This document shows positions 1 through 64,000 of a stretch of 64,000 nucleotides of DNA, piece by piece. The position numbers and the translations under genes are program-made. The stretch lies in assembly GCA_946222005.1 (NCBI GenBank), contig CAMIHP010000002.1:25322-89321 (forward strand), read 5' to 3'. How positions within the stretch are numbered: the stretch's first letter is position 1; every line of letters begins with the position of its first letter. The DNA comes from an uncultured Candidatus Saccharibacteria bacterium (GTDB lineage: Bacteria; Patescibacteriota; Saccharimonadia; Saccharimonadales; Saccharimonadaceae). The notes under the pieces were generated by a model, which did not search any database, was not told where the DNA came from, and saw nothing but the letters and a program-made list of their open reading frames with translations.

Positions 1-41
1 CTCGTTTGACATAACCTCCAACATAGAGGATGATATAGAAT

Positions 42-488
42 ATGGCTCGCTCTGCTCGCTCACACCATCCCGATGACTTCGCGCTCAATATTGCGCATGA
101 TGAGCTCGATCTCTTTCGCTGGTTTCTATTGGTGTATTTGCTGGGCAAGCCGATTCAATCACCGGTGGCGGTGCAGACGTGGCGCCTCTTGGTGGAGCGC
201 CAGCTTGACACGCCGTGGGCGCTGCTTGCGGTGGAGCGCAGACGCCTCGTGCGACTACTGGATGAAGGCAAATACACGCGCTACGATGAGAAAACAGCGA
301 CGGCGCTGCGGCTATGCGCACAGCAGCTGATTGACTGGTATGATGGCTCGCTGATGCTGCTCATCGACAGTAGCTCGGGCGAAGCTGAGTGCACCAAACG
401 CTTGCAAAAATTCTACGGCGTCGGGCCAAAGACGGCGGAGATTTTCTTGCGCGGCATAGAGGAGTTATTTGCTCGGCGTGTGGAGTGA
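42..488 (+). CDS. HhH-motif protein (endonuclease III/HhH-GPD-like helix-hairpin-helix near the C-terminus, 'FYGVGPKTAEIFL'). The function is uncertain because the ORF ends shortly after the HhH, so the glycosylase catalytic region is absent.
   Basis: ORF of 148 aa. The GVGPKTA helix-hairpin-helix signature is seen in the translation. No downstream Asp-containing GPD loop. Confidence 0.4.
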   Translation: MARSARSHHPDDFALNIAHDELDLFRWFLLVYLLGKPIQSPVAVQTWRLLVERQLDTPWALLAVERRRLVRLLDEGKYTRYDEKTATALRLCAQQLIDWYDGSLMLLIDSSSGEAECTKRLQKFYGVGPKTAEIFLRGIEELFARRVE

Positions 489-529
489 AGATATAATAAG
501 TGAGAAAATACCAGAGATAAGGAGGAGTA

Positions 530-1540
530 ATGCCTTATAAATTTCGGAAAATAGCACACGCAGTAACTCAGTGGAGTCAGCGGCACTGGCGGGGTTTGGC
601 AGTAATTGTAGTGATTATTATAGGGCTGTGGCTCAATAATACGAGTCTCTTTGTGCCAACGCAGCACCCACGGATACTCGCTCACCGAGGCTTGGCACAG
701 ACCTTTGACTACAGCAAGGTTGGCAACGACACCAACACTGCAGCCATTATAGATAAACCCGAGCACCCCTATCTTGAGAATACAATCCCGTCAATGCGCG
801 CCGCCTTCGATCATGGTGCGGATGTGGTGGAGCTTGACCTCAAGCTCACGAAAGATCAGCAATTAGCGGTTTTCCATGATGCAACACTAGAATATCGCAC
901 AGAGGCCAAGGGCGAGATTGGCAACTACACTATGACTGAGCTCAAGCAGCTTGACATTGGTTATGGCTACACAGCGGATGGTGGCAAAACCTTTCCATTC
1001 CGCGGCAAAGGGGTTGGCTTGATGCCTACGCTTGATGAGGTGCTGACGGCCTTTCCGCACAAAGATCTTCTTTTGCATGTTAAGGATGGCAACCACCAGA
1101 CATACGAAGTGTTGTGGGGAAAGCTCCGAGCAATGACCCCTGAACGCTTCAATCAGATGACGGTCTACGGCAACGATGATGGCATTGCCTGGCTGCGCCA
1201 ACAAAGCGCGACGCTGCGTCTCTGTTCCAAGACAATGATGAAGGCCGGGTTGCTGCGGTACTTGGCGGTTGGCTGGACGGGTTATGTGCCGCACGAGCTG
1301 CACAATATGGAGCTGCACATTCCGCGGCGCTATGCACCACTGCTATGGGGCTGGCCAGGTAAGTTTGTTGACCGGATGGCGGCGGTAAACACGCGAGTAA
1401 TGTTGGTCGAAGGCGATGGACAGTGGTCAGCTGGGTTTGATACAGCGGAGAGTGTGACGCAGATACCGCCACAGTTTGGCGGGTATGTCTGGACGAACCG
1501 GATTGATCGGGTGCAGCCAGTGCTCGCGCGGCGGCGCTGA
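530..1540 (+). CDS. Glycerophosphodiester phosphodiesterase (GDPD family), N-terminally membrane-anchored.
   Basis: GDPD motifs 'ILAHRG...', 'ENTIPSMRAAFDHGADVVELDLKLTKDQQLAVFHD'. Hydrophobic N-terminal segment. Strong RBS 'GGAGGAG' 8 nt upstream of the ATG. Confidence 0.8.
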   Translation: MPYKFRKIAHAVTQWSQRHWRGLAVIVVIIIGLWLNNTSLFVPTQHPRILAHRGLAQTFDYSKVGNDTNTAAIIDKPEHPYLENTIPSMRAAFDHGADVVELDLKLTKDQQLAVFHDATLEYRTEAKGEIGNYTMTELKQLDIGYGYTADGGKTFPFRGKGVGLMPTLDEVLTAFPHKDLLLHVKDGNHQTYEVLWGKLRAMTPERFNQMTVYGNDDGIAWLRQQSATLRLCSKTMMKAGLLRYLAVGWTGYVPHELHNMELHIPRRYAPLLWGWPGKFVDRMAAVNTRVMLVEGDGQWSAGFDTAESVTQIPPQFGGYVWTNRIDRVQPVLARRR

Positions 1541-1684
1541 GTTTTATACACTTGAGTGAAATGAGGTAGGATAGGTGACAGACGCGCGCGTCTTGTTCTT
1601 GAGTAGTATACTAAACGAATCATTATTGTAATACATTTACATTAGCTCTCATCTGTGCGATAATCTTAGTGAAGGAGAAGTAGA

Positions 1685-3010
1685 ATGCACACACAATTTG
1701 ATGCACTGATTATTGGTTTTGGTAAGGCGGGCAAGACGCTGGCGGTAGCGCTGGCTGGGGCAGGTCAGCGGGTAGCGCTGGTGGAGCAGTCGCCGCAGAT
1801 GTATGGCGGGACGTGTATTAATATTGCGTGTATTCCGACCAAGACGCTGGTGAGTGCGGCAGCGGCTGGCCAGTCGATCGACGAAGCGTTTGCGCGCAAA
1901 ACAGCGGTTGTGACCAAGCTCAATAACAAGAACTACCACATGCTCGCGGATAACCCGGGCGTGATGGTTATCGATGGCACCGCGTCGTTTGTTGATGCGC
2001 ACACGGTGAGTGTCCAGGCGGGTGAGCAGCGCATTGAGCTGCAGGCAGAACGGTTATTCATTAATACCGGTGCAGTGCCGGTGATGCCGGCGATTGCTGG
2101 CATTGAGCAAACGGCCCATGTCTATACCAGTACAGAGGTGCTCAACCGGCAGCTGAAGCCACAGCGGCTAGCGGTAATTGGCGCTGGGCCAATTGGCCTG
2201 GAGTTTGCGTCAACCTATGCAGCCCTTGGCGTGGAGGTCACGCTCTACCATCGCCGAGCGCAGCTGCTTCCGCACGACGAGCCATCTGTTGCCCAAGCAG
2301 TTGCTCAGGCTCTGGAGGCGCAGGGTATAACACTCGTGCTTGCATCAGACATACAGCAGGTGCGCGATACAGACCACGGCGTTGCTGTGATACGTGGCGG
2401 TGATGAACAAGTATATGATGCCGTGCTTGTGGCCGCTGGTCGCCGGCCTAATACTAGTCAGCTTGGTCTTGCCGCCGCTGGGGTGAAGACTGACGAGCGC
2501 GGCGCTGTTGTCGTTAATGATCATTTGCAAACCACTCAGCCGCATATCTGGGCACTGGGCGATGTTAATGGTGGGCCACAGTATACCTATGTATCGCTCG
2601 ACGACTTCCGTATTGTCAAGAGCCAGCTCCTTGGTGATGGGAGCTATACGCGGGCTCAGCGTGCAGTATTGCCTCATGTGATATTTATGCAGACACCACT
2701 GGCGCGCGTTGGCCTAACCGAAGCAGTAGCTCGCGCCCAGTATGGCGACGATGTGAAGGTTAAAGAGTTGCCAGCTATGGCGGTACCGCGCATGCATGTT
2801 GATAATAAAACAACGGGGCTACTCAAAGCAGTGATCCAGCCATCGACAGGCCATATTCTTGGCGCGACGCTCTTTTGCCAGCAGGCTCCAGAGGTGATTA
2901 ATACCATCACCACCGCTATGAATGCCAAGCTACCCTATACCGTACTGCGCGACCAGATCTTTACTCACCCAACGGTGAGTGAGGCGTTGAATGACCTATT
3001 TGCTATCTAG
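1685..3010 (+). CDS. rclA: Class I pyridine nucleotide-disulfide oxidoreductase, RclA-like (FAD/NAD(P)-binding, redox-active CxxxxC 'GGTCINIAC').
   Basis: 441 aa. N-terminal 'IIGFGKAGKTLA' dinucleotide-binding motif, active-site 'GTCINIACIPTK', and C-terminal 'LRDQIFTHPTVSEALNDLF' all match my recollection of the E. coli RclA family, which is also 441 aa long. Confidence 0.7.
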   Translation: MHTQFDALIIGFGKAGKTLAVALAGAGQRVALVEQSPQMYGGTCINIACIPTKTLVSAAAAGQSIDEAFARKTAVVTKLNNKNYHMLADNPGVMVIDGTASFVDAHTVSVQAGEQRIELQAERLFINTGAVPVMPAIAGIEQTAHVYTSTEVLNRQLKPQRLAVIGAGPIGLEFASTYAALGVEVTLYHRRAQLLPHDEPSVAQAVAQALEAQGITLVLASDIQQVRDTDHGVAVIRGGDEQVYDAVLVAAGRRPNTSQLGLAAAGVKTDERGAVVVNDHLQTTQPHIWALGDVNGGPQYTYVSLDDFRIVKSQLLGDGSYTRAQRAVLPHVIFMQTPLARVGLTEAVARAQYGDDVKVKELPAMAVPRMHVDNKTTGLLKAVIQPSTGHILGATLFCQQAPEVINTITTAMNAKLPYTVLRDQIFTHPTVSEALNDLFAI

Positions 3011-3040
3011 GAATAGCGAGTTGTTTCGCTATCTATGATA

Positions 3041-3070
3041 AAAGCCTCCCCGTGTATAGGGAGGCTTTGT
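3041..3070. terminator. Bidirectional rho-independent terminator between the convergent genes ending at 3010 (+) and 3088 (-).
   Basis: Hairpin aagcctccc-cgtgtata-gggaggctt. An A-run lies on the left side, which reads as a T-run on the minus strand. Confidence 0.5.
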
Positions 3071-3087
3071 AGCTACTAGAGTGGTTG

Positions 3088-4071
3088 TTATATAAAATCA
3101 GCAATATCATCGCCGCGCGCCAGTGCGATAGTATCTTCTATATCCAGCTGGTCTAGGTTGTCGTGTGTGCTTGGGCCGGCTGCTTGTGTTTGCAGGTAGC
3201 CATCAACGAACGCATCAATATCCGCTAGGGATGGAGCAAGTGTTAACGTTTCGCGATCAAACATATTGCTTACATCGCCTAGGCGGTCGATGGTAGCATC
3301 ATGGCTGTAGCGGATATCGGTATACGTTTCGGTATCTAGGTGGCGGATGGCGCCACGCGAATCAAGTGCAAAATTCTTAGCCTGGGCATCGCCATGGATA
3401 AAGCCATGGTTGTGGAGCTCCGCCATAGCACGGCCCGCTACCTGGTACATAGCCCGGCGGGTTTCTGCTGGGGTGTTAGGGTTCCACAGGTAGTTATCGA
3501 GCGTGTTGACGTTATGCTCGTAGCGGGTTAGTACGCCAACGCGCTGCGCCCCACGTGGAGTGTCTTTTGCCCGAATAAAGCCAAGTGGTGTGTAGGTTTT
3601 GTGCTCACCAAAGCGCTCGTTCACGGCCTTGGCTGCTAGGAACTCGCGGCTGGCCGTAATAGGGTGCACATATTTAACGGCTACCAGCTCAGTGATGGTA
3701 CCGGCTTCTGGCTGCGCCATGTGCAACTGGCCAAAGGCAACCTCAGCACGACTATGCTGGCGGCCGCGCTCCAGGCCGGGCACGCGGTTGAGGCTATGGC
3801 TGCGAATATGCTGGTCATCAATGGTGGCCTGTATGCCAGAAATTTCTGGTGGCAAAAGCACCAAATCGCCAGTGGTAAGACTGCCAAGTTTGCGTATGAG
3901 CCGCTCGTTACGGAAGCCGTGTTCAGCAGCGGTTTCGCTATTGGGAATGTATTTATTCTTAAGATAGTCAACGGCACCAACCGGCTGAATTGGGTCGCCA
4001 TCAATAATTAAGTTTGGTGCGATTTTTTCACTCATATCGTTATATTTACCATGAATAGAGTTATTAGTCAA
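3088..4071 (-). CDS. Protein-kinase-like fold phosphotransferase (APH/Kdo-kinase-like). Paralogous to the ORF at 17498..18463.
   Basis: Catalytic-loop-like 'HGFIHGDAQAKNFALD' followed by 'IRHLDTE' (the HGDxxxxN ... D motif pair of the APH/ePK-like fold). Confidence 0.55.
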   Translation of the reverse strand: MTNNSIHGKYNDMSEKIAPNLIIDGDPIQPVGAVDYLKNKYIPNSETAAEHGFRNERLIRKLGSLTTGDLVLLPPEISGIQATIDDQHIRSHSLNRVPGLERGRQHSRAEVAFGQLHMAQPEAGTITELVAVKYVHPITASREFLAAKAVNERFGEHKTYTPLGFIRAKDTPRGAQRVGVLTRYEHNVNTLDNYLWNPNTPAETRRAMYQVAGRAMAELHNHGFIHGDAQAKNFALDSRGAIRHLDTETYTDIRYSHDATIDRLGDVSNMFDRETLTLAPSLADIDAFVDGYLQTQAAGPSTHDNLDQLDIEDTIALARGDDIADFI

Positions 4072-4358
4072 TGAGTTATAACCTGAATACCAAAATCTAT
4101 TATCTTGTTGTTTGCTCTTTACTGCTTACTACTCTATACCGATGAAACACGAAGGCTCAGTGTAATAAGTTGGTCGTAATCCAGTGCAAGAGGTTGATAT
4201 TTGGGAAATGTTCGTTCTAATAGTGATCTACCTGATGGAATGTGGCGTGGAGTGTGAGAATACAGAGGAATTTTAAGATTCAAATAGATAATTGACAATA
4301 CTACCACGTATCTCGTACAATAAAATCCTAGACAATAAGGAGAACACATGTCAAATTC

Positions 4359-4374
4359 AGAGAGAGAGAGAGAG
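4359..4374 (+). repeat. (AG)8 dinucleotide microsatellite inside a 10-codon micro-ORF (ATG 4348 .. TAA 4380) that is preceded by an AAGGAG RBS.
   Basis: Sequence 'aaggagaacacATGtcaaattcagagagagagagagagctttaa' in the AT-rich intergenic region 4072-4457. Confidence 0.85.
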
Positions 4375-4457
4375 CTTTAACAAGCAATGCAGAGCAGATA
4401 GATGCTAGTGAAGCTGCGGTTGAGCATGACGATCAGCAACGTACCCGCGCTATAGGA

Positions 4458-4799
4458 GTGGTGGCAGCAAAAGGAACTGAAATGGTGCCGGCTATTTCTC
4501 GTTTTAAAGACTGGCGGAAAAAAAGACGGGAAGAAAAGCGGGAGAAACGGGCAGTCGCCTACAAAGAAGCGAGGAGAACTCTTTATGGTCCAATAGTAGA
4601 CCATGTGTCTTTCGGTCTTCGTGGTGCTCGCCCAGGAACAATGATTAATGTTCCGCTAGTACTCCCTGCTACTCGGACACAAGTAGCCTACGAGGAGAGA
4701 ATGCGCCAACAATTGATGACTCCAGAGGGGCAAAAACAGCACGACGACCTTATTGAATCTCTCACACAGAAAGACGAAGAACGGCGTTCTTGGGAGTAA
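4458..4799 (+). CDS. Hypothetical highly charged (Lys/Arg/Glu-rich) protein.
   Basis: ORF of 113 aa with reduced GC relative to its neighbours. No recognisable motif. Confidence 0.35.
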   Translation: MVAAKGTEMVPAISRFKDWRKKRREEKREKRAVAYKEARRTLYGPIVDHVSFGLRGARPGTMINVPLVLPATRTQVAYEERMRQQLMTPEGQKQHDDLIESLTQKDEERRSWE

Positions 4800-4886
4800 C
4801 AAGACCAAGGTGATAAAGTACTTTAAAGGCATTAAGTAACAAAATTTCTATAACTCTGAATTGCATCACCGTATGGTGATGCATAG

Positions 4887-5459
4887 CTACGCTGCCCGAA
4901 ACTCATACACAAACGTACCTGTTTTGGGTGAGAGGCAGATGATGTCTAGGTCGGGCGAGCCGTGTTTGTCTGGGAGTGTTTGGCCAAGGTGATGAAAGCG
5001 AATGATACACGAGCTATCTGGCGTAGTGGCTGAGCTCAGCAGAGCACGTGCGTGGCCAGACACCTGCTCTGAAGAATCAAGCGGCAATGTGCGCCCAAGC
5101 TGCGAATATGCCATCCACCCTGTGCAGCCAAATTTGCAATCGCGAAACGGCTGGTTAGCGAGCAGACGCTGGCGTGCGGCGTGGTCGGTAATAGTGCCGA
5201 TGACGATGCCGCCTGGCCCATCAATATTGATAAACTCACCGCGGCTTAGGGCAATGTCGAGCGACTGCGTGGCCTCGCTTTTTACTCGCCGCGCGAGTTC
5301 CTTTGTCGCGTTCGTCCAGAGTGGTTCGGGTCGCATTGCGTGCAGGGCAGTGCTTATGCCAATGCCTACCACGATGAGCAGAATTATCACCACAAGCGGC
5401 AGCCATATATGGCGGAGAAGAGCAGAGAGGTTAGTGAGTGTGCTACGCATATATTTCAT
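4887..5459 (-). CDS. Hypothetical membrane-anchored protein (single N-terminal TM, Cys-containing extracytoplasmic domain). Lies immediately downstream of the SipW gene on the same strand.
   Basis: Hydrophobic segment 'IWLPLVVIILLIVVGIGIS' near the N-terminus. Co-directional with the upstream fibre module, with only an 87-bp gap. Confidence 0.4.
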   Translation of the reverse strand: MKYMRSTLTNLSALLRHIWLPLVVIILLIVVGIGISTALHAMRPEPLWTNATKELARRVKSEATQSLDIALSRGEFINIDGPGGIVIGTITDHAARQRLLANQPFRDCKFGCTGWMAYSQLGRTLPLDSSEQVSGHARALLSSATTPDSSCIIRFHHLGQTLPDKHGSPDLDIICLSPKTGTFVYEFRAA

Positions 5460-5545
5460 GCATATAGTATATATCAGGCGCTTGATGCTTGCAATGAGAA
5501 TAAAACGATGTAATAGCTAAGAATATAAGAGTAGCTTATCGTGTG

Positions 5546-7219
5546 TTATTTTGTGCCAGCAAGGTAGATTTCTTGCACCTGGGCATCATTCAGCGCGGTG
5601 GTGTGGACAGCCCCAAATTGCATCATACCAGTGAAGAATGTGTTTGTGCTGTTGATCGGTGTGCCATCACCATTACGCCACTCGCTAAAGCGTCCACAGC
5701 CAAACTTCCAGTAGCCACGGAAGTTTTGGGCTTGCGTGACGCTTGGGTCGTGAGCAACCAGTGTGCCATCGGCATAGAGCCGCATGCCTTGTGGTGAGAG
5801 TGAGGCGGCAACGTGGTGCCATTTGCCATCGGCGTAGTTCTTGCCGGCTGGTGAGAAGATTGAGCGCGTGGCATTGGGCCACACCGCAAAGGCAATGCGC
5901 CCTTGCTTGTCGAGAAAGAGGACGCGGTCTAAGCTTGGGTCCGCACCATTGTCTGGTGTACTGGCAAAGCCAGCGATGCGCCCATTATTGAGCCCATATT
6001 GATTGGTATTGAACCAGACAGAGAGGGTAAAAGGGTTGGGGTTGTCGATGAGCGTAGGGTAGGCAAGGCAAGTATCTTTGAAGAGGGTACTGCGCACACG
6101 GTCGCGGCGACAGGCATATGATTGTGAACCATGAGCAGCGGCCGTGCGCGTGAGCCAGGTACCCTTATTGTTATTACCAGATAGGTCGCGCTCGGTAGTG
6201 CCAGTATCGAAGAATGTCATGCCGTAGATGAAGAGCGCCTGCGAGGGGGCAGTGAGCTTGGTGGCATCAGTGCAGTTGTAGAGCACGGCGCGCGCAGTAT
6301 TAGCACTGTTGCGGATCGTACCAGAAAATGCCCCGCTCGTTAGATAAAAGTTATGAAAGATAATGAAGCATATCCCTACCAGTGTAATAATTGCTGCGAC
6401 GATGACAGAAGTTATGGGTAATGGTTGCGGTGAGCTATCGGCTGCGACAGGCCGAGATAGCTGGCGAAGGCCATAGAGCATCAGCCCAAAGGGGATAAGA
6501 CAAATGAGCATAATACACAAGACGACCCACGCTGTGTAATGAATCGTTGGCATGAAAAAATACTGTCCGTGGCTATTTTGCACCGAGACGGTAATGGTAG
6601 CATCTTGGCCGGGGTAGAGCACTGTGCCGACTGCATCGATTGGGAACACTCCGGTATTGACGATGTGCATATTCGCGCCTTCATTGGCTGGCAAGACACT
6701 GAGCACACTAAAGTTGATCCACGGATGAAACCACAGCGACACGGCGCAGAGCACCAGCGTCATGCCAATAATCCGATAATACCAGCGCCACGTTGGGCGA
6801 GCTCGGCGGGTGGCTAGATGGATGATAAGCCAGCCGATCACCACCCATGGCATCATCAGCCATACCCAGCCAAGCCATGGGTTGATGAAAATTGCTTTGC
6901 CGATGACGGCACTGTGCTTGATGGGGAGCGGATCGGCCGCGTGGTTGAGGTCGCCCTTGGTGAGGATACGCTGGTTGGTGATAGACTCAATCCGATGAGT
7001 ATACGTCCGGCCGTGGCGCTGGAAGGTGATGATATCGCCGGGGTGGTAGCTGCTAGCTGGCTGGGCAATGACGAGCGAGCCAACTGGTGCGGCGGTAGCC
7101 ATGCTCGGCGTTGTGACAAAAAAGATACGCATGCCGAGCGCCATCATCACGGCAACGAAGCCTCCAAGACAGAGGCTTAGGATAGTGATGATAATTATTC
7201 GTTGCCGCGGCATGCGCAT
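5546..7219 (-). CDS. SipW-type (archaeal/ER-type) signal peptidase I domain fused to a C-terminal LamG/concanavalin-A-like lectin domain.
   Basis: N-terminal TM followed by 'TTPSMATAAPVGSLVIAQP', 'GDIITF', 'HRI' and 'TKGDLNHAADP', which are the S26 SipW-like Ser/His boxes and the GDN..D motif. Several more TM helices follow. The C-terminal ~200 aa carry LamG-like strands 'TLSVWFNTNQ...GRIAGF...VLFLDKQGRIAFAVW...KWHHVAASLSPQGMRLYADGTLV'. Confidence 0.65.
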   Translation of the reverse strand: MRMPRQRIIIITILSLCLGGFVAVMMALGMRIFFVTTPSMATAAPVGSLVIAQPASSYHPGDIITFQRHGRTYTHRIESITNQRILTKGDLNHAADPLPIKHSAVIGKAIFINPWLGWVWLMMPWVVIGWLIIHLATRRARPTWRWYYRIIGMTLVLCAVSLWFHPWINFSVLSVLPANEGANMHIVNTGVFPIDAVGTVLYPGQDATITVSVQNSHGQYFFMPTIHYTAWVVLCIMLICLIPFGLMLYGLRQLSRPVAADSSPQPLPITSVIVAAIITLVGICFIIFHNFYLTSGAFSGTIRNSANTARAVLYNCTDATKLTAPSQALFIYGMTFFDTGTTERDLSGNNNKGTWLTRTAAAHGSQSYACRRDRVRSTLFKDTCLAYPTLIDNPNPFTLSVWFNTNQYGLNNGRIAGFASTPDNGADPSLDRVLFLDKQGRIAFAVWPNATRSIFSPAGKNYADGKWHHVAASLSPQGMRLYADGTLVAHDPSVTQAQNFRGYWKFGCGRFSEWRNGDGTPINSTNTFFTGMMQFGAVHTTALNDAQVQEIYLAGTK

Positions 7220-7237
7220 CGTCCTACTCCAGAGGAA

Positions 7238-7891
7238 TTACGCGCCAAATGTCCACGTCAGTGGTTGTGAGACCTGCAGACCTTGGTAGGTTGGGCCAGC
7301 GCTGGCGTCGAGCGACACCTCAAAGGTGATTGGTACACTCTCTCCTGCGTTGATGGTTGCTTTGCTGAGCTTGGCGAGCAGGTCAATAGCACCGCCTGCT
7401 TGCAATTGTGCGGCAGTACCCGTAAAGAATGTGCTGCTGCCTGATTTGATGGCTACCTTAACCTTGCTGCAGAGGTCGGTTGCACTACCTGCTAAAGAAG
7501 CACCAGGGACAGGTGATTGGCTACATGTGCCAGGGTTGAGGCTAAAGGATGTTGCGGCCACGCTTCCGGTGTTTTGCAGAGTAATGTTGGTTGTTTGGGC
7601 TGGCCCACCAGCAACGAGTGGTGTGCTCGTGCCACCATACTTGTTGATAGTAGAGCAGGTAGCAGAGTTGGTTGTTGCACCAGCGCCGTCTGTGCTATTG
7701 CAGGTGTAGGTGCCCGATGTTTCCTTCATGGTGAGTGTACCGGTTGAGGCGCTGTTGATGGTGTTTTGGATGCTTGCCGCAAAGCCTGCGAAGGTTGGTG
7801 TAAAGGTGAAGGCGACCAGCAGTGCACCGACGATTCCCGTTGAGATAAGGCCGATCCGCTTCTTGCTCTGGCCAGCTTGAGTTGCAATCAT
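7238..7891 (-). CDS. SipW-cognate-class secreted protein (TasA/camelysin-like or pilin-like fibre subunit candidate), Thr/Gly/Ser-rich.
   Basis: N-terminus 'MIATQAGQSKKRIGLISTGIVGALLVAFTFTPTFAGFAAS' resembles the SipW-cognate signal peptide (charged, hydrophobic, then TFA.F). It lies immediately upstream of, and co-directional with, the SipW gene with a 19-bp gap. Likely ATG at 7891, preceded by a GGGGGA RBS. Confidence 0.55.
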   Translation of the reverse strand: MIATQAGQSKKRIGLISTGIVGALLVAFTFTPTFAGFAASIQNTINSASTGTLTMKETSGTYTCNSTDGAGATTNSATCSTINKYGGTSTPLVAGGPAQTTNITLQNTGSVAATSFSLNPGTCSQSPVPGASLAGSATDLCSKVKVAIKSGSSTFFTGTAAQLQAGGAIDLLAKLSKATINAGESVPITFEVSLDASAGPTYQGLQVSQPLTWTFGA

Positions 7892-8376
7892 AAAAATCCC
7901 CCTTATGGTTATATTAACTATAAGTGTATCAAAAGCATGAGCGTTATACAAGGCAGCAGGTCGCTGATTGCTGTGCGTATAGTGTGATAGCTAAATTTAT
8001 AAATTATCAGATGTCAGTGGCGGCTTTACTAGTTTGCTCATCTCTCCTTCGGGGTGACAGAAAGATCGATTTGGTATTTTCTATAGATTGGTCTCTTCCA
8101 TTGGCGCCAAAAGCCTAATGAAGTAGATAGTAGATTTTTCCTCGATGTATGGCAGAGCAGTGAGAGAAAGGTTACTGTAAAAGATCTTGCTCATACAGAC
8201 ACATCATGTCTGTACCTCTGTTTTGCTATAGTGGCTCGTGCGAGAGAATCGGCTGCAACACTGTTATATCGCCAGCCTATCTGCCCAGCTCCCTGTAAAC
8301 CTGCTATAATAGAATATGAATAGAAAGTAAAGAGGCGCTATCGGGCAGGGTAGCGCAAGCGGAGGTCGGAGCGGAT

Positions 8377-8949
8377 ATGGCAATCAGTCAGGCGAAACTA
8401 ATTCAGGCAGCGCGGCGAGTCTTTGCCCAGGACGGCTACAAGGCGGCATCGATTGTGGAGATTGCTCAGGTGGCGGGCATTGCGGTGGGTGGTGTGTATT
8501 TGCTCTATCCGTCTAAGCTGGAGCTCTTCCTTGCGGTGTATCGTGCGGAGGACGAAAAGACGAAGAACCGGATTGTTGGACGAATCGATTGGTCGCAGCC
8601 GCGGGCGGCTTTTGCAGCCTATCTACGTGCCACGACGCAAGCCATGCGGCGTAATAAAATCCTCGCCGAGTGGCAGAGTGATGTGCCTGGCGAGCAGGTG
8701 CGTCAAGCTTACCATGATGATGCGAAGCAAGTAGGAGCGGGCAATAGTCTGGCACTGCGTGGTGAGTTCTTTGCCGAGCAGGTGCAGCAGTGGCGGCGCG
8801 ATGGCGTACTACGGCCAGGCGCGACCGACCAGATAATCAGCGAGCTCTTTACGGCAGTGGCAGCGATTGACGCACGAGAAGATATTGCACCAAAGACGAT
8901 GCGGTTTATGGTTGATGCGGTGCTTGAGCAGCTGTTTGTGAGTGAGTAG
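8377..8949 (+). CDS. TetR/AcrR family transcriptional regulator.
   Basis: N-terminal HTH 'LIQAARRVFAQDGYKAASIVEIAQVAGIAVGGVYLLYPSKLELF'. Confidence 0.8.
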   Translation: MAISQAKLIQAARRVFAQDGYKAASIVEIAQVAGIAVGGVYLLYPSKLELFLAVYRAEDEKTKNRIVGRIDWSQPRAAFAAYLRATTQAMRRNKILAEWQSDVPGEQVRQAYHDDAKQVGAGNSLALRGEFFAEQVQQWRRDGVLRPGATDQIISELFTAVAAIDAREDIAPKTMRFMVDAVLEQLFVSE

Positions 8950-9054
8950 CTGCTGCGATACGCCACTATGACTTCATATGCGACGCAGAACGCGGGAGCG
9001 AAGTTGGCGTAGTATTTGCAATTATGACTGCTTCATCGTATACTTATCACTAGT

Positions 9055-9969
9055 ATGTTGCAATATCTTCGTTCGAGTGAGGCAGATCAGACGATTACGC
9101 CGCGTGATACGCTGCGGGTTGGGTCGTGGCTGCGCTGTGAGAAGCCCAGCAGTGAGGAGATCGATACGCTCCTGGCGCTTGGTATGGACGAGAACATCAT
9201 CAAAGATGCGCTGGACCCGCACGAGGTACCGCGGGTTGAGTTTGAGGATGAGTGGACGTATTTGATTGCTCGCTTGCCTGATACGGACGATGATTTTAAT
9301 GACTTTACGACGCCGATATTATTTGGCATTCATAAAAACTACGTGGTGACACTCTCACGCGATAGCCTGGGCCGGCTCTGGCAGCCTTTTGTTGACAAGA
9401 CGCGGATGAATACGGCACGGCGGATTGAGCTCGTGGTGGCAATGATCGAGGCAGTATCGCTGCAGTACCAGCGGCGAGTGGCAACGATCAACCGGCAGAT
9501 GCGAGCAGCAACAGATGACCTCCATACACTGCGGGCGCGCGATATCGTGACGCTGACCGAGTATGAACGCAAGCTCAACGACTATCTCAACGCACTAGTG
9601 CCAATGAACTGGGCAATTGAGCGCTTGATGGCAAACCGCAGTCTCCGCCTCAAGGAGGATGATAAGGATGATGTGGAGGATATCTCGATTGATTTGGAGC
9701 AGGTGATTGCCCGTTGTAAGTCGCTTCTGCGTACCATCACTAATGTGCGTGATAGCTACCGCGCCGTGATGGACACGCGCTTGAACGAGACAATCCGCTT
9801 ACTAACAGTGATCACGGTAGCTCTGACTATCCCGACGATGATCGCTGGGCTTTATGGTATGAATGTGCCTGTGCCAGGGGCGGATGACCCGACGATGTTT
9901 TGGAAGATTACCACCGTGAGTGTGATAGCTGCCATGGCAACCGGGTATTATTTCTTGCGTCGGCGGTAG
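9055..9969 (+). CDS. corA: CorA-family divalent cation (Mg2+/Co2+/Zn2+) transporter.
   Basis: Two C-terminal TM helices with the 'YGMN' signature ('GLYGMNVPVPG') and the typical large N-terminal cytoplasmic domain. Confidence 0.75.
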   Translation: MLQYLRSSEADQTITPRDTLRVGSWLRCEKPSSEEIDTLLALGMDENIIKDALDPHEVPRVEFEDEWTYLIARLPDTDDDFNDFTTPILFGIHKNYVVTLSRDSLGRLWQPFVDKTRMNTARRIELVVAMIEAVSLQYQRRVATINRQMRAATDDLHTLRARDIVTLTEYERKLNDYLNALVPMNWAIERLMANRSLRLKEDDKDDVEDISIDLEQVIARCKSLLRTITNVRDSYRAVMDTRLNETIRLLTVITVALTIPTMIAGLYGMNVPVPGADDPTMFWKITTVSVIAAMATGYYFLRRR

Positions 9970-9972
9970 GGG

Positions 9973-10683
9973 TTATTGCACCCCACCTGCCTTGAGTAAT
10001 GTCTTTAGCCCGTGCTCGCCGCCACCAAAGCCGCTGGTGGTGTAGTCGTTGACGATCATGTAGGGCAGGCCAGTGACGCCGAGCTTGAGAGCGCGGCTGG
10101 TGTTTGTGGCGATGTCATCTTTGTGCTTCTCATTTGTCACACAGTCGCGGAAGATCTCGACGTTGAGCCCAATCGCTTCGGCTGATGTTTCGAAATAGCT
10201 AACCGGGAGGAGCGGAATTTCTTTGGGCACGGCAACGCCTTTGACGCCAATGCCTTTGTCAAAGTAGTCAGCTTTGATGCGGGGCACAATATGGTGCGTG
10301 TATTCCCAATATTTATGCTGGTCGGCTGCGCAAAATGCTGCCTCGGCGCCACGTTCAGTGTTAGGCACGATATCTTTGAGAACGGCAACAATCCGGTGTT
10401 CGTAGCGTAGCTTGCCAGACTTAATGTGCTGCTGGAAGTCTGCGGTGTTTGTAGCGGCCTCAACCTGCGCACAAAATGAGCAGAAGTAGTCGGTGTAGTC
10501 GACGAAGACATTGGGTGCAGTGTGGCTGCCCTGCGACATCGCGCTCTGCCAGGGCTCACCTTTGCCAATGTGCTTGTTGGGTGGGCGGTTGATGAGATTG
10601 TAGGCGAAGAGGCTGATGATTGTGATGACGACAATCCCAAGCATGATATGGATCAAGCTAACCCCTGTTTGTTTTGACTGCAT
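9973..10683 (-). CDS. DsbA-like thioredoxin-fold thiol:disulfide oxidoreductase, membrane-anchored.
   Basis: N-terminal TM. CxxC active site 'DYFCSFCAQ' in a DsbA-like context. Confidence 0.75.
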   Translation of the reverse strand: MQSKQTGVSLIHIMLGIVVITIISLFAYNLINRPPNKHIGKGEPWQSAMSQGSHTAPNVFVDYTDYFCSFCAQVEAATNTADFQQHIKSGKLRYEHRIVAVLKDIVPNTERGAEAAFCAADQHKYWEYTHHIVPRIKADYFDKGIGVKGVAVPKEIPLLPVSYFETSAEAIGLNVEIFRDCVTNEKHKDDIATNTSRALKLGVTGLPYMIVNDYTTSGFGGGEHGLKTLLKAGGVQ

Positions 10684-11281
10684 GATGCTCCTCCTGCTGA
10701 GCTAATGTTATGTAGATGGCGGCAATCTGGCCCGATCGATAGAGCGAAAAGAGGCTGAGCCCAAGGGCGATGATAAGCACAATGGTGCTGGCAACCGTCG
10801 CGGCCGAAGCGGCGGCTGCTCCCGAGAAAAACACTGCCACGATGGGGAGAATGAGTGATGTACCACAGGGTACGCAGCCCAGGCCAATTGCCGCCGCGAC
10901 GGAGGCAATACCGCTGAGGCCGAGCTGCTGGGTGGTTTGCTGGTTGCGCTTGTTGTGCCGGGCAGTGAAGATAATAAGCGTGAGCGATATTCCTTGTAGC
11001 ATTGAGACAAGCACAAGCAGTGCACCCGTCAGCGATGTCGCGGCCTGCCGAGCGATCTCTATAAACATCGTCCCAATGACGCTAAGTTTATCGATAAGCG
11101 GCAAGCGAGATACCAGCAGCGCGCCATAGAAACCACCGTTGGTTAAGAGAAAAATCAGCCAGGCAAAGCCAAGTGCGCCAACCAGAGCGCCAACCGCATA
11201 GCGTGGTTGGCGCAGCACCTGACTAATGCCGCTCAGGGCGGTAAGCGTGGCGTGATGTAGCGAAGAAAGGTGATGTTTCAT
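10658..11281 (-). CDS. Polytopic membrane protein with an intramembrane CxxC ('GLGCVPCGTS'). A possible redox partner of the adjacent DsbA-like protein.
   Basis: Five to six hydrophobic helices. A single CVPC pair. The 3' end overlaps the DsbA-like gene's start by 26 bp (translational coupling). Not a canonical VKOR or DsbB: it has only two Cys and no TYA motif. Confidence 0.45.
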   Translation of the reverse strand: MKHHLSSLHHATLTALSGISQVLRQPRYAVGALVGALGFAWLIFLLTNGGFYGALLVSRLPLIDKLSVIGTMFIEIARQAATSLTGALLVLVSMLQGISLTLIIFTARHNKRNQQTTQQLGLSGIASVAAAIGLGCVPCGTSLILPIVAVFFSGAAAASAATVASTIVLIIALGLSLFSLYRSGQIAAIYITLAQQEEHHAVKTNRG

Positions 11282-11338
11282 CAGTGTCTCTATTATACCA
11301 CTGAGTGCTGTAAACCTCTGTGTTCACCCCATTGATGG

Positions 11339-11971
11339 TTACTCTATGACGCCGTAGCCAAGCAGGCCAGTATAGTTGCGCTGTTGGTTCGCAAAGACAC
11401 GTATCTTGTTATTCTCGTTGCCGCCAACAGTGGTGAGTATGCCATCATCATTGCGCAGGATGATGTGCGTGTGGTCGCCAAAGACGGGCGAAGCGCGGTA
11501 GATTGCTACGTCGCCAGGGCGGGGCTGGTAGCCACTATCGGCTGGCTTGAAGCGGCCTGCTGACTCGTAATACTCACGCAGCGTGAAGGTGCCTGGGATG
11601 CGCCAGCTACCAGTGTGTGGGTTCTTGAGCGGCGCACCGGCTTGCTGCATCGTCCAGCTGACGAAGTCGGCACACCATGCCTCGTGCGCTCCTTGGCTAT
11701 ATTTCGTACCAGCGGGCTGAGCGGCAAACTCTGCTTGGGTAAGCTGGATAACCTTGCGGCGAGTAGGGCTGAGGGCTTGCGTGTTGATCTCAGGAAAATG
11801 GGCTAGTCCTGGCGAACGATCGAGCGTAGCCACATGCGACGTGCCCTGGAGCTTGTAGAGGATCTTACGCCAGCCAATCGCTGTGCCAACAATGCCGCCA
11901 ATAACGAGAAGGAGGGCAAGGCAGATGGTGATAATGGTTGCTCGGTGGCTGAGAGGGAATAATCGTTTCAT
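11339..11971 (-). CDS. CHAP-domain peptidoglycan amidase/endopeptidase, N-terminally membrane-anchored.
   Basis: CHAP Cys/His regions 'AHEAWCADFVSW' and 'GDHTHIIL'. Likely start at the internal Met 'MKRLFPL' rather than the longest ORF (12157). Confidence 0.65.
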   Translation of the reverse strand: MKRLFPLSHRATIITICLALLLVIGGIVGTAIGWRKILYKLQGTSHVATLDRSPGLAHFPEINTQALSPTRRKVIQLTQAEFAAQPAGTKYSQGAHEAWCADFVSWTMQQAGAPLKNPHTGSWRIPGTFTLREYYESAGRFKPADSGYQPRPGDVAIYRASPVFGDHTHIILRNDDGILTTVGGNENNKIRVFANQQRNYTGLLGYGVIE

Positions 11972-12050
11972 ACGTATAGTATACACCGCGTGGTGATGAG
12001 ATGCTTGTTGGGTAGTTGCCGTTCGGGCTGTGAGTGAGGATTTATTTTGT

Positions 12051-12290
12051 TTAATAGCCGCACACCATAGCAGCGAAATTGCCGAGTGCCTTGCCGACAT
12101 CTCTCCACCGACGACACCGAAACAGGTCGTGTGCGGTAATGAGCAGTGCTGCACCAATGATAATAAGCAACGCAGCTAAGGTGTACCCTGCGAGAGATGA
12201 CTGACCGATGAATAGCTGCAGCGCATAATAGCTAGCCGTGAATGCGAAGCCAAAGATGATGAGACTGAGGAGTTTGAAGAGGTAATGCAT
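12051..12290 (-). CDS. Small two-TM membrane protein (hypothetical).
   Basis: 79-aa ORF with two hydrophobic helices. Weak evidence. Confidence 0.3.
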   Translation of the reverse strand: MHYLFKLLSLIIFGFAFTASYYALQLFIGQSSLAGYTLAALLIIIGAALLITAHDLFRCRRWRDVGKALGNFAAMVCGY

Positions 12291-12511
12291 GATGGCTTCC
12301 TTTGATAATGCGAGATAACGGTAGTACCTATCGTAGAAGGTGGTTGTGTTACTGTCAAGGTTATATATTGTTCATCTTTCGCTTTCCTTTTCTCTATGCT
12401 ATAATTCGGCCCAACGGATGGTTGGTTGGCTTATAACAATATAATGCCCTGGGAGTGATTCAAGCAGAGGCCCGTTTGGGTGTGGGGCTCGTAGCATAAG
12501 AAAGGAGTTGT

Positions 12512-13276
12512 ATGACTCAGACCAAACCAATCATAACGGTGGATGGCTTGACTAAAGCCTATGCCGGCACGCCAGTGGTGGATGGGATATCCTTCACAGT
12601 TAAGACGGGTGAGATTTTTGGCTTGCTGGGGCCCAACGGCGCTGGTAAGACCACGACGCTCGAGATGCTGGAGGCGCTGCGGCCGATTGACGCTGGCCGG
12701 GCCACCATTGACGGCATTGATGTCGCCAAGCAGCCCAAGCAGATTAAGCAGATCATTGGCATTCAGCTGCAGTCGACCACCTTTTACGATAAGCTGACCC
12801 TGCGTGAGCAGCTGCGTATGTTTGCCAGCCTCTACGGCCAGCGCGTTGATGCTGATGCTTTGCTGGCCAAGGTGCAGCTCAGTGCCAAGGCCGGCAGCTA
12901 TGTCGAGCAGCTCAGCGGTGGGCAAAAGCAGCGCTTTGCGATTGCCGCCACGCTGGTGAACCAGCCCAAGGTACTCTTTTTGGATGAGCCGACTACAGGT
13001 CTGGACCCGCAAGCGCGGCGCAATCTGTGGGAGCTGATCAAAACCATTCGCGATGAAGGCATTACCATTGTGCTGACCACCCACTATATGGATGAGGCCG
13101 AGCTGCTGTGCGACCGCCTGGCGATTATGGATGCGGGCAAAATCATCACCATCGATACGCCGCAGCATCTTATCGAGCAGTTGCTGGCCCGCGGCTTTAC
13201 CAAGCAGCAAACGGTCGAGCCCGCCAACCTCGAGGATGTATTTATTGATTTAACCGGCAAGGCCATTCGGGAGTAG
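12512..13276 (+). CDS. ABC transporter ATP-binding protein (ABC-2/drug-exporter type).
   Basis: Walker A 'GPNGAGKTT', signature 'LSGGQKQR', Walker B 'LFLDEPTTGLD'. Confidence 0.9.
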   Translation: MTQTKPIITVDGLTKAYAGTPVVDGISFTVKTGEIFGLLGPNGAGKTTTLEMLEALRPIDAGRATIDGIDVAKQPKQIKQIIGIQLQSTTFYDKLTLREQLRMFASLYGQRVDADALLAKVQLSAKAGSYVEQLSGGQKQRFAIAATLVNQPKVLFLDEPTTGLDPQARRNLWELIKTIRDEGITIVLTTHYMDEAELLCDRLAIMDAGKIITIDTPQHLIEQLLARGFTKQQTVEPANLEDVFIDLTGKAIRE

Positions 13277-14443
13277 ATGATGCGAGTCAAATCATATTGG
13301 ATTGGCGTATATGGGCAGGTGCGCGCCCTACAAAAGCGCTTTATGCGTGATGGCACGTCGCTGTTTTTTACCTTTTTGTTCCCGCTGATATTCCTGCTGG
13401 TGTTTGGTGCGATTTTTAATAACCAAACCACCAGCTTTGATGTGGCGATTATTAACCACTCGAAGAGCGAATTTGCCAAGCAGTTTGTGGAGCAAGCCAA
13501 GGCAAACAAAGATACGACGCTCAAAGTGAAGGACGTCAAGGATATGCAGGAAGCGCGCGAGAAGCTAAAGCACTCGGAGCTCAGTGGCATCATCGAGCTA
13601 CCAGCCGACTTTGGCACCGTGACACTGGCCCAACCTGGCGCCCCTCAGCCCGGGCAGGGCAGTGCCGCTGGCCAAACCCAAGCACGTCCGAGCGGTACTT
13701 TGCGTGTGCTCTACGCCAAGGGCTCGGAGCAGTCTGGCAACACGCTAACGGCTATTATGGGGCAGATTATTGATGGTATTAATAAGGGTATGGGCCAGCC
13801 CGAGCCGCCGCTAAAGGTTGCGGGCCAGGCTGTGGGCGATGAGCAGCTCAAGACCTTCGACTATACCTTTACTGGCCTGCTGGCCTTTAGTTTGCTAAGC
13901 ATGGGGATCTTTGGCCTGGCTAACCAGATGCCGACGGAGAAGCAAAAGGGTTCCTACCGGCGCCTGCGAGCGTCGCCCTTTACGGCCGGGCAGCTGATCC
14001 TGGCGATGGGCATCCACTACACGATTGTCTCGCTGCTGAGTGCCGCTATGATGCTAGTGGTGGGGATGAGTGTCTTCCACTTCAACATGCGTGGTGACTG
14101 GCTACTGGCCGTGTCGTTTCTGACTCTGGCCGCGCTGCTGATGGTGGGTTTTGGCCTGCTGATTGGCGGCTGGGCCAAGAATGAGAACCAGTCGGCGCCG
14201 CTGGGCAACCTGGTGGCCTTCCCGATGATGTTCCTTTCTGGCACCTTCTTCCCATCCTTTATGTTCCCGGAGTGGCTGCGCACGCTGAGCCAGTTCATCC
14301 CCATGACACCTGTGACCGATGGCCTGCGCCTAATTATGACCGAGCACGCCAGCCTAGGGGAGGTACTGCCGTACGCCGGCGCCATTAGCCTATGGATGCT
14401 GGTGGTGTACGTAGCAGCGATCAAGCTGTTCCGGTGGGAGTAG
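13277..14443 (+). CDS. ABC-2 family transporter permease.
   Basis: Starts 1 nt after the ATPase stop. N-terminal TM, large extracytoplasmic loop, and a C-terminal six-helix ABC-2 core. Confidence 0.8.
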   Translation: MMRVKSYWIGVYGQVRALQKRFMRDGTSLFFTFLFPLIFLLVFGAIFNNQTTSFDVAIINHSKSEFAKQFVEQAKANKDTTLKVKDVKDMQEAREKLKHSELSGIIELPADFGTVTLAQPGAPQPGQGSAAGQTQARPSGTLRVLYAKGSEQSGNTLTAIMGQIIDGINKGMGQPEPPLKVAGQAVGDEQLKTFDYTFTGLLAFSLLSMGIFGLANQMPTEKQKGSYRRLRASPFTAGQLILAMGIHYTIVSLLSAAMMLVVGMSVFHFNMRGDWLLAVSFLTLAALLMVGFGLLIGGWAKNENQSAPLGNLVAFPMMFLSGTFFPSFMFPEWLRTLSQFIPMTPVTDGLRLIMTEHASLGEVLPYAGAISLWMLVVYVAAIKLFRWE

Positions 14444-14495
14444 CGAAGTAGCTAATGGAGGAGGTAAGAACTGTAAACAAAGGAAGGGGTGTCTT

Positions 14496-15035
14496 ATGGG
14501 TAGTCATACTTCAGGTAGTGTACCAAATACTGGCGTAGCTGATTTTCGTGCCTACCCAGCAGACCAGGCGATTGATATTATTCGAACAATTGCTGAGCAT
14601 CGATGGCCCATGACCGTCGAAGAGGCTTTCTCACTGCGAGACCAGTTCGGCTGGACACCCGCTCCTGACGATGGAAGATTTTTCGTTACCCCCATCAGCA
14701 ATGGAGAAGAAGACGGAACAATAAGCATCGACCGAGAGAACAGAGTTTATATATCAGGAATCGACTTCAACCTAACTTCCCAACTCCCTAAAAACGCAGA
14801 TCCTGACATTCAGTCAGAAATGCGGTCAGTATATTCGAGGTATGTCGAAGCTCTCACCAGGCAATACGGCACAGGCGAAGCCAGATCCAGCAGTGACGTA
14901 GACGGTGTTTTGTGGCACCTACCATCACGCGCGAGCGTCGACATCGGGGTCACTCATCGATCTATTTCTGTTGCTATTGAATCGCCAGCGATGACTGATC
15001 TTACTGAAGCTGAAGAGAAATATTTCGCTCAGTAA
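14496..15035 (+). CDS. Hypothetical protein in a reduced-GC segment.
   Basis: ORF of 179 aa, about 47% GC against about 57% in the flanking sequence. No motif recognised. Confidence 0.35.
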   Translation: MGSHTSGSVPNTGVADFRAYPADQAIDIIRTIAEHRWPMTVEEAFSLRDQFGWTPAPDDGRFFVTPISNGEEDGTISIDRENRVYISGIDFNLTSQLPKNADPDIQSEMRSVYSRYVEALTRQYGTGEARSSSDVDGVLWHLPSRASVDIGVTHRSISVAIESPAMTDLTEAEEKYFAQ

Positions 15036-15101
15036 ACAACCCCAAACTGCATAACATCGAGAGCGTCGAGCACTGCCTGCGGGATAATCATTCTCTACTG
15101 T

Positions 15102-16769
15102 CTAATCATCTGCAGGCTTGGTGGTCAAGGTGCGCTGGGGCAAGAAGAGGGAAACAAGGAAGCCTGTGGCCATAAGCGCGGCGCTGATGATGAAAATCTG
15201 GTGCAAGGAGTCGCTAAAGGCATTGAGAATGCGCGTGGTGTAGTCGTCTTGTTGCTGGCTTAGCTGCTGCTGGGCACGCGTGCGAGCTGGAGCAGGGAGG
15301 CGGGCCATGCCTTTGGCTGCACCCTGGCTGATGGTGTCGCGCTGGCTGTTGATACGGAGCAGAGTATCGGCATTGAGCTCGCTGTCGAGTTGCCGAGCGG
15401 CCTGTGGCGTGTGGCGCAGCGTTTGGATATAGGGAATCTGATTGACATCGCCAAGGCTGTGCAAGATACCACTAGTGAGCACGCCCGCAAAGATAGCCGT
15501 CCCCACCGTTGAGCCAAGCCCGCGGAAGAGCTGTACGCTTGAGGTGGCAGCGCCAAGATCCTGCTGGCGGAATTCATTTTGCACGGCGAGAGTAAGGATG
15601 GGCATACACATCCCCATACCAAAGCCAGTGAGTGTCATAATGATCGCCTCGTGCCAGTAGGGTGAGGTGGGCTGAAGCGTGATAAGCGAGAGAATGCTTG
15701 CTGCGGTGATGGCGCAGCCAATGACGATATAGCGCTTGTATACACCTGTCCGGCTGATGATCTGCCCTACACCGATAGAGCTGATCATCATCCCGCCTAC
15801 CATTGGCAGGAGCATTAGGCCAGCTTGCGAGGCAGTCGCACCAAAGACTTGCTGATTAAATTGCGTGAGGTAGAGGATTGCCCCGAGAAAGGCGGCACCA
15901 AAGAGCAGGCTAATGAGCATAATGAGGCGGTAGGTGGGGTTGCGGAAGAAGCGGAGAGGGAGGATGGGCTGGGCGGCTTTGCGCTCAAGCCAGAGGAAGA
16001 TACCACCGGCAAGGGCGGCAATAGCCAGTAACACGCTCTTGATGAGAGTAAGGCTCATGCCACGGTCGATGACGCTCTTAAAGACCATCTCCGTATTGTC
16101 TACTGCCAAGACAAGCGCCGCCAGGGCAATGGTGATGAAAAGAGCGCCAAGGTAGTCTGGCTTGTGCTTGCTGTCGTGCTTGATTTGTGGGCAATAGCGG
16201 ATGATGAGAGCAGTGGCGATGATGCCAATTGGCACATTGATAAAGAACGTCCAGCGCCAGTTGGTTGTGACGCCAAAGATAGTCGCACCATCGGTTAGCC
16301 AGCCACCAAGTAATGGTCCCGCTACCGAGCTCATACCAAAGGTCGCACCGATGAGCCCTTGCCAGCGGCCCCGCTCCTTAGGTGTAAAGAGATCACCGAC
16401 AATAGTAAAGGCGTTGGCGGTGATAATGCCACCACCAATTCCTTGCAGCGCCCGCCACGCAATGAGCCATTCCACGGTTGGTGCGATACCGCTGAGCAAG
16501 GAGCCAATAGTAAAGACCGCTACTCCACTCAGCAAAAGCGGCTTGCGGCCATACATATCACTGAGCTTACCTGCTAGCGGTACCGTTACAGTGGTGGTGA
16601 GCATATAGGCAGTAACGATAAAGCCAAGAGAGGAGAAGCTATTGAATTCCTTGACGATTGCGCCCAGTGCTGTCGCCACGATGGTTTGGTCAAGCGCCAC
16701 AAGGAAGAGGGCGCTCATCACGGCAAGCATGACGATGAGTTTGTGGCGTTGGGGTAGATGATGGAGCAT
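15102..16769 (-). CDS. MFS transporter, DHA2 (EmrB/QacA, 14-TM) drug:H+ antiporter family.
   Basis: 555 aa with about 14 hydrophobic helices. MFS motif A-like 'GKLSDMYGRKP'. Confidence 0.85.
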   Translation of the reverse strand: MLHHLPQRHKLIVMLAVMSALFLVALDQTIVATALGAIVKEFNSFSSLGFIVTAYMLTTTVTVPLAGKLSDMYGRKPLLLSGVAVFTIGSLLSGIAPTVEWLIAWRALQGIGGGIITANAFTIVGDLFTPKERGRWQGLIGATFGMSSVAGPLLGGWLTDGATIFGVTTNWRWTFFINVPIGIIATALIIRYCPQIKHDSKHKPDYLGALFITIALAALVLAVDNTEMVFKSVIDRGMSLTLIKSVLLAIAALAGGIFLWLERKAAQPILPLRFFRNPTYRLIMLISLLFGAAFLGAILYLTQFNQQVFGATASQAGLMLLPMVGGMMISSIGVGQIISRTGVYKRYIVIGCAITAASILSLITLQPTSPYWHEAIIMTLTGFGMGMCMPILTLAVQNEFRQQDLGAATSSVQLFRGLGSTVGTAIFAGVLTSGILHSLGDVNQIPYIQTLRHTPQAARQLDSELNADTLLRINSQRDTISQGAAKGMARLPAPARTRAQQQLSQQQDDYTTRILNAFSDSLHQIFIISAALMATGFLVSLFLPQRTLTTKPADD

Positions 16770-16930
16770 AGAATTCCTTGGTTAGTTACTATAGTTGATA
16801 TTCCGAAATGTAAATAAGGTTCTCGCTCTCGCTAGAGTATATACTCCTCCTATATGACTTTGAGATACGTCAAGTAGAGAACTGTTAACCAAATATGCTA
16901 TGATACGCCGAATAGAACTGTTTGTCAATT

Positions 16931-17398
16931 TTATACCAAGGAGCTTAGGCACTGCACCGGCTGATTGCGAGCGATGAGCTGCGCCAGATCAACCTCGGCA
17001 AGGAAGTGAGGCAAAATTGGGTACTGCTGCGGGCTAATGAAGCCGCATTCGGCGACCTCCGCTAAGCCATGCGTTGTGGCGGCAAGGTCAATTGACTGGT
17101 AGTCTTGCCAGTTAGTGATGTGGAACAAGAACTCAAGCTGTTCGCGTGGCTCGCCAGCTGCTGGCGTGGCGATAGCAAACTGCTGGACGAAGAGCAGCCG
17201 GCCAATCACTGGCTCAACGCCAGTTTCTTCGATCATCTCTCGCCGTAGGCCATCCAGTACGCTCTCTCCCAGTTCCAGCCCACCGCCCGGTGTACACCAA
17301 AAATCTCGGCCATCGCCAGTGCGCGCTGTCAAGCGCTGGCAAAAGAGCTCACCCTTGTCGTTGATGATAATTCCGCGTACGTTGATGTGTCTGTGCAT
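16931..17398 (-). CDS. NUDIX hydrolase.
   Basis: Nudix box 'GGGLELGESVLDGLRREMIEETGV'. Start chosen at 'MHRHINV', which is preceded by GGAGG. Confidence 0.75.
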   Translation of the reverse strand: MHRHINVRGIIINDKGELFCQRLTARTGDGRDFWCTPGGGLELGESVLDGLRREMIEETGVEPVIGRLLFVQQFAIATPAAGEPREQLEFLFHITNWQDYQSIDLAATTHGLAEVAECGFISPQQYPILPHFLAEVDLAQLIARNQPVQCLSSLV

Positions 17399-17497
17399 GG
17401 TGCCTCCGTTATAGAACCGTTGATAATGAATGATAGACAGCCAGTTAGGCAATTATGTCTAGTATAGCAGCAGTGAGATAGGTATTGTAAGAAGCGC

Positions 17498-18463
17498 GTG
17501 GTATTAACAACACAAGCGATAGCACAAAATTGCAGTTTGTTATATAATACTCGTATGGTTAAGCCGCATTACAACCATTGTGAGATACTGACAGCACCCC
17601 AGGATTATCGCCCACTGCCTAATCTATTGGCAGCGGTGCGACATGATGGTAAGTATAATCGGCCTGATTCTCGTTTTTCGTCTGATCCGCTATTGCGGGT
17701 TGCTGATGATTTGTCGTCAATAACACATGCAGTACCCGAAAAAGATCTTGCGCGTGGTGGATCGTCGCGTCATGGAGCATTTGTTGCTCATGTGCGCTAC
17801 ACCGAGCAGAAACGCGATACGCCCGAAACGCTTGTTATTAAACCTTCCACGGTGCCAACAGCTCTTGGTGAGTTAGCTATGACGCAGTACCTAGAGCGTG
17901 AGGGCCTTGCGCCGTTCTCGGTAGACGGGCTCGTAGTTGATGGCGCACCGGAAGGCGCAGCTGCACAGGATCGTAGCCGTGTTGCTTTGCTATTGTCGCG
18001 GTATCAGCCAGAAGTAGTGGGCTTGGATAGTCTTGCGTGGCATGAGATGAGTATGGATGATGTAGCGCTGTATGCCACCGAGGCAGCGACCGCATTGGCT
18101 GCATTACATAGAGTGGCAGTTGCGCATGGCGATGGCTATTTGCGTAATGTTGTGCGTGTCTCGGGTCAGCCAGCTCGTATGATTGATTTTGAACATGCAG
18201 TTAGTTTCTCAGACGTTGTTGATCGAGCTGACGGAGGAGATGAAGCAGCGCAGCGCCATATAGCCGATAGGATGTCGCGTGACCTCTGTGGTATAGTTAC
18301 TGATGTCGCGCAGCAGGTGCAGTTGACACGCGCAGCTGAGCGTAGTAGGTGGCTTGATCCTGCATTGAATGCATACTATGAGCAACTTGCGATGCGGGGA
18401 CATGATCAGCTCGTTATTGCCGCGTCGGCTGTTATGGCGGCAGCGCGTCGTACCGCAAGGTAG
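17498..18463 (+). CDS. Protein-kinase-like fold phosphotransferase. Paralog of 3088..4071.
   Basis: 'LHRVAVAHGDGYLRNVV...MIDFEHA', which is the same HGD..N / D-F-E arrangement as the 3088..4071 protein. The true start may be an internal Met. Confidence 0.5.
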   Translation: MVLTTQAIAQNCSLLYNTRMVKPHYNHCEILTAPQDYRPLPNLLAAVRHDGKYNRPDSRFSSDPLLRVADDLSSITHAVPEKDLARGGSSRHGAFVAHVRYTEQKRDTPETLVIKPSTVPTALGELAMTQYLEREGLAPFSVDGLVVDGAPEGAAAQDRSRVALLLSRYQPEVVGLDSLAWHEMSMDDVALYATEAATALAALHRVAVAHGDGYLRNVVRVSGQPARMIDFEHAVSFSDVVDRADGGDEAAQRHIADRMSRDLCGIVTDVAQQVQLTRAAERSRWLDPALNAYYEQLAMRGHDQLVIAASAVMAAARRTAR

Positions 18464-18573
18464 CCTACGCGGCCACCTCTCTTGATTTTCCCATTAGCAC
18501 TCGCTATACTAGAGTGCTAGAAGTGCCTTGATTGATACGGGGCGCGGTGATAAGTATAAGAAAGGGGTAACCA

Positions 18574-18840
18574 ATGAGTTCACCAATCAAGCCAATGGCG
18601 CATTTCGTCGTGGCGGTTAAGGAGAAAAAGCCAGAGAAGACTGCCAGCGGGATCTTTTTGCCCGAGTCGGCTCAGGAGAAGTCGGAAGCTGCCAAGGTGA
18701 TTGCTGTTGGATCGGCAGTAGAAGATGTCGTAGTTGACGCGCGGGTCGTTTACAAGAACTACGCAGCTACCACTATTAAGCTCGACAAAGAAGAGTATTT
18801 GATTATCAAGGACGAGGATATCCTCGCCACAGTAGAATAG
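18574..18840 (+). CDS. groES: Co-chaperonin GroES.
   Basis: Roughly 90-aa protein directly upstream of groEL, with a mobile loop and beta-barrel pattern ('KPEKTASGIFLPESAQEK...IAVGS'). Confidence 0.85.
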   Translation: MSSPIKPMAHFVVAVKEKKPEKTASGIFLPESAQEKSEAAKVIAVGSAVEDVVVDARVVYKNYAATTIKLDKEEYLIIKDEDILATVE

Positions 18841-18852
18841 GAGAACTAGTCT

Positions 18853-20496
18853 ATGGCAAAAAAAGTATTTTATGATGAAGATGCGCGCCGCCGGATTTTG
18901 GGTGGGGCAGAGATTCTCTACAACGCAGTGAAGACAACGATGGGGCCAAAGGGTCGCAACGTCGTCATTGGCAAAAGCTACGGTGGCCCAAGCGTCACGC
19001 ACGATGGTGTAACGGTGGCCAAGGGTATCGACATCGAGGATGTTGATGATGAAACACTGGGCTTTAAGGTAGGAGCAGAGCTTATCAAGCAAGCCGCTAA
19101 CAAAATGAACGATGTGGCTGGTGATGGTACAACCACTGTGACGGTTTTGACCTACCATATCCTTAGTGAGGCAAACAAGCTGATTGCTGCTGGTCACAAC
19201 CCAATGCTGCTGCGCAAGGGTCTCGAGCGCGCTGCGGCAGAGGTAACAGCCGCTTTGAGCGAGCAGGCAGAAGACATTCGCAATGATGAAACACGCGTCG
19301 CAGAGGTGGCAACTATCTCGGCGGGTGATGACGCGATTGGCCGGCTGATTGCTGATGTAATGGAGAAGATCGGGCCCAATGGTGTGGTGACGGTTGAGGA
19401 AGGTCGCGGCCTTGAGCTAGAGAGCGAAGTGGTTGAGGGCTTTACCGTTCAGCGCGGCTTCGTCAGCCCGTACATGGCGACAGACACGAAGCGAATGGAA
19501 GCGGTGTACGACAAGCCAGCTATCGTTATTACCGACAAGAAGATTTCTTCGGCGCAGGAGTTTGTCCCGCTGCTTGAGATGATTGCTCAGAGTGGTAAGA
19601 AAGACCTCGTTTTGATTGCTGACGATGTGGATGGCGAAGCGCTTGGCCTGCTTGTGCTTAATCGCCTCAAGGGTGCCTTTAATACACTGGCCATCAAGGC
19701 GCCAAGTGATAAGGATGTCCTCTACGATATTGCTGCTCTGGTAGGCGCAAAAGTCATTACCGAAGACACCGGCATGAGCTTTGATACGGTTGGCCCCGAT
19801 GTGGTCGGTTCGGCTCGCAAGGTGATTGCCACTAAGGATTTGACAACGATCGTCGAAGGGGCTGGTGCGAAGACGGCAGTCGATGCCCGGATTGACCAGA
19901 TTGCCGTTGAGATTGCCAATAGCACAAGCGACTACACCAAGAACAATCTCGTCAAGCGCCAAGCTGCCCTGACTGGCCAAGTGGCGGTGATTAAGGTAGG
20001 TGGGGCAACCGAGACCGAGATCGAAGAGAAGAAATACCGCGTTGATGATGCGGTGGCTGCTGTTAAGGCCGCTCTGGCTGAGGGTGTTGTGCCTGGTGGC
20101 GGGGTGACACTGGTCAACCTCGCGACAAGCTACGCTCACGCTGGTGATGCCGATGCGTCAGTAACCGCTGGTGAGGACTTGCTCATTCACGCGCTGGAGC
20201 AACCATTCCGCATTCTGCTGACTAACTCTGGCCTCAATGCTGATGAGTGGCTGCCACAGGTGAAGGCAGCGCAGCCTGGCTTTGGTATTAACGTTAACAC
20301 ACCAGGCGAGCTGATCGATCTCAAAGCCGCTGGCGTGGTTGACCCTGTTCGTGTTACCAAGGAAGCACTGCAGAATGCTGCGTCCATCGCTGGCACCGCA
20401 ATGACGATGGGTGCGCTCGTCGTCGACCTGCCTGAGAAGGAAGCGGCAAGCCCAGCTGGTATGCCTGGCATGGGCGGCGGTATGGGCATGTACTAG
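18853..20496 (+). CDS. groEL: Chaperonin GroEL (Cpn60), C-terminal GGM tail.
   Basis: 'GPKGRNVVI', 'AGDGTTTVTVL', and the C-terminal 'MPGMGGGMGMY'. Confidence 0.95.
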   Translation: MAKKVFYDEDARRRILGGAEILYNAVKTTMGPKGRNVVIGKSYGGPSVTHDGVTVAKGIDIEDVDDETLGFKVGAELIKQAANKMNDVAGDGTTTVTVLTYHILSEANKLIAAGHNPMLLRKGLERAAAEVTAALSEQAEDIRNDETRVAEVATISAGDDAIGRLIADVMEKIGPNGVVTVEEGRGLELESEVVEGFTVQRGFVSPYMATDTKRMEAVYDKPAIVITDKKISSAQEFVPLLEMIAQSGKKDLVLIADDVDGEALGLLVLNRLKGAFNTLAIKAPSDKDVLYDIAALVGAKVITEDTGMSFDTVGPDVVGSARKVIATKDLTTIVEGAGAKTAVDARIDQIAVEIANSTSDYTKNNLVKRQAALTGQVAVIKVGGATETEIEEKKYRVDDAVAAVKAALAEGVVPGGGVTLVNLATSYAHAGDADASVTAGEDLLIHALEQPFRILLTNSGLNADEWLPQVKAAQPGFGINVNTPGELIDLKAAGVVDPVRVTKEALQNAASIAGTAMTMGALVVDLPEKEAASPAGMPGMGGGMGMY

Positions 20497-20520
20497 GCCT
20501 CGTCCTGCCTTGTTTTGCAA

Positions 20521-20550
20521 AAACCCACCACATCTGTGGTGGGTTTTTAT
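20521..20550 (+). terminator. Rho-independent terminator after groEL.
   Basis: aaacccaccaca-tc-tgtggtggg-ttttt. Confidence 0.75.
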
Positions 20551-20600
20551 GCGGGAAAGAATCGGTTGACAGATACCCCCAGGGGGTATATCATAGGAGT

Positions 20601-20879
20601 ATGAGCAAAGATATTACCAGACGAGCACTACACCGTATCAAAATTATGAAGGGCCAGCTTGAGGGGTTAGAGAAGCGTGTGGCTGATGATGCTTACTGCA
20701 TGGATATTATTATCCAGAGTTTGTCGATCCAGAAGTCGCTGGCGTCACTCAACAAGCTGATGGTCAAGCAACACCTTGAGACGCATGTGGCTGAGATGCT
20801 GGCGTCAAGTGATACAAAGCAGCGCGATAAGGCGCTCAAAGAGCTCGATCAGCTCTATGACCTGACGAACATTCGCTAG
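20601..20879 (+). CDS. CsoR/RcnR/FrmR-family metal-sensing transcriptional repressor.
   Basis: 92-aa all-helical protein. Cys in 'YCMDII' and the H-x3-H pair 'QHLETH', which fit the ligand positions of this family. Directly upstream of the metal ATPase. Confidence 0.7.
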   Translation: MSKDITRRALHRIKIMKGQLEGLEKRVADDAYCMDIIIQSLSIQKSLASLNKLMVKQHLETHVAEMLASSDTKQRDKALKELDQLYDLTNIR

Positions 20880-20914
20880 TAGCAAGCGGATATAAGAATG
20901 GAAAGGATAATACG

Positions 20915-22972
20915 GTGCGCAGCACCGAGGAGTTTGTTATGGATACAAAACAGTCACAGCACCATCATATGACTCATGGTGAGCATGCGCACCATGAGCA
21001 GCATGCGACGGGGAGTTGTGCTCATCATGAGACGCATGGACAGAGCGGCCATTGCGGGCATGATGCGGCGCAATTTCGGCAGCGGTTTTGGCTATCGCTG
21101 CTGATAACAATCGGTGTACTGGTGTGTTCACCACTACTTCAGCAGTGGCTCGGGTATACACTACCTGAGGTGGTGAGCCGGTATGTGCCGGCCATAAGCG
21201 GGACGATATTGCTGTGGTATGGTGGCCGAGTCTTTATCCGGGCGGGGTGGCAGGAGCTACGCCAGCGCCAGCCCGGTATGATGCTGCTGATTGCTCTGGC
21301 GATCAGTGTGGCGTATGGCTACAGCCTGCTGGTGACCAGTGGCGTGGTAGCAGGGATGGATTTTTGGTGGGAGCTCGCGTCGCTCATTACCATTATGCTT
21401 CTCGGGCACTGGCTTGAAATGGCAGCGATTAAGCGGGCAACGGATGCCGCTCATACCTTAGCTCAGCTCTTACCCGAGACGGCAGAGGTTGTGACGGAGC
21501 AATCGATTGATACAGTGCCGCTTGATCATCTGGCTGTGGGGATGACCGTGCTGGTGCGCCCGGGTGGGCGTGTGCCAGTGGATGGCCAGGTGATATCTGG
21601 TGCGTCACAGGTCGATGAGTCGATGCTCACGGGTGAGTCGCGCCCTGTTGCTAAGCAGCCAGGGAGTCTTGTGACGGCAGGCACGATCAATGGCACTGGT
21701 GCGCTTCATGTTATGGCCCAGCACATTGGTAATGATACAACATTGTCGCATATTATGGAGCTGGTGCGCCAGGCTGAGCAGCGTCGGTCGCGAACGCAGG
21801 TGCTGGCAGATCGGGCAGCGGGCTATCTTTTCTATGCAGCGCTTGCTACTGCGCTGCTGGCGGGCGCTGGCTGGGCGCTGGCTGGTGCATCGCTGGGTGA
21901 AGTGTTGCAGCGAGTGGTGACAGTGCTGGTGGTGGCGTGCCCGCACGCCTTGGGCTTAGCGGTGCCGCTGGTTGTATCGATCTCGACTGGGCTTGCGGCC
22001 CAGCGCGGTATTGTGGTGCGTGATCGCCGCGCCTTTGAGGCCGCGCGGCAAGTCGATGTGGTGTTATTTGATAAAACGGGTACACTGACAACTGGCCACC
22101 TGGCAGTAGTTGCAGTCCATGGTGGGGACGAGGCGGCTATTCTGGGATTAGCGGCGGCGGCTGAGCATGAAGCAGAACACCCGATTGCAGCAGCAATTCG
22201 CCGCGCGGCAGCCGATCGCCATGTGGCGATACCTGCTGTGCGTGACCTCCAGACGGTGCCAGGTTATGGCGTGCAGGCTGTGGTTGATGGCGTGCCGACG
22301 TTAGTTGGCAATGCAGCCTTTATGCAGCAGCATCAGATTGATCGAGATGAGATAACGACGGACCATACAGTGGTTTACGTTGCCCAGGCTGGACGCGTCT
22401 GTGGTGTGATTGAGCTTGGTGATGCGCCGCGCCCTGGTGCGGCAGCGGCAGTCGCAACGCTCCAACGTCGCGGTATACCGGTTGCTATGGTAACAGGAGA
22501 TGGTGTGAGGCCAGCCAATGCGATTGCTCGCCTCGTTGGTATCACGGAGGTCCACGCTGAGGTAACACCAGCTAAGAAGGCGGCGATTGTCATGGCGTAC
22601 CAGCAGCAGGGGAAGCGAGTGTGCTTTGTTGGTGATGGCGTGAATGATGCACCAGCGCTTGCCCAGGCCGAGAGTGGTGTCGCGATTGGGACGGGGACTG
22701 ATGTTGCCGCAGCGTCTGCTGGGATTATGCTGGTTGGTGATGATCCGCAGGCGGTTGTCCGGGTGATCACGCTGGCCCAGGCGACGTACCGCAAAATGGT
22801 GCAAAACCTCTGCTGGGGAGCGGGTTACAATGTGCTGATGCTTCCCCTCGCAGCTGGGGTGCTTGCGCCAGTCGGGGTGGTTATTTCGCCCGCGATTGGT
22901 GCGGTGGTGATGTCACTTTCGACGATCATTGTTGCAGCAAATGCACAACTCTTACGCCGCACGGTGGTGTAA
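20915..22972 (+). CDS. P1B-type heavy-metal translocating ATPase of the CopB-like subgroup (His-rich N-terminus, CPH motif).
   Basis: His-rich N-terminus 'QSQHHHMTHGEHAHHEQHATGSCAHHETHGQSGHCGHD'. TM6 'ACPHALGLAVP'. 'DKTGTLT' phosphorylation site. 'GDGVNDAPAL'. Confidence 0.9.
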   Translation: MRSTEEFVMDTKQSQHHHMTHGEHAHHEQHATGSCAHHETHGQSGHCGHDAAQFRQRFWLSLLITIGVLVCSPLLQQWLGYTLPEVVSRYVPAISGTILLWYGGRVFIRAGWQELRQRQPGMMLLIALAISVAYGYSLLVTSGVVAGMDFWWELASLITIMLLGHWLEMAAIKRATDAAHTLAQLLPETAEVVTEQSIDTVPLDHLAVGMTVLVRPGGRVPVDGQVISGASQVDESMLTGESRPVAKQPGSLVTAGTINGTGALHVMAQHIGNDTTLSHIMELVRQAEQRRSRTQVLADRAAGYLFYAALATALLAGAGWALAGASLGEVLQRVVTVLVVACPHALGLAVPLVVSISTGLAAQRGIVVRDRRAFEAARQVDVVLFDKTGTLTTGHLAVVAVHGGDEAAILGLAAAAEHEAEHPIAAAIRRAAADRHVAIPAVRDLQTVPGYGVQAVVDGVPTLVGNAAFMQQHQIDRDEITTDHTVVYVAQAGRVCGVIELGDAPRPGAAAAVATLQRRGIPVAMVTGDGVRPANAIARLVGITEVHAEVTPAKKAAIVMAYQQQGKRVCFVGDGVNDAPALAQAESGVAIGTGTDVAAASAGIMLVGDDPQAVVRVITLAQATYRKMVQNLCWGAGYNVLMLPLAAGVLAPVGVVISPAIGAVVMSLSTIIVAANAQLLRRTVV

Positions 22973-23028
22973 GTCGCGAGCTCCGTTATTGACAGACTTG
23001 CGCTATCTATGTCATACTAGCGCGCAGT

Positions 23029-24069
23029 ATGCTTTCATTCTTAGGGAATTTTACCGCGTCGTTTCGGGTGGCGCTTGTGATGTGGCCATTTGCTGCACTT
23101 GTGTTGACGTTGCCGCTGTTATTGGTGCACTATATGCGCTTTCGCCGGGTGGCATTTGGCCGGGTAGTCATGACGTATTTGGTGGTGCTCTATGGCTTGG
23201 CGCTAGCTGCCTTTACGCTTTACCCGATGCCAGATAATGCGGCGCGCTTTTGCGGGAGCCACCATATCCAGCCGCAATTAGTGCCACTGGCGTCGATTTT
23301 CGATATCTCGCATGAGGGTGTGCGGGCGTTGCTACAGGTGGTGCTTAATGTTATTTTCTTTGTGCCACTGGGGGCGTTTTTGCGGGCGATGTATCGGGTG
23401 CGCTGGTGGACGGTGGTGGCGATTGGCCTTATGACGTCGGTAGTGATTGAACTCACGCAGCTCACGGGGGTGTTTGGCGTATATCCGTGTAGCTATCGGT
23501 TGTTTGATGTTGATGATTTGCTGCTTAATACGAGCGGGGCACTGCTGGGCTTTTGGTTGGGTTGGTTACTGCCAAATCTTCGTGATACTGAGCGTGGGGC
23601 AACGACGATTCACCAGCCTGGCCTCGTGCGGCGTATCGTTGCCTTTGTTGTTGATATGACTGGAGTGGCGATTGGCTCAACAATTGTGATGGTAGCACTT
23701 ACACTCTTCAATGTATTGCATTCACGGCAGTGGACTGAACAGATGCAGATGCTGACGCAGATCGTTCCGTATGGCTTTATTGCGCTCGTGCATGCCATCC
23801 TCCCATTGGTGGCGCAGGGGCGGACGCTGGGTGGCTGGCTAACGGGTATTTCGCTGGACGATCGGCCGCGGGGGTGGTTCCACCGCGTGGTATTCTATGC
23901 GGTGCGGCTGCTCTATATTGCGGTGCTGTCGATGGTGCATCTGCCGTTTGTGTCATTAATGACGCTGCTTGTCACGATCGTGCTATGGTATCGGTATAAG
24001 CAGCTGCCCTATGCAGTGCTTGATCGGTACTGGCCAACGCGTCACACGCCAACCACTGATGACGAGTAA
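23029..24069 (+). CDS. VanZ-like domain fused to an RDD-family membrane domain.
   Basis: VanZ-like N-terminal half ('NVIFFVPLGAFL...ELTQL...LDVDDLLLNTSGALLGF'). C-terminal half with TM pairs and Arg/Asp-containing RDD-like loops. Confidence 0.6.
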   Translation: MLSFLGNFTASFRVALVMWPFAALVLTLPLLLVHYMRFRRVAFGRVVMTYLVVLYGLALAAFTLYPMPDNAARFCGSHHIQPQLVPLASIFDISHEGVRALLQVVLNVIFFVPLGAFLRAMYRVRWWTVVAIGLMTSVVIELTQLTGVFGVYPCSYRLFDVDDLLLNTSGALLGFWLGWLLPNLRDTERGATTIHQPGLVRRIVAFVVDMTGVAIGSTIVMVALTLFNVLHSRQWTEQMQMLTQIVPYGFIALVHAILPLVAQGRTLGGWLTGISLDDRPRGWFHRVVFYAVRLLYIAVLSMVHLPFVSLMTLLVTIVLWYRYKQLPYAVLDRYWPTRHTPTTDDE

Positions 24070-24149
24070 CCTATACCACCTCACACTTTACCTATTCTGG
24101 CAAACGATATAGACTAGAAGGAGACAGCTAGCAAAAGCAAGGAGGCGAT

Positions 24150-25520
24150 ATGCGGACGGCAATGGTGAAAAGTGTGCTCAGTGTCATGATGATAGCAGTC
24201 GGATGCCAGCTGATGGCTCCAGTGCCAGCTCAGGCTGCGGAGCGGAGGACAATCTCAGTCTATGTCAGTGACGAGAACCTCCCAAAGGTGGCTGACGACC
24301 ATCTAAAGATGATCGATCGGCTCATTGTTCATTTTGGGCGTATTGCAGCCGATGGGCGCGTGACACTTGATACACTGCCACACCTCAAGCAAGCAGCCAC
24401 GCTGCAGCGGATTCGGGCGGTTAATCCGCGTATCTCCCTTATTCTCTCAATTGGTGGTGGTAATGATGCTGCGCGAAGTGAGTTCGATGCGATGGTGCGC
24501 CAGGTAAGCACCCGGCAGGCCTTTGTGAGCTCTGTCAAGGAGGCGCTGCACGCTCATCAGTTAGACGGGGTGGATATCGACTGGGAGTTTCCAAAGGGGA
24601 GCCAGCAGACTGATTTGATTGCTCTCTTGCGCGAATTGCGCGCAGCAACGACCACCAGCGGACGCCAGCCGAGTATTTCGATGACGGGTGCACCAGCCAA
24701 GTGGTATGCTGAGCAAAATAAGTTTGCTGAGTACCAGCAGTATCTTGACCAGATTGCGATCATGACATATGACATGCGGGGATTTGGCTCGTTCAAGACG
24801 CACGCTGGGCATCATGCTGGGCTCTATACCGCGCCGGATGACCCGCTCGACCAGAGTGCCAACTCGGCGGTGCAGCACTACCAAGCTCATGGTGCGCCAA
24901 CAAACAAATTAATGATTGGGGCGGGGTGGTATAGCCGGCGGTTTACCTCAGTTCCTGAGGTGAATCATGGGTTGCACCAGCCTGTGGGGGACACCCAGAA
25001 GGCTGGTGAATACCACACCACGTATGACCGGCTCGAGCGAGAGTATATTAATAAGAATGGCTACACTCGCTACTGGGACGACGCAAGCAAAGCGCCGTAT
25101 CTCTATAATGCTGCGCGGCGTGAGTTTATTAGCTATGACGATGCGGAGTCAATGAAGTACAAGGCAGAGTATGTCCAGCAGCATAACCTGCAAGGGATTA
25201 TTGTCTGGCGCTATCTTTCTGACCCGCAGAGTAATGATGCGTTGCTGCGCCAACTTGATCACACGCTGCATGGTAGCGCTGCGCCATTGTCGACTCAGCC
25301 GCAATCGAATCAGTCACAGAATATCACGCTGCCACCGAAGGTAATGCATATCTCACAGGCCGAACAGCCACAACCAAGCCAGCCACCGCACGAGGGAGCA
25401 TTGGCAGCGGCTGGTGATAATGTGCCGCTGCTATACTACGGTGGCGCGACGTTGGTTATGTTAGGCGTGCTTGGTGCGGCAGTGTATGCTTGGCGTCGTC
25501 GGCATATAAAAAGGTATTGA
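24150..25520 (+). CDS. Glycoside hydrolase family 18 (chitinase-like), secreted, with a C-terminal TM anchor and basic tail.
   Basis: Signal peptide '...VPAQAAE'. GH18 catalytic motif 'LDGVDIDWEFP'. C-terminal 'LLYYGGATLVMLGVLGAAVYAWRRRHIKRY'. Confidence 0.8.
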   Translation: MRTAMVKSVLSVMMIAVGCQLMAPVPAQAAERRTISVYVSDENLPKVADDHLKMIDRLIVHFGRIAADGRVTLDTLPHLKQAATLQRIRAVNPRISLILSIGGGNDAARSEFDAMVRQVSTRQAFVSSVKEALHAHQLDGVDIDWEFPKGSQQTDLIALLRELRAATTTSGRQPSISMTGAPAKWYAEQNKFAEYQQYLDQIAIMTYDMRGFGSFKTHAGHHAGLYTAPDDPLDQSANSAVQHYQAHGAPTNKLMIGAGWYSRRFTSVPEVNHGLHQPVGDTQKAGEYHTTYDRLEREYINKNGYTRYWDDASKAPYLYNAARREFISYDDAESMKYKAEYVQQHNLQGIIVWRYLSDPQSNDALLRQLDHTLHGSAAPLSTQPQSNQSQNITLPPKVMHISQAEQPQPSQPPHEGALAAAGDNVPLLYYGGATLVMLGVLGAAVYAWRRRHIKRY

Positions 25521-25554
25521 CAATAAATAGTTTAGGCAGTAAACTATTCATTGT

Positions 25555-26025
25555 ATGAAGGTAGAAGCAAAGTCAGGTGCACAGCCGCAGCGCCAAGTAT
25601 GTATTGAGAACATCACAAGCTACTTATTTCAGCTCAAGCAGCGCCTGGCACGCGCTCAGCGCCAGACGGATCAGCAGTTTGGTTTGGCGCCTGTTCACTG
25701 GCATGTGCTGGGCCTATTGCATAGTGGGGCAATCGAGACGATGGGTGATGTAGCCGCAAAGCTGTGCGTCTCCAAGGGTGCGGCGACGCAGATTCTTGAC
25801 GTGCTGGTGGCAAAACAGCTCGTCCAGCGCACGCCAGACCAGCATGATCGACGGGTGGTGCGCCTACAGTTGACTGCGCAAAGCCAGCAGATGACCGATC
25901 ACTTCCAGCAGTATATGGCGGAGACGATTGCTGATCTCTTTGCGGTACTGAGCGATGCCGAGCTGGCGCAGCTCGACCAGCTTATTGATAAAGTAGCCCA
26001 GGGCCACCGGGCGGAGCAAACATGA
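25555..26025 (+). CDS. MarR-family transcriptional regulator.
   Basis: Winged-helix region 'VHWHVLGLLHSGAIETMGDVAAKLCVSKGAATQILDVLVAKQLVQRTPDQHDRRVVRLQLT'. Confidence 0.75.
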   Translation: MKVEAKSGAQPQRQVCIENITSYLFQLKQRLARAQRQTDQQFGLAPVHWHVLGLLHSGAIETMGDVAAKLCVSKGAATQILDVLVAKQLVQRTPDQHDRRVVRLQLTAQSQQMTDHFQQYMAETIADLFAVLSDAELAQLDQLIDKVAQGHRAEQT

Positions 26026-27803
26026 CGTATATCTGGCGATTACTCCGGGGATATTGGTGGCAGCTGGGACTGCTGGTTGCTGCGACGTATGGCTCAGTGA
26101 TGGCAACGCTTAGTTTGCCAGACTTTATGGCAGCGATTGTTAACAAGGGTATCGTTGGCGCTGATATGGCCGTTCTGTGGCATAATGGCTGGCAGATGAT
26201 TGTGGTAACGCTGGCGGGTGCAGCGGGGACGATTGTCTCAGTTTTCTTTGCGACGCGGATTGCGACTGGCCTCAGTCAGCAGCTGCGCGACCAAGTGTTT
26301 GCCCGGGTGGAGGATTATGCTGTGGCGGACTTTAACCGTTTCTCGACAGCGTCGCTGATTACGCGTTCGACGAATGACATCCAGCAGATCCAATCAACGG
26401 CGATTATGCTGCTGCGCATTGCCTTGATGGCACCGATTATGGCCGTGGCTGGCCTGCAAAAGGCGCTGGCTAATGCACCGAGCCTGAGCTGGATTATTGC
26501 TCTGGCGGTTGCTGTGCTTTTGGTGGTCATTATTGGCTTGTTTATTGCGGCGATGCCTCGTTTTCAGCGCTTGCAGAGCATGGTGGACAAGCAGAACTTA
26601 GTTGCCCGCGAGAACTTGACGGGCCTGCGCGTGGTGCGCGCTTTTCATACCGAGGCAGTCGAAGAAGCAAAATTTGATGCCGTCAACCATGAGCTGACGA
26701 AGCTCAACTTGGTAGTCAATCGTCTGATGATGGTGATGGAGCCAGTGATGATGCTGGTGATGAATCTTGCGAGCGTGGCGGTGGTGTGGTATGGCGCGCT
26801 GGCAATTGGTGATGGGCACCTAGCGATTGGCAATATGATGGCTTTTTTGCAATATGCTTTGCAAGTGATTATGTCGTTCTTGATGATTTCGATGGTGTTT
26901 ATTATGGCACCACGCGCGGCTGTGTCGGTGCGCCGGGTAGCAGAGGTGCTCGATACCAAGCCGTCGATCACTGACCCAGCTGAGCCTCAGCCACTCACGC
27001 CGGGTGGTACGGGGCGGATTGAATTTCGTGATGTTACCTTTGCCTACCCAGGGGCAGACGAGCCAGTACTCAGTAACATTAGCTTTGTGACGGAGCCTGG
27101 CCAGACGACGGCGTTTATTGGCAGCACAGGCTCGGGCAAGTCGACATTAGTTAATCTGATCCCGCGGTTTTATGATGTGTCGGCTGGGCAGATTTTGCTT
27201 GATGGGGTGGATATTCGTCACCTCAGGCTGACTGACTTAGCCAGCCAGATTGGCTATGTGCCGCAAAAGGGTGTGCTGTTTCGGGGGAGTATTGCCAGCA
27301 ATATTGCCTATGGCGCACCTGAGGCCGATGAGGCGGCGATTGCTCATGCAGCAGAGGTGGCCCAGGCGAGCGACTTTATTGCCCAGCTCGATGATGGCAT
27401 GGCGAGCGAGGTGGCACAAGGTGGCACCAATGTCTCGGGTGGGCAGCGCCAGCGCCTCGCGATCGCCCGGGCCTTGGCGGCGCAGCCCCAGGTGTATATC
27501 TTTGATGATTCGTTCTCGGCACTTGATGCGCGGACGGATGCCGCGCTGCGCCGCCGCCTCACACAGGAGGTGGCGGGCAAGACGGTGCTGATCGTTGGGC
27601 AGCGGATCAATACGATCGCCCAGGCGGATACAATTATTGTCCTTGATGAAGGTCGGATCGTTGGCCAGGGGCGGCACCAGGAGCTGATGAAAACCTGTGC
27701 GGTGTACCAAGAGATCGCCGCGTCGCAGCTCAGTGAGCGCGAGCTGGCTGCGCTTGAGCGGCCTGCTCCGCTCAGCGCTGCCGCGCAAGGAGGGGCGTTA
27801 TGA
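26022..27803 (+). CDS. ABC exporter, fused permease/ATPase (first half of a heterodimeric multidrug-type exporter).
   Basis: Six TM helices followed by an NBD with 'GSTGSGKSTL', 'VSGGQRQRLAIARAL' and 'IFDDSFSALD'. Overlaps the MarR stop by 4 bp. Confidence 0.9.
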   Translation: MTYIWRLLRGYWWQLGLLVAATYGSVMATLSLPDFMAAIVNKGIVGADMAVLWHNGWQMIVVTLAGAAGTIVSVFFATRIATGLSQQLRDQVFARVEDYAVADFNRFSTASLITRSTNDIQQIQSTAIMLLRIALMAPIMAVAGLQKALANAPSLSWIIALAVAVLLVVIIGLFIAAMPRFQRLQSMVDKQNLVARENLTGLRVVRAFHTEAVEEAKFDAVNHELTKLNLVVNRLMMVMEPVMMLVMNLASVAVVWYGALAIGDGHLAIGNMMAFLQYALQVIMSFLMISMVFIMAPRAAVSVRRVAEVLDTKPSITDPAEPQPLTPGGTGRIEFRDVTFAYPGADEPVLSNISFVTEPGQTTAFIGSTGSGKSTLVNLIPRFYDVSAGQILLDGVDIRHLRLTDLASQIGYVPQKGVLFRGSIASNIAYGAPEADEAAIAHAAEVAQASDFIAQLDDGMASEVAQGGTNVSGGQRQRLAIARALAAQPQVYIFDDSFSALDARTDAALRRRLTQEVAGKTVLIVGQRINTIAQADTIIVLDEGRIVGQGRHQELMKTCAVYQEIAASQLSERELAALERPAPLSAAAQGGAL

Positions 27804-29824
27804 GCCAGCAATCGTCTACACAGCCGCGCTCATCAGGAGTGCGCCGCGGCCCAATGGGTGGGCCAGTCGCTGGTGGTGGTACGGAGAGGGCTAAGGACTT
27901 TCGCGGGACGGTGCGTACGCTACTGCGGTATCTGCGCGCCTTTCGTTGGCAACTGGTGCTGGTGATTGGTTTGACGATCATCAGCACACTGTTTGCGATC
28001 GTTAGCCCCAAGCTGCTCGGCAACGCGACTAACCAAATCGTCGATGACTACACGCGCCTGCGTACCTACGACGCTATCCACGAGAAGCTTCCCGTCGGCG
28101 CAGCGATCCCCGCGGGTATGACGGGTGAGCAATTTATGGCATCGCCCCAGGGCAAGCAGCTGGCGCAGGCGTTACCTGCCTCGGCTCGCGAAGCCGCCAA
28201 GACGCTCGATCTTGGTACGCGTCCCACCTTCCATTACGATGCGATCTTGCAGATTGTCCTCTGGCTCGTGGGGCTCTATGTGATCAGTGCGCTGTTTCGC
28301 TATGGACAGGCCTGGCTGATGACGAATATTACCCAGAAGCTGACGTACCAGCTGCGCCGCGATATCTCAAAGGCGATCAATCGCTTGCCGCTGCGCTACT
28401 TCGACACGCAAACGCATGGCGACGTTCTCAGCCGTATTACCAACGATGTCGATACGGTGAGCCAAACGCTTAACCAAAGCCTGTCGCAAATGATGAGTGC
28501 GGTGGTGATGCTAGTGGGGATCCTCGCGATGATGCTGTCGATTAGTTGGCTGCTGACTGTGGTGGCGCTCTTGGTTGTGCCGCTGTCGATGGGGTTGATC
28601 GTTGTGATTACCAAGCGCTCACAGACGCAGTTTATCCGCCAGCAAGATGAGCTAGGCGAGCTCAATGGCCATATTGAGGAGATGTATGCTGGCCACCAGG
28701 TGATGCGCGCCTTTCGTGGGCAGGAGCGGTCGCTGAAGACCTTTCGGCAGATTAACCAGCGGCTCTTCTCGAGCGCGTGGCAGTCGCAGTTTCTCTCTGG
28801 CTTGATGTACCCAGTGATGAATGTGGTGGGAAATATTGGCTATGTTGGTGTGGCGGTGCTCGGTGGCTGGCTGGCAATTGAGGGGCGGATTAAGATTGGC
28901 GATATTCAAGCCTTCATCCAGTATATGCAGCAGTTCAATCAGCCAATTGCCCAAACGGCGAATATTGCCAATGTGCTGCAATCGACGGCAGCCGCGGCCG
29001 AGCGAGTCTTTGAGTTTCTCAAAGAGCCGGCCGAAGCACCCGACCCTGTGCCCGCTACCACGCTGCCAGTGGTGCGCGGTGAAGTGGAGTTTCGCGATGT
29101 TGTCTTTGGCTATAATGCAAAGACGCCGGTTATTAAGCACCTCTCAGCTCATATCCGCCCCGGCCAGCGGGTGGCGATTGTTGGACCAACGGGTGCGGGT
29201 AAGACGACGCTGGTTAATCTGTTGATGCGATTTTATGATATTGACAGTGGTCAGATCCTGATCGATGGCGTGGATATTGCCCAGATGACGCGCAGCAGTG
29301 TCCGGCAGCTCTTTGGCATGGTGTTGCAAGATACGTGGCTTTTCCATGGGACGATCCGCGACAACCTGCGCTATGGTAATCCTGAGGCAAGCGAGACCGA
29401 ACTGCTGGCGGTGGCACGTGAGGCGCATGTTGACCATTTTGTCCGGTCGTTGCCGGGCGGTTACGACATGGTGCTCGACGAAGCGGCGACTAATATTTCG
29501 CAAGGGGAAAAGCAGTTGCTAACGATTGCTCGCGCCATGCTGGCCAAGACGCCGATGCTTATCTTAGATGAAGCGACCAGCTCGGTCGATACCCGCACTG
29601 AGGTGCTCATCCAACAGGCGATGGATAGGCTGATGCAGCACAAGACAAGCTTTGTTATTGCGCACCGCCTCAGCACGATCCGCGACGCCGATCTTATCCT
29701 TGTGGTAAAGGATGGCAACATCATCGAGCAGGACACACACGACGAGCTGCTCGCTCAAAGTGGTTTTTATGCGGAGCTGTATCGGAGTCAGTTTGCGGAA
29801 GACGTCGATAAACCGACAAAGTAA
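27800..29824 (+). CDS. ABC exporter, fused permease/ATPase (second half of the heterodimer).
   Basis: 'GPTGAGKTTL', 'ISQGEKQLLTIARAM', 'ILDEATSSVD'. 4-bp ATGA overlap with the partner gene. Confidence 0.9.
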   Translation: MSQQSSTQPRSSGVRRGPMGGPVAGGGTERAKDFRGTVRTLLRYLRAFRWQLVLVIGLTIISTLFAIVSPKLLGNATNQIVDDYTRLRTYDAIHEKLPVGAAIPAGMTGEQFMASPQGKQLAQALPASAREAAKTLDLGTRPTFHYDAILQIVLWLVGLYVISALFRYGQAWLMTNITQKLTYQLRRDISKAINRLPLRYFDTQTHGDVLSRITNDVDTVSQTLNQSLSQMMSAVVMLVGILAMMLSISWLLTVVALLVVPLSMGLIVVITKRSQTQFIRQQDELGELNGHIEEMYAGHQVMRAFRGQERSLKTFRQINQRLFSSAWQSQFLSGLMYPVMNVVGNIGYVGVAVLGGWLAIEGRIKIGDIQAFIQYMQQFNQPIAQTANIANVLQSTAAAAERVFEFLKEPAEAPDPVPATTLPVVRGEVEFRDVVFGYNAKTPVIKHLSAHIRPGQRVAIVGPTGAGKTTLVNLLMRFYDIDSGQILIDGVDIAQMTRSSVRQLFGMVLQDTWLFHGTIRDNLRYGNPEASETELLAVAREAHVDHFVRSLPGGYDMVLDEAATNISQGEKQLLTIARAMLAKTPMLILDEATSSVDTRTEVLIQQAMDRLMQHKTSFVIAHRLSTIRDADLILVVKDGNIIEQDTHDELLAQSGFYAELYRSQFAEDVDKPTK

Positions 29825-29835
29825 GATGTCTAGAG

Positions 29836-30117
29836 CTAACTGCGTTTGGGTCGCTTGATGCGGGCAAGCAGGACAGCCCAATCGCCATCAGTTCTTTCGA
29901 GGACTTCAAGAATTGTATAATGACCGGTGTTTAATTTCTGATTAAGCTCCGGCAAGCCTCGACCATCCATGTCATCGCGTGTGCCGTTAATTTTTCGGAT
30001 AACTACTTCCTCGATCTCGTAAATGACGCGACTTTTGCGCCAGGATACAACCGCAACCACGACAGAGATGATTGATATAAGTAGAGATAGGAGTGCGATA
30101 CTATCGGGTAGAGACAT
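29836..30117 (-). CDS. Small single-TM hypothetical protein.
   Basis: 93-aa ORF with the N-terminal hydrophobic helix 'IALLSLLISIISVVVAVV'. Confidence 0.3.
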   Translation of the reverse strand: MSLPDSIALLSLLISIISVVVAVVSWRKSRVIYEIEEVVIRKINGTRDDMDGRGLPELNQKLNTGHYTILEVLERTDGDWAVLLARIKRPKRS

Positions 30118-30144
30118 TGGTTTATAAAATTAATTAGTCGCTTG

Positions 30145-30606
30145 TTACCGCAAATCAAATATGTCCAGTGCGCCAAAGTTCCCTGTCAGCATGGTGCGCT
30201 CAATGATGTGCGGGGCGATTGCTTTGGAGAATTTCTTAGGGCGTGTTTTGGCGGGGAGGTCGAGCACGGTATTGAGTGCATAGACGAAGAACTGATAGCG
30301 ATGCGTCCCAAAGGCGGGGTGCGGGCCACCCCAACCGGGCTTACCCCAGGTAGTCGTGCCTTCGATAGCGCCATGAGGGAGGTAGTCGCTGCCGATTTCT
30401 GTGGTGGTGGGAGAGAGATTCCAAGCAATCCAGTGGTAGAAGCCGCCAATGAAGGGTGCGTCGGGGCTATAGCACACCACAGCGAGGCTCTGCGTACCAT
30501 CAGGGATGTCGCTGATGGTGAGAGGCGGTCGCTGGTTGCCACCGAAGCGCGAATAGATCTTTGGTATTTTGGCGTTGTTGTTGAAGGCGGGGCTGGTGAC
30601 TTTCAT
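30145..30606 (-). CDS. YbhB/YbcL-family phosphatidylethanolamine-binding protein (PEBP/Raf-kinase-inhibitor-like).
   Basis: 'YSPDAPFIGGFYHWIAWN', 'GWGGPHPAFGTHRYQFFVYAL'. Start chosen at 'MKVTSPAF'. Confidence 0.7.
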   Translation of the reverse strand: MKVTSPAFNNNAKIPKIYSRFGGNQRPPLTISDIPDGTQSLAVVCYSPDAPFIGGFYHWIAWNLSPTTTEIGSDYLPHGAIEGTTTWGKPGWGGPHPAFGTHRYQFFVYALNTVLDLPAKTRPKKFSKAIAPHIIERTMLTGNFGALDIFDLR

Positions 30607-30748
30607 GTCTATAGTATACCGTATACTGGTCATGCTCGCCAGAATAATTTCGATCAAATGGCATACAAATGGGATATGTACGGGAGAAAGCACCAAAATA
30701 AGCCGGGTAATAGCATAACAAGCAATTATTTGCTATAGTGGGCAAATA

Positions 30749-31372
30749 ATGATCACCGACCAACTTCTCCGCACCCACCCAATCATCTCCGACCAAGTGG
30801 ATGAGCGTGAGCTGCGGGTTTTGCTGCGTGAGCTTGAGCGGCTTCTGAGGGCTGGCTGTCAGGGGTCGGTTGTTGAATTTGGCTGCTATGTGGGGACGAC
30901 GAGCTTGTTTATCCGGCGCTTGCTTGATGCGTATCAGTACGTGGGAGCATTTCATGTCTATGATTCATTCGCTGGTTTGCCAGAGAAGACGGCGCAGGAT
31001 GCAAGCGCAGCTGGTGAGCAGTTTGTGGCAGGGGAGCTTGCTGCAACGCGCAAGGGATTTTTCCAGCAGTTCAAGAAAGCTGGGCTGCGCCCGCCAGTGG
31101 TGCACAAGGCGTGGTTTGCCGAGCTTACCCCGCAGGATGTGCCGGAGGACATTATGTTTGCCTTTCTCGATGGCGACTATTACCAGTCGATTATGGACTC
31201 GCTCTGGCTCGTGACGCCGAAGCTGACTCTTGATGCAGTGCTGGTGGTGGATGATTATGCCAATGAGGCGCTGCCTGGTGCGGCTCGGGCGGCCGATGCG
31301 TGGCTGCAGGCGCACCCTGGATTCCGCTGCCGGGTGGAGGCGAGCTTGGCGGTTATGACCGCAAAAAAATAA
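30749..31372 (+). CDS. Class I SAM-dependent O-methyltransferase, TylF/MycF (macrocin-O-MT) family.
   Basis: 'GSVVEFGCYVGTTSLFI' SAM-binding region and 'VVDDYANEALPGAARAADAW', typical of the TylF family. Confidence 0.6.
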   Translation: MITDQLLRTHPIISDQVDERELRVLLRELERLLRAGCQGSVVEFGCYVGTTSLFIRRLLDAYQYVGAFHVYDSFAGLPEKTAQDASAAGEQFVAGELAATRKGFFQQFKKAGLRPPVVHKAWFAELTPQDVPEDIMFAFLDGDYYQSIMDSLWLVTPKLTLDAVLVVDDYANEALPGAARAADAWLQAHPGFRCRVEASLAVMTAKK

Positions 31373-31476
31373 CCAACGGCTGGTACGCAGTTGGTAGAGT
31401 GATGATAGTATCAAGATAGGGGTGTCGTCTCCGCAGAACCACGGTGACGCCACCCCGTGTCTAAATAGTAGCGGAA

Positions 31477-31857
31477 TTATTTACTGATGTCAATAATCTT
31501 CTTTGACTTTGGAATAATAATCAGCCGTTTGACTCGTTTGATATCATGAAATTCTTTCTTAAGTCGGGCAATATTAACTGCATCGGTTATTTTCGATCGA
31601 CGAAGGTCAAAAATAATGTACTCAGATTGATGAATCGCAACCTTAAATGCGCGTTTGATAGTGTGTGGACTTCGGCCGATTGGACATTTCATCTCCCACC
31701 GCTTGTTGAGCATGATAATGTCTGGTGTATGGACTCCTTTTCGTTGATCGGGTGGAATGATTGTAATATCATAGCCTTGTTGTGTAAGGTAGACAATAGT
31801 TGCATTCTCGTGGTGATGAAGAATAACTCCATTTGTTGTGATAGACCCCTGCCTCAT
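31477..31857 (-). CDS. Hypothetical small protein in an AT-rich islet. Possible PD-(D/E)xK nuclease-fold protein.
   Basis: 126 aa at about 38% GC. The 'TPD...(10 aa)...EMK' spacing resembles a PD-(D/E)xK core. No neighbour of similar composition. Confidence 0.3.
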   Translation of the reverse strand: MRQGSITTNGVILHHHENATIVYLTQQGYDITIIPPDQRKGVHTPDIIMLNKRWEMKCPIGRSPHTIKRAFKVAIHQSEYIIFDLRRSKITDAVNIARLKKEFHDIKRVKRLIIIPKSKKIIDISK

Positions 31858-32012
31858 ACAAAACCATGATAGACTATTATGGTAATAATAGCAAAAATAA
31901 GCTTTTGTGATTCATCATTCAGTTTCATATTCGTGACACCTGTTATCCATTGCACTTACCTCAGAACATGCTACAATGAAAGCATCAACTATAAGCCACA
32001 CAGGGGGAAAAG

Positions 32013-33248
32013 GTGGACGATCCAATTCATATTACATCAGAGATTGGCCGGTTGAAGACAGTGCTCTTGCATCGGCCGGGTGAGGAGCTCGAGCATCTCA
32101 CACCAGAACATTTGCAGCGCCTATTGTTTGACGATATTCCGTATCTCAAGGTTGCGCAGGAGGAGCATGATCGCTTTGCAGAGCTGCTCCGCTCGCGTGG
32201 GGTCGAGGTGTTGTACTTAGATGAACTTGCCGCCGAGGCACTCGCTGACGAAGCAGTGCGGCGGCAATTTGTTGTTGAGATGCTGGTGGCATCGAAGCAA
32301 GACAACCAACGCGCATCGCGGACACTGGCTGAGTATTTGCTGAGCATGGAGCCACGCCAGATGGTGCGCAAGCTGATGGCGGGGGTGCGCAAAGATGAGA
32401 TTAGCCTGCCACCTGAGCAGCAGCAACTCCACACAATGGTGGCGCATGAGCAGTATCCATTCTATCTTGACCCAATGCCGAACCTCTACTTTACGCGCGA
32501 CCCAGCAGCGGCGATTGGCCAAGGTCTGACGATCAACAAGATGCACTGGCCAGCTCGGCGGCGTGAGTCGCTCTTTATGCGCTATATTATCGATTTCCAT
32601 CCGCGCTTTGCTGGCAAGAATGTACCGGTTTGGTATGATCGCAGCCAACCATTCTCGATTGAGGGCGGTGATGAGCTGGTGCTTAATAACCACACGATGG
32701 CCATCGGTATAAGCGAGCGTACCTCACCAGAAGCGATTGAGCTGATGGCGACGAAGCTCTTTGCCGAGTCGAATTTTGACACGGTGATTGCCCTTGAGAT
32801 CCCCAAGAGTCACGCCTTTATGCATCTGGATACCGTCTTTACGATGATTGACCACGACAAATTCACCATCCACCCAGAGATTCGGGGCTTTGAGGGGCGG
32901 ATGAATATCTTCGTCTTGCATAAAGCAGACGGGCAAGCCTACCCAACCATTACCAAAGAACATAATCTTGAGCAGGTGCTCAGCCAAGCCCTTGGCGTGC
33001 CGTCGATTACCTTGATCGAATGCGGTGGCGGTGATGATATCGCTGCAGCACGCGAGCAGTGGAATGACGGTAGTAATACCTTGGCGATTGCTCCTGGGGT
33101 GGTGGTCACCTACGACCGCAACTACGTTACCAACCAAAAACTGCGTGAGGCAGGTGTCGAAGTGCTGGAGATTACCGGCTCAGAGCTTGGCCGGGGCCGT
33201 GGCGGGCCACGCTGCATGAGTATGCCATTAATACGAGAGGATGTGTAA
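32013..33248 (+). CDS. arcA: Arginine deiminase.
   Basis: 411 aa. N-terminal '[22 protein letters not shown]'. C-terminal catalytic Cys 'GGPRCMSMP'. Confidence 0.9.
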
Positions 33249-34244
33249 ATGAACCTACCAACCAATCTAAAAAACCGCTCATTCCTAGCCCTCAAGGACT
33301 TTTCATCAGAGGAAATCCGGCAGATGCTCGATGTGGCACACGAGCTTAAGAAGCTTAAGCGCGAGGGCGTGCCGCACCGCTTACACGAGGGTAAGCAAGT
33401 CGCCCTCTTGTTTGAGAAGAATTCCACCCGTACACGCTGCGCCTTTACGGTAGCGGCCAATGACCTTGGCGTTGCGCCGGAGTTTCTCGGCAAGGATGAT
33501 ATCCAGCTCGGCAAAAAGGAGTCGGTTGAGGATACCGCGAAGGTGCTGGGCCGGATGTTTGATGGGATTGAGTTCCGCGGCTTTAAGCACTCGACGGTGG
33601 AAGACTTGGCCAAGCACGCTGGCGTACCAGTGTGGAATGGTTTGACCGATCAGTTCCACCCGACGCAGATTCTGGCCGACTTCATGACGCTCGAGGAGCA
33701 CATTGGGCCGCTGGCTGGCACGAAGCTGGTCTTTGTCGGTGATGGGCGCAACAATATGGCGAACAGCTTGATGATTGGCTCGGCCAAGATGGGCGTTGAT
33801 TTCCGTATCTTAGCGCCAGCTGAGCTGCACCCGAGCAGTGAGCTGGTTGATCTCGCTCGGGCGATTGCCGCCGAGACCGGCGCGCAGATTACCGTGACGG
33901 ATGATCGCGCCACGGCTCTCGAGGGAGCAGACGCGATCTACACCGACGTATGGGTGTCGATGGGTGAGGAGGCACAGTTCGCTGAGCGGATTGCCTTGCT
34001 TAAGCCATACCAAGTGAATCGTGCCATGCTCGATGAAACGCACAATCCACACGTTAAGTTCTTGCACTGCTTGCCAGCCTTCCACGATCTCAACACCGAG
34101 ACGGGGCTGAAGATCTACCAAGACTACGGCCTTGAGAGCATGGAAGTGACAGACGAGGTGTTCCGGAGTGAGCACAGTGTGGTCTTCGACGAAGCGGAGA
34201 ACCGCATGCACACGATCAAGGCAGTGATGGCACTGACGTTATAA
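33249..34244 (+). CDS. arcB: Ornithine carbamoyltransferase (catabolic).
   Basis: 'STRTRCAF' carbamoyl-phosphate-binding motif, 'HCLPA' motif, 331 aa. Starts 1 nt after the arcA stop. Confidence 0.9.
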
Positions 34245-34274
34245 CAAGTAACTGAGGCATAGGGGGCCTCACGT

Positions 34275-35750
34275 ATGACAACACAACAAACACAACAAGA
34301 GAGCAAGCTGGGGTGGCGATCACTCACCGGACTTGTTATCGGCAGTATGATTGGGGCTGGTATCTTCAATCTTGTCCGTAATACCGCAGAATCGGCTGGA
34401 CCACTGGCAACCATCATTGCCTGGCTCGTCACTGGGGTGGGGATGGTCTTCCTTGTCCTGAGTTTTCGCAACCTTGCCGAGAAGCGCCCCGACCTTGACG
34501 CTGGTATCTATAGCTATGCCGAGGCAGGGTTTGGCAAATATGTCGGGTTCAACTCGGCCTGGGGGTACTGGATCTCGGCCTGGATTGGCAACATTGCCTA
34601 TGCGGTAACGGCCTTTTCGGCGCTTGGCTATTTCTTCCCGCAGCTGTTTGCTGACGGCCAAAACTGGGCCTCGGTGATTGGTATGTCTATCCTGCTATGG
34701 GGCGTGCATTGCCTAATTCTCCGTGGTGTGCGCACGGCGAGTGTAGTGAACTTGCTCATCACGATTGCCAAGATTGTTCCGCTGATTATCTTCCTTGTGG
34801 CAATTATTGCCGCCTTTAAGCTCGATATCTTCTCGAAGGACCTCTGGGGCCTGGCTGGGAGTAATCTGAGCCTTGACGTTGTTCTGCGGCAGATCAAGGA
34901 TATGATGATCGTCACTGTCTGGGTGTTCATTGGCATCGAGGGTGCGGTGGTTTTTTCTGGTCGAGCCAAACAGCGCAGCGATGTCGTTAAGGCGACCTTC
35001 ATTGGCTTTGCTGCCGTGCTTGCGCTCTATGTCTTGATGACCGTCCTCGCCTTTGGTGTGGCAACGCAGCCGGAGCTGGCTGGCCTCAAAGACCCAGCGA
35101 TGGCACTCTTGCTTGAGAAGGTGGTTGGGCCGTGGGGTGCCTGGCTAGTCAATATCGGCTTGATCATTGCGGTGCTTGGTGGCTGGCTAGCCTGGACGAT
35201 GTTTGCAGCTGAGCTGCCCTACCAAGCGGCAAAGGTTGGCACTTTTCCGACGTTTTTTGCCAAAGAGAACAAGGTTGGCGTGCCAAAGAACTCACTGCTG
35301 GTGACCAACGCTTTGGTGCAGTTCTTTATCCTGACGATACCGCTGACGAGTGGCTCGGTGTATAACATTGGTATTGCGATTGCAACATCGGCAATTCTCG
35401 TACCTTATGCCTTGACGGCCTTCTACCAGCTGAAGCACTCGACTCTCGAGAAGCCAGAGACAAAGGGCCGGGCAGCCAATATCTTGATTGGTGTGATGGC
35501 TAGTGTGTATAGTGTCTGGCTGGTCTATGCCGCAGGCGTAGAGAACTTACTGGTGACGGTGTTCTTATATGTGCCGGGCATTGTGGTCTATGGCCTCATG
35601 CGCAAGCAGCAAGGCAAGAAGCCATTTACAGCGCTTGAGTGGCTGCTCGTTGTGGCACTGCTGGTGGCGCTGGCCTATGCGCTATTCCAGCTGCTGACTG
35701 GCGGGCTGGATAAGACACTTGGCATTACGATGCCGAAGCTGTTTAACTAA
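34275..35750 (+). CDS. arcD: Arginine/ornithine antiporter (APC superfamily).
   Basis: 491 aa with about 12-13 TM helices. 'GSMIGAGIFNL' APC signature. Lies within the arc operon. Confidence 0.8.
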   Translation: MTTQQTQQESKLGWRSLTGLVIGSMIGAGIFNLVRNTAESAGPLATIIAWLVTGVGMVFLVLSFRNLAEKRPDLDAGIYSYAEAGFGKYVGFNSAWGYWISAWIGNIAYAVTAFSALGYFFPQLFADGQNWASVIGMSILLWGVHCLILRGVRTASVVNLLITIAKIVPLIIFLVAIIAAFKLDIFSKDLWGLAGSNLSLDVVLRQIKDMMIVTVWVFIGIEGAVVFSGRAKQRSDVVKATFIGFAAVLALYVLMTVLAFGVATQPELAGLKDPAMALLLEKVVGPWGAWLVNIGLIIAVLGGWLAWTMFAAELPYQAAKVGTFPTFFAKENKVGVPKNSLLVTNALVQFFILTIPLTSGSVYNIGIAIATSAILVPYALTAFYQLKHSTLEKPETKGRAANILIGVMASVYSVWLVYAAGVENLLVTVFLYVPGIVVYGLMRKQQGKKPFTALEWLLVVALLVALAYALFQLLTGGLDKTLGITMPKLFN

Positions 35751-35813
35751 CGAGTAATCATGCGGTGTGCCGAGAAAGGTGCACCGCATTACATAAGAGA
35801 AAGGAGTGTGATG

Positions 35814-36584
35814 TTTCGCTACGCGATTACCCGTCGGCCAAGCCGTAGCTTGATCAACGGTATTAGCCAGACGCCGGAGAAGGGCAAGCCAGACTATGAG
35901 CGGGCAATGCAGCAGTACGATCAGTACGTTGCGCTGCTCCGCCAGTGCGGCCTTGAAGTGACGGTCTTGGAGCCCAATGAGGAGTATCCGGATAGCGTCT
36001 TCATTGAGGATAATGCTCTGTGTACGCCGCATGGGGTGGCGATTTTGTCGCGGCCTGGGGCAGCAAGCCGGCGCGGCGAGGCGAGCTTGCCCGATTTGCG
36101 CCAGGCACTCAGCCAGCATTATGATATTATCGAGCAGGTCGAAGCACCCGGCACCGTCGACCCCGGTGATATTATGATGGTGGGCGAGCACTACTACATT
36201 GGCCTGAGCCACCGCACCAACCAAGCGGCGGCCGAGCAGATTACTGCTATCCTTGAGCGCTACGGCATGACGGCCGAGACGGTTGAGGTGACAGGGGTTC
36301 TGCACCTGAAGGATGATGTGGTCTACTTAGATAACAACAACCTGATCGTTGCCAAGGCCTATGAGCACCACCCAGCTTTTGCAGCATTTAACAAGCTGGT
36401 GGTGGATGACGATGAGTACTATGCGGTGAATAGCTTGTGGATTAATGGCACGGTGATCGTGCCGCAGGGCTTTCCCAAGATTGAGCAGCAGATCCGCGAC
36501 TGTGGCTACCACGTAGAACTAATCGATACCAGTGAATTTGAAAAGATAACCGGCAGTTTGACCTGCATGTCGTTGAGGTTTTAA
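35814..36584 (+). CDS. DDAH/amidinotransferase-superfamily enzyme (dimethylarginine dimethylaminohydrolase-like).
   Basis: Roughly 256 aa. C-terminal catalytic Cys 'GSLTCMSLRF'. N-terminal 'FRYAITRRPSRSLINGIS' is typical of the DDAH fold. RBS 'AAAGGAG' upstream. Confidence 0.65.
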   Translation, partial: FRYAITRRPSRSLINGISQTPEKGKPDYERAMQQYDQYVALLRQCGLEVTVLEPNEEYPDSVFIEDNALCTPHGVAILSRPGAASRRGEASLPDLRQALSQHYDIIEQVEAPGTVDPGDIMMVGEHYYIGLSHRTNQAAAEQITAILERYGMTAETVEVTGVLHLKDDVVYLDNNNLIVAKAYEHHPAFAAFNKLVVDDDEYYAVNSLWINGTVIVPQGFPKIEQQIRDCGYHVELIDTSEFEKITGSLTCMSLRF

Positions 36585-36585
36585 G

Positions 36586-37527
36586 ATGAGTACAATTGTG
36601 ATTGCATTGGGTGGTAACGCCCTCCAAAGACAAGGTGAAGCAAGTGCGGCTGCCCAGCAGCGAGTGGCGAGTGAAACGGCGGCTCAGCTAGTGCCGCTGA
36701 TTGCAGCTGGGCATCGGCTGGTGATCGTCCACGGCAATGGGCCGCAGGTGGGGAACATCGTGCTCCATGAGGAGGCGATTAACACTCCTGAGGTGCCAAC
36801 GATGCCGCTTGATACGTGCGGGGCGATGAGCCAGGGGGAGATTGGCTACTGGCTGCAGCAGGCGCTGACGAATGAGTTTGCCCGCCATGGTATGCCAAAC
36901 CATGCCGTGACGATGGTGACGCAGACGGTGGTGGATGCGAATGACCCAGCGTTTGCAAATCCTACCAAGCCAATCGGGGTCTTTTATGCCTCCGAGGCTG
37001 AGGCACAGCAGTCGGCAGCAGGGCGTGATTTCGTCTTCAAAGAAGATGCGGGGCGAGGCTGGCGCCGCGTTGTGCCATCGCCACGGCCGCAGCGCGTGGT
37101 AGAAGAAGGTGCGGTGCGTGCCCTGCTTGATACCGGCTTAACAGTGGTGACGGCTGGCGGAGGCGGTATTCCGGTGGTTGAGAATGAAGCGCAGGGTATG
37201 GCTGGGGTCGAGGCGGTGATTGATAAGGACTTTACCGCTGCGGTGGTGGCTGATGCGATTGATGCCGAAGCCTTGGTGATCCTCACGGCCGTCGATAACG
37301 CGATGGTCGACTATGGTACGCCGCAGGCCCGTGCGATTAGTCAGACGACCAGCCAGGAGATGCAGGCTTATGCCGAGCAGGGGCAGTTTGCGTCCGGTAG
37401 TATGCTACCGAAGGTGCAGGCTGCGCTTAATTTCGTGGAAAAGCCTGGTCGGCGCGCCATCATTGCTAACCTAGAGCATGCCGCTGCCGCTGTGGCAGGC
37501 GAGCAAGGGACGATTATTGTGTCGTAG
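36586..37527 (+). CDS. arcC: Carbamate kinase.
   Basis: 'IVIALGGNAL', 'VIVHGNGPQVG', 313 aa. Starts 2 nt after the upstream stop. Confidence 0.9.
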   Translation: MSTIVIALGGNALQRQGEASAAAQQRVASETAAQLVPLIAAGHRLVIVHGNGPQVGNIVLHEEAINTPEVPTMPLDTCGAMSQGEIGYWLQQALTNEFARHGMPNHAVTMVTQTVVDANDPAFANPTKPIGVFYASEAEAQQSAAGRDFVFKEDAGRGWRRVVPSPRPQRVVEEGAVRALLDTGLTVVTAGGGGIPVVENEAQGMAGVEAVIDKDFTAAVVADAIDAEALVILTAVDNAMVDYGTPQARAISQTTSQEMQAYAEQGQFASGSMLPKVQAALNFVEKPGRRAIIANLEHAAAAVAGEQGTIIVS

Positions 37528-37711
37528 GATATTCGCGAAGAGAGAAGTAGATAGACACTGGTGCAAAGGGCGCTGGTGTCTATTTTTGATGGCATTGTTC
37601 TGTGGTGAGTGTGATGTAACCAGTACTTTATTTCTCAAACTACTTGACATTTCAATATACCTTGTATAGCATAGTACCAGGCAATAACAATAATATAGTA
37701 AGGAGTATCGA

Positions 37712-38986
37712 ATGAGGAGAATCGATATAATCAAGCGAGCAGGGCGGAACCTACGCCAAGCCAAGGCTCGCACAGCACTAACAGCACTGGCGATGTCGGT
37801 GGGGGCATTTACAATTGGTTTGGCGCTGATGCTGGGCAATGGCGGCCGGGCTTTCTTAACCTCGGTGATTGATAGTGCCGGTAGTGCCTCGACGGTGTAT
37901 GTGACGCATGCCCGTAACGAAAAGAAATTACCTGAATATGGCAAAGATAAGGCGGTGAATGAGAGCGGTACCCTCGTGCTGAACGATGATGATATAGCCA
38001 AGCTCAGCAAGCTTGATCACGTCAAGACGGTGCGGCCGTACGCGAATGTGACCCAAGTGGTGCGCTATGTAGAGAGCCCGGCCAACCACAAGCGGCTGAT
38101 TGCCTCGATTAACGTCAAAAATGAGGGCAAAACATCGAAGATTGTGGCCGGTGAGTTGACGAAGACTGATGATGGCACAGACCTCGTGCCTGGCCAAGCC
38201 ATCCTGGCCAAGGAATATTTGGCTGACTTTGGCTTTGCCTCGGCCCAGGATGCAATCGGCAAGACGGTGACGCTCCATGCTAAGGGGCCGGGCGGGACGC
38301 ATGATGTGCAGCTGACTATTGTGGCGGTCGAAACAGCCGGTATGGCCTCGATTGGCTACCAGCCTGGTGTGACGATTGCGACTGATGATGCACTGCTTAT
38401 CAACCAAAAGACCAAAGCTCCCGGCGCAGCTAACCAGTACCCAAGCGTCGTGGTACGGGCAGATAGCGATGATCATGCTGCTGCTGTGAAAGACGCAGTC
38501 GTCAAGCTCGGTGGTGGTACCTACCAAGCCCAGACCTTTACTGAAGCGAAGGAAGGTATGCTCAGTCTCATCAATGGGGCGCAGTACGGCCTGCTCGCCT
38601 TTGGTGCTCTCGCCTTGCTGGCTAGTATGTTTGGGATCATTAACACCATGTATATCTCGGTACTGGAGCGGACGCAGCAGATTGGCCTGATGAAGGCGCT
38701 GGGGATGCGTAGCCGTGATGTTGGTAAGCTCTTTCGCTACGAGGCTGCCCTGATTGGCGTCATCGGTGGTGCGATTGGTGCGGGCGGGGCTAGCCTACTG
38801 AGCCTGCTCAACCCATGGATCGTTGAGAAGCTCAAGTTTGAGGAGGGTATGCAGCTGCTTCTACCGGAAGCCTGGCAGATGGTCGCCCTCGTGGCTCTAC
38901 TAGCTATCCTCGGCATTATTGCCAGCTACTTACCAAGCCGCAAGGCAACCAAGCTTGACCCAATCGAGGCACTAAGGACGGAATAG
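37712..38986 (+). CDS. ABC transporter permease, FtsX/MacB-like, with an extracytoplasmic domain.
   Basis: N-terminal TM, roughly 250-aa extracytoplasmic domain, and three C-terminal TMs (FtsX-like fold). Confidence 0.8.
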   Translation: MRRIDIIKRAGRNLRQAKARTALTALAMSVGAFTIGLALMLGNGGRAFLTSVIDSAGSASTVYVTHARNEKKLPEYGKDKAVNESGTLVLNDDDIAKLSKLDHVKTVRPYANVTQVVRYVESPANHKRLIASINVKNEGKTSKIVAGELTKTDDGTDLVPGQAILAKEYLADFGFASAQDAIGKTVTLHAKGPGGTHDVQLTIVAVETAGMASIGYQPGVTIATDDALLINQKTKAPGAANQYPSVVVRADSDDHAAAVKDAVVKLGGGTYQAQTFTEAKEGMLSLINGAQYGLLAFGALALLASMFGIINTMYISVLERTQQIGLMKALGMRSRDVGKLFRYEAALIGVIGGAIGAGGASLLSLLNPWIVEKLKFEEGMQLLLPEAWQMVALVALLAILGIIASYLPSRKATKLDPIEALRTE

Positions 38987-39001
38987 AATAAGGAGAAGGA
39001 C

Positions 39002-39688
39002 ATGATTGAACTACGGCATATTACCAAAACCTATGGCAAAAAGCACAACCAATTTAAGGCACTCAATGACATCAACCTCACCATCCCTGGAGGCGCGAGC
39101 GTAGCCATCCTCGGCAAATCTGGCTCGGGTAAGTCCACCCTGATGCACGCTATCTCTGGCCTGGACCGGCCGCAAACGGGGCAAGTGGTGATCGGCGGGC
39201 GAGATATCCTGCAGATGAAGCCGCGGCAGGTTGATGCCTTCCGGGCACGGACGATTAGCTTTATCTTCCAGAGTTTCTTTGTCGAGGGTAATGACAGCGT
39301 GGTGAGCAATGTGATGCTGCCGCTGGAGATCGCTGGTGTGCCACGAGCGCAACGCAGCGCCAAGGTAAACCAGGCGCTCGAGGCGGTTGGCCTGGCCAGC
39401 AAAAAGCACAATAAGGCTAAGGATCTGTCCGGTGGGCAGAAGCAGCGTCTGGCGATTGCCCGAGCAATCGTGGGCGAGCCGAAGATCCTGTTTGCCGATG
39501 AGCCAACTGGCAACCTGGATAGCGAGACGGGTACCCAGATCGAGGAGCTGCTCTTTCGCCAGCAGCGTGAGCATGGCACAACGCTGATTATTGTGACGCA
39601 CGATGCGGATCTGGCTAAGCAATGTGACTACCAAGTGGTGATCAAAGACGGGCGTGTCACACGCCATAACATCCCAGGAGGGCACTGA
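39002..39688 (+). CDS. ABC transporter ATP-binding protein (MacB/LolD-like).
   Basis: 'GKSGSGKSTLMH', 'LSGGQKQRLAIARAI', 'LFADEPTGNLD'. Confidence 0.9.
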   Translation: MIELRHITKTYGKKHNQFKALNDINLTIPGGASVAILGKSGSGKSTLMHAISGLDRPQTGQVVIGGRDILQMKPRQVDAFRARTISFIFQSFFVEGNDSVVSNVMLPLEIAGVPRAQRSAKVNQALEAVGLASKKHNKAKDLSGGQKQRLAIARAIVGEPKILFADEPTGNLDSETGTQIEELLFRQQREHGTTLIIVTHDADLAKQCDYQVVIKDGRVTRHNIPGGH

Positions 39689-40017
39689 TGAATGCAACTG
39701 ACTATGCCGAGGCGCTGACGACGCAGCTGCGCAAAGGCTTCTTATCGTACTGCGTGCTGGTGGTGTGTGCCAAGGAGTCACGCTACACCAGCGAGATCAT
39801 CCAGCAGCTCCGTCAGGCTGACCTGATGGTGGTGGAGGGGACGATCTACCCATTACTGAGTCGCTTGCAAAAGGACGGGCTCTTGCAACACGAATGGAAA
39901 GAAAGTGAGCAAGGGCCACCACGCAAATACTATACGGCCACACCATTTGGCGCAGAGGTAACCAAGCAGCTCAAACATAATATTGCGGCACTAAGTAGTA
40001 CAATAGAGAAGTTGTAA
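39688..40017 (+). CDS. PadR-family transcriptional regulator.
   Basis: 'YCVLVVCAKESRYTSEIIQQL...GTIYPLLSRLQKDGLL...KYY', the PadR winged-helix signature. 1-nt stop/start overlap with the ABC ATPase. Confidence 0.75.
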   Translation: MNATDYAEALTTQLRKGFLSYCVLVVCAKESRYTSEIIQQLRQADLMVVEGTIYPLLSRLQKDGLLQHEWKESEQGPPRKYYTATPFGAEVTKQLKHNIAALSSTIEKL

Positions 40018-40029
40018 GGAGGATATCTC

Positions 40030-41316
40030 ATGAAGGAAATTACCAATATCCACCTCGCCAAGACGCCATTTCGTGTTGAGGTTGAGGCAAAACACGCACT
40101 GGGAGCGTATCTGACGTCGATTCAGCAGCGGATGCATGCCGAGCCAGAAGCAATGCGTGAGATCGAAGCGCGGATGGTTGAGCTGCTTGCCGAGCGCGGT
40201 GTGACGCGCGATGGTGTGGTGACTGCTGAGGATGTCACAGCGCTGCGCGGTCAGATGGGTGAACCTCGAGAGTTTGCCAGTGAAGCCGAGGCGGGAGATG
40301 ACGATGCTGCGCTGCAAGACGCGGCTGAGGCGGCTCTCGCGGACGGGGCACCCAAGCAGCTGATGCGCGATACAAATCATGCGTTGATCGGTGGGGTGTG
40401 TGCTGGGGTAGCGGCATACTTTGGAATTAGCCCGCTGTGGATTCGCTTGCTGGCGGTCGTCTCACCTTTTATGACGTTTGGGACGGCGCTGCTGATCTAT
40501 ATCGTGATGTGGCTTTCTATTCCACCAGCAGTGACTGCGTCGGATAAGCTGCGTATGGCCGGTAAGCCAGTGACGTTTGATAGCTTAAAAAAAGCCGCTG
40601 CCGAGCCTGCCGGTGGTAGCCAAGCGGCCCAGACTGCGGCGAAGGTGCTGCGCATTATGATTGGCTGTGGGGTCTTGATGATGGCGCTGGGTGCACTCAT
40701 CACATTGATGGTCGGTGGCGTCATGAGCGCGACTATGGTCTCAAGCATGGGCGACTTTGCTGCGCAGAGCTGGCTGTGGTTGGCGTATGGCTGTGCAGTG
40801 CTCGGCGGCGTGGCTCTGACTGCTTTGCTCTCACTTGGTGCATGGAGTATCTTTGCCTGGCGGCTGAAGCGGCCGGTTGGTATTGCGATGCTAGCGATGC
40901 TCCTCGTTGGGGCGGTTGCTATCTCTGGCCTAGCGGTTGGTGGCATGAATGCGGGGATGAGTCTCGACCGCCAAATGCGCGACGTGCAGCGCACCAAGGT
41001 AGTTGACATAGCCGATGCCACCACAGTGCGTGTCGATGGGACAACTCGGGCGAGCTATGGCGGCTATGCCGAGAAGCCACGCGTTGAGGTAGATTACTTG
41101 CAGATGAAAGGTGTCAAAGAGCCAACAGCGACGATTACCAAGGAAGGCAGCCGGGCTATTGTGACCGTGCAGCATGATGCCTGCCGTGATCGCCATGGTC
41201 TCTACTCGACGTGTACCTACTCGCCCAAGGATTATGTGAGCGTCCGCGTTTATGGGCCGTCGCCACAGATGATGGAGGTGGACCATCGCCCTAATGTGGT
41301 GACTGATCGGTCGTAG
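40030..41316 (+). CDS. PspC-domain membrane protein with an extended C-terminal extracytoplasmic region.
   Basis: 'NHALIGGVCAGVAAYFGISPLWIRLLAVV' PspC domain, followed by several TM helices and a C-terminal soluble domain. Confidence 0.7.
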   Translation: MKEITNIHLAKTPFRVEVEAKHALGAYLTSIQQRMHAEPEAMREIEARMVELLAERGVTRDGVVTAEDVTALRGQMGEPREFASEAEAGDDDAALQDAAEAALADGAPKQLMRDTNHALIGGVCAGVAAYFGISPLWIRLLAVVSPFMTFGTALLIYIVMWLSIPPAVTASDKLRMAGKPVTFDSLKKAAAEPAGGSQAAQTAAKVLRIMIGCGVLMMALGALITLMVGGVMSATMVSSMGDFAAQSWLWLAYGCAVLGGVALTALLSLGAWSIFAWRLKRPVGIAMLAMLLVGAVAISGLAVGGMNAGMSLDRQMRDVQRTKVVDIADATTVRVDGTTRASYGGYAEKPRVEVDYLQMKGVKEPTATITKEGSRAIVTVQHDACRDRHGLYSTCTYSPKDYVSVRVYGPSPQMMEVDHRPNVVTDRS

Positions 41317-41336
41317 CTGCGGTGAGGATAAACACT

Positions 41337-41365
41337 AAAACCCGCTTGCATGAGCGGGTTTTTAT
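41337..41365 (+). terminator. Rho-independent terminator after the PspC-domain gene.
   Basis: aaaacccgcttgcatgagcgggttttt. Confidence 0.75.
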
Positions 41366-41464
41366 ATGTTTTTGTTTTTTGGGTAGAGGGGAAGCAGAGA
41401 AGCATGCGATGGGCCGCGTCTTGGTCGGTATGGCGATTTACCTCACCTTTGCTATACTAGAGGT

Positions 41465-42475
41465 ATGAGTCAGTCGTCGTCTTCCCAGGTTTTGAGCCCA
41501 TCGGCGCTTGCGATGGTAGCGCAGCACTGTAAGGTGGCGCGCGATCAGGTGCGGGTGGTGCCAATTGACGGCGCGTCAACCGGGTGTCGACGAGCTGTTG
41601 CACTGGCTGGGACGCAGTCGGTGTTTGTCAAGGAAGCTGATCCAGAAGCTTCGAACCACGCTGCATTGGCGGCGGCTCTGAGCAAAGATGATGCGGTGAT
41701 TCGGGCACTGCAGCAGGTCAGTTCGCCTCTGGTGACGGAGTTTGTTCAGTATGATGATGAGCGGGTGATTATGCTTAGCCAGGCGTATATTGCCAAGGAT
41801 GGCTGGCAGTGGCAGCCGCCTGATGCGGCGGATAAGCTGGCTAGTCAGCGCTATATAGCGGCGGTGCTGCGGGCGATTGCCCAGCTTGAGCAAACTAAGC
41901 TGCCCAAGGCGGCGGCTGAGACGCTTGCGCTCCATGCTACGGCGTTTGACCGGGTGGTGCAGTGCCAGGGGCTTATGCTACTTCGCGATGATGCGACGCG
42001 GCGCGAGGAGCTCCAGCAGACGTACCGCTCCTGGGCCGAGCAAGCTAGTAAGCCAGTGATTCGCCAGCGCTACGAGCAATTTTGCGCTGTGCTTGATAAT
42101 ACTGAGCGCTTAGCTGATCTCGCGGCGCTAGCTCAGCAGGTAGCCGACCAGCCGTGTGATCAGTTGAGCCATGGCGATGTGCGGAGTGAGACGATTGCCT
42201 ACCATGCCGCCCAGGATATGGTGAAGCTGATTGATTGGCAGTGGGCGGCCTATGTGCCAAGGCGGTGGAGTGCAACTGAGTTCTTGCTCGACATGGCGCG
42301 CCGCGGCTACGATGTGCAGGCCTGGCAGGCTGAGCTGAACCGGCCGCTACTTGCTGCTCTAGTGGGGTACTATGCCGTGTGCAGCGCCCAGCCTGCTCCT
42401 GAGGCAGCTCAAGCAGTGCGGCGGCTCCAGGCGTATATGGCAGCCACGGCGTATGATATGCTGGGCTATGAGTAG
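41465..42475 (+). CDS. Phosphotransferase-family (APH/choline-kinase-like) protein, hypothetical.
   Basis: 'LSHGDVRSETI...LIDWQWAAY' resembles the HGD..N / ID-(F/W) motifs of the APH-like fold. Confidence 0.4.
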   Translation: MSQSSSSQVLSPSALAMVAQHCKVARDQVRVVPIDGASTGCRRAVALAGTQSVFVKEADPEASNHAALAAALSKDDAVIRALQQVSSPLVTEFVQYDDERVIMLSQAYIAKDGWQWQPPDAADKLASQRYIAAVLRAIAQLEQTKLPKAAAETLALHATAFDRVVQCQGLMLLRDDATRREELQQTYRSWAEQASKPVIRQRYEQFCAVLDNTERLADLAALAQQVADQPCDQLSHGDVRSETIAYHAAQDMVKLIDWQWAAYVPRRWSATEFLLDMARRGYDVQAWQAELNRPLLAALVGYYAVCSAQPAPEAAQAVRRLQAYMAATAYDMLGYE

Positions 42476-42639
42476 CTGACTGGTTGATGGATGCTGAGTT
42501 GGTTGCGACAAAAGTACTTATACGCGTCTAATTTTAGAGTAGCGCATTAACATGCGTCAAACACATGTAATTCTCCAGAAGATAGCAGATGAATGTTTTT
42601 TACAGCAGGTGTATAACACCAGTTTTATACAATAATGCA

Positions 42640-43875
42640 TCATTGATATGAGCGTAAAACTACCTTGAGGGTGTGTTTCTTACCAACACGCAAAATGTCA
42701 TCGTTAGCAAGTGGTGTATCTTCACTGGAAATTTTGGAGTCATTGATCTTCACGGCATTTTGCTTAATGAGCCGTCTGGCCTCGCCGCGACTTTTTGTGA
42801 TGCCCAGTCGAACAATGATATCGATAATTGACTCATGGGCATCCACCTGAACGATGTCAATATCCTTGGCAAGATTCTTCTGACTCACCTCAGAGACCCA
42901 TTGCTGCTCAGCATCAACGGCGGCGCTCGCTCCGTGGTACATTGACACTATCTCTCGAGCAAGATCCTTTTTGATATCGCGTGGGTTTTCTCCGTCGTTG
43001 AGCCGACTTTTAATTACAGCAATCTCACTCATAGACAGGCGCGTACAATCCACAAAACACTGGTAAATACCCGCATCCGCCAGCTGCATGATTTTAAAGA
43101 ACATATCTTTGGCATTCAGATCGAGACCCACACCGGTGCCAAGGCTTTTGCTCATTAATTTTTCGCCGGTTTCTGGGTTTTCGAGCAGTGTGGTTGTCAT
43201 GACAAACTTTTCTTTTTGCTTGTAGCGCTTGAGTAATGTACGGCCAGCCAGCATATTGAATGTTTGGTCGGTGCCACCAATCTCTACATCAACATCCATT
43301 GCCACGGAATCGTAGCCCTGCATCAGCGGATAGAAGAACTCATGGACGAAGAGTGGCTTCTCGGCAGCGACTCGCTTTTTGAACGCATCGCGCTCTAGCA
43401 TCTGCTGCACGGTAAAGTTGGAGGCAAGCTCCACAGAATCTTCAAATGTTAGCTTGGAGAGCCACTCCGAATTAAACTGGAATTCTATCGGGTTGTCGAT
43501 ATCGTTAAAGTCTAGAATCTTGCCAATTTGTGCCTTAAATGTCTGCAGGTTCTCCAGCACTTGTTCACGTGTTAGCTGCACGCGCATCGAAGTCTTATCG
43601 CTCGGATCACCGATCATGGCGGTAAAGTCGCCAATTAGCACAATAATCCGGTGGCCAAGAGCGTGGAACCGTTCGAGTATCAGATAATTTGTTGAGTGCC
43701 CAAGATGAACATAGTTCGCAGTTGGGTCAATACCAAGATAGAATGTGAGGCGGCGGCCACTTTGTAGCTCCTTTTTGAGGCTATCTTTGCTCGGAAGAAT
43801 TTCGGCAACTGAGCGAGATAGCGCTTCATCGATCAAGTGTTCGTCGGTAATAACGTGGTGCGCTTGAGTATTCAT
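42640..43875 (-). CDS. tyrS: Tyrosine--tRNA ligase.
   Basis: HIGH motif 'HLGH', 'KLMSKS' KMSKS motif, and a C-terminal S4-like domain. Start chosen at 'MNTQAHH'. Confidence 0.9.
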   Translation of the reverse strand: MNTQAHHVITDEHLIDEALSRSVAEILPSKDSLKKELQSGRRLTFYLGIDPTANYVHLGHSTNYLILERFHALGHRIIVLIGDFTAMIGDPSDKTSMRVQLTREQVLENLQTFKAQIGKILDFNDIDNPIEFQFNSEWLSKLTFEDSVELASNFTVQQMLERDAFKKRVAAEKPLFVHEFFYPLMQGYDSVAMDVDVEIGGTDQTFNMLAGRTLLKRYKQKEKFVMTTTLLENPETGEKLMSKSLGTGVGLDLNAKDMFFKIMQLADAGIYQCFVDCTRLSMSEIAVIKSRLNDGENPRDIKKDLAREIVSMYHGASAAVDAEQQWVSEVSQKNLAKDIDIVQVDAHESIIDIIVRLGITKSRGEARRLIKQNAVKINDSKISSEDTPLANDDILRVGKKHTLKVVLRSYQ

Positions 43876-44098
43876 GTATAGTATTTTACTACATACGAGA
43901 AGAGATAAAAAACTGAACATGCCTTGAGATCACTTGTTATGTGCCGCTGGAGCCCTATGATTTACGGTGTATCATAATGTGAAAGGGAACTGTGAGTGTG
44001 CAAATGTCTTGTTTATACATGGATGTATGACATCGCTTGTACTACTTATGCTACGGTTGATGGTAGTGCTAGGTCTGAAGATACACTACAATAATAAT

Positions 44099-44638
44099 AT
44101 GAACCAAGAATGGAACGTTATAAGTCAAAAGAAGTTGGTCGACTCGTCGTGGTACAAGCTCAATATTGAAACCGTCAGGCTCCCGTCAGGCAAAGTCCTC
44201 GATGATTATTACGTGCGAGAGGGTATGAACGCCGTTTTGATCGTTCCACGCACTCATGAAGGCAAATTTTTACTGGTGCGTCAGTACAAACACGGAGCGC
44301 AGCAAAGTGTTATAGAATTTCCTGCGGGTAAGATTGATGCGGGTGAATCTGCTTTAATTGCTGCAAAAAGGGAATTATATGAAGAGACTGGAGGCACCTC
44401 CAGTCTTTTTGTAGAGGGACCTACATTTTTTGAGGACCCTACAAATAGCCGTGTCAAGATAGCGATCGTCTTTGCTGATAATGTCACTATAAAGCATAGG
44501 CAACATCTTGACGATAATGAGGATATTGAAGTAATACAGCTAACAACTGACGAGCTACGAACTATGCTTATGAACAATGAGCTATCTGTGGCAGCATCCG
44601 TAGCAGCAGGTTGGATAGCACTAGAGAGGAGATGGTAA
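44099..44638 (+). CDS. NUDIX hydrolase (ADP-ribose pyrophosphatase-like), low GC.
   Basis: Nudix box 'GKIDAGESALIAAKRELYEETG'. The longest ORF starts at 43967, but its first 44 aa look non-coding. Confidence 0.65.
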   Translation: MNQEWNVISQKKLVDSSWYKLNIETVRLPSGKVLDDYYVREGMNAVLIVPRTHEGKFLLVRQYKHGAQQSVIEFPAGKIDAGESALIAAKRELYEETGGTSSLFVEGPTFFEDPTNSRVKIAIVFADNVTIKHRQHLDDNEDIEVIQLTTDELRTMLMNNELSVAASVAAGWIALERRW

Positions 44639-44848
44639 CATGAATACATACGAGTCTGGGACAATAAACCAGGTATTGAAAAAAGCAAACTGATGATTGA
44701 GGTGATTGATAAGGAATGAGGAGTAGGACGGAGACTGTTTATCGATATGGTATCTAGACAGATATAACTCATAAAAGGGAAAATCAGAAGTTCTATATTC
44801 GTGCTAGAATAGTCAGAGAGTAGGAAGTAGGGGGTGAGGGTAGAAAAT

Positions 44849-45610
44849 ATGCCCAAGAAGAAACTAAATAATAATACCAAACTAAGCTTCCGTACCATTC
44901 TTCTCCGTAGTATTCTCTATGTAATTGGTGTACCAACAGTCATCATGCTTCTCCTTGTTGGCGGATTCTATCTCAAATTATGTGCTGAAGCTAGCCAAGC
45001 TCAAGCAGCAATGAAAACATATCTACATAGTAAATATGGTGAAGAATTTATCGTCGAACGACCAGAAAAGAATGGAAGCGGGCTCGGTGTAGAAGGGTGG
45101 TTTGAAGCAACAGCCTACCCGAAGAATCACACAGACATCCGCTTCATTGTTATGCTGTCATCCTCAGGGAAGCATGATGGCTATGCTGGTGCTGTATGGT
45201 CAAAAGAAGAGACTGATCGACTCAAACCTATTATTCAGCGTATCTTTAGTAAAGATGTAGTGTATAGTGTAACCATCCAATCGTCTATGACGCTACAAAC
45301 GAAAGATATACAAGTTGACGGTGTAATACCACGTTTTACACAAGCGGCGGCACAATATAAGCAGCAAATTCCATATAATATCACTATTCAAAAAACACAC
45401 CAAACACGAGAATATCAGGAAAAAATGCGCATCGTCGATAATCTTAAAGAGCTTGCAAAGGATCTGCCAGATACCGTTGACACTACTATTCGCTACCAAG
45501 CACAAACATCTGGAGGTAAGAAGTTTGATTTAGATATAACAATCATGGCATTAAAATCCACACCACAAGAAACATTAGTCACAATGTTTCAAGAAAAGGA
45601 GAGTCTATAA
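44849..45610 (+). CDS. Paralog 1 of a four-member family of type-II membrane-anchored proteins (conserved N-terminal TM anchor, divergent extracytoplasmic C-domain). Candidate immunity or variable surface protein.
   Basis: 'MPKKKLNNNTKLSFRTILLRSILYVIGVPTVIMLLLVGGFYLK' is shared almost identically with paralog 3, and clearly with paralogs 2 and 4. ATG preceded by a G-rich RBS. Confidence 0.6.
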   Translation: MPKKKLNNNTKLSFRTILLRSILYVIGVPTVIMLLLVGGFYLKLCAEASQAQAAMKTYLHSKYGEEFIVERPEKNGSGLGVEGWFEATAYPKNHTDIRFIVMLSSSGKHDGYAGAVWSKEETDRLKPIIQRIFSKDVVYSVTIQSSMTLQTKDIQVDGVIPRFTQAAAQYKQQIPYNITIQKTHQTREYQEKMRIVDNLKELAKDLPDTVDTTIRYQAQTSGGKKFDLDITIMALKSTPQETLVTMFQEKESL

Positions 45611-45612
45611 AT

Positions 45613-45684
45613 ATGAGCATAACAATAGAGCAATATCTTGCACTAAGTGCACTTGCCTATAAAATACAACCTTTAAAAGAATAA
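45613..45684 (+). pseudogene. Degenerate 5' fragment of the lipase/RTX gene (24 codons) trailing paralog 1.
   Basis: Translation 'MSITIEQYLALSALAYKIQPLKE*' against the lipase N-terminus 'MVKDEQFLTLSSLAYEPFSD'. The core 'EQYLALSALAY' matches 'EQFLTLSSLAY'. Confidence 0.55.
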
Positions 45685-45710
45685 CTAGAAAGTTCCATAA
45701 TTACACTACT

Positions 45711-45734
45711 AATAGTCGCGTAGCTAAAATAGGG
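45711..45734 (+). promoter_or_regulatory. Conserved upstream element of the paralog array (copy before paralog 2), containing a -10-like TAAAAT.
   Basis: 'aatagtcgcgtagctaaaataggg' here matches 'acaatagtcgcgtagccaaaaaatagggg' at 46751-46779, with a weaker 'agaatagtc' at about 44807. Confidence 0.4.
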
Positions 45735-45752
45735 ATCTTGAGAGCAGAAAAT

Positions 45753-46505
45753 ATGTCCAATAAAAAACCAAACGATAACAGCAAACTAAGCTTCCGCACC
45801 ATCCTCTTCCGTAGTATTCTCTACGTGATTATCATTCCGACAGTTATCATGTTGGTAATATTTGGTATATTCTACACAAAATCTACTATTGATGATCATA
45901 TTGCTCAATCACATATGCGGTCATACCTCAAACGTAAGTATGGCCAAGAATTTATAGTAGAGAATTATCGAATCGAGGGGGCTGGCCTTGGAGTAGATGG
46001 TGTTGCCAAGGCTGAGGCGTATGCTAAAAGTGACCACACGATTCGATTTATGGTGAAGGGGTTTCCGGGGGACAGTCCATACAGTAATAACTATTGGGAT
46101 GGATACCCCGATATGACATGGGCAAAACACCTCAAAAAGGATATTGATCCTATGATAAAAAACGTATTTGGTGCCGACACATCGCTCGCATCAATAGAAG
46201 TTTACAGTATACCTGCAGTGAACCAAAGGATAGGAAAAGAAATACCATTGTATCGTGATGCCTTCCAGCGATTTGGTAAAGATATACATGTCGCTGTACG
46301 TATAAAGAGTAGGGTTGTCCATAATGATGTAGCCGCACAGATATACCAGATAATCGTCAAGCTGCGAGAGTTCGGTGTGTCGCTATCTATTAATTATGAG
46401 AACCCCATGGTATATGTTGCATTAGTCGAAGAAACAAGTATACGCGGTATACATTCACCACAGGATGTAAGGAAATATATAGAAATGAAGGGGGAAAAGC
46501 TATGA
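45753..46505 (+). CDS. Paralog 2 of the membrane-anchored family.
   Basis: 'MSNKKPNDNSKLSFRTILFRSILYVIIIPTVIMLVIFGIFYTK'. The C-domain is divergent but alignable in patches with the other three paralogs. Confidence 0.6.
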   Translation: MSNKKPNDNSKLSFRTILFRSILYVIIIPTVIMLVIFGIFYTKSTIDDHIAQSHMRSYLKRKYGQEFIVENYRIEGAGLGVDGVAKAEAYAKSDHTIRFMVKGFPGDSPYSNNYWDGYPDMTWAKHLKKDIDPMIKNVFGADTSLASIEVYSIPAVNQRIGKEIPLYRDAFQRFGKDIHVAVRIKSRVVHNDVAAQIYQIIVKLREFGVSLSINYENPMVYVALVEETSIRGIHSPQDVRKYIEMKGEKL

Positions 46506-46543
46506 AAATAGAACAATGCTTGGTGTTAAGCTCATTATCTTAA
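46502..46543 (+). pseudogene. Second degenerate 5' fragment of the lipase gene (14 codons) trailing paralog 2.
   Basis: 'MKIEQCLVLSSLS*' against the lipase 'MVKDEQFLTLSSLAY'. Confidence 0.5.
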
Positions 46544-46750
46544 TAGTACATCCCTAAGTAGTTTTGCCTCTAGCAGCGAGAAGCCACCATTGAGGCGCTC
46601 ATAAAACAGGGAAAAATTGACAATTATCGCCATAGCGATGGATCTATTTCTCTCGAATGCAAACCCCTCTCCTCTCTCATATCTTGACACCTCATCAACG
46701 CTACGACTTTCAGAGTAAGAAGAATAACTCAATAGTTCTGCATTTGTGCT

Positions 46751-46779
46751 ACAATAGTCGCGTAGCCAAAAAATAGGGG
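46751..46779 (+). promoter_or_regulatory. Conserved upstream element of the paralog array (copy before paralog 3).
   Basis: A duplicate of the 45711-45734 element, including the TAGCCAAAAAAT -10-like box. Confidence 0.4.
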
Positions 46780-46797
46780 TTGTTGGGAGAAGAGAAT

Positions 46798-47538
46798 ATG
46801 TCCAAGAAGGAACTAAATAATAACACCAAACTAAGCTTCCGTACCATTCTTCTCCGTGGTATTCTCTATGTCATCATTATTCCAACGGCTGTTATGATTC
46901 TCCTTATTGGTGGATTCTATCTCAAGGCCGATATTGAGGCGAATCAAGCTCAAGCAACAATGAAAACTTATTTACAAAACAAATATAATGAGGAATTCAT
47001 CGTTGAGAAACCAGAGCGGAAGAGCAGTGGCCTCGGCGTAGAGGGAGTACTAGCTGCCAATGCTTACCCTATACGGGATCCTCATATACGATTTTCTGTA
47101 AACACCTCATCGAATGGCAATCAAGATAACTATCCAGGTGTAATATGGTCCCGCTCTCAGAATGATAAGTTAATAAAGGATCATATCATAAATAACTCAT
47201 GGGCGCAGACCGACATCACTGTCAGTCTTGCAGACAATACAGCACAGTCGCTGAGCGGTACACCTAAAACATACGAAGAAGCGATAGCGTCTTATGGAAA
47301 AGATATTCACTACATAATAAGTGTTAATCGTAATACAAATCAATTGGCTGTCGATAACCGGGATCGGTACTATCTCATAAGCCTTATTAGATATATCAAT
47401 CAGCAAAAAGTTGGCTACCGTATTATACATTACAGCATACATGATACGAAGATGGACGCAGACATAGTGTGCAATATACAGGTAGAAGGTACGCGTCTAT
47501 TAGATGAAAAACAAGCCAATGAATGCTTTAGAAAATAA
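46798..47538 (+). CDS. Paralog 3 of the membrane-anchored family.
   Basis: The first roughly 130 nt are near-identical to paralog 1 at the DNA level. The C-terminal domain is divergent. Confidence 0.6.
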   Translation: MSKKELNNNTKLSFRTILLRGILYVIIIPTAVMILLIGGFYLKADIEANQAQATMKTYLQNKYNEEFIVEKPERKSSGLGVEGVLAANAYPIRDPHIRFSVNTSSNGNQDNYPGVIWSRSQNDKLIKDHIINNSWAQTDITVSLADNTAQSLSGTPKTYEEAIASYGKDIHYIISVNRNTNQLAVDNRDRYYLISLIRYINQQKVGYRIIHYSIHDTKMDADIVCNIQVEGTRLLDEKQANECFRK

Positions 47539-47556
47539 GGGGTGGGGACAGAAAAC

Positions 47557-48318
47557 ATGCACGAGAAAGAACCAGACGAGAATAATAGGCTAAGCTTTCG
47601 CACCATCCTCTTTCGTGGTATCCTCCGCGTTATCATTATTCCGACATGCGTCATACTTCTATTAACTGGTGCATTAATCGGTATATTTCATATTAAGTAT
47701 CTTATAGAGGCTCATCAAGCTCAGGCTGAAATGCGCGCCTACCTAGAGAAAAAATATCACCAGCACTTCATTATCAAGAACTATCGAATTGAAGGAGGAG
47801 GATTCGCAAGAAGAGGCGGCAAAGTTGCAGATGCACATAGAGAGGGTAGTTCTTATACCTTTCGTGTTTTAGAGAAAGATCACCGGCTCTATCGTGATAA
47901 CTACCTCTCAGCACTTTACAATGAGCAGGAAGAAAAAGATCTTACCAAGATGGTTAAAAAATTGTCTATACCTGCAGTAAAATATATGCCAGATATTACA
48001 ATTGCTCCTGATGTAGCTGATGGGATACAGGGTACGCCAGCTTTTGCTGAGATGTTGCAAAAGTATGGAGACCATATTATATATGAAGTATCTATTGTTG
48101 TAGTAGGGGATCAGGTAAAAGAAGAAGATGTCCAAAACGTAAGAAAACTTATGGAGTATGCCCAATCAAAAAACCCGAGAAGTTATGCTGTGAGATATGT
48201 TGTAAATAGCAGAACTGAAGATGCACGATATATTTGTCAGGAGTATGGAGGTATAAGCGAGAAAACGGCGCAAGAAACTTCTAAGGATTGCTTTAAAAAG
48301 AGTAAGGGAAGGATATAG
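47557..48318 (+). CDS. Paralog 4 of the membrane-anchored family. Directly followed by the lipase/RTX gene.
   Basis: 'MHEKEPDENNRLSFRTILFRGILRVIIIPTCVILLLTG'. Stop at 48318 and the lipase ATG at 48321. Confidence 0.6.
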   Translation: MHEKEPDENNRLSFRTILFRGILRVIIIPTCVILLLTGALIGIFHIKYLIEAHQAQAEMRAYLEKKYHQHFIIKNYRIEGGGFARRGGKVADAHREGSSYTFRVLEKDHRLYRDNYLSALYNEQEEKDLTKMVKKLSIPAVKYMPDITIAPDVADGIQGTPAFAEMLQKYGDHIIYEVSIVVVGDQVKEEDVQNVRKLMEYAQSKNPRSYAVRYVVNSRTEDARYICQEYGGISEKTAQETSKDCFKKSKGRI

Positions 48319-48320
48319 TA

Positions 48321-50909
48321 ATGGTAAAAGACGAACAGTTTTTAACTTTGAGCTCATTGGCATATGAGCCGTTTTCTGATAATGATATCAACAAATCTTT
48401 AAAAGAAATTATTAAGAAAGTACCTAGAAACAACCGTCTTGAACTTAAACCTCTCTCCTCCCTCGCATCCTGGCACCTCATTAACGCCACAACCACTTCA
48501 TCTGGTATGTCGGCTATTGCTGTGCAAGATCCAGCCACCAAGGACATTGTCTTTGCCTATCGCGGAACGGATATTGATAAGAATATCTGGGAGGCGATGA
48601 AAGATATTGAGTCGGATATTGCGATTGCATCGAGTGGAAATGTTTTTGTGCAGGATGGGCTGAACCAATTCCACGATGCTTACACCTTCTATACCGAGAC
48701 GATCAAGAAAGTTGGTGGCGGTGCTCATGTAGGCACCAAGAGCTTCACTGGCCATTCACTCGGTGGTGGACTAGCGCAGTATATGGCGTATAAAACTGGT
48801 GGTGCATATAAGACGGTCACCTTCGACGCGGTAGGGATTGGCCAAGTGCTGAAGAATGTCAACCCGCGGGACTATGATACCTCAGTAACGGACTACACCA
48901 ATGAGCACGATATCATTGGTATGTATGGTGTGCAGCTGGGCCGCACAGTGTACATTAAGGATATGAACAGTGATGAGCTGCGTAAGAAGGACCGTGACTA
49001 TGTGACAATACTGCAGTATGCGCAGGGTGCCATTGCTGTGGCGGCACGCAATGGCGAGCATGCCTCAGCAATGGGGTGGATGGCAGCTGCAAGCATAGCA
49101 TCGCTCGGGTATGCAGTGAATCGCACTAGCCAAGAGCTAGCTTTCGATGCACATCGTCCAAGTAGTTTATTAACTGATGATGGTACGCTAGCAGCCACTG
49201 TACCGCAGGGAGACTCCATCACGAATACATTGGCTGGCGCACTTCGTACAACACTGGAAGTATATACCGGTATTGCCAATGGTGTTCATTTCATCGTTGT
49301 TGAGATTCCAAGTGCTACAGCTGAAGAGCTTGTGCGAATAACGCTCTCTGTCGCTGAAAGTGGTAAGAAGATCATAGTCGATGTAGCACAGGTGATTCGC
49401 GATCAGGTGAATATCCTTACCTCTAGTGTATATGAAACAAGCCGGATTATGGGTGAGCAAGCCGATGCCTTTGCTCGTGTGCTGATGACACAACTTGCTG
49501 GGGCTACGCAATGGACAACTTCGCTCCGCCTCGACATTGCCGTGCTGAGTGCACTGAGTGGTGCGGCCAGAATAACGCGCGATACACTTGCTGCTATAGT
49601 AGAGACACCTGATGCGATGACACGTTGGCTGCAGATGGTCTTTGGTGCAAGTGCACATGTCGTTGGTACAGCAGCAGACGATTCTATTGATGGTTATGAT
49701 CATATCCCAGACTATGGCGTGACGAAGCGTGCGGTCTATGTAGAGGGCCGAGAAGGGAATGATTACGTAACAGGAACGAATTCTGATGATACATTGATGG
49801 GTGATGCAGGGAATGACACTATCATGGGCAAAGGTGGTAATGATATGATTTTTGGCGGTGATGGTGACGATTCTCTATATGGTGATGGTGGTAGTGATAC
49901 AATTTTTGGCGGTGCTGGCGATGACAACCTTAATGGTTCAGAAGGTGATTCTAATAAGCTCTATGGTGGCGCAGGTGATGATGGAATAAATGGTTCCGGG
50001 TTGATTGTTGGCGGCGCAGGTGATGACCGGATCGACTCTCAATTTGGGAACGATACATATATCTATAACCGCGGTGATGGTAATGACACGATTAGCGACT
50101 TTGGCGGCATTGACACTGTACGGTTTGGTGCGGGTATCGTGCCAAGCGGTGTAACGGCACGCTATGAGAGCCGCCCGTATGGCGCGCCAGGCAATGATTA
50201 TGATCTTGTCTTAGATATAAAAGGCTCTGGTAGTATTCGCATCAAAGACTATTATGGTTCGAGTGACTGGGCAGGACGGAACCGTCCCGTACCGGGTCAT
50301 CGTGTCGAGCGCTTTGTTTTTGCAGATGGCACCGTGTGGGATGAGCAGGCAATCCGCACCATGACGCATAACTTACAAGGAACAGCTGACGATGATTCTA
50401 TTGACGCCTTTGATGATGATGGTATCACGGTACATAGTGGAGCTGGTAACGACACGGTGCGTGGCGCGAGGCAAGACGCAAATGTGCTCTATGGGGACGA
50501 CGGTGATGACAGCCTCATTGGTGGTGAGAAAAATGATATGCTGACTGGTGGGCAGGGTAATGATGTGTTGTATGGTGCAGGTGGCAACGATATCTATACC
50601 TTCAAGCGAGGGGATGGTGTTGACACGATAAGTGATGATGACGGCGTTGACACACTGCAGTTTGGCGAAGGCATTAATCCGCGTGATGTGACTGTTCGAC
50701 GTATCCATCTTTCATCATATGAAAGTCTCGAGCTTGCTATCACGGGTACAGGTGATAAAATCATTATCCAAGGATATTTTGGCTCGTACTCATACGACGG
50801 GCTGCATGAGAGCACAAGCCAGCAGATCGAAAAAGTGGTTTTTGCTGATGGTACGGTATGGACACCGGAGATAATCGCGCAAATGCTTGTAGAGCACACG
50901 AGTGAATAG
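48321..50909 (+). CDS. Large secreted-effector-like protein. N-terminal lipase class 3 / Mbeg1-like alpha/beta-hydrolase domain, then RTX nonapeptide Ca2+-binding repeats and two haemolysin-type Ca-binding-related (HCBP_related-like) domains.
   Basis: 'VFAYRGTDIDKNIWEAMKDI' and the nucleophile elbow 'FTGHSLGGGLAQYMA'. Repeated 'GNDTIMGKGGNDMIFGGDGDDSLYGDGGSDTIFGGAGDDNLNG' repeats. Two copies of '...RGDG(N/V)DTISD..G(I/V)DT(V/L)(R/Q)FG.GI.P..VT.R.......VFADGTVW'. No N-terminal signal peptide. Confidence 0.8.
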   Translation: MVKDEQFLTLSSLAYEPFSDNDINKSLKEIIKKVPRNNRLELKPLSSLASWHLINATTTSSGMSAIAVQDPATKDIVFAYRGTDIDKNIWEAMKDIESDIAIASSGNVFVQDGLNQFHDAYTFYTETIKKVGGGAHVGTKSFTGHSLGGGLAQYMAYKTGGAYKTVTFDAVGIGQVLKNVNPRDYDTSVTDYTNEHDIIGMYGVQLGRTVYIKDMNSDELRKKDRDYVTILQYAQGAIAVAARNGEHASAMGWMAAASIASLGYAVNRTSQELAFDAHRPSSLLTDDGTLAATVPQGDSITNTLAGALRTTLEVYTGIANGVHFIVVEIPSATAEELVRITLSVAESGKKIIVDVAQVIRDQVNILTSSVYETSRIMGEQADAFARVLMTQLAGATQWTTSLRLDIAVLSALSGAARITRDTLAAIVETPDAMTRWLQMVFGASAHVVGTAADDSIDGYDHIPDYGVTKRAVYVEGREGNDYVTGTNSDDTLMGDAGNDTIMGKGGNDMIFGGDGDDSLYGDGGSDTIFGGAGDDNLNGSEGDSNKLYGGAGDDGINGSGLIVGGAGDDRIDSQFGNDTYIYNRGDGNDTISDFGGIDTVRFGAGIVPSGVTARYESRPYGAPGNDYDLVLDIKGSGSIRIKDYYGSSDWAGRNRPVPGHRVERFVFADGTVWDEQAIRTMTHNLQGTADDDSIDAFDDDGITVHSGAGNDTVRGARQDANVLYGDDGDDSLIGGEKNDMLTGGQGNDVLYGAGGNDIYTFKRGDGVDTISDDDGVDTLQFGEGINPRDVTVRRIHLSSYESLELAITGTGDKIIIQGYFGSYSYDGLHESTSQQIEKVVFADGTVWTPEIIAQMLVEHTSE

Positions 50910-51150
50910 CGTATAACCTCTGTCTTGGCTCCATCTCATCTGTTGTATTAGCTTTATTGTCTTTATATTGGTAGGCTAGATGGTTTGGGCTACTTTCTCA
51001 ATATTGGTGCTTAGGCAGAATACTAGCTTTCATAACTTCCTAGAGGAAGAATAAGACAGCGAGAAATAATAAATGGGCTGATATGAGCACGTCGCCTCTG
51101 CAGGAGTCTCTTTAAGCTAGCTTTCATCTCTCTCCTGCACAATACCACAC

Positions 51151-51879
51151 ATGAAAACAGCAACCATGACCCAATCAGCCGGAGCGGTAGAGGCACCCGC
51201 TGCGCCAGTGCTGCGTGCGCTTAATCCGCGAATGCTCAGCATCGATATTGTGCTGCCAGTGCTTAATGAGGTGCATGTTATTGCGCGCTCGGTGAGCACG
51301 TTGCACGCGTATTTATCACAGCATGTGCCGCATCGCTGGCGCATCATTATTGCCGACAATGGCAGCACGGACGGCACAGCGGAAGCGGCGCACCAATTGG
51401 CGGTACGTTACCCCGAGGTGTGGCTCATCCAGCTTAGCGAGAAAGGCCGCGGCCGGGCTCTCAAGCAAGCGTGGCTACAGAGCTCGGCTGATATTCTGGC
51501 CTACATGGATATCGACCTCTCTACCAATTTAGACAGCTTCGTGTCAATGATCACCCCGCTGATTATGGGTGAGGCAGCTGTGGCGACGGGCTCGCGCCTA
51601 ATGAAGCAGTCGCGCACAAGCCGCGGCTTCAAGCGTGACACTATCTCGCGTTGCTACAACTGGATTATTCGCCGGACGATGAAGACAAAATTTGTCGATG
51701 CCCAGTGCGGTTTCAAGACGATTCGGCGCGATGCGGCACGCAAGATTCTGCCTCGCATCAAGGATACTGGCTGGTTTTTTGATACCGAGCTGCTCGTCAA
51801 GGCAGAGTACGCTGGCTACACCATCCACGAGGAGCCAGTTTTTGGGCTGGCTCTCTATTATTTCTTTTATCTCAACTAA
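51151..51879 (+). CDS. Family 2 glycosyltransferase (dolichyl-/polyprenyl-phosphate sugar transferase-like).
   Basis: 'IDIVLPVLNE', 'IIADNGSTDGT', 'MDIDLS' DxD-type motifs. Confidence 0.8.
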   Translation: MKTATMTQSAGAVEAPAAPVLRALNPRMLSIDIVLPVLNEVHVIARSVSTLHAYLSQHVPHRWRIIIADNGSTDGTAEAAHQLAVRYPEVWLIQLSEKGRGRALKQAWLQSSADILAYMDIDLSTNLDSFVSMITPLIMGEAAVATGSRLMKQSRTSRGFKRDTISRCYNWIIRRTMKTKFVDAQCGFKTIRRDAARKILPRIKDTGWFFDTELLVKAEYAGYTIHEEPVFGLALYYFFYLN

Positions 51880-51887
51880 CGCAAAGC

Positions 51888-52388
51888 CTACTTGTGGCGC
51901 ATTGCCAGGCCAGCGCGGAGCGTCTCATGATAAAACGGTAGCAGCGGCAGAGCATCGATCGCGGTGAGTGGATACCACGCCGCTGCGCTATTTTCGGTAT
52001 TAAGCCGAGGCGTTATGCGCTGCGCACATTCAACGAGCACCGGATACACATACCACTGGCGGCTATGCGCTGCATCGATCTGCATCAGGGGCTGCTGCGC
52101 CACCACGATAGTGGTCCCTCGCGGGTCAATGCCTAGCTCCTCGGCCAGTTCTTGCCCAGCTAGTACCGTAATGCTCGTATCGGTTCGGTCGATGAAGCCA
52201 GAGACGCCATTGAGCATATGCGGCTGCTCCACCTCTTGCTGGCTCCGCCGCACCAGTAAAATCTCATCACCGTAGCATACCACGCAGTTGAAGACAAAGC
52301 AGATGGGCTGGCCAGTGTAGTCGATCCTTCCATCGGGCAGGCGTGGATAGTCTTTGGTTTGGTAGGCAATCATCGCAAGCGGATTCAT
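51888..52388 (-). CDS. NUDIX-family hydrolase (divergent).
   Basis: Nudix-like 'GFIDRTDTSITVLAGQELAEELGI'. Start chosen at 'MNPLAMIAY'. Confidence 0.55.
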   Translation of the reverse strand: MNPLAMIAYQTKDYPRLPDGRIDYTGQPICFVFNCVVCYGDEILLVRRSQQEVEQPHMLNGVSGFIDRTDTSITVLAGQELAEELGIDPRGTTIVVAQQPLMQIDAAHSRQWYVYPVLVECAQRITPRLNTENSAAAWYPLTAIDALPLLPFYHETLRAGLAMRHK

Positions 52389-52472
52389 ATGATTAGTATA
52401 GCATAAGAGGAATGAACAGAGGTAGAAAATACTAATGCGTAAGTCATAATATACCCTGATATATTTGCCTTT

Positions 52473-52856
52473 TTGTCTATACAAACCCTTGAGGAATGGC
52501 GTAATGAAGTAAAAAATCGAATTTTTAAGACTGCCCTAAGCCACGTCGTGCATACCACAGATACAACCATAAACAAGGAGTATACGACAATGGCACAGCA
52601 ACCAACTCTCACCACAGACGAAGCTCTCGTTTTGCAGCAGATCAACGAGCATGGCGAAGATGATGTGATTGGCCTAGAGCAGAGCCTGCGCATGAGCCGC
52701 CCAAAGCTTATGGCGCAACTCACTCACCTCAAGAACAAAGGGCTTATTACGGTCAAGATGACGACTGGTGATTGGCAGTGTGGTGAGCTATCTCCTCGCG
52801 GAGCACACCCTGCGGCCGATCCGCGCCAACATGCACGCTCAGACGCAGTTCGTTAG
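52473..52856 (+). CDS. Small winged-helix-like hypothetical protein. Its 3' end overlaps the 5' end of the truncated histidine kinase in another frame.
   Basis: 'DEALVLQQINEHGEDDVIGLEQSLRMSRPKLMAQLTHLKNKGLITVK' has a wHTH-like pattern. The true start may be the internal Met (MAQQPT). Confidence 0.35.
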   Translation: MSIQTLEEWRNEVKNRIFKTALSHVVHTTDTTINKEYTTMAQQPTLTTDEALVLQQINEHGEDDVIGLEQSLRMSRPKLMAQLTHLKNKGLITVKMTTGDWQCGELSPRGAHPAADPRQHARSDAVR

Positions 52857-53520
52857 TGATGCCAGTCATGAGCTGCGCACGCCGCTGACCGCGCTGCGTA
52901 CTGCGAACGAAGTAGCGCTGCGCAACCCCAAGCTCACCTTGGCCGAGGCCCGCACCGTCATAGAAGCGAATGTGACCGATGCGACGCGGCTGCAAACGCT
53001 AGCCAATACAATGCTTGGCTTGCTTCGGCACGACCGCTCGGTGGTGCAGCTGCAGCCAGTTGCTTTACAAACCGTGGTGAGTGAAGCGATGAACTTGGTG
53101 GTGGCACCTGCCCAAGCGAAGTCGATTGCCATTGATGACACCACGCCACCTTTGATGGTGCGGGCTCATCAGCAGCGTCTTGTTCAGCTCCTTACCATTT
53201 TGCTCGACAATGCCATCAAGTACAGCCCGGAGCATACCACCATCACCATCACCGCTGGGAGTACCAATCGCTGGGCTAGGGTGCAGATCATTGACCGAGG
53301 CATCGGGATGGACGCCGCCACGCAGCGTCAGATATTCCAGCGCTTCTACCGAGCCGACCAAGCTCGCACTGGTGGCCTAGGCCAGGGCTATGGCCTTGGG
53401 CTTGCGATTGCCCAGCAGATCATCACCGAGCATGGCGGCAAAATTACTGTCGACAGTACGCCTGGTAGTGGCACGACCTTTACGGTGAGCTTGCGCCTTG
53501 TGGGCAGGCAGAGTACGTAG
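52768..53520 (+). CDS. Histidine kinase catalytic core (partial TM2/linker + HisKA + HATPase_c) lacking N-terminal sensor/TM domains. Either a 5'-truncated gene or a pseudogene.
   Basis: H-box 'SHELRTPLTAL'. N-box 'LLDNAIKYS'. G-boxes 'DRGIGM' and 'GLGLAIAQ'. The N-terminus 'IGSVVSYLLAEHTLRPIRANMH' is the tail of a TM2/linker. A GTG start sits immediately after an in-frame TGA. No response regulator nearby. Confidence 0.7.
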   Translation: MIGSVVSYLLAEHTLRPIRANMHAQTQFVSDASHELRTPLTALRTANEVALRNPKLTLAEARTVIEANVTDATRLQTLANTMLGLLRHDRSVVQLQPVALQTVVSEAMNLVVAPAQAKSIAIDDTTPPLMVRAHQQRLVQLLTILLDNAIKYSPEHTTITITAGSTNRWARVQIIDRGIGMDAATQRQIFQRFYRADQARTGGLGQGYGLGLAIAQQIITEHGGKITVDSTPGSGTTFTVSLRLVGRQST

Positions 53521-53624
53521 TAGATAACGTTCTGTAGAAATAAAGAGCGGATGCTTGATAAATAAGCAAAGGCGCGTATCAAACGGGGCTTGGATTAGCT
53601 GGTAGTAAGGGTATATGAGTTGTA

Positions 53625-53900
53625 TTACTTTTTGAGATCAGCTAAAAATTCTTCGGCAGAGTTAAACGGCTTACTCAAGTTATTATCAGTTGCTAGCGAT
53701 GGCTCAATTTCAGTAAGCAGTGCTTTGAGTTGCGGCGTCGTTAGCTCAGGGGTATACGGCTCAATATGGCGAGTTGCAACGATTTGCGTGAGGTAGCTGT
53801 TAATTAACGCGCTCAACGTTAGGCCAGCACTTTTTGCAACTTCCTGGGCTTGGCGCTTGATATTTTCATCTAATTTTATACGCGTTGTCACCATACTCAT
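53625..53900 (-). CDS. RelB/DinJ-family (ribbon-helix-helix) type II antitoxin-like protein, with no cognate toxin gene adjacent.
   Basis: 'MVTTRIKLDENIKRQAQEVAKSAGLTLSALINSYLTQIVA' matches the DinJ N-terminal RHH domain. AT-rich locus. Confidence 0.55.
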   Translation of the reverse strand: MSMVTTRIKLDENIKRQAQEVAKSAGLTLSALINSYLTQIVATRHIEPYTPELTTPQLKALLTEIEPSLATDNNLSKPFNSAEEFLADLKK

Positions 53901-54117
53901 ACCACTGATTATGTACGAAGTAATATACTGCGTCAAGAACAGTGTTCTTTTCTTGTATCCTATTAGATAGCACACTCGAACGAAGCTTATGCAAAAAATA
54001 GTGTGAACTGAGCACGAGAAAAGCGCGCGGCAATGCGATGGGTCTGCAAGATTTCACTTTAAGCTTCTTTTAACGCCCATTCCCTATACTCGAACCATAA
54101 TAACGAAAGGAGTATGT

Positions 54118-54501
54118 ATGAAAATAGAAGATGGCTTTGCAACGGAGAAGCGTAGTACGTCGCCAACATCCCCATCGTCCACGCAAGTGCAGGTCAAAGG
54201 TGCGGCTAACCCTGGTTTGATTGCAGCGGTGATCGGCGGTGTGATCGTGGCGGCGGCGCTCGGATTTCTTGGCGGTATGCAGGTCAATAGCCGCAGCACA
54301 TCGAGCCAAAGTGGACCTGGTGGCCATGGTATGATGGGTAGTCAAACCAGCCAGGGGAATATGTCGCCACCAGGCCAAGCAGGGCAGTCGGCGGGCAGCG
54401 GCAACCAGCCAAGCGCACCGTCAAATGGAGCAAATACCACTACGCAAACCCAGCAAGGTACCACCCAACAAACCACGCAAGATACGACCAAGAATACCTA
54501 A
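54118..54501 (+). CDS. Small membrane-anchored low-complexity protein (Gly/Ser/Gln/Thr-rich tail).
   Basis: Good RBS 'AAAGGAG'. One TM 'LIAAVIGGVIVAAALGFLGG', then low-complexity 'SQSGPGGHGMMGSQTSQGNMSPPGQAGQSAGSGNQPSAP...TTQTQQGTTQQTTQDTT'. Confidence 0.45.
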   Translation: MKIEDGFATEKRSTSPTSPSSTQVQVKGAANPGLIAAVIGGVIVAAALGFLGGMQVNSRSTSSQSGPGGHGMMGSQTSQGNMSPPGQAGQSAGSGNQPSAPSNGANTTTQTQQGTTQQTTQDTTKNT

Positions 54502-54511
54502 TACTAATAAT

Positions 54512-54541
54512 AAAACCACCTCTGATATGAGGTGGTTTTTG
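54512..54541. terminator. Bidirectional rho-independent terminator between the convergent genes ending at 54501 (+) and 54559 (-).
   Basis: aaaaccacctc-tgatatg-aggtggttttt. Confidence 0.7.
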
Positions 54542-54558
54542 GCTTACTGGAGCAAGGA

Positions 54559-55326
54559 TTATTGTGGTAAGGAGATGCCCTTTTCTTTGAGGGCTGGCTC
54601 GATGACGAGCTTGCCAAAGGCGTCGGCATCGGCCCACACTTGGCGCGCATCTGAGCTGCCTGAGGTGGTGAGTTTGCCGTCCTTGACGTATTGATTGGTT
54701 ACATTCTTGCCATTGACAAGAATAGCTGGTGTGGCGCTGGCGGCATTTTGAGCGCCAGCCAGCGATTTATCGAAGGCGATCTTTTTCTTGATCCGAGCAC
54801 CTGAGCGGTCGGCCTCGGCGAGGTCGGTCTTGAAGCGGTTGACATCAAGGCCAAGCCCCTGTGCAGTGGTGGCGAAGTAGTTGGTACGTTCTGTGCCATC
54901 GAGTGACTGCCACGAATTTTGTTCGGTGTAGAGCTTATCGTGCATTTCCCAATATTTGCCTTGAAAGCCAGCTGATTCGGCGGCTGCTGCTGCCGCGAGT
55001 GCGTTGGGGTGGATAGACGAGAGAGGGTTGTTGCGGAAGATGAGCTGCACGTGATCCTTGTATTTCTCAGTGACTGCCTTGAGTGCGGGCGAGGCTTGCG
55101 AACAGCCAGGGCACTGGAAGTCTCCATATTCGATGATTGTTACCTTGGGCGTTTTGCTCCCATGGGTATGGTCGGCGATGTCGCCATTTTGGCTACTGGC
55201 GCTTTGTACCTGCAATGGGTCGATGCCCGACAGATTGATAGACTCACCTTGGCGCGACAGCCACACGAGCCCACCTAAGATTGCGAGGCAGAGCACTGCA
55301 AAGATCAGCCATGATTTTTTTGTCAT
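54559..55326 (-). CDS. DsbA-family thiol:disulfide oxidoreductase, membrane-anchored (second copy in the window).
   Basis: N-terminal TM. 'DFQCPGCSQ' CxxC site within a DsbA-like fold. Confidence 0.75.
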   Translation of the reverse strand: MTKKSWLIFAVLCLAILGGLVWLSRQGESINLSGIDPLQVQSASSQNGDIADHTHGSKTPKVTIIEYGDFQCPGCSQASPALKAVTEKYKDHVQLIFRNNPLSSIHPNALAAAAAAESAGFQGKYWEMHDKLYTEQNSWQSLDGTERTNYFATTAQGLGLDVNRFKTDLAEADRSGARIKKKIAFDKSLAGAQNAASATPAILVNGKNVTNQYVKDGKLTTSGSSDARQVWADADAFGKLVIEPALKEKGISLPQ

Positions 55327-55431
55327 AAACGAAACATTCCTCCTTATTCTTGCATATTATATCGTGCCCGAGAAGCCGAATCAAGCTGACAGAGGTGCTG
55401 CGCGGGCTAAAGCATTGAGCCGATCAGGTGA

Positions 55432-56472
55432 GTGCGCTACAATGATGGCATGGAAACGCTCATGATCATCATCTTTGCTATCTTTGTGATTGCCCTCATC
55501 CTGGCTGGTAGTGCATGGCCTGATATACCGCCGGTGAGCCAATACGAGCTCGAGCGGCGTCGCCAGCAGAATAATCGCACAGCGATTCACCAGTTGCGGC
55601 GCATTGCTGTCTACGACGATCTCGTTTCGCTCCAGCGCTGCGTGGTGGCGCTATTGCTGGTGCTGATGGTGATGGCAAGTATTGGGGCATTTGACTTTGG
55701 TGGTGGTGTGCTGGTTGCGCTCGCGGTGGCACTGCTCTATGGTGGTGTGGGGCGGATTAGCTGGGTGCACGCGATTGCCCAGCGCCTCTATAATGCAGTC
55801 GAGCCGAGCTTCGTTAGTTTTGCCGGGCGGTTCCCGCGAGTGGTGCGCATTGTTCGTTCGTTTGTGCCGCCAGTAGAGACGAATCTTCGCCTAGGGTCGC
55901 GAGCTGAGCTTGAACATCTGGTGCGTCATGCTCGGCCGTCAGTCTTGCCGCCAGTCGAGCGTGAGCAAGCGCTGGGGAGCTTGACTTTTGCGCGTAAGAC
56001 AGTCGAAACAGTCATGGTGCCGCGCAATGCTATCAAGACGGTCGAGCAAGATGCCATGGTGGGGCCGCTGTTACTCGATGAATTGCACCGCACCGGGCAT
56101 AGTCGCTTCCCAGTGGTGGATGGCGACATTGATCATATTATTGGCGTGCTACACACCCGCGACTTTATGTCGCTTAAGGAGGCAGTGTCGGCTCAGGTGC
56201 AAACGGTGATGGACCCAAACGTGTACTACATCGATGGGGCACAGTCGCTCGAGCAAGCCTTAGGTGCGTTTATTAAGACGCGCCAACAGGTCTTCATTGT
56301 CGTCAATACGTATCGTGAGACGGTGGGGATGGTGACGCTGGACGATTGTATTGAAGCCTTGCTTGGTCATGCTCCCACAGCGGATGATGACGAGGTATAT
56401 AGCCAGCCAGTAGCATTGCCCGAACCCACGCAGCCGCGCGCCCTCCCCATGGGCGAGCAGAATGATGCCTGA
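55432..56472 (+). CDS. CNNM/CorC-HlyC-family transporter (DUF21 transmembrane domain + CBS pair), putative Mg2+/Co2+ efflux.
   Basis: N-terminal multi-TM DUF21 region. Tandem CBS motifs 'VMVPRNAIKTVEQDAMV...HSRFPVVDGDIDHIIGVLHTRDF'. Confidence 0.75.
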   Translation: MRYNDGMETLMIIIFAIFVIALILAGSAWPDIPPVSQYELERRRQQNNRTAIHQLRRIAVYDDLVSLQRCVVALLLVLMVMASIGAFDFGGGVLVALAVALLYGGVGRISWVHAIAQRLYNAVEPSFVSFAGRFPRVVRIVRSFVPPVETNLRLGSRAELEHLVRHARPSVLPPVEREQALGSLTFARKTVETVMVPRNAIKTVEQDAMVGPLLLDELHRTGHSRFPVVDGDIDHIIGVLHTRDFMSLKEAVSAQVQTVMDPNVYYIDGAQSLEQALGAFIKTRQQVFIVVNTYRETVGMVTLDDCIEALLGHAPTADDDEVYSQPVALPEPTQPRALPMGEQNDA

Positions 56473-56474
56473 AA

Positions 56475-58277
56475 TTGTGGTATAATCTAACAGATATGAC
56501 ACAACGAATACTTGCCAACCAAACGCCGGATTACACCGGTCAAACCATCACTGTGGCCGGCTGGGTACACGCACGGCGTGACCATGGTGGCCTGATTTTC
56601 ATCGACCTGCGCGACCATACTGGCCTGGTGCAACTGGTCGTCAGCCCTGAGCAAACTGCGGCCTTTGCCCTGGCGGAGCATGCCCGCGACGAGTATGTCC
56701 TGCGAGCCCGTGGCGAGGTCCGCCAGCGTGGTGAGGGCCTAGCCAACCCCAATATTGCCAGTGGTAGCATCGAGCTTGTGGTAAGCGAGCTAGAGGTGCT
56801 GAACAAAGCCGAGACGCTGCCTATCCAGCCCTTTAGCGAGACCAACCAAGCGGGTGAAGACCTGCGCTTTGCCTACCGCTACCTCGACCTGCGCCGGCCT
56901 AAGCTACAAACAATGCTGCGCCGCCGCGCCGATATGTACCGCCGCATGCGCCAGTATATGGACGAGCGCGATTTCATCGAAATCCAAACGCCGATTTTGG
57001 CTAATTCCAGCCCCGAGGGTGCGCGTGACTTCCTCATCCCCAGCCGCTTGCAAGAAGGCAAATTCTACGCTCTGCCACAAGCACCGCAGCAGTTTAAGCA
57101 GCTGCTGATGGTTGGTGGTGTGCCGCGCTACTACCAGCTGGCTGCTTGCTTCCGCGACGAAGACCCGCGCGCCGATCGCCTGTATGGTGAGTTTTACCAG
57201 CTGGATCTCGAGATGAGCTTTGTGGAGGATGGTGAGCAGGTCCGCCAGATGATGGAGCCACTGATGCAGCAGCTGGTGACGGACTTTGCTGGCAAAACAC
57301 TGCTAGACCTCAGCAACCTCCCAGCTGGTGATGGCCAGCCTATCCCGCGCATCCCATATCAAACTGCCATGGAAACCTATGGTAGCGACAAGCCAGATTT
57401 GCGCTTTGGTATGGAGCTTGTTGAGCTAACGGACGTGTTTGCCGACACCGAATTTGGCGTGTTCAAAAATGCTGAGTGTATTAAGGCAATCTGCGTCACA
57501 AACGGCGCGTCGCTCAGCCGCAAGCAGATCGATGGCTTTACTCAAATCGCCAAAGCCGAGGGCGCAGGTGGTCTTGCTTACATTACTTACCAAGATGGCG
57601 CAGCCAAGAGTCCAATTGCTAAGTTCCTGAGCGAAGAAGAGCTGGCTGCTATCCAAGCCAAGACGGGGGCTAAGGACGGCGATGCAGTCTTCTTTGGGGC
57701 TGATACGCGCCCAGTAGTTAATGCAGTGCTAGGGCGGCTGCGTAGTGAGTTTGCCGAGCACTTTGGCCTAAAGGATCCGCAAGTGGTGGCGCTGGCCTGG
57801 ATTATCGATTTCCCATTCTACGAGTGGGATGAGCATGCGCGCAGGCTCGACTTTGGTCACAATCCCTTTAGCATGCCAAAGGGTGGGCTCAGCACTTTGC
57901 AAGCCGCCCAGACGGATGACGATAAGTTAGCTATTCTGGCCGACCAGTTCGATATGGTGATGAACGGCTACGAAATCTGCAGCGGCGGTGTGCGTAACCA
58001 TAACCCGGCCGTACTGTATGAAGTATTTGGGCTGCTCGGCTATAGCCGGCAGTATGTGGAAGAGAAGTTTGGCGCTATGCTGCGGGCCTTTACCTACGGT
58101 GCGCCGCCACACGCGGGCTGTGCCTTTGGTATTGACCGCATCCTGATGGAGCTAATCGGCGAGCACAACGTCCGCGAAACCCTGGCTTTCCCTAAAAATG
58201 GCAGCGGTGTCGACGTCATGATGGACTCACCCGCGCAGGTAGAACCCGGGCAGCTGAAGGAGCTGGGGTTGTTGTGA
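56475..58277 (+). CDS. aspS: Aspartate--tRNA ligase (bacterial type).
   Basis: 600 aa. 'FIDLRD' anticodon-binding region, class II motifs 'FRDED' and 'GGVRNHN', and a C-terminal 'GLDRILM'-like 'FGIDRILMEL'. Confidence 0.95.
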   Translation: MWYNLTDMTQRILANQTPDYTGQTITVAGWVHARRDHGGLIFIDLRDHTGLVQLVVSPEQTAAFALAEHARDEYVLRARGEVRQRGEGLANPNIASGSIELVVSELEVLNKAETLPIQPFSETNQAGEDLRFAYRYLDLRRPKLQTMLRRRADMYRRMRQYMDERDFIEIQTPILANSSPEGARDFLIPSRLQEGKFYALPQAPQQFKQLLMVGGVPRYYQLAACFRDEDPRADRLYGEFYQLDLEMSFVEDGEQVRQMMEPLMQQLVTDFAGKTLLDLSNLPAGDGQPIPRIPYQTAMETYGSDKPDLRFGMELVELTDVFADTEFGVFKNAECIKAICVTNGASLSRKQIDGFTQIAKAEGAGGLAYITYQDGAAKSPIAKFLSEEELAAIQAKTGAKDGDAVFFGADTRPVVNAVLGRLRSEFAEHFGLKDPQVVALAWIIDFPFYEWDEHARRLDFGHNPFSMPKGGLSTLQAAQTDDDKLAILADQFDMVMNGYEICSGGVRNHNPAVLYEVFGLLGYSRQYVEEKFGAMLRAFTYGAPPHAGCAFGIDRILMELIGEHNVRETLAFPKNGSGVDVMMDSPAQVEPGQLKELGLL

Positions 58278-58807
58278 CAGCTTACCTCGTCACTGGTGTT
58301 GCAGGCTCTGGCAAGACAACATTGCGTAACATATTTCGCAGTCGAGGATACCAAACATACGACATCGACGAAGGCTTTGCGGGGTGGGTGCACAAAGAGA
58401 CGAATATCCCAGCGGTAGAGATTGATGAGCCAGTAGAGCCGCTTAATTTACATCATGAATGGCGAATTATCAGTAGTAGGTTGGAGAATATTATACGGCA
58501 GTCTCATGGACTGATGGGCGTCTTTGGCTCGGCCCATGATTTGTATCAGTATGCATATTTGTTTGACGCTATTTTTCTCCTTGAGTATCCGAGCGAGGAA
58601 GTCTTGCGGCAGCGAATCGCTCAGCGTCCAGCCGGTAGCTACGGTCAGGAACCTGGCGAGCTAGAAAATATCATTCGCTATTGGCCAGTCTACGAAGATA
58701 GCTTTCGGAAGATTGGCGCAACAACCATAGATTGCACGCAGCCGAGTGACACAGTGTTGCGGACAATCCTCACGCAAGTAGATCCACAAGCAAAGGACGT
58801 TCTATGA
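58274..58807 (+). CDS. P-loop NTPase, small nucleoside/nucleotide-kinase-like protein.
   Basis: Walker A 'GVAGSGKTT' at the N-terminus. GTG start overlapping the aspS stop by 4 nt. Confidence 0.5.
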   Translation: MTAYLVTGVAGSGKTTLRNIFRSRGYQTYDIDEGFAGWVHKETNIPAVEIDEPVEPLNLHHEWRIISSRLENIIRQSHGLMGVFGSAHDLYQYAYLFDAIFLLEYPSEEVLRQRIAQRPAGSYGQEPGELENIIRYWPVYEDSFRKIGATTIDCTQPSDTVLRTILTQVDPQAKDVL

Positions 58808-59229
58808 GCTGGGATCTCACCGCAATCAAAACAAAACGTCATGTCCAGTCGGTTAGCGACCTGACGGAAGAAGACTGCGTGCCGCTCGAGCACCAGCAGA
58901 TGATTACCGAGCTCAAAAAGATTGCCAAAGCATGCGATGCGCAGCTAGACACGCGCGACCCGTCGTGGCTTGTGATGGAGAAGAAAGAGTGGCTGATCGA
59001 ATTCAGCCTGAGCAAACATAGGGAGCAACTCATCACGATGGGGCTGCGCGTCAGGGGTAGTAGGGAGCCAACAGAGGTATTTGCGTATCTTATCCAACAG
59101 CTTGGCATGCGGCTGGTGGAATGGAGCACTGGCGAGTTCCTGGATCTATCCAAGCAGAGCAGCTTCGGTCGCTGGCAGGGGTGGAGTGATCGGGTGCTGC
59201 GAGACCTTGCAAAGTCACGAAAATCATAA
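58804..59229 (+). CDS. Hypothetical protein (translationally coupled to the upstream kinase-like gene).
   Basis: 141-aa ORF. ATGA overlap with the upstream gene. Confidence 0.35.
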   Translation: MSWDLTAIKTKRHVQSVSDLTEEDCVPLEHQQMITELKKIAKACDAQLDTRDPSWLVMEKKEWLIEFSLSKHREQLITMGLRVRGSREPTEVFAYLIQQLGMRLVEWSTGEFLDLSKQSSFGRWQGWSDRVLRDLAKSRKS

Positions 59230-59271
59230 GTGTGTTGCGCGTGTAATAAGAATAAAATAGAGACTAGCTAG

Positions 59272-59934
59272 TTACGATAGCTCTATCGTTTCTATCCGCT
59301 TATACTTCACTCCAACCTCAGTTGCCGCTGCTGTGCAAAGTGTATCAATCAATCCCTTGCCAGCATCGCTCAAGATAGCGTCATGAACAGGGAAGGCCAG
59401 GCGCGGGGCGACGGCCTGCAAGAAGCTGCGTGCCTCGGAGAACTTGAGCCATGGTGCAGCTACAGGCAGGGCGAGGACGTCGATGGGGCGCTGAGGCAAA
59501 GCGAAGGAATCGCCAGGGTAGTAGATACGATTGTTGATCAGCGCGGCAAGGTTGTGGAGGTGCGGAATGTCTGGGCTTACTACAGCATGCTCACCGCCAA
59601 AAAACTCAAGCGTGAATGGCCCAATCTGGTATGTATCACCAGGCACCGCGGCTATTGCATGACGGACAGAGAGTATGCCTTCTGGTAGAGATATCGTTGT
59701 ACTATCTACAACGATATCATCAACACTTATAATCTCTGCTTCAGGAAATGCCTGTATAATACGCTTGATGAGCGCAGGGCTACAGTGGTCGGGATGCGCA
59801 TGGGTAATGAGAACTGCCGCGACTTGCTGCGGCATAGCAAAATCGTCGGTGTATACGCCTGGGTCGACGACCAAGCTTTGGCCGTCAATTGTAATAGTAA
59901 AGCAAGAGTGGGCGAATTTAGTCAGCGTTGTCAT
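59272..59934 (-). CDS. MBL-fold metallo-hydrolase.
   Basis: 'HAHPDH' metal-binding motif and a downstream Asp/His pattern. Confidence 0.7.
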   Translation of the reverse strand: MTTLTKFAHSCFTITIDGQSLVVDPGVYTDDFAMPQQVAAVLITHAHPDHCSPALIKRIIQAFPEAEIISVDDIVVDSTTISLPEGILSVRHAIAAVPGDTYQIGPFTLEFFGGEHAVVSPDIPHLHNLAALINNRIYYPGDSFALPQRPIDVLALPVAAPWLKFSEARSFLQAVAPRLAFPVHDAILSDAGKGLIDTLCTAAATEVGVKYKRIETIELS

Positions 59935-60216
59935 ACATCTAGTATAGCGGAGAAGAGGGCAAAGTGATAGGTTGTTTCTTGCCGTGGTACTGGTTGAGAA
60001 TATTTGACTGGTGTCAGTAACTAGAGGGCTCCCTATAGTAGAGATACATATGTACGCTCAAAAATCGCTTCCCAGTGTAAGAACTGAGAAGTTTAGCCAT
60101 GGCGTAGTAGCATTTTCTGATATTTCACAGAGAAAATAGTAGGTAGGAGAGAGATAGTCCTGAAAGTAAGCTAGGAAATCATTGTGCTATCACCCGAAAT
60201 GTGACATTATAGCTGT

Positions 60217-60798
60217 ATGAATAAAACCATTCTCTTTGTGCCGGGCTTCCAAGAAGGGCGCGCCGACCGCGATTACGATACACTTATGAACCGCTGGCGA
60301 GCGATGGGCTACGCAGTGGAATTTGTACCAATTCAATGGCATCGCACTATGCAAAAACAGTGGTTGCAGACGCTACAAGAGCGGTATCAGCAGTATGATC
60401 CAGCTGAGACCATCCTGGCTGGTTTCTCATTTGGGGCGTGTATTGCGTTCTTGGCGGCGTGTGAGCAAGCACCAAGTGAGCTGTGGCTCTTCTCGCTGTC
60501 GCCATCATTTGCAGAGTGTGCAGAGTATTGGTCTAAGCGTGACTGGCGCGTGATCGGTAAGCAGCGGCTCGAATATGCCAAGCAGGTGAGCTTGGTAGCG
60601 GCTGCGCAGCGTATTACGTGCCCTGTGCAGATTTTCGTTGGCTCGGAGGAGTTTATTAAGTGGCCAGAGATGAAACTTGTCTTTGATACTGCCGTGCAAC
60701 ATATCCCCACCGTCCATGGCACAGTAGTAGAAGGCGCTGGGCATGCGGTAGATGATCCGCGGTATGTGGCGGCAGTGTGCGACGCAATAGAGCGGTAG
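60217..60798 (+). CDS. Alpha/beta-hydrolase fold protein (serine hydrolase).
   Basis: Nucleophile elbow 'GFSFGA' and a C-terminal His 'GAGHAV'. Confidence 0.55.
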   Translation: MNKTILFVPGFQEGRADRDYDTLMNRWRAMGYAVEFVPIQWHRTMQKQWLQTLQERYQQYDPAETILAGFSFGACIAFLAACEQAPSELWLFSLSPSFAECAEYWSKRDWRVIGKQRLEYAKQVSLVAAAQRITCPVQIFVGSEEFIKWPEMKLVFDTAVQHIPTVHGTVVEGAGHAVDDPRYVAAVCDAIER

Positions 60799-60850
60799 CT
60801 ATGGAACTACGCTAGCCGTTTCCTGGCTAGCGTGAGCTTGAGCTTTAGCT

Positions 60851-61798
60851 TTATTGTATGTGCTTTGTCTCTACGTCCTGCCAGTCGTTGTTGTGCCGGA
60901 GCTCGGCGCTGTCACCAGCGAAGACCGCTTTTGCTTCGGTATTGTCGCTCAGCGTCCAGAGGAACCAGGCGGTCATGTAGGCATCGCCATATTCGAGGAC
61001 ATCTTTGTGACCAACGGTCTTGCGCCGCGCGATGACGCTCGGCTTATCTGCATTAAGAGCGCGGAAGTTCTGCTGCAAGTCGCTCAGTGGGCTAATGGCG
61101 AGGTTGTCGCTTGGGCCAGTGCCAGCCATCATGTAGGTGGCTGTCTTGAGCTTGCTGGTGTCGTAGTGCCAGTTGTTGTCGTTTGCGGTGCCATGGCCGA
61201 CGGCGCTAGCAGTGTAGAGGGAGGTATAGCGGTTACTATTGCCGTATTTTGTGGCGGCATTGATAGCACCGGCACCACCTTGGGAGTGTCCAGCGATACC
61301 GATTTTCCTTGTATTGACGAAGTCCTTAATGGGGCTGCTCTCGGCAGTGTTGAGCTCTAGTGCAGCATCAAGCATGATCGATGTCGTTGCGCCAGTGCCT
61401 GGCCAGCCATCCTCATTACCAATGACAACAAAACCCCAGCTGGCCAAATGCTCGAAGATTGGCGCATAAGTAGACGCGTAGGTGGCGGTGCCATTGACCA
61501 TCAGCACAAGTGGGAAGGTTTGGCCCGGAGCGGTGCGCTGTGGAGTGTAGATGTGATACTCTTTGATGGCTGCGCTATCGCTGCGATGAGTGTGGTGCGC
61601 AACGCGGTAGGGGCCAGGCTTAGTATAACGCTGCTCTAATGTGCCACTGGGGCTCAATTTCGCAGCATAATCCTTCGCCACGCCGTCATCGCCAGTGATG
61701 CTTTGGTTGAGGTAATTCATATAAAGCACAAGCAGCACAAAGCACACGAAAAGTATTGCTATGATGATACCCAGAATTTTCAGAAGTTTTTTCGCCAT
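60851..61798 (-). CDS. Secreted/membrane-anchored alpha/beta hydrolase of the dienelactone-hydrolase / cutinase-PETase-like type.
   Basis: N-terminal TM 'KILGIIIAILFVCFVLLVLY'. 'IGIAGHSQGGAGA' nucleophile elbow. Start chosen at 'MAKKLLK'. Confidence 0.65.
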   Translation of the reverse strand: MAKKLLKILGIIIAILFVCFVLLVLYMNYLNQSITGDDGVAKDYAAKLSPSGTLEQRYTKPGPYRVAHHTHRSDSAAIKEYHIYTPQRTAPGQTFPLVLMVNGTATYASTYAPIFEHLASWGFVVIGNEDGWPGTGATTSIMLDAALELNTAESSPIKDFVNTRKIGIAGHSQGGAGAINAATKYGNSNRYTSLYTASAVGHGTANDNNWHYDTSKLKTATYMMAGTGPSDNLAISPLSDLQQNFRALNADKPSVIARRKTVGHKDVLEYGDAYMTAWFLWTLSDNTEAKAVFAGDSAELRHNNDWQDVETKHIQ

Positions 61799-61998
61799 CG
61801 GTATGTCCTTATTCGGTTCAATAATACTAGTAATATTATCTACTATACACCGGGTGCATAGTAATGGCAAGGGAGAGTGATTTCTTTTTTACACGGTATA
61901 TTTTGGCTCTGCTAGTAAGAGATCAAGTAGCTTTACCTCTTGGCTATGGCAGTGAAGCGCCTAAGCATTGCACTCACAAGAGCCAACGGTATATACTG

Positions 61999-62778
61999 AT
62001 GAGCATGTACGAACAAGAACTTCATACCGCGCAGCGGATTGCTCGCGAGGCGGGCGATATTATGCGCCGCTATTTTGATGGCGACCAACAGCGCCAGACC
62101 AAGGCGGATGGCACGCCAGTGACAATTGCCGATACAACAATCAACTCGCTGGTGATCCAGCGCCTTCACGAGACCTTCCCGGACGATGGCGTCATTGGCG
62201 AAGAGGAGAGCACGACGGGCTATGGCCTCGGGCGGAAGTGGCTGTGCGACCCGGTTGACGGCACAAAAGCCTTTACCTGGGGTGTACCCACAGCAATGTT
62301 TTCGCTTGCACTGGTAGTTGATGGTGTGCCAACCGTCGGTGTTGGTTATGAACCAATGACAGATCGGCTCTACTGGGCAGTGCGTGGCCATGGTGCCTTT
62401 TGCAACGGTACGCGGCTGCAGGTGAATCACCAGACGCTTGCGGAGGGGATCTTTGCGGCGTCGTGCAGCTATGCGAATATCCGCCGCCATAAGTATTATG
62501 ATAAGCTGATCGAACGCAAGGTGAGTACAGCAAGCATTAGTGGTGCAGTAGCCAAGAGTGTTCGCGTGGCTGAGGGGCGCTTCGTTGGGTATTATGCCGA
62601 GAAGGTGAATGCGTATGATATGGCAGCAGTGCACGTTATTGTTGAGGAGGCTGGCGGTAAGGTTACGAGTGTATCAGGCCAGCCGCTTAATTATGCGCAG
62701 CCATTTTGTGGTGCGCTTGTGTCTAATGGCGCTGTGCACGATGAGCTGATAGCAATAGTGTGCAGTGAGTGCTCATAA
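61999..62778 (+). CDS. Inositol monophosphatase family protein (IMPase/HisN-like).
   Basis: 'VIGEEES', 'CDPVDGTKAF', and 'WDMAA'-like 'AYDMAAV' motifs. Start chosen at 'MSMYEQEL'. Confidence 0.75.
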   Translation: MSMYEQELHTAQRIAREAGDIMRRYFDGDQQRQTKADGTPVTIADTTINSLVIQRLHETFPDDGVIGEEESTTGYGLGRKWLCDPVDGTKAFTWGVPTAMFSLALVVDGVPTVGVGYEPMTDRLYWAVRGHGAFCNGTRLQVNHQTLAEGIFAASCSYANIRRHKYYDKLIERKVSTASISGAVAKSVRVAEGRFVGYYAEKVNAYDMAAVHVIVEEAGGKVTSVSGQPLNYAQPFCGALVSNGAVHDELIAIVCSECS

Positions 62779-63969
62779 ATACCGCACGCTACCAAACGGT
62801 ATTTTGCGCTTCATCTGCGTAGCAATGCCGAGAGTATCGGCTGGCTGGACGGTGTGTGGGCCGTAGAACTGGTTGATCTCGTCGATTGCGGCGGTGAGAG
62901 CCTGGCGAGCTGATGGGTCGTCGAAGAGTGCGAGCTGCGCGTCTGTCTCGCTCGTAAGAAGATAACACGACATGCCAATCTCATAGGCGGGCAGTGGCAT
63001 CGATTGGGTGAGCTGCTTGACGATATGAAAGAGCGTGACGCCATCACACAGTGGATGCTCACGACGCTCGTGGTTGTGCCAGCGGCCTGTTTGATAACTT
63101 TTGGCATAGAGGCGCACACCACGGGCGCGCACATATTGCTGCCGGAGCGCAGCCGCGATGTCTTCGCAGAGGACGTGGAAGCGGCGCAAGACTTGATCGT
63201 AATTGAGATTTGGCTGATCAAGGACGAACTGTCGCCCGACTGTCTTAAGCGGGCGCTCATCACTATCTACCTCCCAACCGCGCAGCCGCTTATACCAGTC
63301 GCGTCCTGGCTTGCCATGAAACACCATGTGCTCGAGCGTTGCTTCGTCTGCGGCCAGAAAGTCGAGTGGTGTCTGGATACCAACCTGGTGGAGGCGCTTG
63401 CTGTAGCCAGCGGCAATACCAGTGAGGTCTTCGAGCGATAGTGTAGCGAGTACTGCATGGAGATTGTCTGCAGTGATGCAAGTTAGGCCATCGGGTTTAT
63501 TGATACCGGCAGCAATCTTAGCTAGCCAGCGGTTGGTGCCAATGCCAACATTGCAGCGCATGTAGTCGCCAACCTCGCTGCGGAGGCGCTGCTTGATCTT
63601 CTGGCCGATTGCCAGCGCGCCGCGTGCCCGGATGTCGGGCGGGCTTTGGCTTAGGTCGATTACCCCCTCATCAATGCTTTTCATGGTGGCACTGGGCGAG
63701 TAGTCGCTAAGGATGGTTGCAAGTCGGTGGTAGACATAGCGATACTTGGGTGGGTCACTTTCTAGCGGAACAATATCGGGGCAAAGTAGTCGCGCTGCGG
63801 GTAATCGCATACCGGTGTGTACGCCACGCGCTTTGGCTTCGTAGCTTGCGGTGACGATAGCTGCGTGTTGGTTGCGCCGATTAACAATAACGACTGGCCG
63901 GTGGCGGAGTAACGGCCGAGATTGCTGCTCGATCGTGGCAAAGCAGCTATTAAGATCGATATGCATCAT
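62773..63969 (-). CDS. Y-family DNA polymerase (DinB/UmuC-like translesion polymerase).
   Basis: 'MMHIDLNSCFATIEQ' (catalytic Asp region), 'SYEAKARGV', a palm/fingers/little-finger arrangement, about 398 aa. Confidence 0.8.
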   Translation of the reverse strand: MMHIDLNSCFATIEQQSRPLLRHRPVVIVNRRNQHAAIVTASYEAKARGVHTGMRLPAARLLCPDIVPLESDPPKYRYVYHRLATILSDYSPSATMKSIDEGVIDLSQSPPDIRARGALAIGQKIKQRLRSEVGDYMRCNVGIGTNRWLAKIAAGINKPDGLTCITADNLHAVLATLSLEDLTGIAAGYSKRLHQVGIQTPLDFLAADEATLEHMVFHGKPGRDWYKRLRGWEVDSDERPLKTVGRQFVLDQPNLNYDQVLRRFHVLCEDIAAALRQQYVRARGVRLYAKSYQTGRWHNHERREHPLCDGVTLFHIVKQLTQSMPLPAYEIGMSCYLLTSETDAQLALFDDPSARQALTAAIDEINQFYGPHTVQPADTLGIATQMKRKIPFGSVRYL

Positions 63970-64000
63970 CAGTGGTGGGGCGGGATTGATATTGCTATGA

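What the first reader, a model, noticed from the sequence alone, without database searches (positions are those of the whole stretch)
44849..48318. Four tandem paralogs with near-identical 5' ends and diverged 3' ends
P1 and P3 share roughly 130 nt of almost identical DNA at their 5' ends. This region encodes a basic N-terminus plus one TM helix, 'LSFRTILLRSILYVI..PT.IMLLL.GGFYLK'. P2 and P4 keep the same anchor. The roughly 200-aa C-terminal domains are only patchily alignable.

A constant anchor with a variable ectodomain suggests gene conversion or recombination at the conserved 5' segment, with diversifying selection on the exposed domain. That fits immunity proteins that track variable toxins. 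It also fits antigenically variable surface proteins.
Basis: seen in the sequence. Interest (0 to 1): 0.7.

Follow-up and report, generated by a model that had tools for sequence, protein, structure and literature searches.

The report
Shuffled immunity-like gene array beside lipase
In an oral Saccharibacteria (TM7) genome, four membrane-anchored paralogs directly upstream of a secreted lipase look like lipase-immunity genes, and related strains have reshuffled them by recombining at the shared 5' end.

Summary
Four tandem genes (44849-48318, + strand) share a 142-nt 5' block and have saturated divergence elsewhere.

In about 37 related Saccharibacteria genomes the same five body types recur at 92-100% aa identity, with dN/dS of 0.15-0.29. 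Array order and content differ between genomes.

The 5' ends travel with array position, not with body type. P1 in this window carries a roughly 60-nt conversion tract from a P3-type copy. Each cassette also drags along a stub of a lipase 5' end.

Half of the genomes have lost the lipase through one shared deletion, yet they keep intact arrays under equal purifying selection. DUF5037 genes in Lachnospiraceae lie among known immunity genes.

Best reading (about 0.55): this is a polyimmunity array against the lipase. Recombination at the 5' block is supported. Diversifying selection and antigenic variation are not. It is a new member of a known kind (compare TilA and TilM arrays in Staphylococcus). 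No function has been tested.

The parts
44849..45610 (+). P1, body type T1. A 253-aa single-pass membrane protein with a DUF5037-like ectodomain.
   Evidence: ORF and translation. TM core at residues 22-40, with 6 K+R before it. AF2 pLDDT 82. Foldseek top hit 4gl6.
44849..44911 (+). Gene-conversion tract of about 60 nt inside P1, copied from a T3-type (P3-like) gene.
   Evidence: The tract is 93-97% identical to T3 copies and only 67-80% identical to other T1 copies. Both flanks are 90-100% T1-like. dS between P1 and P3 in codons 1-24 is 0.07.
44802..44810 (+). Extended -10-like element TGCTAGAAT inside the conserved upstream block of P1. The counterparts are TGCTACAAT at 46747-46755 before P3 and ACTACTAAT at 45705-45713 before P2.
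   Evidence: Conserved upstream sequence in alignment A2. Coordinates. Promoter function is inferred only; the generic scan did not single these elements out.
45613..45672 (+). Stub of a lipase 5' end (MSITIEQYLALSALAYKIQP) left behind after P1.
   Evidence: tblastn with lipase N-terminal variants.
45753..46505 (+). P2, body type T2, 250 aa.
46502..46699 (+). Decayed, T2-linked lipase 5' end with in-frame stops. It runs up to the conserved junction LECKPLSSLIS*HLIN.
   Evidence: 68% identity to the lipase N-terminus that follows T2 in other genomes.
46798..47538 (+). P3, body type T3, 246 aa. Two C-terminal Cys at positions 225 and 243.
47557..48318 (+). P4, body type T4, 253 aa. Two C-terminal Cys at positions 227 and 245. 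It lies 18 nt after P3, and its stop codon is 2 nt before the lipase start.
48321..50909 (+). 862-aa class-3-type lipase domain (GHSLGG) followed by RTX nonapeptide and HCBP_related repeats. No signal peptide and no TM helix.
   Evidence: Pfam hits HemolysinCabind at 6e-22, HCBP_related at 1e-27 and Lipase_3 at 17.7 bits, which is below the 22-bit cutoff. Ser, Asp and His are invariant in homologs that are 30-40% identical. NCBIfam RTX and SA1320-family partial hits.
48321..48440 (+). Cassette-linked variable N-terminal segment of the lipase (the T4-linked variant MVKDEQFLTLSSLAYEPFSDND...). It ends at the conserved junction ELKPLSSLASWHLIN.
   Evidence: The lipase N-terminus differs according to the cassette type immediately upstream, while the rest is 95-100% identical.
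44835..44976 (+). Conserved 5' block, the reference copy of a 142-nt direct repeat. Other copies are at 45739-45880, 46784-46925 and 47543-47684. It is the substrate for recombination.

Best explanation
Proposal: the four genes form a homogeneous polyimmunity array against the lipase encoded immediately downstream, in a human-oral Saccharibacteria (TM7) genome.

Architecture. Each protein has a short basic tail in the cytoplasm and one TM helix. It then carries a two-lobed alpha/beta ectodomain of about 200 aa, remotely homologous to DUF5037, on the outer face of the membrane.

Inferred mechanism. The ectodomain binds and blocks the secreted RTX-lipase before it can hydrolyse the cell's own membrane lipids. 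That lipase may come from the cell itself or from neighbouring Saccharibacteria.

Shown here: family evolution.
- The species complex holds five old, stable cassette types (T0-T4). This window carries T1 to T4.
- Each cassette is a unit made of three parts: a shared 5' block, a type-specific body, and a type-specific stub of a lipase 5' end.
- Homologous recombination and short-patch gene conversion in the shared 5' block reassort, delete and duplicate cassettes. Recombination also happens at a conserved lipase junction (ELKPLSSLASWHLIN).
- Closely related genomes therefore differ in array order and content.

Shown here: lipase polymorphism. The lipase is present or absent between genomes, and the arrays persist where it is absent.

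Status of the steps.
- Shown: the anatomy, the remote homology, the recombination, the purifying selection, and the persistence of arrays without the lipase.
- Inferred: the binding, the inhibition, and what the lipase attacks.
For: 1. Organism and distribution.
- 39 of 40 genome loci are Saccharibacteria MAGs.
- A profile search finds 607 cluster representatives at E<=1e-3.
- No Pfam or NCBIfam family matches.

2. Conserved linkage to a lipase.
- In every close locus the array abuts a lipase gene or its remnant.
- Relatives at 24-38% identity also sit directly upstream of a lipase. Those lipases carry Lipase_3, SPM and RTX domains (L003, L045-48, L051-53).
- In this window the P4 stop codon lies 2 nt before the lipase ATG.

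3. Topology.
- There is one TM helix, with 5-6 K+R before it and 1 after it.
- T3, T4 and distant members keep a C-terminal Cys pair.

4. Fold and homology.
- AF2 models have pLDDT 85 and 82.
- Foldseek for P1 also places 4gl6 first.
- A broad profile hits 4gl6 at E 0.005.
- hhalign against DUF5037 gives 94% probability and E 1e-7.

5. DUF5037 context.
- Lachnospiraceae DUF5037 genes encode lipoproteins (lipobox LSGC).
- They lie in clusters with SUKH_5, SMI1_KNR4, Imm33, Imm59 and PoNi_N genes, often in several copies.
- Such clusters are the heterogeneous polyimmunity loci of Zhang et al. 2012 (PMC3482391).

6. Persistence without the toxin.
- 19 of 37 genomes share one deletion that removes lipase nt 455-2589.
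- They still keep 3.2 intact paralogs per genome, against 3.5 in lipase-intact genomes.
- Body dN/dS is 0.19, against 0.18 in lipase-intact genomes.

7. Purifying selection on every type, with dN/dS 0.15-0.29.

8. Recombination.

9. Orphan lipase 5' stubs lie after cassettes, both in this window and elsewhere.

10. Experimentally characterised analogs.
- TilA (DUF576) arrays lie upstream of the N-terminal lipase domain of TslA (PMC10730906).
- TilM (DUF1433) proteins have an N-terminal TM anchor and an extracellular domain. They occur in variable tandem copies and are kept when the lipase is lost (PMC13560087).
- Conserved blocks drive recombination between tandem immunity paralogs (PMC9484751).
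Against: - No binding, inhibition or toxicity has been tested.
- The lipase catalytic domain is nearly invariant (95-100% aa) across genomes that carry five very different paralog types. 'One immunity type per toxin variant' is therefore not demonstrated.
- Only the first 45-65 lipase residues co-vary with the upstream cassette. That co-variation could reflect physical linkage alone.
- No second lipase locus was seen, but only 64 kb of this genome and about 20 kb of the others were examined.
- DUF5037 itself has no tested function, so its immunity role rests on gene neighbourhood.
- All comparison genomes are MAGs or metagenome contigs from one species complex. Tandem repeats can be misassembled, and the genomes are not independent samples. 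Against that worry, the same array orders recur in independent assemblies.
Confidence: 0.55

Rival explanations
1. The paralogs are lipase helpers. They would be membrane-anchored foldases, secretion adaptors or tethers, similar to Lif/LipB steric chaperones or effector-specific adaptors. Each would be matched to one lipase N-terminal variant.
For: - The gene lies immediately upstream of the lipase with a 2-nt gap.
- This linkage is conserved over deep divergence.
- The lipase N-terminal 45-65 aa differ according to the adjacent cassette type.
- An N-terminal anchor with an outside domain is also the Lif architecture (established knowledge).
Against: - Arrays stay intact, with the same dN/dS, in the 19 genomes whose lipase is deleted.
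- Three to five diverged copies per single lipase is not expected for a dedicated chaperone.
- The fold is alpha/beta and DUF5037-like, not the all-helical Lif fold. There is no Pfam Lipase_chap hit.
- DUF5037 relatives lie in immunity clusters with no lipase nearby.
Confidence: 0.12
2. The paralogs are exposed surface proteins that act on the host bacterium or the environment, as adhesins, host-range determinants or variable antigens. Their position next to the lipase would be incidental or merely co-regulatory.
For: - The predicted ectodomain is on the epibiont surface.
- The repertoire differs combinatorially between strains.
- The genes lie in a low-GC island, 38-43% against 53-57% in the flanks.
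- Function independent of the cell's own lipase fits persistence in lipase-less genomes.
Against: - Each type is 92-100% conserved, with dN/dS 0.15-0.29, so there is no sign of antigenic diversification.
- Linkage to a lipase is kept in relatives only 24-38% identical.
- Lipase 5' stubs travel with the cassettes.
- The nearest homologous family sits among immunity genes.
Confidence: 0.15
3. The shared 5' end reflects only purifying selection on a signal-anchor sequence after old tandem duplications. There would be no ongoing recombination.
For: - In the TM segment (codons 25-45), synonymous sites are nearly saturated between paralogs (pS 0.54-0.78).
- Distant relatives keep the anchor architecture but not its sequence.
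Against: - dS is 0.07 in codons 1-24 of P1 against P3.
- The conversion tract is bounded on both sides.
- Identical 72-nt 5' ends occur on different body types.
- The tail follows array position, not body type.
- Among orthologs the 5' block is more diverged (dS 0.17-0.48) than the body (0.08-0.14).
Confidence: 0.03

Closest known systems
TilM (DUF1433) arrays beside Tsl2-family phospholipases of the Staphylococcus aureus T7SS (PMC13560087)
   Same: - Consecutive, non-identical genes.
- Each encodes an N-terminal TM signal anchor plus an extracellular globular domain.
- Copy number varies between strains.
- The genes are adjacent to a lipase whose catalytic domain is N-terminal.
- The toxin is often absent or frameshifted while the immunity genes are retained.
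   Different: - The protein family is different: no DUF1433 Pfam hit, and about 250 aa with a DUF5037-like fold.
- The lipase carries C-terminal RTX repeats (T1SS-type) rather than an LXG-like T7SS domain.
- The organism is a Patescibacterium.
- Neutralisation is untested here.
TilA (DUF576 tandem lipoproteins) upstream of TslA (PMC10730906)
   Same: - The immunity array lies at the 5' side, next to the end of the gene that encodes the N-terminal lipase domain.
- Copies are multiple, non-identical and variable in number.
- The proteins are surface-tethered.
   Different: - The TslA toxin domain is polymorphic between strains. Here the catalytic domain is nearly invariant.
Recombination between tandem T7SS immunity paralogs (esaG, tipC) through conserved sequence blocks (PMC9484751)
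   Same: - Blocks of high similarity inside otherwise diverged tandem paralogs act as recombination substrates.
- This causes gain, loss and mosaicism of immunity genes.
   Different: - Here there is one block at the 5' end plus a second junction inside the toxin gene.
- Whole cassettes (body plus lipase stub) are reordered.
- The 5' tail tracks position in the array.
DUF5037 (PF16440; PDB 4gl6, Ruminococcus gnavus)
   Same: - Remote profile homology: hhalign 94%.
- Shared N-terminal motif (x)YLxxxYGxEFxV.
- Extracytoplasmic tether.
- Multi-copy occurrence.
   Different: - No Pfam-level match.
- DUF5037 proteins are lipoproteins of Firmicutes.
- Their function is untested.
- In the two loci examined, they are not next to a lipase.
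CDI/Rhs-type polymorphic toxin loci with orphan toxin-immunity modules, and polyimmunity loci (PMC3482391)
   Same: - Displaced toxin-gene fragments remain next to retained immunity genes.
- Homogeneous tandem immunity arrays.
- Recombination at conserved junctions.
   Different: - The arrangement is a mirror image. The toxin domain is N-terminal, so immunity genes and orphan stubs lie upstream and the stubs are 5' ends.
- Only about 50 N-terminal residues of the toxin vary.

Membership tests
DUF5037 (PF16440) superfamily | Match to the Pfam model at or above its threshold | tested here: not met
   No DUF5037 hit for the four paralogs, for 23 relatives or for 62 distant relatives.
DUF5037 (PF16440) superfamily | Remote sequence homology (profile level) | tested here: met
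   hhalign of the family profile against a DUF5037 alignment gives 94.2% probability and E 1.1e-7 over 91 columns. hmmsearch of the broad profile puts 4gl6 first at E 0.0046.
DUF5037 (PF16440) superfamily | Same fold as the solved member 4gl6 | tested here: met
   [not shown]
Lipase immunity proteins of the TilM (DUF1433) or TilA (DUF576) kind | Sequence membership in DUF1433 or DUF576 | tested here: not met
   No Pfam hit even at E <= 10.
Lipase immunity proteins of the TilM (DUF1433) or TilA (DUF576) kind | Extracytoplasmic globular domain tethered to the membrane | tested here: met
   A single hydrophobic core (KD 2.4-2.9), with 5-6 K+R on the N side and 1 on the C side. AF2 shows a long helix followed by an alpha/beta domain. 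This is a prediction only.
Lipase immunity proteins of the TilM (DUF1433) or TilA (DUF576) kind | Variable number of non-identical tandem copies next to the toxin-domain end of a lipase gene | tested here: met
   One to five copies in more than 15 different orders across about 37 genomes, always upstream of the lipase or its remnant.
Lipase immunity proteins of the TilM (DUF1433) or TilA (DUF576) kind | Immunity genes retained when the toxin gene is lost | tested here: met
   19 genomes with the lipase deletion keep 3.2 intact copies each, with dN/dS 0.19. Lipase-intact genomes have 3.5 copies and dN/dS 0.18.
Lipase immunity proteins of the TilM (DUF1433) or TilA (DUF576) kind | Binds the lipase and neutralises its toxicity | not testable with these tools
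   This needs biochemistry or genetics.
Polymorphic toxin system (Zhang et al. 2012) | The toxin domain is polymorphic between strains and is matched by cognate immunity | tested here: inconclusive
   The catalytic domain is 95-100% identical. Only the first 45-65 residues differ, in step with the adjacent cassette. Relatives at 30-40% identity exist in other Saccharibacteria.
Polymorphic toxin system (Zhang et al. 2012) | Orphan toxin fragments beside immunity genes | tested here: met
   Lipase 5' stubs lie at 45613-45672 and 46502-46699 in this window and after cassettes in many loci.
Lipase-specific foldase (Lif/LipB) | Helical Lif fold or Pfam Lipase_chap match, and a one-to-one dependence on its lipase | tested here: not met
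   No Pfam hit. The fold is alpha/beta. Several copies accompany one lipase, and they persist without it.
Class 3 lipase (downstream gene) | GxSxG nucleophile elbow with a Ser-Asp-His triad, and a Pfam Lipase_3 match | tested here: met
   GHSLGG is present, and S, D and H are invariant in five homologs at 30-40% identity. Lipase_3 scores 17.7 bits here, below the 22-bit cutoff, but 22.3 and 23.1 bits in relatives. Enzyme activity is untested.
RTX / type I-secreted exoprotein (downstream gene) | C-terminal nonapeptide repeats, and a dedicated ABC exporter with a membrane fusion protein | tested here: inconclusive
   The repeats are clear (HemolysinCabind 6e-22, HCBP_related 1e-27). No exporter was found among the array's annotated neighbours in this window; the rest of the 64 kb was not scanned for one. 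A C39-ABC gene and a HlyD-like gene follow the homologous giant lipase in L052.

The most novel reading that the evidence does not exclude
The locus is a mirror-image polymorphic toxin system of Patescibacteria.

- A T1SS-type lipase would be used either to open host (Actinomycetota) membranes for lipid harvest or to kill rival epibionts on the same host cell.
- The upstream cassettes would be the cell's protection against it.
- Each cassette would be matched to the variable N-terminal segment of a lipase variant.
- Recombination, fed by natural transformation at the shared 5' block and the lipase junction, would reassort toxin heads and immunity genes. That would produce producer strains and immune 'cheater' strains within one oral population.
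Probability: 0.25. Interest if true: 0.75.

Novelty: new member of a known kind. Interest (0 to 1): 0.6.

Why it matters
Saccharibacteria are ultrasmall obligate epibionts that cannot make their own lipids. [quoted passage not shown]

- A secreted lipase guarded by a dedicated protective gene array is a concrete, testable candidate. It could serve host-membrane attack, or warfare between epibionts.
- These genomes are only about 1 Mb, yet they spend 3-6 kb on the array. They keep it even after losing the lipase, which argues that exposure to this lipase is a real selective force in the mouth.
- The finding gives a first functional hypothesis for an unannotated family with about 600 cluster representatives.
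- It also gives a first functional hypothesis for DUF5037, a structural-genomics orphan.
- It shows that the 'conserved block plus variable body' recombination logic of Firmicute immunity arrays also operates in Patescibacteria.

Tried and rejected
- Pfam and NCBIfam scans of the four paralogs found nothing. Scans of 23 and 62 relatives gave only weak YfjL_N hits (best E 6.7e-6 in 5 of 62 members) and noise.
- A PDB sequence search with the shallow profile gave only chance hits. The broader profile was needed to reach 4gl6.
It was repeated with A4.
- The afdb50 fold library was not available.
- The Halanaerobacter hit (L050) was weak, and its neighbours were uninformative. I do not count it as a family member.
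- The generic promoter and terminator scan did not single out the conserved upstream element. No tRNA was found in the window.
- Literature searches for a Saccharibacteria lipase or immunity system found no paper on this locus. The preprint on host defence against epibionts (PMC13622651) does not mention lipases. A search for 'DUF5037' returned no papers.
- I considered a site-specific recombination site in the 5' block. Third-codon-position conservation is spread evenly over codons 1-42 with no sharp core. None of the array's Pfam-annotated neighbours is a recombinase. General homologous recombination is the simpler reading.
- I considered that the stubs are maintained silent cassettes for switching the lipase head. 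The stubs in this window are truncated or carry stop codons, so they look like decaying remnants.

Full report
**1. The observation**

Four same-strand ORFs lie at these coordinates:

| Gene | Coordinates | Length |
|---|---|---|
| P1 | 44849-45610 | 253 aa |
| P2 | 45753-46505 | 250 aa |
| P3 | 46798-47538 | 246 aa |
| P4 | 47557-48318 | 253 aa |

- The likely start codon is the ATG of the 'ENM' motif.
- A repeat finder reports a 142-nt direct repeat at the start of each gene. Identity to the P1 copy is 74%, 85% and 62%.
- In 20-codon windows, nucleotide identity falls from 67-95% at the start to 25-55% in the 3' two-thirds.
- P1 and P3 are 95% identical over the first 60 nt and 83% over 132 nt.
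- Synonymous divergence between P1 and P3 is 0.07 in codons 1-24 and saturated (pS about 0.8) everywhere else. The likeness at the very 5' end is therefore recent DNA exchange, not only constraint on the peptide.
- Protein-level conservation continues to about residue 115. There the synonymous sites are saturated, so this part is ordinary structural constraint on the ectodomain.

**2. Surroundings and organism**

- P4 ends 2 nt before an 862-aa ORF at 48321-50909.
- That ORF has an N-terminal class-3-type lipase domain, followed by RTX nonapeptide and HCBP_related repeats.
- Ser (in GHSLGG), Asp and His are invariant in homologs only 30-40% identical.
- The lipase has no signal peptide and no TM segment.
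- The array and lipase lie in a low-GC stretch: 38-43% for the array and 43-49% for the lipase, against 53-57% in the flanks.
- The neighbours are housekeeping genes: TyrRS and NUDIX upstream; GT2, NUDIX and a histidine kinase downstream.
- A genome-collection scan places the family in Saccharibacteria MAGs in 39 of 40 loci. Most come from human oral samples.

**3. The family**

- The four proteins match no Pfam or NCBIfam model.
- A word-indexed search finds only 8-25 relatives. An exhaustive profile search finds 607 cluster representatives at E <= 1e-3.
- All members have one hydrophobic helix. In P1-P4 it is preceded by 5-6 Lys/Arg and followed by 1, which predicts N-in/C-out.
- Distant members keep this architecture but not its sequence.
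- T3, T4 and the distant members keep a pair of C-terminal cysteines.
- AlphaFold2 models are confident for P4 (pLDDT 85) and P1 (pLDDT 82). They show a long N-terminal helix followed by a two-lobed alpha/beta domain.

Evidence that the family is a remote branch of DUF5037:

| Test | Result |
|---|---|
| Foldseek, P1 model | 4gl6 ranked first |
| Profile of 62 distant members against PDB sequences | 4gl6 first, E 0.0046 |
| hhalign against a DUF5037 alignment | 94% probability, E 1e-7 |

The Pfam DUF5037 model itself does not detect the family.

**4. Comparative anatomy of the array**

I collected 10 metagenome loci and about 34 close genome loci. Flanking genes are 92-97% identical at the nucleotide level, so these genomes form one species complex with a syntenic locus.

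- The paralog bodies fall into five discrete types. T1-T4 are P1-P4 of this window. T0 is absent here.
- Each type is 92-100% identical in protein between genomes.
- Order and content differ between genomes. Observed orders include 1-2-3-4, 0-1-2-3-4, 1-2-3-4-0, 0-1-4-3-2, 3-4-1-2, 3-4-0, 0-3-4-2 and 1-2.
- The same orders recur in independent assemblies. This argues against assembly artefact.
- Bodies are under purifying selection, with dN/dS 0.15-0.29.

**5. Recombination at the 5' block**

- Among orthologs, the 5' block is more diverged (dS 0.17-0.48) than the body (0.08-0.14). This is the reverse of the pattern among paralogs.
- Identical 72-nt 5' ends occur on T0 and T1 bodies and on T0 and T2 bodies. 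For 22 of 134 genes, the nearest 5' neighbour belongs to another type.
- The cytoplasmic tail MxxKKL[SG]DN is carried by 26 of 34 first-in-array cassettes and 1 of 83 others. It occurs on T0, T1, T2 and T3 bodies. The Fisher p value is about 6e-18, but it is inflated because the genomes are related.
- Breakpoints therefore lie inside the conserved block.
- In this window, P1 matches other T1 genes upstream of the ATG (90-97%) and from about +65 onward (97-100%). Between +1 and about +63 it matches T3 genes (93-97%).

**6. Lipase stubs and lipase polymorphism**

- The lipase body is 95-100% identical between genomes. Its first 45-65 residues take one of at least four forms, according to the cassette type immediately upstream. 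The junction is at ELKPLSSLASWHLIN.
- Remnants of such lipase 5' ends follow cassettes inside arrays. In this window they are a 20-codon stub after P1 (45613-45672) and a decayed stub with stop codons after P2 (46502-46699).
- A cassette is therefore the shared 5' block, plus a body, plus a lipase head. The array is a record of past replacements.
- 19 of 37 genomes share one deletion, from lipase nt 455 to 59 nt past the stop codon. It occurs at a microhomology of about 10 nt, inside the codons of GHSLGG.
- Those genomes keep as many intact paralogs (3.2 against 3.5 per genome) under the same constraint (dN/dS 0.19 against 0.18).

**7. Deep conservation of the gene pair**

- Relatives at 24-38% identity in other Saccharibacteria also lie immediately upstream of lipase-RTX genes. 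Some of those genes encode giant proteins.
- Again there are often two copies with a lipase fragment between them.
- In one such locus a C39-ABC exporter gene and a HlyD-like gene follow. This fits type I-like export of the lipase.

**8. Context of the homologous family**

- DUF5037 proteins of Lachnospiraceae are lipoproteins.
- In the two loci examined, they lie in multi-copy clusters with SUKH_5/SMI1_KNR4, Imm33, Imm59 and PoNi_N genes.
- These clusters are the heterogeneous polyimmunity loci described by Zhang et al. (PMC3482391).

**9. Interpretation**

The best-supported reading is a homogeneous polyimmunity array. The proteins would be surface-tethered inhibitors that protect the membrane against the adjacent secreted lipase, including lipase made by neighbouring cells.

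This reading accounts for:
- the outside topology;
- the conserved pairing with a lipase;
- the tandem, variable copy number;
- persistence after toxin loss;
- the orphan toxin stubs;
- the immunity-type neighbourhood of the homologous family.

It mirrors tested systems in Staphylococcus:
- TilA arrays lie upstream of the N-terminal lipase domain of TslA (PMC10730906).
- TilM proteins have a TM anchor and an outside domain. They come in variable tandem copies and are retained without the toxin (PMC13560087).
- Conserved blocks drive recombination between tandem immunity paralogs (PMC9484751).

Shown here: the anatomy, the remote homology, the recombination, the selection regime and the presence/absence polymorphism.

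Inferred only: the binding, the inhibition and the lipase's target.

**10. Weak points**

- Five very different types face a nearly invariant catalytic domain.
- The co-variation between cassette type and lipase head may be linkage only.
- DUF5037 has no tested function.
- All comparison sequences are MAGs or metagenome contigs from related genomes.

**11. Rivals**

- A helper or chaperone role (about 0.12) is disfavoured by persistence without the lipase, by the copy number and by the fold.
- A host-directed or antigenically variable surface role (about 0.15) is disfavoured by the strong conservation of each type and by the deep lipase linkage.
- 'Purifying selection only' (about 0.03) is contradicted by the dS pattern and the mosaic evidence.

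**12. Verdict**

- Recombination at the 5' block is supported.
- Diversifying selection and antigenic variation are not supported.
- The locus is a new member of a known kind of system, a lipase with a tandem immunity array. It lies in a phylum where none had been described in the papers I could search, and it uses an unannotated protein family.

Noticed in passing
window 32013-37527: An arginine deiminase gene cluster. It holds arginine deiminase, ornithine carbamoyltransferase, an amino-acid permease, a second amidinotransferase-like gene and carbamate kinase. From my own knowledge, this system is typical of mammal-associated Saccharibacteria.
   Followed up: partly
L011 13472-14046 and 18 other loci; window equivalent 48775-50968: One shared deletion allele removes lipase nt 455-2589 plus 59 nt downstream. 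It occurs at a microhomology of about 10 nt (GGTRGRCTAG), inside the codons of the GHSLGG motif. It is found with many different array orders, so it is either old or has spread by recombination.
   Followed up: yes
L001 1-6905 and L009 1-6506: In two metagenome contigs, the array's left neighbour is not TyrRS/NUDIX but a type IV secretion gene set (TrbL/pilin-like, TraC-like, VirB4-type ATPase, CHAP hydrolase, VirD4-type coupling protein). I did not determine whether this is a rearrangement, an inserted element or a functional link.
   Followed up: no
L052 8745-16738; L003 1337-11337: In other Saccharibacteria the lipase homolog is a giant protein with lipase, SPM and many RTX/HCBP repeats (1868 aa and more than 3763 aa). 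In L052 it is followed by a C39-peptidase ABC exporter gene and a HlyD-like gene.
   Followed up: partly
window 43000-51000: A low-GC stretch (38-49%) in a genome of 53-57% GC. It covers the TyrRS gene, NUDIX, the array and the lipase. No tRNA gene was found anywhere in the window. No integrase or recombinase was seen among the Pfam-annotated neighbours of the array.
   Followed up: partly
window 4001-5000: A second local GC dip (0.43), near a 190-aa ORF on the minus strand at 4887-5459. Not examined.
   Followed up: no
L054 5600-12432 and L055 1-8056: Lachnospiraceae clusters of small genes that mix several DUF5037 copies with SUKH_5, SMI1_KNR4, PoNi_N, Imm33, Imm59, DUF4274 and DUF6652. In L054 the cluster lies next to a DUF87/TraG-type ATPase. 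This suggests that DUF5037, a structural-genomics orphan, is an immunity family.
   Followed up: partly
window 44281-44898 (minus strand): A 205-aa ORF lies antisense to the NUDIX gene and to the start of P1. It overlaps two better-supported genes, so I take it to be spurious.
   Followed up: no
L025 and L029, lipase alignment columns about 540-720: Two genomes carry a lipase whose middle part, between the lipase domain and the RTX repeats, is only 67-84% identical to the others. The rest is 90-100% identical, which suggests a second recombining segment inside the lipase.
   Followed up: no

What the first reader, a model, noticed from the sequence alone, without database searches (positions are those of the whole stretch)
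45611..46545. Two decayed copies of the lipase gene's first codons sit after paralogs 1 and 2 (unit = paralog + lipase 5' end)
Two short reading frames follow paralogs 1 and 2:
- 45613-45684 encodes 'MSITIEQYLALSALAYKIQPLKE*'.
- 46502-46543 encodes 'MKIEQCLVLSSLS*'.
Both resemble the first residues of the large lipase protein, 'MVKDEQFLTLSSLAYEPFSD'.

Each is followed by a conserved roughly 25-nt element at 45711-45734 and 46751-46779, which carries a -10-like box. That element sits upstream of the next paralog. So the duplicated unit spans [upstream element - paralog - first ~20 codons of the lipase]. The array therefore grew by unequal crossing-over within the lipase 5' end. Earlier full cassettes (paralog + lipase) may have been collapsed. 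Orphan toxin fragments next to immunity genes are typical of polymorphic toxin loci.
Basis: seen in the sequence. Interest (0 to 1): 0.75.

Follow-up and report, generated by a model that had tools for sequence, protein, structure and literature searches.

The report
Leftover lipase gene starts between immunity-like genes
The two short reading frames are real leftovers of alternative beginnings of a secreted lipase gene, each permanently attached to its own upstream membrane-protein gene, and related Saccharibacteria genomes show that these gene-plus-stub cassettes are reshuffled by recombination, much like the orphan modules of bacterial toxin-immunity loci but in mirror image.

Summary
The window comes from a Candidatus Saccharibacteria (TM7) genome. 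Four paralogous genes for membrane-anchored proteins (types E, D, C, B) precede an 862-aa protein with an N-terminal class-3 lipase domain and C-terminal RTX repeats.

- **Stub after par1:** 45613-45664 is the first 17 codons of an E-specific lipase start.
- **Stub after par2:** 46502-46707 is about 70 codons of a D-specific lipase start, broken by +1 and -1 frameshifts and a TGG>TGA change. It is 87% identical to the working lipase start of a related genome in which D sits next to the lipase.

Across 22 related loci, every paralog type is followed by its own type-specific lipase 5' segment: A 18/18, B 18/18, D 17/17, E 16/17. That segment heads the full-length lipase when the paralog is last in the array. 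It is a truncated stub when the paralog is internal. All stub types end at the same nucleotide junction, after a conserved box.

Array order differs between genomes (EDCB, EDCBA, AEDCB, AB, ACB, CBAD and others), so the cassettes are shuffled through conserved flanks.

The reading as an immunity array for a reverse-arranged lipase toxin is inferred, not tested. Verdict: a new variant of a known kind, of moderate to high interest.

The parts
44772..44848 (+). Upstream element, copy 0 (first-position variant), with TGCTAGAAT (-10-like), before par1
   Evidence: Local alignment to the par3 copy: 48/69 identical, score 34 against shuffles 18 +/- 2.4. Multiple alignment.
44849..45610 (+). Paralog 1, type E: 253 aa, N-terminal transmembrane anchor plus globular domain
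   Evidence: ORF. Type clustering. Kyte-Doolittle maximum 2.39 at residues 22-40. No Pfam, NCBIfam, PADLOC or PHROG family.
45613..45684 (+). Remnant 1: E-linked lipase 5' stub. The homologous part is 45613-45664 (17 codons). The stub then joins the junction and upstream element after an internal deletion.
   Evidence: HMM top hit in the window, E 1.2e-7. 62/64 identical to the start of the E-terminal lipase pseudogene in L091. Present after type E in 16/17 cases.
45674..45752 (+). Upstream element, copy 1 (promoter-like), before par2
   Evidence: 64/85 identical to 46716-46797, score 56 against 17 +/- 2.3.
45753..46505 (+). Paralog 2, type D (250 aa)
46502..46707 (+). Remnant 2: D-linked lipase 5' stub, about 70 codons. 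It is a pseudogene with a +1 indel after codon 13, a -1 indel near codon 28, and TGG>TGA in the conserved box.
   Evidence: 183/210 identical to the functional D-linked lipase start L012:5859-6075. 39/47 identical to the resident lipase box 48447-48493. Translation.
46708..46797 (+). Shared junction (TTTCAGAGTAAGAAGAATAACTC) plus upstream element copy 2 with TGCTACAAT, before par3
   Evidence: The same junction nucleotide is seen in A, B, C and D stubs of other genomes. Element similarity.
46798..47538 (+). Paralog 3, type C (246 aa). It is followed directly by type B with no stub in 16 of 18 cases.
47557..48318 (+). Paralog 4, type B (253 aa), adjacent to the lipase. Candidate cognate partner of the resident lipase.
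48321..48446 (+). B-linked variable 5' segment of the functional lipase (codons 1-42)
   Evidence: It differs from the A-, D- and E-linked versions. In L001 the equivalent sequence survives as a stub after type B.
48447..48493 (+). Conserved box (KPLSSLASWHLINATT). This is the 3' limit of all stubs and a likely recombination handle.
   Evidence: It corresponds to helix 40-48 plus the first beta-strand 52-58 of the lipase model.
48321..50909 (+). 862-aa protein: N-terminal class-3 lipase / phospholipase-like domain (GHSLGG) plus C-terminal RTX repeats
   Evidence: Pfam HCBP_related 1e-27, HemolysinCabind 6e-22, and Lipase_3 0.0035 (17.7 bits, below the 22-bit gathering score). NCBIfam RTX models and SA1320 family, each far below its curated cut-off. 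Homologues carry PF26363 and PF01764. Foldseek matches fungal class-3 lipases, E 3e-7.

Best explanation
**What it is.** The locus is a cassette array upstream of a secreted lipase in a Saccharibacteria genome. [quoted passage not shown]

Each cassette consists of:
- a promoter-like element;
- a gene for a membrane-anchored protein with an extracytoplasmic domain (five types A-E in this clade, 30-45% identical to each other);
- that type's own version of the first 40-60 codons of the lipase gene, ending in a conserved box.

**How the stubs arise.**
- The last cassette abuts the lipase body, so its 5' segment is the real start of the lipase.
- Every internal cassette keeps its 5' segment as a truncated stub, joined at one fixed junction to the next promoter element.
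- The two ORFs in the finding are the stubs of cassettes E and D.
- They are most likely non-functional as proteins. The D stub is frameshifted and carries stop codons. The E stub has an internal deletion.

**What the stubs do now (inferred).**
- Together with the homogenised first ~100 nt of the paralog genes, they supply the homology through which cassettes are deleted, duplicated, moved and exchanged.
- Exchange between strains is plausible because Saccharibacteria are naturally transformable (stated in PMC11665869).

**Function of the paralogs (inferred).**
- They are probably immunity proteins against the lipase.
- Type B, par4 in the window, is the likely cognate one.
- E, D, C and A are likely orphan immunities against lipases of other lineages.
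For: **Shown**
- Stub homology is statistically supported.
- Paralog type and downstream 5' segment are perfectly linked in 22 loci, whether internal or terminal: A 18/18, B 18/18, D 17/17, E 16/17.
- D5 heads an intact 873-aa lipase in L012. A5 heads the lipase in L009 and L010 (frameshifted near aa 600 in L010). E5 heads a lipase pseudogene in L091.
- All stub types lose lipase homology at the same nucleotide (..AACGCCACAAC|TTTCAGA..).
- Array orders vary among genomes with about 95% identical flanks.
- The first ~100 nt of the paralog genes are 76-79% identical between types (E against C, 97%). The gene bodies are about 40% identical.
- The first-position paralog has mosaic 5' ends, with different breakpoints in the window and in L009.
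- More distant Saccharibacteria show the same theme. L025, L028 and L030 carry PAR - lipase stub (75-106 aa) - PAR - lipase. L027 carries full lipase - PAR - full lipase.

**Supporting the immunity reading (inference)**
- The paralog sits immediately next to the end of the gene that encodes the lipase domain in all 28 Saccharibacteria loci.
- The paralogs have an N-terminal transmembrane anchor plus a globular domain. This is the topology described for TilM immunity proteins of the reverse-arranged lipase toxin TslM (PMC13560087).
- The copies are multiple and non-identical, and their number varies.
- The arrays stay intact where the lipase is frameshifted or truncated, in 8 of 20 distinct loci.
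- Type B is present in all 12 arrays with an intact lipase. The 3 arrays without B all have a dead lipase.
- The family is very diverse: 590 clusters at 50% identity.
Against: - No experiment supports it. Neither toxicity of the lipase nor protection by any paralog has been tested.
- The paralogs match no known immunity family by sequence.
- Their best structural match is an uncharacterised DUF5037 protein.
- Within this clade the catalytic lipase body is constant and only the first 40-60 residues swap. Classical polymorphic-toxin logic, in which toxin domain and immunity co-vary, is therefore not met here.
- The association of type B with an intact lipase is weak statistically (Fisher about 0.05), and the genomes are not independent.
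- Most comparison loci are short-read MAG or metagenome contigs. Repeated flanks could cause chimeric assemblies, so array orders seen only once (CBAD, ABCD, CBED) deserve caution. EDCBA and AEDCB recur in five and four independent contigs respectively.
- RTX-type export in a bacterium presumed to lack an outer membrane is unexplained. No dedicated exporter was identified.
Confidence: 0.78

Rival explanations
1. The stubs are functional small genes. They would be translated N-terminal lipase fragments that act as regulators, decoys for the membrane paralogs, or secretion or chaperone adaptors, rather than relics.
For: - Both window stubs keep the ancestral ATG and a purine-rich ribosome-binding site.
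- The A-type stub of related genomes is an intact ORF of 72-74 codons in 6 genomes.
- Across the five 72-codon copies, that ORF shows an excess of synonymous changes: 12 synonymous to 12 non-synonymous, against a neutral expectation of 78% non-synonymous (p = 0.002). This resembles a real gene (34:44).
Against: - The D stub in the window has two frameshifts and four in-frame stops. The same defects occur in L007-L010.
- B stubs lack the start codon and the first 22 codons.
- The E stub is cut down to 17 homologous codons.
- D and B stubs evolve close to neutrally: 10:22 and 5:14.
- The A-stub signal rests on 24 changes in related, possibly recombining, genomes.
Confidence: 0.08
2. Each stub arose independently, when a full-length lipase gene that once followed each paralog was deleted (collapsed tandem full cassettes). 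On this view a single founding stub junction was not propagated.
For: - L027 carries two full-length lipase genes separated by one paralog.
- In other lineages (L025, L028, L030) the stubs end at other positions: family-HMM positions 51, 62 and 89.
Against: - Within this clade, A, B, C and D stubs all end at the same nucleotide and continue into the same junction sequence. Independent deletions would not reproduce this.
- The E stub is compatible with the same junction plus a later internal deletion.
Confidence: 0.1
3. The similarity is chance, or the arrangement is an assembly artefact caused by repeats.
For: The peptides are short. The source is probably a metagenome-assembled genome, and the locus is repeat-rich.
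Against: - E 1.2e-7 for remnant 1, and 87% identity over 210 nt for remnant 2.
- The same E and D stubs appear in the same positions in at least 12 independently assembled contigs from different samples.
Confidence: 0.01
4. The paralogs are not immunity proteins. They would be lipase-specific helpers, such as membrane-anchored foldases or export adaptors, or unrelated surface proteins. On this view the array varies for reasons such as evading host or phage recognition.
For: - No sequence link to any immunity family.
- The fold is a generic tandem alpha/beta (PepSY/cystatin-like) domain.
- Membrane-anchored lipase foldases encoded next to lipase genes are known in Proteobacteria (my own knowledge, not tested here).
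Against: - Five divergent helpers for one unchanged lipase body would be hard to explain.
- The arrays are kept intact in 8 loci where the lipase is dead. That is expected for immunity genes (PMC13560087) but not for helpers.
Confidence: 0.15

Closest known systems
Orphan toxin/immunity modules of CDI (cdiA-CT/cdiI) and Rhs loci
   Same: - Arrays of immunity-type genes, each attached to a truncated piece of the toxin gene.
- The fragments keep a stretch of the conserved region, which allows homologous recombination with the full-length gene.
- Array content differs between strains.
   Different: - The arrangement is a mirror image. The stubs are 5' ends that keep the start codon, and they lie upstream of the toxin gene. 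In CDI and Rhs loci they are 3' ends lying downstream.
- The part that swaps is only about 40-60 N-terminal residues, not the catalytic domain.
- The delivery module is RTX repeats, not CdiA or Rhs.
- The comparison rests on general knowledge and review-level papers found, not on a test here.
Reverse-arranged T7SSb lipase toxins TslA/TilA and TslM/TilM of Staphylococcus aureus (PMC10730906, PMC13560087)
   Same: - The lipase domain is at the N-terminus and the targeting region at the C-terminus.
- Immunity genes lie at the 5' side, next to the toxin domain.
- There are multiple non-identical immunity copies of variable number.
- The loci are recombination hotspots.
- Toxins are often frameshifted while the immunity genes are kept.
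[quoted passage not shown]
- NCBIfam 'SA1320 family' (my reading of the name as staphylococcal) weakly matches lipase residues 75-201 (54 bits against a cut-off of 230).
   Different: - There is no LXG-like helical C-terminal domain. RTX repeats take its place.
- No WXG/Lap partner genes lie downstream. The next gene is a glycosyltransferase.
- The paralogs match neither DUF576 nor DUF1433 in Pfam.
- The parts of the two papers I read do not mention 5' toxin stubs between immunity genes.
T6SS Tle lipase effectors with Tli immunity genes
   Same: - A GxSxG lipase toxin is paired with extracytoplasmic immunity proteins that are often present in several tandem copies (my own knowledge).
- A T6SS lipase effector/immunity structure (9cys) is among the Foldseek matches of the lipase model (E 2e-4).
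   Different: - There is no T6SS context.
- The phylum and the delivery domain are different.
- Immunity genes lie upstream, with toxin stubs between them.

Membership tests
Polymorphic toxin locus with orphan modules (CDI/Rhs type) | The immunity gene lies directly next to the toxin-domain-encoding end of the toxin gene | tested here: met
   A paralog abuts or overlaps the lipase start in all 28 Saccharibacteria loci. The gap in the window is 2 nt.
Polymorphic toxin locus with orphan modules (CDI/Rhs type) | Orphan modules consist of a truncated toxin fragment plus an immunity gene, and the fragment shares homology with the full-length gene | tested here: met
   Type-specific stubs follow internal paralogs. 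They keep the conserved box, which is 83-87% identical to the functional genes. The orientation is mirrored: 5' stubs lying upstream.
Polymorphic toxin locus with orphan modules (CDI/Rhs type) | The toxic (catalytic) domain is the variable part and co-varies with the immunity gene | tested here: not met
   Within the clade the lipase body is 90-98% identical whichever cassette is terminal. Only the first 40-60 residues differ.
Polymorphic toxin locus with orphan modules (CDI/Rhs type) | The toxin harms cells that lack the cognate immunity protein, and the immunity protein neutralises it | not testable with these tools
   This needs expression and competition experiments.
Reverse-arranged T7SSb lipase toxins (TslA, Tsl2/TslM) | N-terminal lipase/phospholipase domain with a Ser-Asp-His triad | tested here: met
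   GHSLGG is invariant. Lipase_3 gives only a sub-threshold hit on the window protein (17.7 bits against a 22-bit cut-off), while its homologues carry PF01764 and PF26363 in precomputed annotation. The model has the class-3 lipase fold. The Asp and His residues were not individually assigned.
Reverse-arranged T7SSb lipase toxins (TslA, Tsl2/TslM) | C-terminal LXG-like helical domain, plus WXG100/Lap partner genes and a T7SSb system | tested here: not met
   The C-terminal half consists of RTX and HCBP_related repeats. The downstream gene is a GT2 glycosyltransferase. No partner genes were seen.
Reverse-arranged T7SSb lipase toxins (TslA, Tsl2/TslM) | Immunity proteins belong to DUF576 (TilA) or DUF1433 (TilM) | tested here: not met
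   There are no Pfam hits for the 4 window paralogs or for 10 distant family members. Only the topology is shared, namely a transmembrane anchor plus a globular domain.
RTX proteins exported by type I secretion | Tandem GGxGxDxUx nonapeptide repeats in the C-terminal part | tested here: met
   PF00353 6e-22, PF06594 1e-27 and NF033943 1e-47 (the NCBIfam hit is far below its curated cut-off, 162 against 1000 bits).
RTX proteins exported by type I secretion | A dedicated ABC exporter, membrane-fusion protein and outer-membrane channel | not tested
   Only a MacB/FtsX-type ABC pair was noticed, about 6 kb upstream in the syntenic locus L001. No link to the lipase was examined.

The most novel reading that the evidence does not exclude
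The conserved flanks may make this a working cassette-switching system, not merely a graveyard of relics. The flanks are the promoter plus the first ~100 nt of each paralog on one side, and the lipase stub with its conserved box on the other.

Recombination between the flanks, within a cell or with DNA taken up from neighbouring strains, would repeatedly change three things:
- which membrane paralog is co-transcribed with the lipase;
- which N-terminus the lipase carries;
- how many paralogs are kept.

At least some stubs, such as the 72-codon A-type ORF that shows gene-like substitution patterns, may be translated and functional. That would be a new mirror-image form of toxin/immunity diversification. 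It would operate in ultrasmall epibiotic bacteria that must obtain their lipids from other cells.
Probability: 0.12. Interest if true: 0.8.

Novelty: new variant of a known kind. Interest (0 to 1): 0.6.

Why it matters
Saccharibacteria are obligate epibionts that cannot make their own lipids, and how they obtain them is unknown (PMC11665869).

This locus is present across the group. It pairs a secreted lipase with a fast-diversifying, unannotated family of membrane proteins: 590 clusters at 50% identity, with no Pfam model.

**If the paralogs are immunity proteins:**
- The array indicates lipase-based antagonism among Saccharibacteria, or self-protection during attack on the host membrane.
- It would add a new immunity family.
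- It would add the first mirror-image 'orphan' architecture, with 5' toxin stubs upstream of an N-terminal toxin domain.

**Practical value:**
- The type-specific stubs are ready-made markers of past cassette order, useful for tracing recombination between strains.
- They explain short 'hypothetical' ORFs that gene callers will annotate in these genomes.

Tried and rejected
- **Resident lipase 5' end as source of remnant 1.** The nucleotide match of 45668-45696 to lipase 48394-48424 scores 28, within the range of shuffles (mean 19, maximum 29). That region instead belongs to the upstream element. The evidence for remnant 1 comes from the family HMM and from L091.
- **Promoter scan.** The simple two-hexamer scan did not pick out the upstream element. 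Its promoter role rests only on the conserved TGnTAnAAT-like box.
- **Fixed-spacing pattern for the element.** It found only one copy, because the copies differ by 1-nt indels.
- **Family searches for the paralogs.** Pfam, NCBIfam, PADLOC, PHROGs and a PDB sequence profile returned nothing meaningful.
- **Foldseek against AFDB50.** The library was unavailable.
- **Literature.** Searches for a description of this locus in Saccharibacteria or Patescibacteria found none in the held library.
- **Terminator-like hairpin at 46624-46641.** It lies inside the D-linked segment, which is coding in L012, so I judged it incidental.
Full report
**Anatomy of the window**

The window holds four paralogous genes followed by a large gene:

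| Gene | Coordinates | Size |
|---|---|---|
| par1 | 44849-45610 | 253 aa |
| par2 | 45753-46505 | 250 aa |
| par3 | 46798-47538 | 246 aa |
| par4 | 47557-48318 | 253 aa |
| lipase | 48321-50909 | 862 aa |

- The four paralogs are 29-45% identical to each other.
- Each paralog has a basic N-terminus and one strongly hydrophobic segment at about residues 15-50. A globular domain of about 200 residues follows.
- The 862-aa protein has an N-terminal class-3 lipase / phospholipase-like domain with GHSLGG. Its C-terminal half consists of RTX and HCBP_related calcium-binding repeats.
- The array and the lipase 5' half are AT-rich: 38-43% G+C, against about 54% for the rest of the window.
- The closest genomes are Candidatus Saccharibacteria MAGs.

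**Checking the observation**

The two ORFs read exactly as reported.

*Remnant 1* (45613-45684, MSITIEQYLALSALAYKIQPLKE*):
- It resembles the family-wide N-terminal motif M-x-L-T-x-E-Q-Y-L-A-L-S-x-L-A-Y more closely than the resident lipase does.
- An HMM built only from database homologues ranks it first among all six-frame peptides of the window, at 28.7 bits and E 1.2e-7. The lipase start ranks second.

*Remnant 2* begins with the 13-codon ORF, but the homology continues in the same reading frame to 46707:
- The translation reads MKIEQCLVLSSLS**YIPK*FCL*QREATIEALIKQGKIDNYRHSDGSISLECKPLSSLIS*HLINATT.
- Its last 47 nt are 83% identical to lipase 48447-48493.

*The upstream element* is real:
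- It is about 80 nt long.
- It occurs three times, before par1, par2 and par3.
- It is absent before par4.

**What the stubs are**

Comparison loci came from three sources:
- syntenic contigs with about 95% identical flanks (L001-L004);
- 28 Saccharibacteria genome loci;
- 14 metagenome loci.

In the close clade the paralogs fall into five types, A-E. They are at least 80% identical within a type and 30-45% identical between types. In the window, par1 is type E, par2 is D, par3 is C and par4 is B.

Array order varies widely:
- The window is E-D-C-B.
- Others are E-C-B-A, A-B, A-C-B, A-E-D-C-B (four distinct contigs), E-D-C-B-A (five complete distinct contigs, plus L092 with a split E), A-B-C-D, C-B-A-D, A-D, A-E-D, C-B-E-D and E alone.
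- L090 and L096 appear to be the same contigs as L010 and L008.

Each type is always followed by its own version of the lipase 5' end:

| Type | Followed by its own 5' segment |
|---|---|
| A | 18/18 |
| B | 18/18 |
| D | 17/17 |
| E | 16/17 (the exception lies at a contig end) |
| C | followed directly by B in 16 of 18 cases; shows its own stub once (L011) |

When a type is last in the array, its segment is the true start of the lipase gene:
- B5 (MVKDEQFLTLSSLAYEPFSDN...) in the window and in L005-L008.
- A5 (MNLKVEQYLALSSLAYQVIPNS...) in L009 and L010.
- D5 (MKIEQYLALSILSYSKSLSSFASSSGEPSIEALIKQGKIDDYRHNDGSISLELKSLSSLASWHLIN...) in L012, where it heads an intact 873-aa protein.
- E5 (MNITIEQYLALSALTYKTLPTQTVNRLGEIKLDKIGVNFSALELKPLSSLASWHL...) in L091, where it runs into a decayed lipase.

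The two window stubs fit this scheme:
- **Remnant 2** is 183/210 identical to L012's D5. It differs by a +1 indel after codon 13, a -1 indel near codon 28, and TGG>TGA in the box. These changes explain its in-frame stops.
- **Remnant 1** is 62/64 identical to L091's E5 through codon 17. It then jumps to the junction, which indicates an internal deletion.

**A shared junction and homogenised flanks**

- In A, B, C and D stubs, lipase homology ends at the same nucleotide, after ..CATCAACGCCACAAC.
- It continues into the same sequence, TTTCAGAGTAAGAAGAATAACTC...AGTTCT...TGCTAnAATAGTC, which leads into the next paralog.
- In the lipase model this point is the end of the first beta-strand, residues 52-58. 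Residues 1-58 form three short helices plus that strand, at pLDDT above 85 (87-94 per 10-residue block).
- A common junction argues for a single founding truncation that was then propagated, rather than independent deletions.
- On the other side of each cassette, the first ~100 nt of the paralog genes are 76-79% identical between types (E against C, 97%). The gene bodies are about 40% identical.
- The paralog in first position has a mosaic 5' end with different breakpoints in different genomes. The window's E differs from L007's E mainly in its first 60 nt (49/60, then 58-59/60). It differs from L009's E over the first 180 nt (44, 41 and 50 of 60), and then matches at 59-60/60.
- Together these results show repeated homologous recombination in both flanks. 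This is the shown part of the mechanism.

**Wider distribution**

- More distant Saccharibacteria, including a Nanosynbacter MAG, show paralog - lipase stub (75-106 aa) - paralog - full lipase. Their stubs converge on the resident lipase at the same conserved W-box region (L025, L028, L030).
- L027 has a full 486-aa lipase, one paralog, and then a 2050-aa lipase.
- The arrangement is therefore a general property of this locus, not a peculiarity of one strain.

**Function (inferred)**

No known family matches the paralogs. A profile search finds 590 clusters at 50% identity, nearly all of 240-280 aa.

The AF2 model of type B has pLDDT 84.6:
- It shows a long N-terminal helix and a tandem alpha/beta domain.

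Several features match what is described for immunity genes of the reverse-arranged staphylococcal lipase toxins TslA/TilA and TslM/TilM (PMC10730906, PMC13560087):
- position next to the lipase-domain end of the gene;
- membrane-anchored extracytoplasmic topology;
- multiple non-identical copies;
- variable copy number;
- retention when the toxin gene is inactivated.

The state of the lipase gene differs between loci:
- Here the lipase is frameshifted in L001, L010 and L011.
- It is truncated at residues 135-151 in L024, L087, L088, L091 and L095.
- The paralog arrays remain intact in all of these.
- Type B occurs in all 12 arrays with an intact lipase.
- The three arrays without B all have a dead lipase.

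This hints that B, par4 in the window, is the cognate partner. The sample is small and not phylogenetically independent.

One difference from classical polymorphic toxins is important. The catalytic body is the same in all arrays of the clade, and only the first 40-60 residues travel with the cassette.

**Are the stubs functional?**

- D and B stubs are clearly dead. They carry frameshifts and stops, or lack the start codon, and their substitution patterns are near neutral (10:22 and 5:14 synonymous to non-synonymous).
- The A-type stub is not present in this window. It is an intact ORF of 72-74 codons in six genomes, with a gene-like excess of synonymous change across the five 72-codon copies (12:12, p = 0.002).
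- I treat this as an unexplained lead, not as evidence for the window's stubs.

**Verdict**

- The stubs are alternative, type-specific lipase starts, not decayed duplicates of the resident start.
- The array's history involves shuffling through two conserved flanks.
- The kind of system is known: a toxin-immunity locus with orphan fragments and a reverse-arranged lipase toxin.
- New here are the mirror-image stub architecture, the unannotated paralog family and the Saccharibacteria setting, as far as the searched literature shows.

Noticed in passing
L005:8974-9192, L006:8231-8449, L007:3114-3332, L011:6838-7056, L024:8986-9204 (not in the window): The A-type lipase stub is an intact 72-codon ORF in these five genomes (and a 74-codon ORF in L008). 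The five 72-codon copies show an excess of synonymous changes (12:12, p = 0.002 against neutral). This resembles the neighbouring real gene and differs from the D and B stubs. It could be a translated small protein, or recent exchange with functional copies.
   Followed up: partly
L001, L010, L011, L024, L087, L088, L091, L095 (lipase gene): The lipase is frameshifted or truncated in 8 of 20 distinct related loci, while the upstream paralog arrays stay intact. Five of these loci are cut at residues 135-151. Type B is missing only from arrays whose lipase is dead.
   Followed up: partly
window 51832-51840: Relative to L001, L007 and L012, the window lacks about 2.1 kb of the GT2-PMT glycosyltransferase gene. 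This leaves a 242-aa GT2-only ORF (51151-51879). L009 has the same deletion, so it is probably real.
   Followed up: partly
window 52765-52775: The window lacks about 1.2 kb that is present in L001, L007, L009 and L012. The missing stretch holds a response-regulator gene and the 5' part of the histidine-kinase gene, leaving a truncated kinase ORF (52768-53520). Among the loci compared, only the window shows this. It could be a real deletion or an assembly joint.
   Followed up: no
window 43000-51000: The paralog array and the lipase 5' half form an AT-rich island of 38-43% G+C in a genome of about 54% G+C. This fits import from lower-GC relatives, but the cause was not examined.
   Followed up: no
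L027:54-8472: A distant Saccharibacteria MAG carries a full 486-aa lipase, one paralog and then a 2050-aa lipase in tandem. This is a possible picture of the uncollapsed ancestral state.
   Followed up: no
proteins P0004, P0007, P0015, P0022, P0026: Homologues of the lipase domain are fused to different C-terminal regions. These include RTX repeats, PF26745 and PF20591, and in P0015 a long unrelated C-terminal part. The same N-terminal enzyme therefore seems to be mounted on several delivery modules.
   Followed up: no
window 47539-47556: Types C and B almost always travel as a pair separated by 18 nt, with no stub or promoter element between them (16 of 18 cases). Only L011 shows C with its own lipase stub.
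   Followed up: partly

What the first reader, a model, noticed from the sequence alone, without database searches (positions are those of the whole stretch)
48321..50909. Lipase_3/Mbeg1-like hydrolase fused to RTX repeats and duplicated HCBP-related domains, without an N-terminal signal peptide
The N-terminal roughly 230 aa carry a fungal-lipase-like core. Its motifs are 'AYRGTDIDKNIWEAMKDI' and the Ser elbow 'GHSLGG'.

The C-terminal half carries GGxGxDxxx nonapeptide repeats and two copies of a roughly 100-aa domain ending '(F/V)VFADGTVW'. These are normally found in T1SS-secreted haemolysins and adhesins.

The absence of a Sec signal, together with the RTX repeats, suggests C-terminal-signal secretion. 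That would be unexpected if the host cell is monoderm. It also raises the question of whether the target is self-like neighbours or a host cell.
Basis: partly seen in the sequence, partly recalled or inferred. Interest (0 to 1): 0.7.

Follow-up and report, generated by a model that had tools for sequence, protein, structure and literature searches.

The report
Saccharibacteria lipase–RTX toxin with immunity array
An ultrasmall, parasitic mouth bacterium (Saccharibacteria) carries a calcium-repeat-tagged lipase next to four copies of a membrane-anchored partner gene, which looks like a membrane-attacking toxin with its antidotes and gives a testable candidate for how these lipid-dependent bacteria fight neighbours or harvest lipids.

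Summary
ORF 48321-50909 (+), 862 aa, has a class-3-lipase-fold N-domain with a conserved Ser146/Asp197/His278 triad. It also has a poorly modelled middle region, two RTX + HCBP_related modules, and no Sec signal, TM segment or Cys.

The window comes from a human-associated Candidatus Saccharibacteria, a monoderm epibiont.

Four tandem paralogues of a signal-anchored ~255-aa protein sit directly upstream, inside a low-GC island. Across 31 related genomes this locus is a recombination hot spot. There are five partner types. Four of them carry their own matched 5' lipase segment. The lipase is intact in 10 genomes, split in 6 and deleted in 15, while the partner genes stay intact and under purifying selection. 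This is the signature of a polymorphic toxin–immunity system.

Distant Saccharibacteria homologues, including cultivated Nanosynbacter featherlites, have the order partner gene → lipase–SPM–RTX → HlyB-type ABC → HlyD. So type-1 export of the family in monoderms is supported.

This copy, however, lacks the family's conserved C-terminal tail, the SPM and adjacent T1SS genes. Its own export route is therefore unresolved.

Verdict: a new variant of a known kind, apparently undescribed for Patescibacteria.

The parts
44834..45610 (+). imm1 (type I1): candidate immunity protein, 258-aa ORF. The likely true start is the conserved Met at codon 7. N-terminal signal-anchor TM helix plus an extracytoplasmic alpha/beta domain.
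   Evidence: ORF. No Pfam hit. Paralogue alignment. TM peak of 2.39 at aa ~36. One of five types found across 31 genomes. dN/dS 0.20.
45738..46505 (+). imm2 (type I2): candidate immunity paralogue, 255 aa.
   Evidence: dN/dS 0.23.
46503..46708 (+). Degenerate orphan 5' lipase fragment of the I2-type cassette. It reads 'MKIEQCLVLSSLS**YIPK*...ECKPLSSLIS*HLINATT', with stop codons.
   Evidence: tblastn of LIP aa 1-110 against the DNA downstream of each imm gene. Sequence read. The same fragment is intact and in frame with the lipase in L024/L031.
46780..47538 (+). imm3 (type I3): candidate immunity paralogue, 252-aa ORF. Probable start is the ATG at 46798.
   Evidence: dN/dS 0.23.
47542..48318 (+). 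imm4 (type I4): candidate cognate immunity protein, 258-aa ORF. Probable start is Met6 at 47557. Its stop lies 2 nt before the lipase ATG.
48303..48312 (+). Shine-Dalgarno-like AAGGGAAGGA inside the end of imm4, 8 nt before the lipase ATG (translational coupling).
   Evidence: Sequence read directly.
48321..50909 (+). LIP: 862-aa lipase-RTX-HCBP protein (the finding).
   Evidence: dN/dS over 11 intact alleles is 0.22 overall.
48366..48437 (+). Hypervariable N-terminal segment of LIP (aa 16-39). It differs with the immunity type that lies directly upstream.
   Evidence: Type-specific sequences follow I2, I3, I4 and I5. For aa 1-60, dN = 0.27 and dS = 0.77, against 0.008 and 0.12 in the lipase core.
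48438..48494 (+). Conserved junction 'LELKPLSSLASWHLINATT' (aa 40-58), shared by all cassette types. Likely the recombination site.
   Evidence: All four fragment types converge here. DNA alignments of I5/I2-type loci to the window begin at 48437/48438.
48321..49220 (+). Class-3-lipase-fold catalytic domain (aa 1-300). Triad residues: Ser146 (48756-48758), Asp197 (48909-48911), His278 (49152-49154).
   Evidence: AF2 model. Foldseek hits to class-3 lipases. Conservation: Ser 150/150, Asp 126/135, His 45/46 in the family alignment. Codons checked. dN/dS 0.06.
49221..49715 (+). Middle region (aa 301-465). Ala/Thr/Val-rich, with predicted helices and two strands. No Pfam hit. Conserved in the closest homologues up to about aa 390-424.
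   Evidence: pLDDT ~30. No Pfam match. Homologue coverage. dN/dS 0.18.
49800..50036 (+). First RTX nonapeptide block (aa 494-572).
   Evidence: Motif scan. Pfam HemolysinCabind. PDB sequence hits to CyaA/HlyA RTX blocks.
49899..50363 (+). Duplicated module A (aa 527-681): RTX repeats plus an HCBP_related domain, ending 'RFVFADGTVW'.
   Evidence: Self-alignment at 41% identity, E = 2e-30. Pfam HCBP_related has 2 stretches.
50427..50885 (+). Duplicated module B (aa 703-855): RTX repeats plus an HCBP_related domain (Pfam aa 803-848), ending 'KVVFADGTVW'. The protein stops 7 aa later, without the family's C-terminal tail.
48764..48774 (+). Left copy (TGGTGGACTAG) of the 11-bp imperfect direct repeat at the boundary of the 2.19-kb deletion allele.
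   Evidence: All six truncated loci aligned at DNA level (of the 15 deletion-class loci) break at 48774|50969, apart from L022, whose left block ends at 48767, with overlap. Sequences read.
50969..50979 (+). Right copy (TGGTAGGCTAG) of the deletion-boundary repeat, in the 3' untranslated region.
50990..51013 (+). Possible out-of-frame relic 'LLSQYWCL' of the family's C-terminal tail motif '(I/L)(S/V)SQYWT'.
   Evidence: tblastn of the L042 tail against the window 3' region, E = 0.077 in a 600-nt search space. Translation checked. Weak evidence.

Best explanation
**What it is.** LIP is the toxin of a polymorphic lipase toxin–immunity locus of Saccharibacteria.

**Shown.**
- The N-domain is a class-3-type serine lipase/phospholipase fold. 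Its Ser146-Asp197-His278 triad is conserved, and the domain is under strong purifying selection.
- LIP is translationally coupled to imm4, the last gene in an array of four signal-anchored paralogues whose ectodomains face outward.
- The locus recombines by cassettes of the form [imm gene + matched first ~40 codons of the lipase].
- Lineages that lost the lipase keep intact imm genes.

**Inferred.**
- The lipase is exported unfolded, without Sec.
- Its RTX/HCBP beta-roll modules fold on binding extracellular Ca2+.
- The lipase then hydrolyses membrane phospholipids from the outer face of nearby cells.
- The targets are, at the least, other Saccharibacteria sharing the same host surface, and possibly the actinobacterial host too.
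- The imm ectodomains bind the lipase at or near its hypervariable N-terminal segment and block it at the producer's own membrane.

**Export route.** For the family the route is a HlyB/HlyD type-1 system. For this short, tail-less copy the exporter is not identified.
For: **Enzyme.**
- Fold matches class-3 lipases.
- The triad is invariant: Ser 150/150, Asp 126/135, His 45/46.
- dN/dS is 0.06 for the lipase core and 0.18-0.19 for the rest of the protein.

**Immunity-like partner.**
- Single N-terminal TM helix preceded by basic residues.
- An imm homologue (22-50% identity) lies directly upstream of the lipase in every distant locus examined: L035, L036, L037/38, L039/40, L041/42.

**Population signature (31 species-level genomes).**
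- Five imm types occur, in variable number (1-5) and order.
- The lipase is intact in 10 genomes, split in 6 and deleted in 15. All six deletion alleles aligned at DNA level share one junction.
- imm genes remain full length, with dN/dS 0.17-0.30. The values are the same in toxin-less genomes.
- Type-specific 5' lipase fragments follow I2, I3, I4 and I5 and converge on one conserved junction.
- The same orphan-fragment architecture occurs in the distant L037 and L039.

**Export of the family.**
- All 9 long homologues tested are lipase + RTX + HCBP_related.
- HlyB-type ABC (TIGR01846, above cut-off) and HlyD (TIGR01843, above cut-off) lie downstream in L037/38 and L041/42. The start of the same ABC follows the toxin in L035. 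A 49-codon HlyD remnant follows the truncated lipase in L039/40.
- The ABC N-domain aligns to the E. coli HlyB C39-like domain, with Pro at the catalytic-Cys position.

**Closest functional precedent.** S. aureus TslA/TslM: an N-terminal lipase toxin, variable arrays of TM-anchored extracellular immunity proteins, and toxin often lost while immunity is retained (PMC13560087).
Against: - No biochemical or genetic test exists. Lipase activity, toxicity and neutralisation are all inferred.
- This copy lacks the conserved C-terminal tail present in complete family members. It also lacks the SPM.
- No HlyB/HlyD lies in the window or within 10 kb in 31 related genomes. Export of this particular protein is therefore unproven, and it may not be secreted at all.
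- The toxin body is nearly invariant (90-99% identity) while five imm types coexist. That is unusual for an arms race unless the short hypervariable N-segment sets specificity, which is untested.
- The imm fold has no match to a characterised lipase immunity protein.
- Some 'split' alleles may be MAG assembly errors.
- Pfam Lipase_3 is below its cut-off for this sequence.
Confidence: 0.6

Rival explanations
1. Host-lipid harvesting enzyme. The lipase is mainly nutritional. It is released or displayed at the epibiont-host interface and cleaves the actinobacterial host's membrane lipids into lysolipids and fatty acids, which the lipid-auxotrophic Saccharibacterium takes up. The imm proteins only protect the producer's own membrane. 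This overlaps with the best explanation in mechanism and differs in target and purpose.
For: Patescibacteria lack lipid synthesis. No lipid uptake or breakdown mechanism has been identified, and lysolipids from neighbours have been proposed as the source (PMC11665869). The family is conserved across divergent Saccharibacteria, including cultivated Nanosynbacter. The lipase core is under strong purifying selection.
Against: Half of the closely related genomes have deleted or broken the gene yet persist, so it is dispensable. Keeping up to five diversified imm types under purifying selection in toxin-less genomes points to exposure to other cells' toxin rather than simple self-protection. Matched [imm + lipase 5' segment] cassettes are typical of conflict systems.
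Confidence: 0.2
2. FrpD/FrpC-like surface tethering. The upstream signal-anchored proteins are not inhibitors. They are anchors that bind the N-terminal domain of the secreted RTX protein and hold it on the producer's surface, where it acts as an adhesin or contact-dependent enzyme towards the host cell.
For: In Neisseria, frpD lies upstream of frpC. The membrane-anchored FrpD binds the N-terminal domain of the T1SS-secreted, SPM-containing FrpC with very high affinity (abstract of PMC5233953). Saccharibacteria homologues carry an SPM after the lipase domain. The imm type is genetically linked to the lipase N-terminal segment.
Against: Arrays of up to five divergent anchors, kept intact under purifying selection in genomes whose ligand is deleted, are hard to explain. 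The window protein has no SPM (Pfam list). There is no similarity to FrpD in fold searches.
Confidence: 0.08
3. Decaying relic. The island was acquired from a lower-GC Saccharibacterium without its T1SS. The tail-less lipase-RTX gene can no longer be exported and is on its way to loss. The apparent conservation reflects recent spread by recombination.
For: The island has 40-48% GC against 54% in the flanks. The C-terminal tail, SPM and linked HlyB/HlyD are all missing. 21 of 31 genomes carry a split or deleted gene. A possible out-of-frame tail relic lies at 50990-51013.
Against: Eleven intact alleles differ by dS = 0.12-0.20, yet dN/dS is 0.06 in the lipase core and 0.19 in the RTX part. This means sustained purifying selection over the whole ORF, including the delivery half. 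The stop position is conserved in all intact alleles.
Confidence: 0.1
4. Lipase plus lipase-specific foldase (Lif-like), or an ordinary secreted digestive family I.3-type RTX lipase with no role in antagonism.
For: Family I.3 lipases have an N-terminal catalytic domain plus C-terminal RTX and use T1SS. PDB hits 2z8x/2qua were obtained. Lif chaperones are N-terminally membrane-anchored and encoded next to lipases (established knowledge).
Against: The PDB hits to family I.3 lipases cover only the RTX region, aa 472-816. The catalytic domain instead resembles class-3/Tsl-type lipases. The imm ectodomain is alpha/beta and cystatin/PepSY-like, not the all-helical Lif fold. Multi-copy, shuffled imm genes retained after lipase loss do not fit a dedicated foldase.
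Confidence: 0.02

Closest known systems
S. aureus T7SS 'reverse' lipase toxins TslA (Tsl1) and TslM (Tsl2), with their TilA/TilM immunity proteins (PMC10730906, PMC13560087)
   Same: - N-terminal class-3-like lipase toxin domain (TslM also models onto Yarrowia Lip2), a middle linker, and a C-terminal delivery domain.
[quoted passage not shown]
- Variable multi-copy immunity arrays at recombination hot spots.
- Toxin frequently absent or frameshifted while immunity is retained. The same pattern is seen here.
- NCBIfam SA1320_fam (a staphylococcal model) hits aa 75-201 at 54 bits.
   Different: - The delivery domain here is RTX + HCBP_related rather than LXG-like helices.
- The linked machinery in homologues is HlyB/HlyD rather than T7SS/WXG100 partners.
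- The immunity family is unrelated to DUF576/DUF1433: no Pfam hit, and it is larger at ~255 aa.
- The host is a Patescibacterium.
- Immunity genes lie upstream and carry matched 5' toxin fragments.
RTX-HlyB-HlyD operons of oral Gram-positive bacteria, e.g. FtxA/FtxB/FtxD of Filifactor alocis (PMC7692872), and SPM-containing RTX proteins such as Neisseria FrpC (PMC7078468)
   Same: - An RTX protein with an N-terminal effector region in a monoderm, followed by HlyB- and HlyD-type genes with no TolC or acyltransferase. The Saccharibacteria homologues L037/38 and L041/42 have exactly this layout, plus an SPM with the 'DP' motif 'RRVDPLVFDLDGDG'.
   Different: - The window copy has no SPM, no C-terminal tail and no adjacent exporter.
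- No lipase domain or immunity partner was reported for FtxA.
Family I.3 bacterial lipases (Pseudomonas TliA/PML, Serratia LipA) and polyurethanases PueA/B
   Same: N-terminal lipase plus C-terminal RTX beta-roll, no Sec signal, T1SS substrates. The RTX part is hit in PDB (2z8x, 2qua) and NCBIfam (PueAB) searches.
   Different: Similarity is confined to the RTX region. The catalytic domain belongs to a different lineage (class-3/Tsl-like, precomputed PF26363). Family I.3 lipases have no immunity partner and are Gram-negative exoenzymes.
T6SS lipase effectors Tle with periplasmic Tli immunity proteins
   Same: A membrane-targeting lipase toxin neutralised by immunity proteins located on the far side of the cytoplasmic membrane, often in multi-copy arrays (established knowledge).
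   Different: Different secretion system, different folds of effector and immunity protein, and diderm hosts. No sequence relation was detected here.
Orphan toxin/immunity arrays of CDI (cdiA-CT/cdiI) and Rhs loci
   Same: Serial cassettes of [toxin fragment + immunity gene] that share a conserved junction used for recombination, leaving displaced orphan fragments (established knowledge). Here [imm + lipase 5' fragment] cassettes converge on 'LELKPLSSLASWHLINATT'.
   Different: The polarity is mirrored: the variable part is the N-terminus and the cassettes lie upstream. Only ~25-45 residues of the toxin vary, not a whole toxin domain.

Membership tests
Pfam Lipase_3 (PF01764, class 3 lipase) | Score at or above the Pfam gathering cut-off (22 bits) | tested here: not met
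   17.7 bits for the whole protein and 19.4 bits for aa 1-300. Several homologues do pass (P0087 25.5, P0088 28.5 bits).
Class-3 (fungal-type) lipase fold | alpha/beta-hydrolase fold superimposable on class-3 lipases | tested here: met
   The AF2 core has pLDDT >90. The top 15 Foldseek PDB hits are class-3 lipases or the related feruloyl esterase FaeA, with E down to 6e-7. There is also a weak sequence hit to 3ngm.
Class-3 (fungal-type) lipase fold | Ser-Asp-His triad with Ser in a GXSXG elbow | tested here: met
   GHS146LG, D197 and H278 are conserved at 150/150, 126/135 and 45/46 in the family alignment. The spacing mirrors the Thermomyces lipase triad S146/D201/H258 (own knowledge). Three-dimensional geometry could not be measured, because coordinates are not exposed.
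Pfam Mbeg1-like (PF11187) | Score at or above the gathering cut-off (21.1 bits) | tested here: not met
   11.1 bits, E = 0.27. Only some homologues reach it (P0088 21.6 bits).
NCBIfam SA1320 family (NF047388) | Score at or above the curated cut-off (230 bits) | tested here: not met
   54.3 bits, covering only aa 75-201. This is a related domain, not membership.
RTX protein (HemolysinCabind PF00353 + HCBP_related PF06594) | Nonapeptide GGxGxDxxx repeats and HCBP_related domains above their cut-offs | tested here: met
   77.6 bits (cut-off 23) and 96.3 bits (cut-off 21.4). Eleven nonapeptide matches. PDB hits to CyaA/HlyA RTX blocks at E = 7e-38.
Type 1 secretion substrate | No N-terminal Sec/Tat signal | tested here: met
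   The N-terminus 'MVKDEQFLTLSSLAYEPFSD' has no hydrophobic core. Maximum hydropathy in the protein is 1.24.
Type 1 secretion substrate | C-terminal secretion signal downstream of the last repeat | tested here: not met
   Complete family members end in the conserved '...LIQAMASF..DTGMSWEQAL..VQSI.SQYWT.PTA'. The window protein and all alleles in its clade stop at '...IIAQMLVEHTSE'. T1SS signals have no universal consensus, so this is evidence against, not proof.
Type 1 secretion substrate | Cognate HlyB-type ABC and HlyD-type adaptor encoded in the genome (usually adjacent) | tested here: inconclusive
   Neither is adjacent. The only ABC exporters in the window are a MsbA-like pair and a MacB-like pair, all far below T1SS cut-offs. 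None lies within 10 kb in 31 related genomes. Both are present next to homologues in other Saccharibacteria. The rest of this genome could not be searched.
SPM-containing ('clip-and-link') RTX proteins | Self-processing module (PF26745) with an Asp-Pro cleavage site | tested here: not met
   No PF26745 hit is recorded for this protein, whereas P0004, P0027 and the L041/L042 proteins have it.
Family I.3 lipase | Catalytic domain homologous to PML/LipA/TliA | tested here: not met
   PDB matches to 2z8x/2qua cover only aa 472-816, the RTX region. The N-domain alone hits class-3 lipases only.
T7SS reverse lipase toxins (Tsl1/Tsl2) | C-terminal LXG-like helical targeting domain and an adjacent WXG100/Lap partner | tested here: not met
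   The C-terminal half is RTX/HCBP_related. Neighbouring ORFs are imm paralogues, NUDIX and GT2.
Polymorphic toxin-immunity system | Immunity gene adjacent to the toxin and co-conserved across divergent loci | tested here: met
   An imm homologue lies directly upstream in the window clade and in L035, L036, L037/38, L039/40 and L041/42.
Polymorphic toxin-immunity system | Immunity genes retained and under selection where the toxin is lost; orphan toxin fragments and shuffled arrays | tested here: met
   Fifteen toxin-deleted genomes keep 1-5 imm genes (intact in all but L027, which retains only I2 fragments). imm dN/dS is 0.17-0.30 both in toxin-less genomes and overall. Orphan 5' fragments are described.
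Polymorphic toxin-immunity system | Toxin is toxic and is specifically neutralised by the cognate immunity protein | not testable with these tools
   This requires expression and competition experiments. Complex modelling was not available (structure jobs exhausted).

The most novel reading that the evidence does not exclude
The locus is a cassette-switching system. Recombination at the conserved 'LELKPLSSLASWHLINATT' junction swaps a short specificity-determining N-terminal segment of an otherwise invariant lipase together with its matched surface-anchored partner. The result is a mirrored, N-terminal version of CDI/Rhs orphan switching. The lipase is also the missing enzyme by which lipid-auxotrophic Patescibacteria generate lysolipids and fatty acids from neighbouring membranes, and in this clade it is exported without the canonical T1SS tail by a route not yet known.
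Probability: 0.15. Interest if true: 0.85.

Novelty: new variant of a known kind. Interest (0 to 1): 0.62.

Why it matters
Saccharibacteria and other Patescibacteria are monoderm, lipid-auxotrophic epibionts. According to a 2024 perspective (PMC11665869), no lipid uptake or breakdown mechanism has been identified for them. No interbacterial toxin–immunity system of theirs appears in the papers I could search.

This locus and its relatives provide three things:
- A concrete, conserved candidate membrane-active enzyme.
- A matching family of surface-anchored partner proteins.
- Evidence that HlyB/HlyD-type type-1 secretion of RTX proteins operates in this phylum.

The full operon is present in a cultivated strain (Nanosynbacter featherlites, CP040004.1), and Saccharibacteria are now genetically tractable (PMC10633639). 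The hypotheses of inter-epibiont warfare and host-lipid harvesting can therefore be tested directly.

The mirrored cassette architecture, [immunity + 5' toxin segment], is also an unusual way to diversify a toxin.

Tried and rejected
**Rejected readings**
- **Anti-phage defence system.** No PADLOC hit for LIP, imm4 or imm1.
- **Cell-wall-anchored adhesin with a dead hydrolase.** No LPXTG. The triad is intact and the core is under strong purifying selection.
- **N-terminal toxin swap.** I first suspected that P0001/P0002 (96% identity, covering only the middle and C-terminal parts) were the same delivery module with a different N-terminal toxin. They are simply gene calls that start at internal Met residues of split alleles.
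- **Window ABC exporters as the T1SS.** The pair at 26022-29824 is MsbA-like and sits next to a MarR gene. The pair at 37712-39688 is MacB/FtsX-like. All score far below the HlyB/PrtD cut-offs and have no C39-like domain.

**Dead ends**
- **Contig-length fingerprints.** I tried to link a HlyD homologue to contigs of the window clade this way. The 120 listed hits were all the 76-77%-identity Nanosynbacter-type group or closer (up to 97%), and none matched.
- **Fold search against afdb50.** The library was not available.
- **Promoter/terminator scan.** It gave nothing beyond chance levels. There are no tRNA genes in the window.
- **Literature.** Searches for Saccharibacteria combined with lipase, RTX, T1SS, toxin or immunity found no paper describing this locus.

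Full report
**1. The observation**

The ORF at 48321-50909 (+) is real and encodes 862 aa. The quoted motifs are present: AYRGTDIDKNIWEAMKDI at aa 79 and GHSLGG at aa 144. VFADGTVW occurs at aa 666 and 840.

Pfam gives HCBP_related twice (96.3 bits) and HemolysinCabind three times (77.6 bits). Both are far above their cut-offs.

The lipase call is weaker by sequence:
- Lipase_3 scores 17.7-19.4 bits, below its cut-off of 22.
- Mbeg1-like is not significant at 11.1 bits.

The lipase call is nevertheless sound by structure and conservation:
- With a 29-sequence alignment, AlphaFold2 models aa 1-215 and 280-300 at pLDDT >90.
- The best PDB fold matches are class-3 lipases: Yarrowia Lip2, Thermomyces lipase and FaeA, with E down to 6e-7.
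- In an alignment of 173 family members, Ser146 is present in 150/150, Asp197 in 126/135 and His278 in 45/46 of the sequences that cover each position.

The C-terminal duplication is significant: aa 527-681 versus 703-855, 41% identity, E = 2e-30. The protein has no signal peptide, TM segment or Cys and no LPXTG.

**2. The organism**

A scan of species-representative genomes found the gene, or remnants of it, in 31 genomes. All are labelled Candidatus Saccharibacteria, many from human oral samples. The flanking genes are 93-99% identical to the window.

The window also carries the arginine deiminase operon. Patescibacteria are described as monoderm and unable to make lipids (PMC11665869).

**3.

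Four tandem paralogues of ~255 aa lie directly upstream:
- 44834-45610
- 45738-46505
- 46780-47538
- 47542-48318

The last one ends 2 nt before the lipase ATG and has a Shine-Dalgarno-like sequence inside its 3' end. None has a Pfam or NCBIfam hit.

The array and the lipase gene form a low-GC island: 40% GC for the array and 48% for the lipase, against 54% in the flanks.

**4. Comparative anatomy of the locus**

Across the 31 genomes the flanks are fixed (TyrRS/NUDIX on one side; GT2/NUDIX/HK/DsbA on the other). The interior is hypervariable.
- There are five imm types (I1-I5). Between 1 and 5 of them are present, in differing order.
- The lipase is a single intact ORF in 10 genomes and split or N-truncated in 6.
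- In 15 genomes it is reduced to aa 1-~151.
- All six deletion alleles examined at DNA level share essentially one junction, window 48774|50969 (L022's left alignment block ends at 48767). It is flanked by an imperfect 11-bp direct repeat and begins right after the GHSLGG codons.
- In these toxin-less genomes the imm genes remain full length, except in L027 where only I2 fragments remain. Their dN/dS (0.17-0.29) is the same as in the whole set (0.17-0.30).

The intact lipase alleles are under purifying selection. dN/dS is 0.06 in the lipase core, 0.18 in the middle region and 0.19 in the RTX/HCBP part.

The exception is the first ~40-60 codons. These exist as deeply divergent types (dN 0.27, dS 0.77). 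Each type is physically linked to one imm type:
- Downstream of I2, I3, I4 and I5 lies a type-specific 5' lipase fragment.
- All fragment types converge on the conserved 'LELKPLSSLASWHLINATT' (aa 40-58).
- Internal cassettes keep degenerate fragments. In the window this is 46503-46708, after imm2.

This is the pattern of orphan toxin/immunity cassette arrays, mirrored to the N-terminus.

**5. The wider family**

An exhaustive profile search found 404 representative clusters, 27 of them below 1e-30. All nine long homologues tested have the same architecture: N-terminal lipase, then RTX and HCBP_related.

The imm family is small, with 8 clusters, and it always accompanies the lipase. In L035, L036, L037/38, L039/40 and L041/42 an imm homologue (22-50% identity) sits directly upstream of a lipase homologue (34-65% identity). 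L037 and L039 also contain orphan lipase N-fragments between imm copies.

One homologue (P0015) fuses the lipase domain to what looks by eye like a phage gpD/baseplate-hub-type C-terminus (not tested). If correct, this fits a portable toxin domain.

**6. Secretion**

Evidence for type-1 export of the family:
- In L037/38 and L041/42 the toxin gene is followed by an ABC protein that passes TIGR01846 type_I_sec_HlyB (935 bits, cut-off 726) and an adaptor that passes TIGR01843 type_I_hlyD (332 bits, cut-off 209). L042 is the complete genome CP040004.1. NCBI names its HlyD homologue as belonging to Candidatus Nanosynbacter featherlites.
- The N-domain of the ABC protein aligns to the C39-like domain of E. 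coli HlyB, with Pro where C39 peptidases have the catalytic Cys. The alignment is; the position of the Cys is my own knowledge.
- L035 has the start of the same ABC gene right after the toxin. L039/40 keep only the last 49 codons of HlyD after a truncated lipase.
- Over a hundred HlyD homologues at 76-97% identity are listed. Several are named by NCBI as Saccharibacteria proteins.
- RTX-HlyB-HlyD operons are already known in oral Gram-positives (FtxA of Filifactor alocis, PMC7692872).

So type-1 export of this family in monoderm Saccharibacteria is well supported.

These longer homologues also carry a self-processing module (Pfam 'SPM') with an Asp-Pro motif after the lipase/middle region. In FrpC, the SPM clips the N-terminal part off in the presence of Ca2+ (PMC7078468).

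**7. The caveat for this copy**

The window protein has no SPM. It also ends seven residues after its last HCBP_related domain. Complete family members continue with a conserved ~45-aa tail, '...LIQAMASF..DTGMSWEQAL..VQSI.SQYWT.PTA'.

A possible out-of-frame relic, 'LLSQYWCL', lies 80 nt past the stop codon. No HlyB/HlyD gene is in the 64-kb window or within 10 kb of the locus in any of the 31 genomes. I could not search the rest of these genomes.

Sustained purifying selection on the RTX half argues that the delivery part still matters. The exporter for this copy is unknown.

**8. Interpretation**

The best-supported reading is a polymorphic lipase toxin with surface-anchored immunity proteins, most similar in logic to S. 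aureus TslA/TslM with TilA/TilM. Shared features are an N-terminal lipase, a C-terminal delivery domain, variable arrays of TM-anchored extracellular immunity proteins, and frequent toxin loss with immunity kept (PMC13560087). Here the chassis is RTX/type-1 rather than T7SS.

Retention of diversified imm genes in toxin-less genomes implies exposure to toxin made by neighbours.

A nutritional role on host membranes is not excluded. It would address the open question of lipid acquisition.

The rivals fit the array data less well. These are FrpD-like tethering, a decaying relic, a Lif-type foldase and an ordinary family I.3 lipase.

**9. Novelty**

None of the Saccharibacteria papers I could search mentions this lipase, RTX proteins or type-1 secretion. 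The components are all of known kinds. Three things appear new:
- Their combination in Patescibacteria.
- The new immunity family.
- The mirrored [imm + 5' toxin segment] cassette architecture.

I rate it a new variant of a known kind.

Noticed in passing
L042 (CP040004.1, 578138-599478, reversed) 908-11341; also L041, L037/L038: The cultivated Candidatus Nanosynbacter featherlites carries a complete operon. Its order is imm-like gene (241 aa) → lipase + self-processing module (755 aa) and RTX/HCBP (1288 aa; one ORF interrupted at different places in different assemblies) → HlyB-type ABC (710 aa) → HlyD (446 aa). This would be an RTX/T1SS toxin operon in a monoderm Patescibacterium and an experimentally tractable relative of the window gene.
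   Followed up: partly
window 32013-37527: Arginine deiminase system: arginine deiminase (32013-33248), ornithine carbamoyltransferase (33249-34244), amino-acid permease (34275-35750), a DDAH/ADI-like protein (35760-36584) and an amino-acid (carbamate) kinase (36586-37527).
   Followed up: no
window 43967-44638 (+) and 51888-52484 (-): Two NUDIX hydrolase genes bracket the variable island, together with a GT2 gene at 51151-51879. Many related genomes have about 2.2 kb of extra DNA between GT2 and the second NUDIX gene (e.g. L002 13521-15715) that is absent from the window. The adjacent histidine-kinase gene is truncated in several genomes (e.g. L003, L023, L024). The variable region therefore extends beyond the toxin locus.
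   Followed up: no
window 24150-25520 (+) and 23029-24069 (+): A GH18 (chitinase-like) glycosyl hydrolase lies next to a VanZ/RDD membrane protein. It is a possible cell-wall or host-surface glycan enzyme in an epibiont.
   Followed up: no
window 60851-61870 (-): A second alpha/beta-hydrolase with PETase/chlorophyllase/PAF-acetylhydrolase-like hits (PF12740, 40.9 bits). It is another candidate esterase or lipase in a lipid-auxotrophic organism.
   Followed up: no
P0015 (739 aa, NCBI-sourced, contig 23.6 kb): A distant homologue fuses the same N-terminal lipase domain to a C-terminal region that resembles a phage late-control-D/baseplate-hub (VgrG-like) protein by eye. This suggests the lipase domain is also delivered by a contractile or tail-like apparatus elsewhere. 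It was not tested with a domain search.
   Followed up: no
L039/L040 8344-9193: In a ~49% GC relative, one deletion removed everything from the middle of the lipase through RTX and HlyB to all but the last 49 codons of HlyD. The upstream imm genes and an orphan lipase N-fragment were left behind. This is an independent example of toxin and exporter loss with immunity retained.
   Followed up: partly
window 26022-29824 with 25555-26025: A heterodimeric MsbA-like ABC exporter pair sits directly downstream of a MarR regulator. The second subunit has a ~90-aa insertion or extension in its TM domain (ABC_membrane spans aa 53-382). It is not a T1SS by NCBIfam scores; its substrate is unknown.
   Followed up: partly
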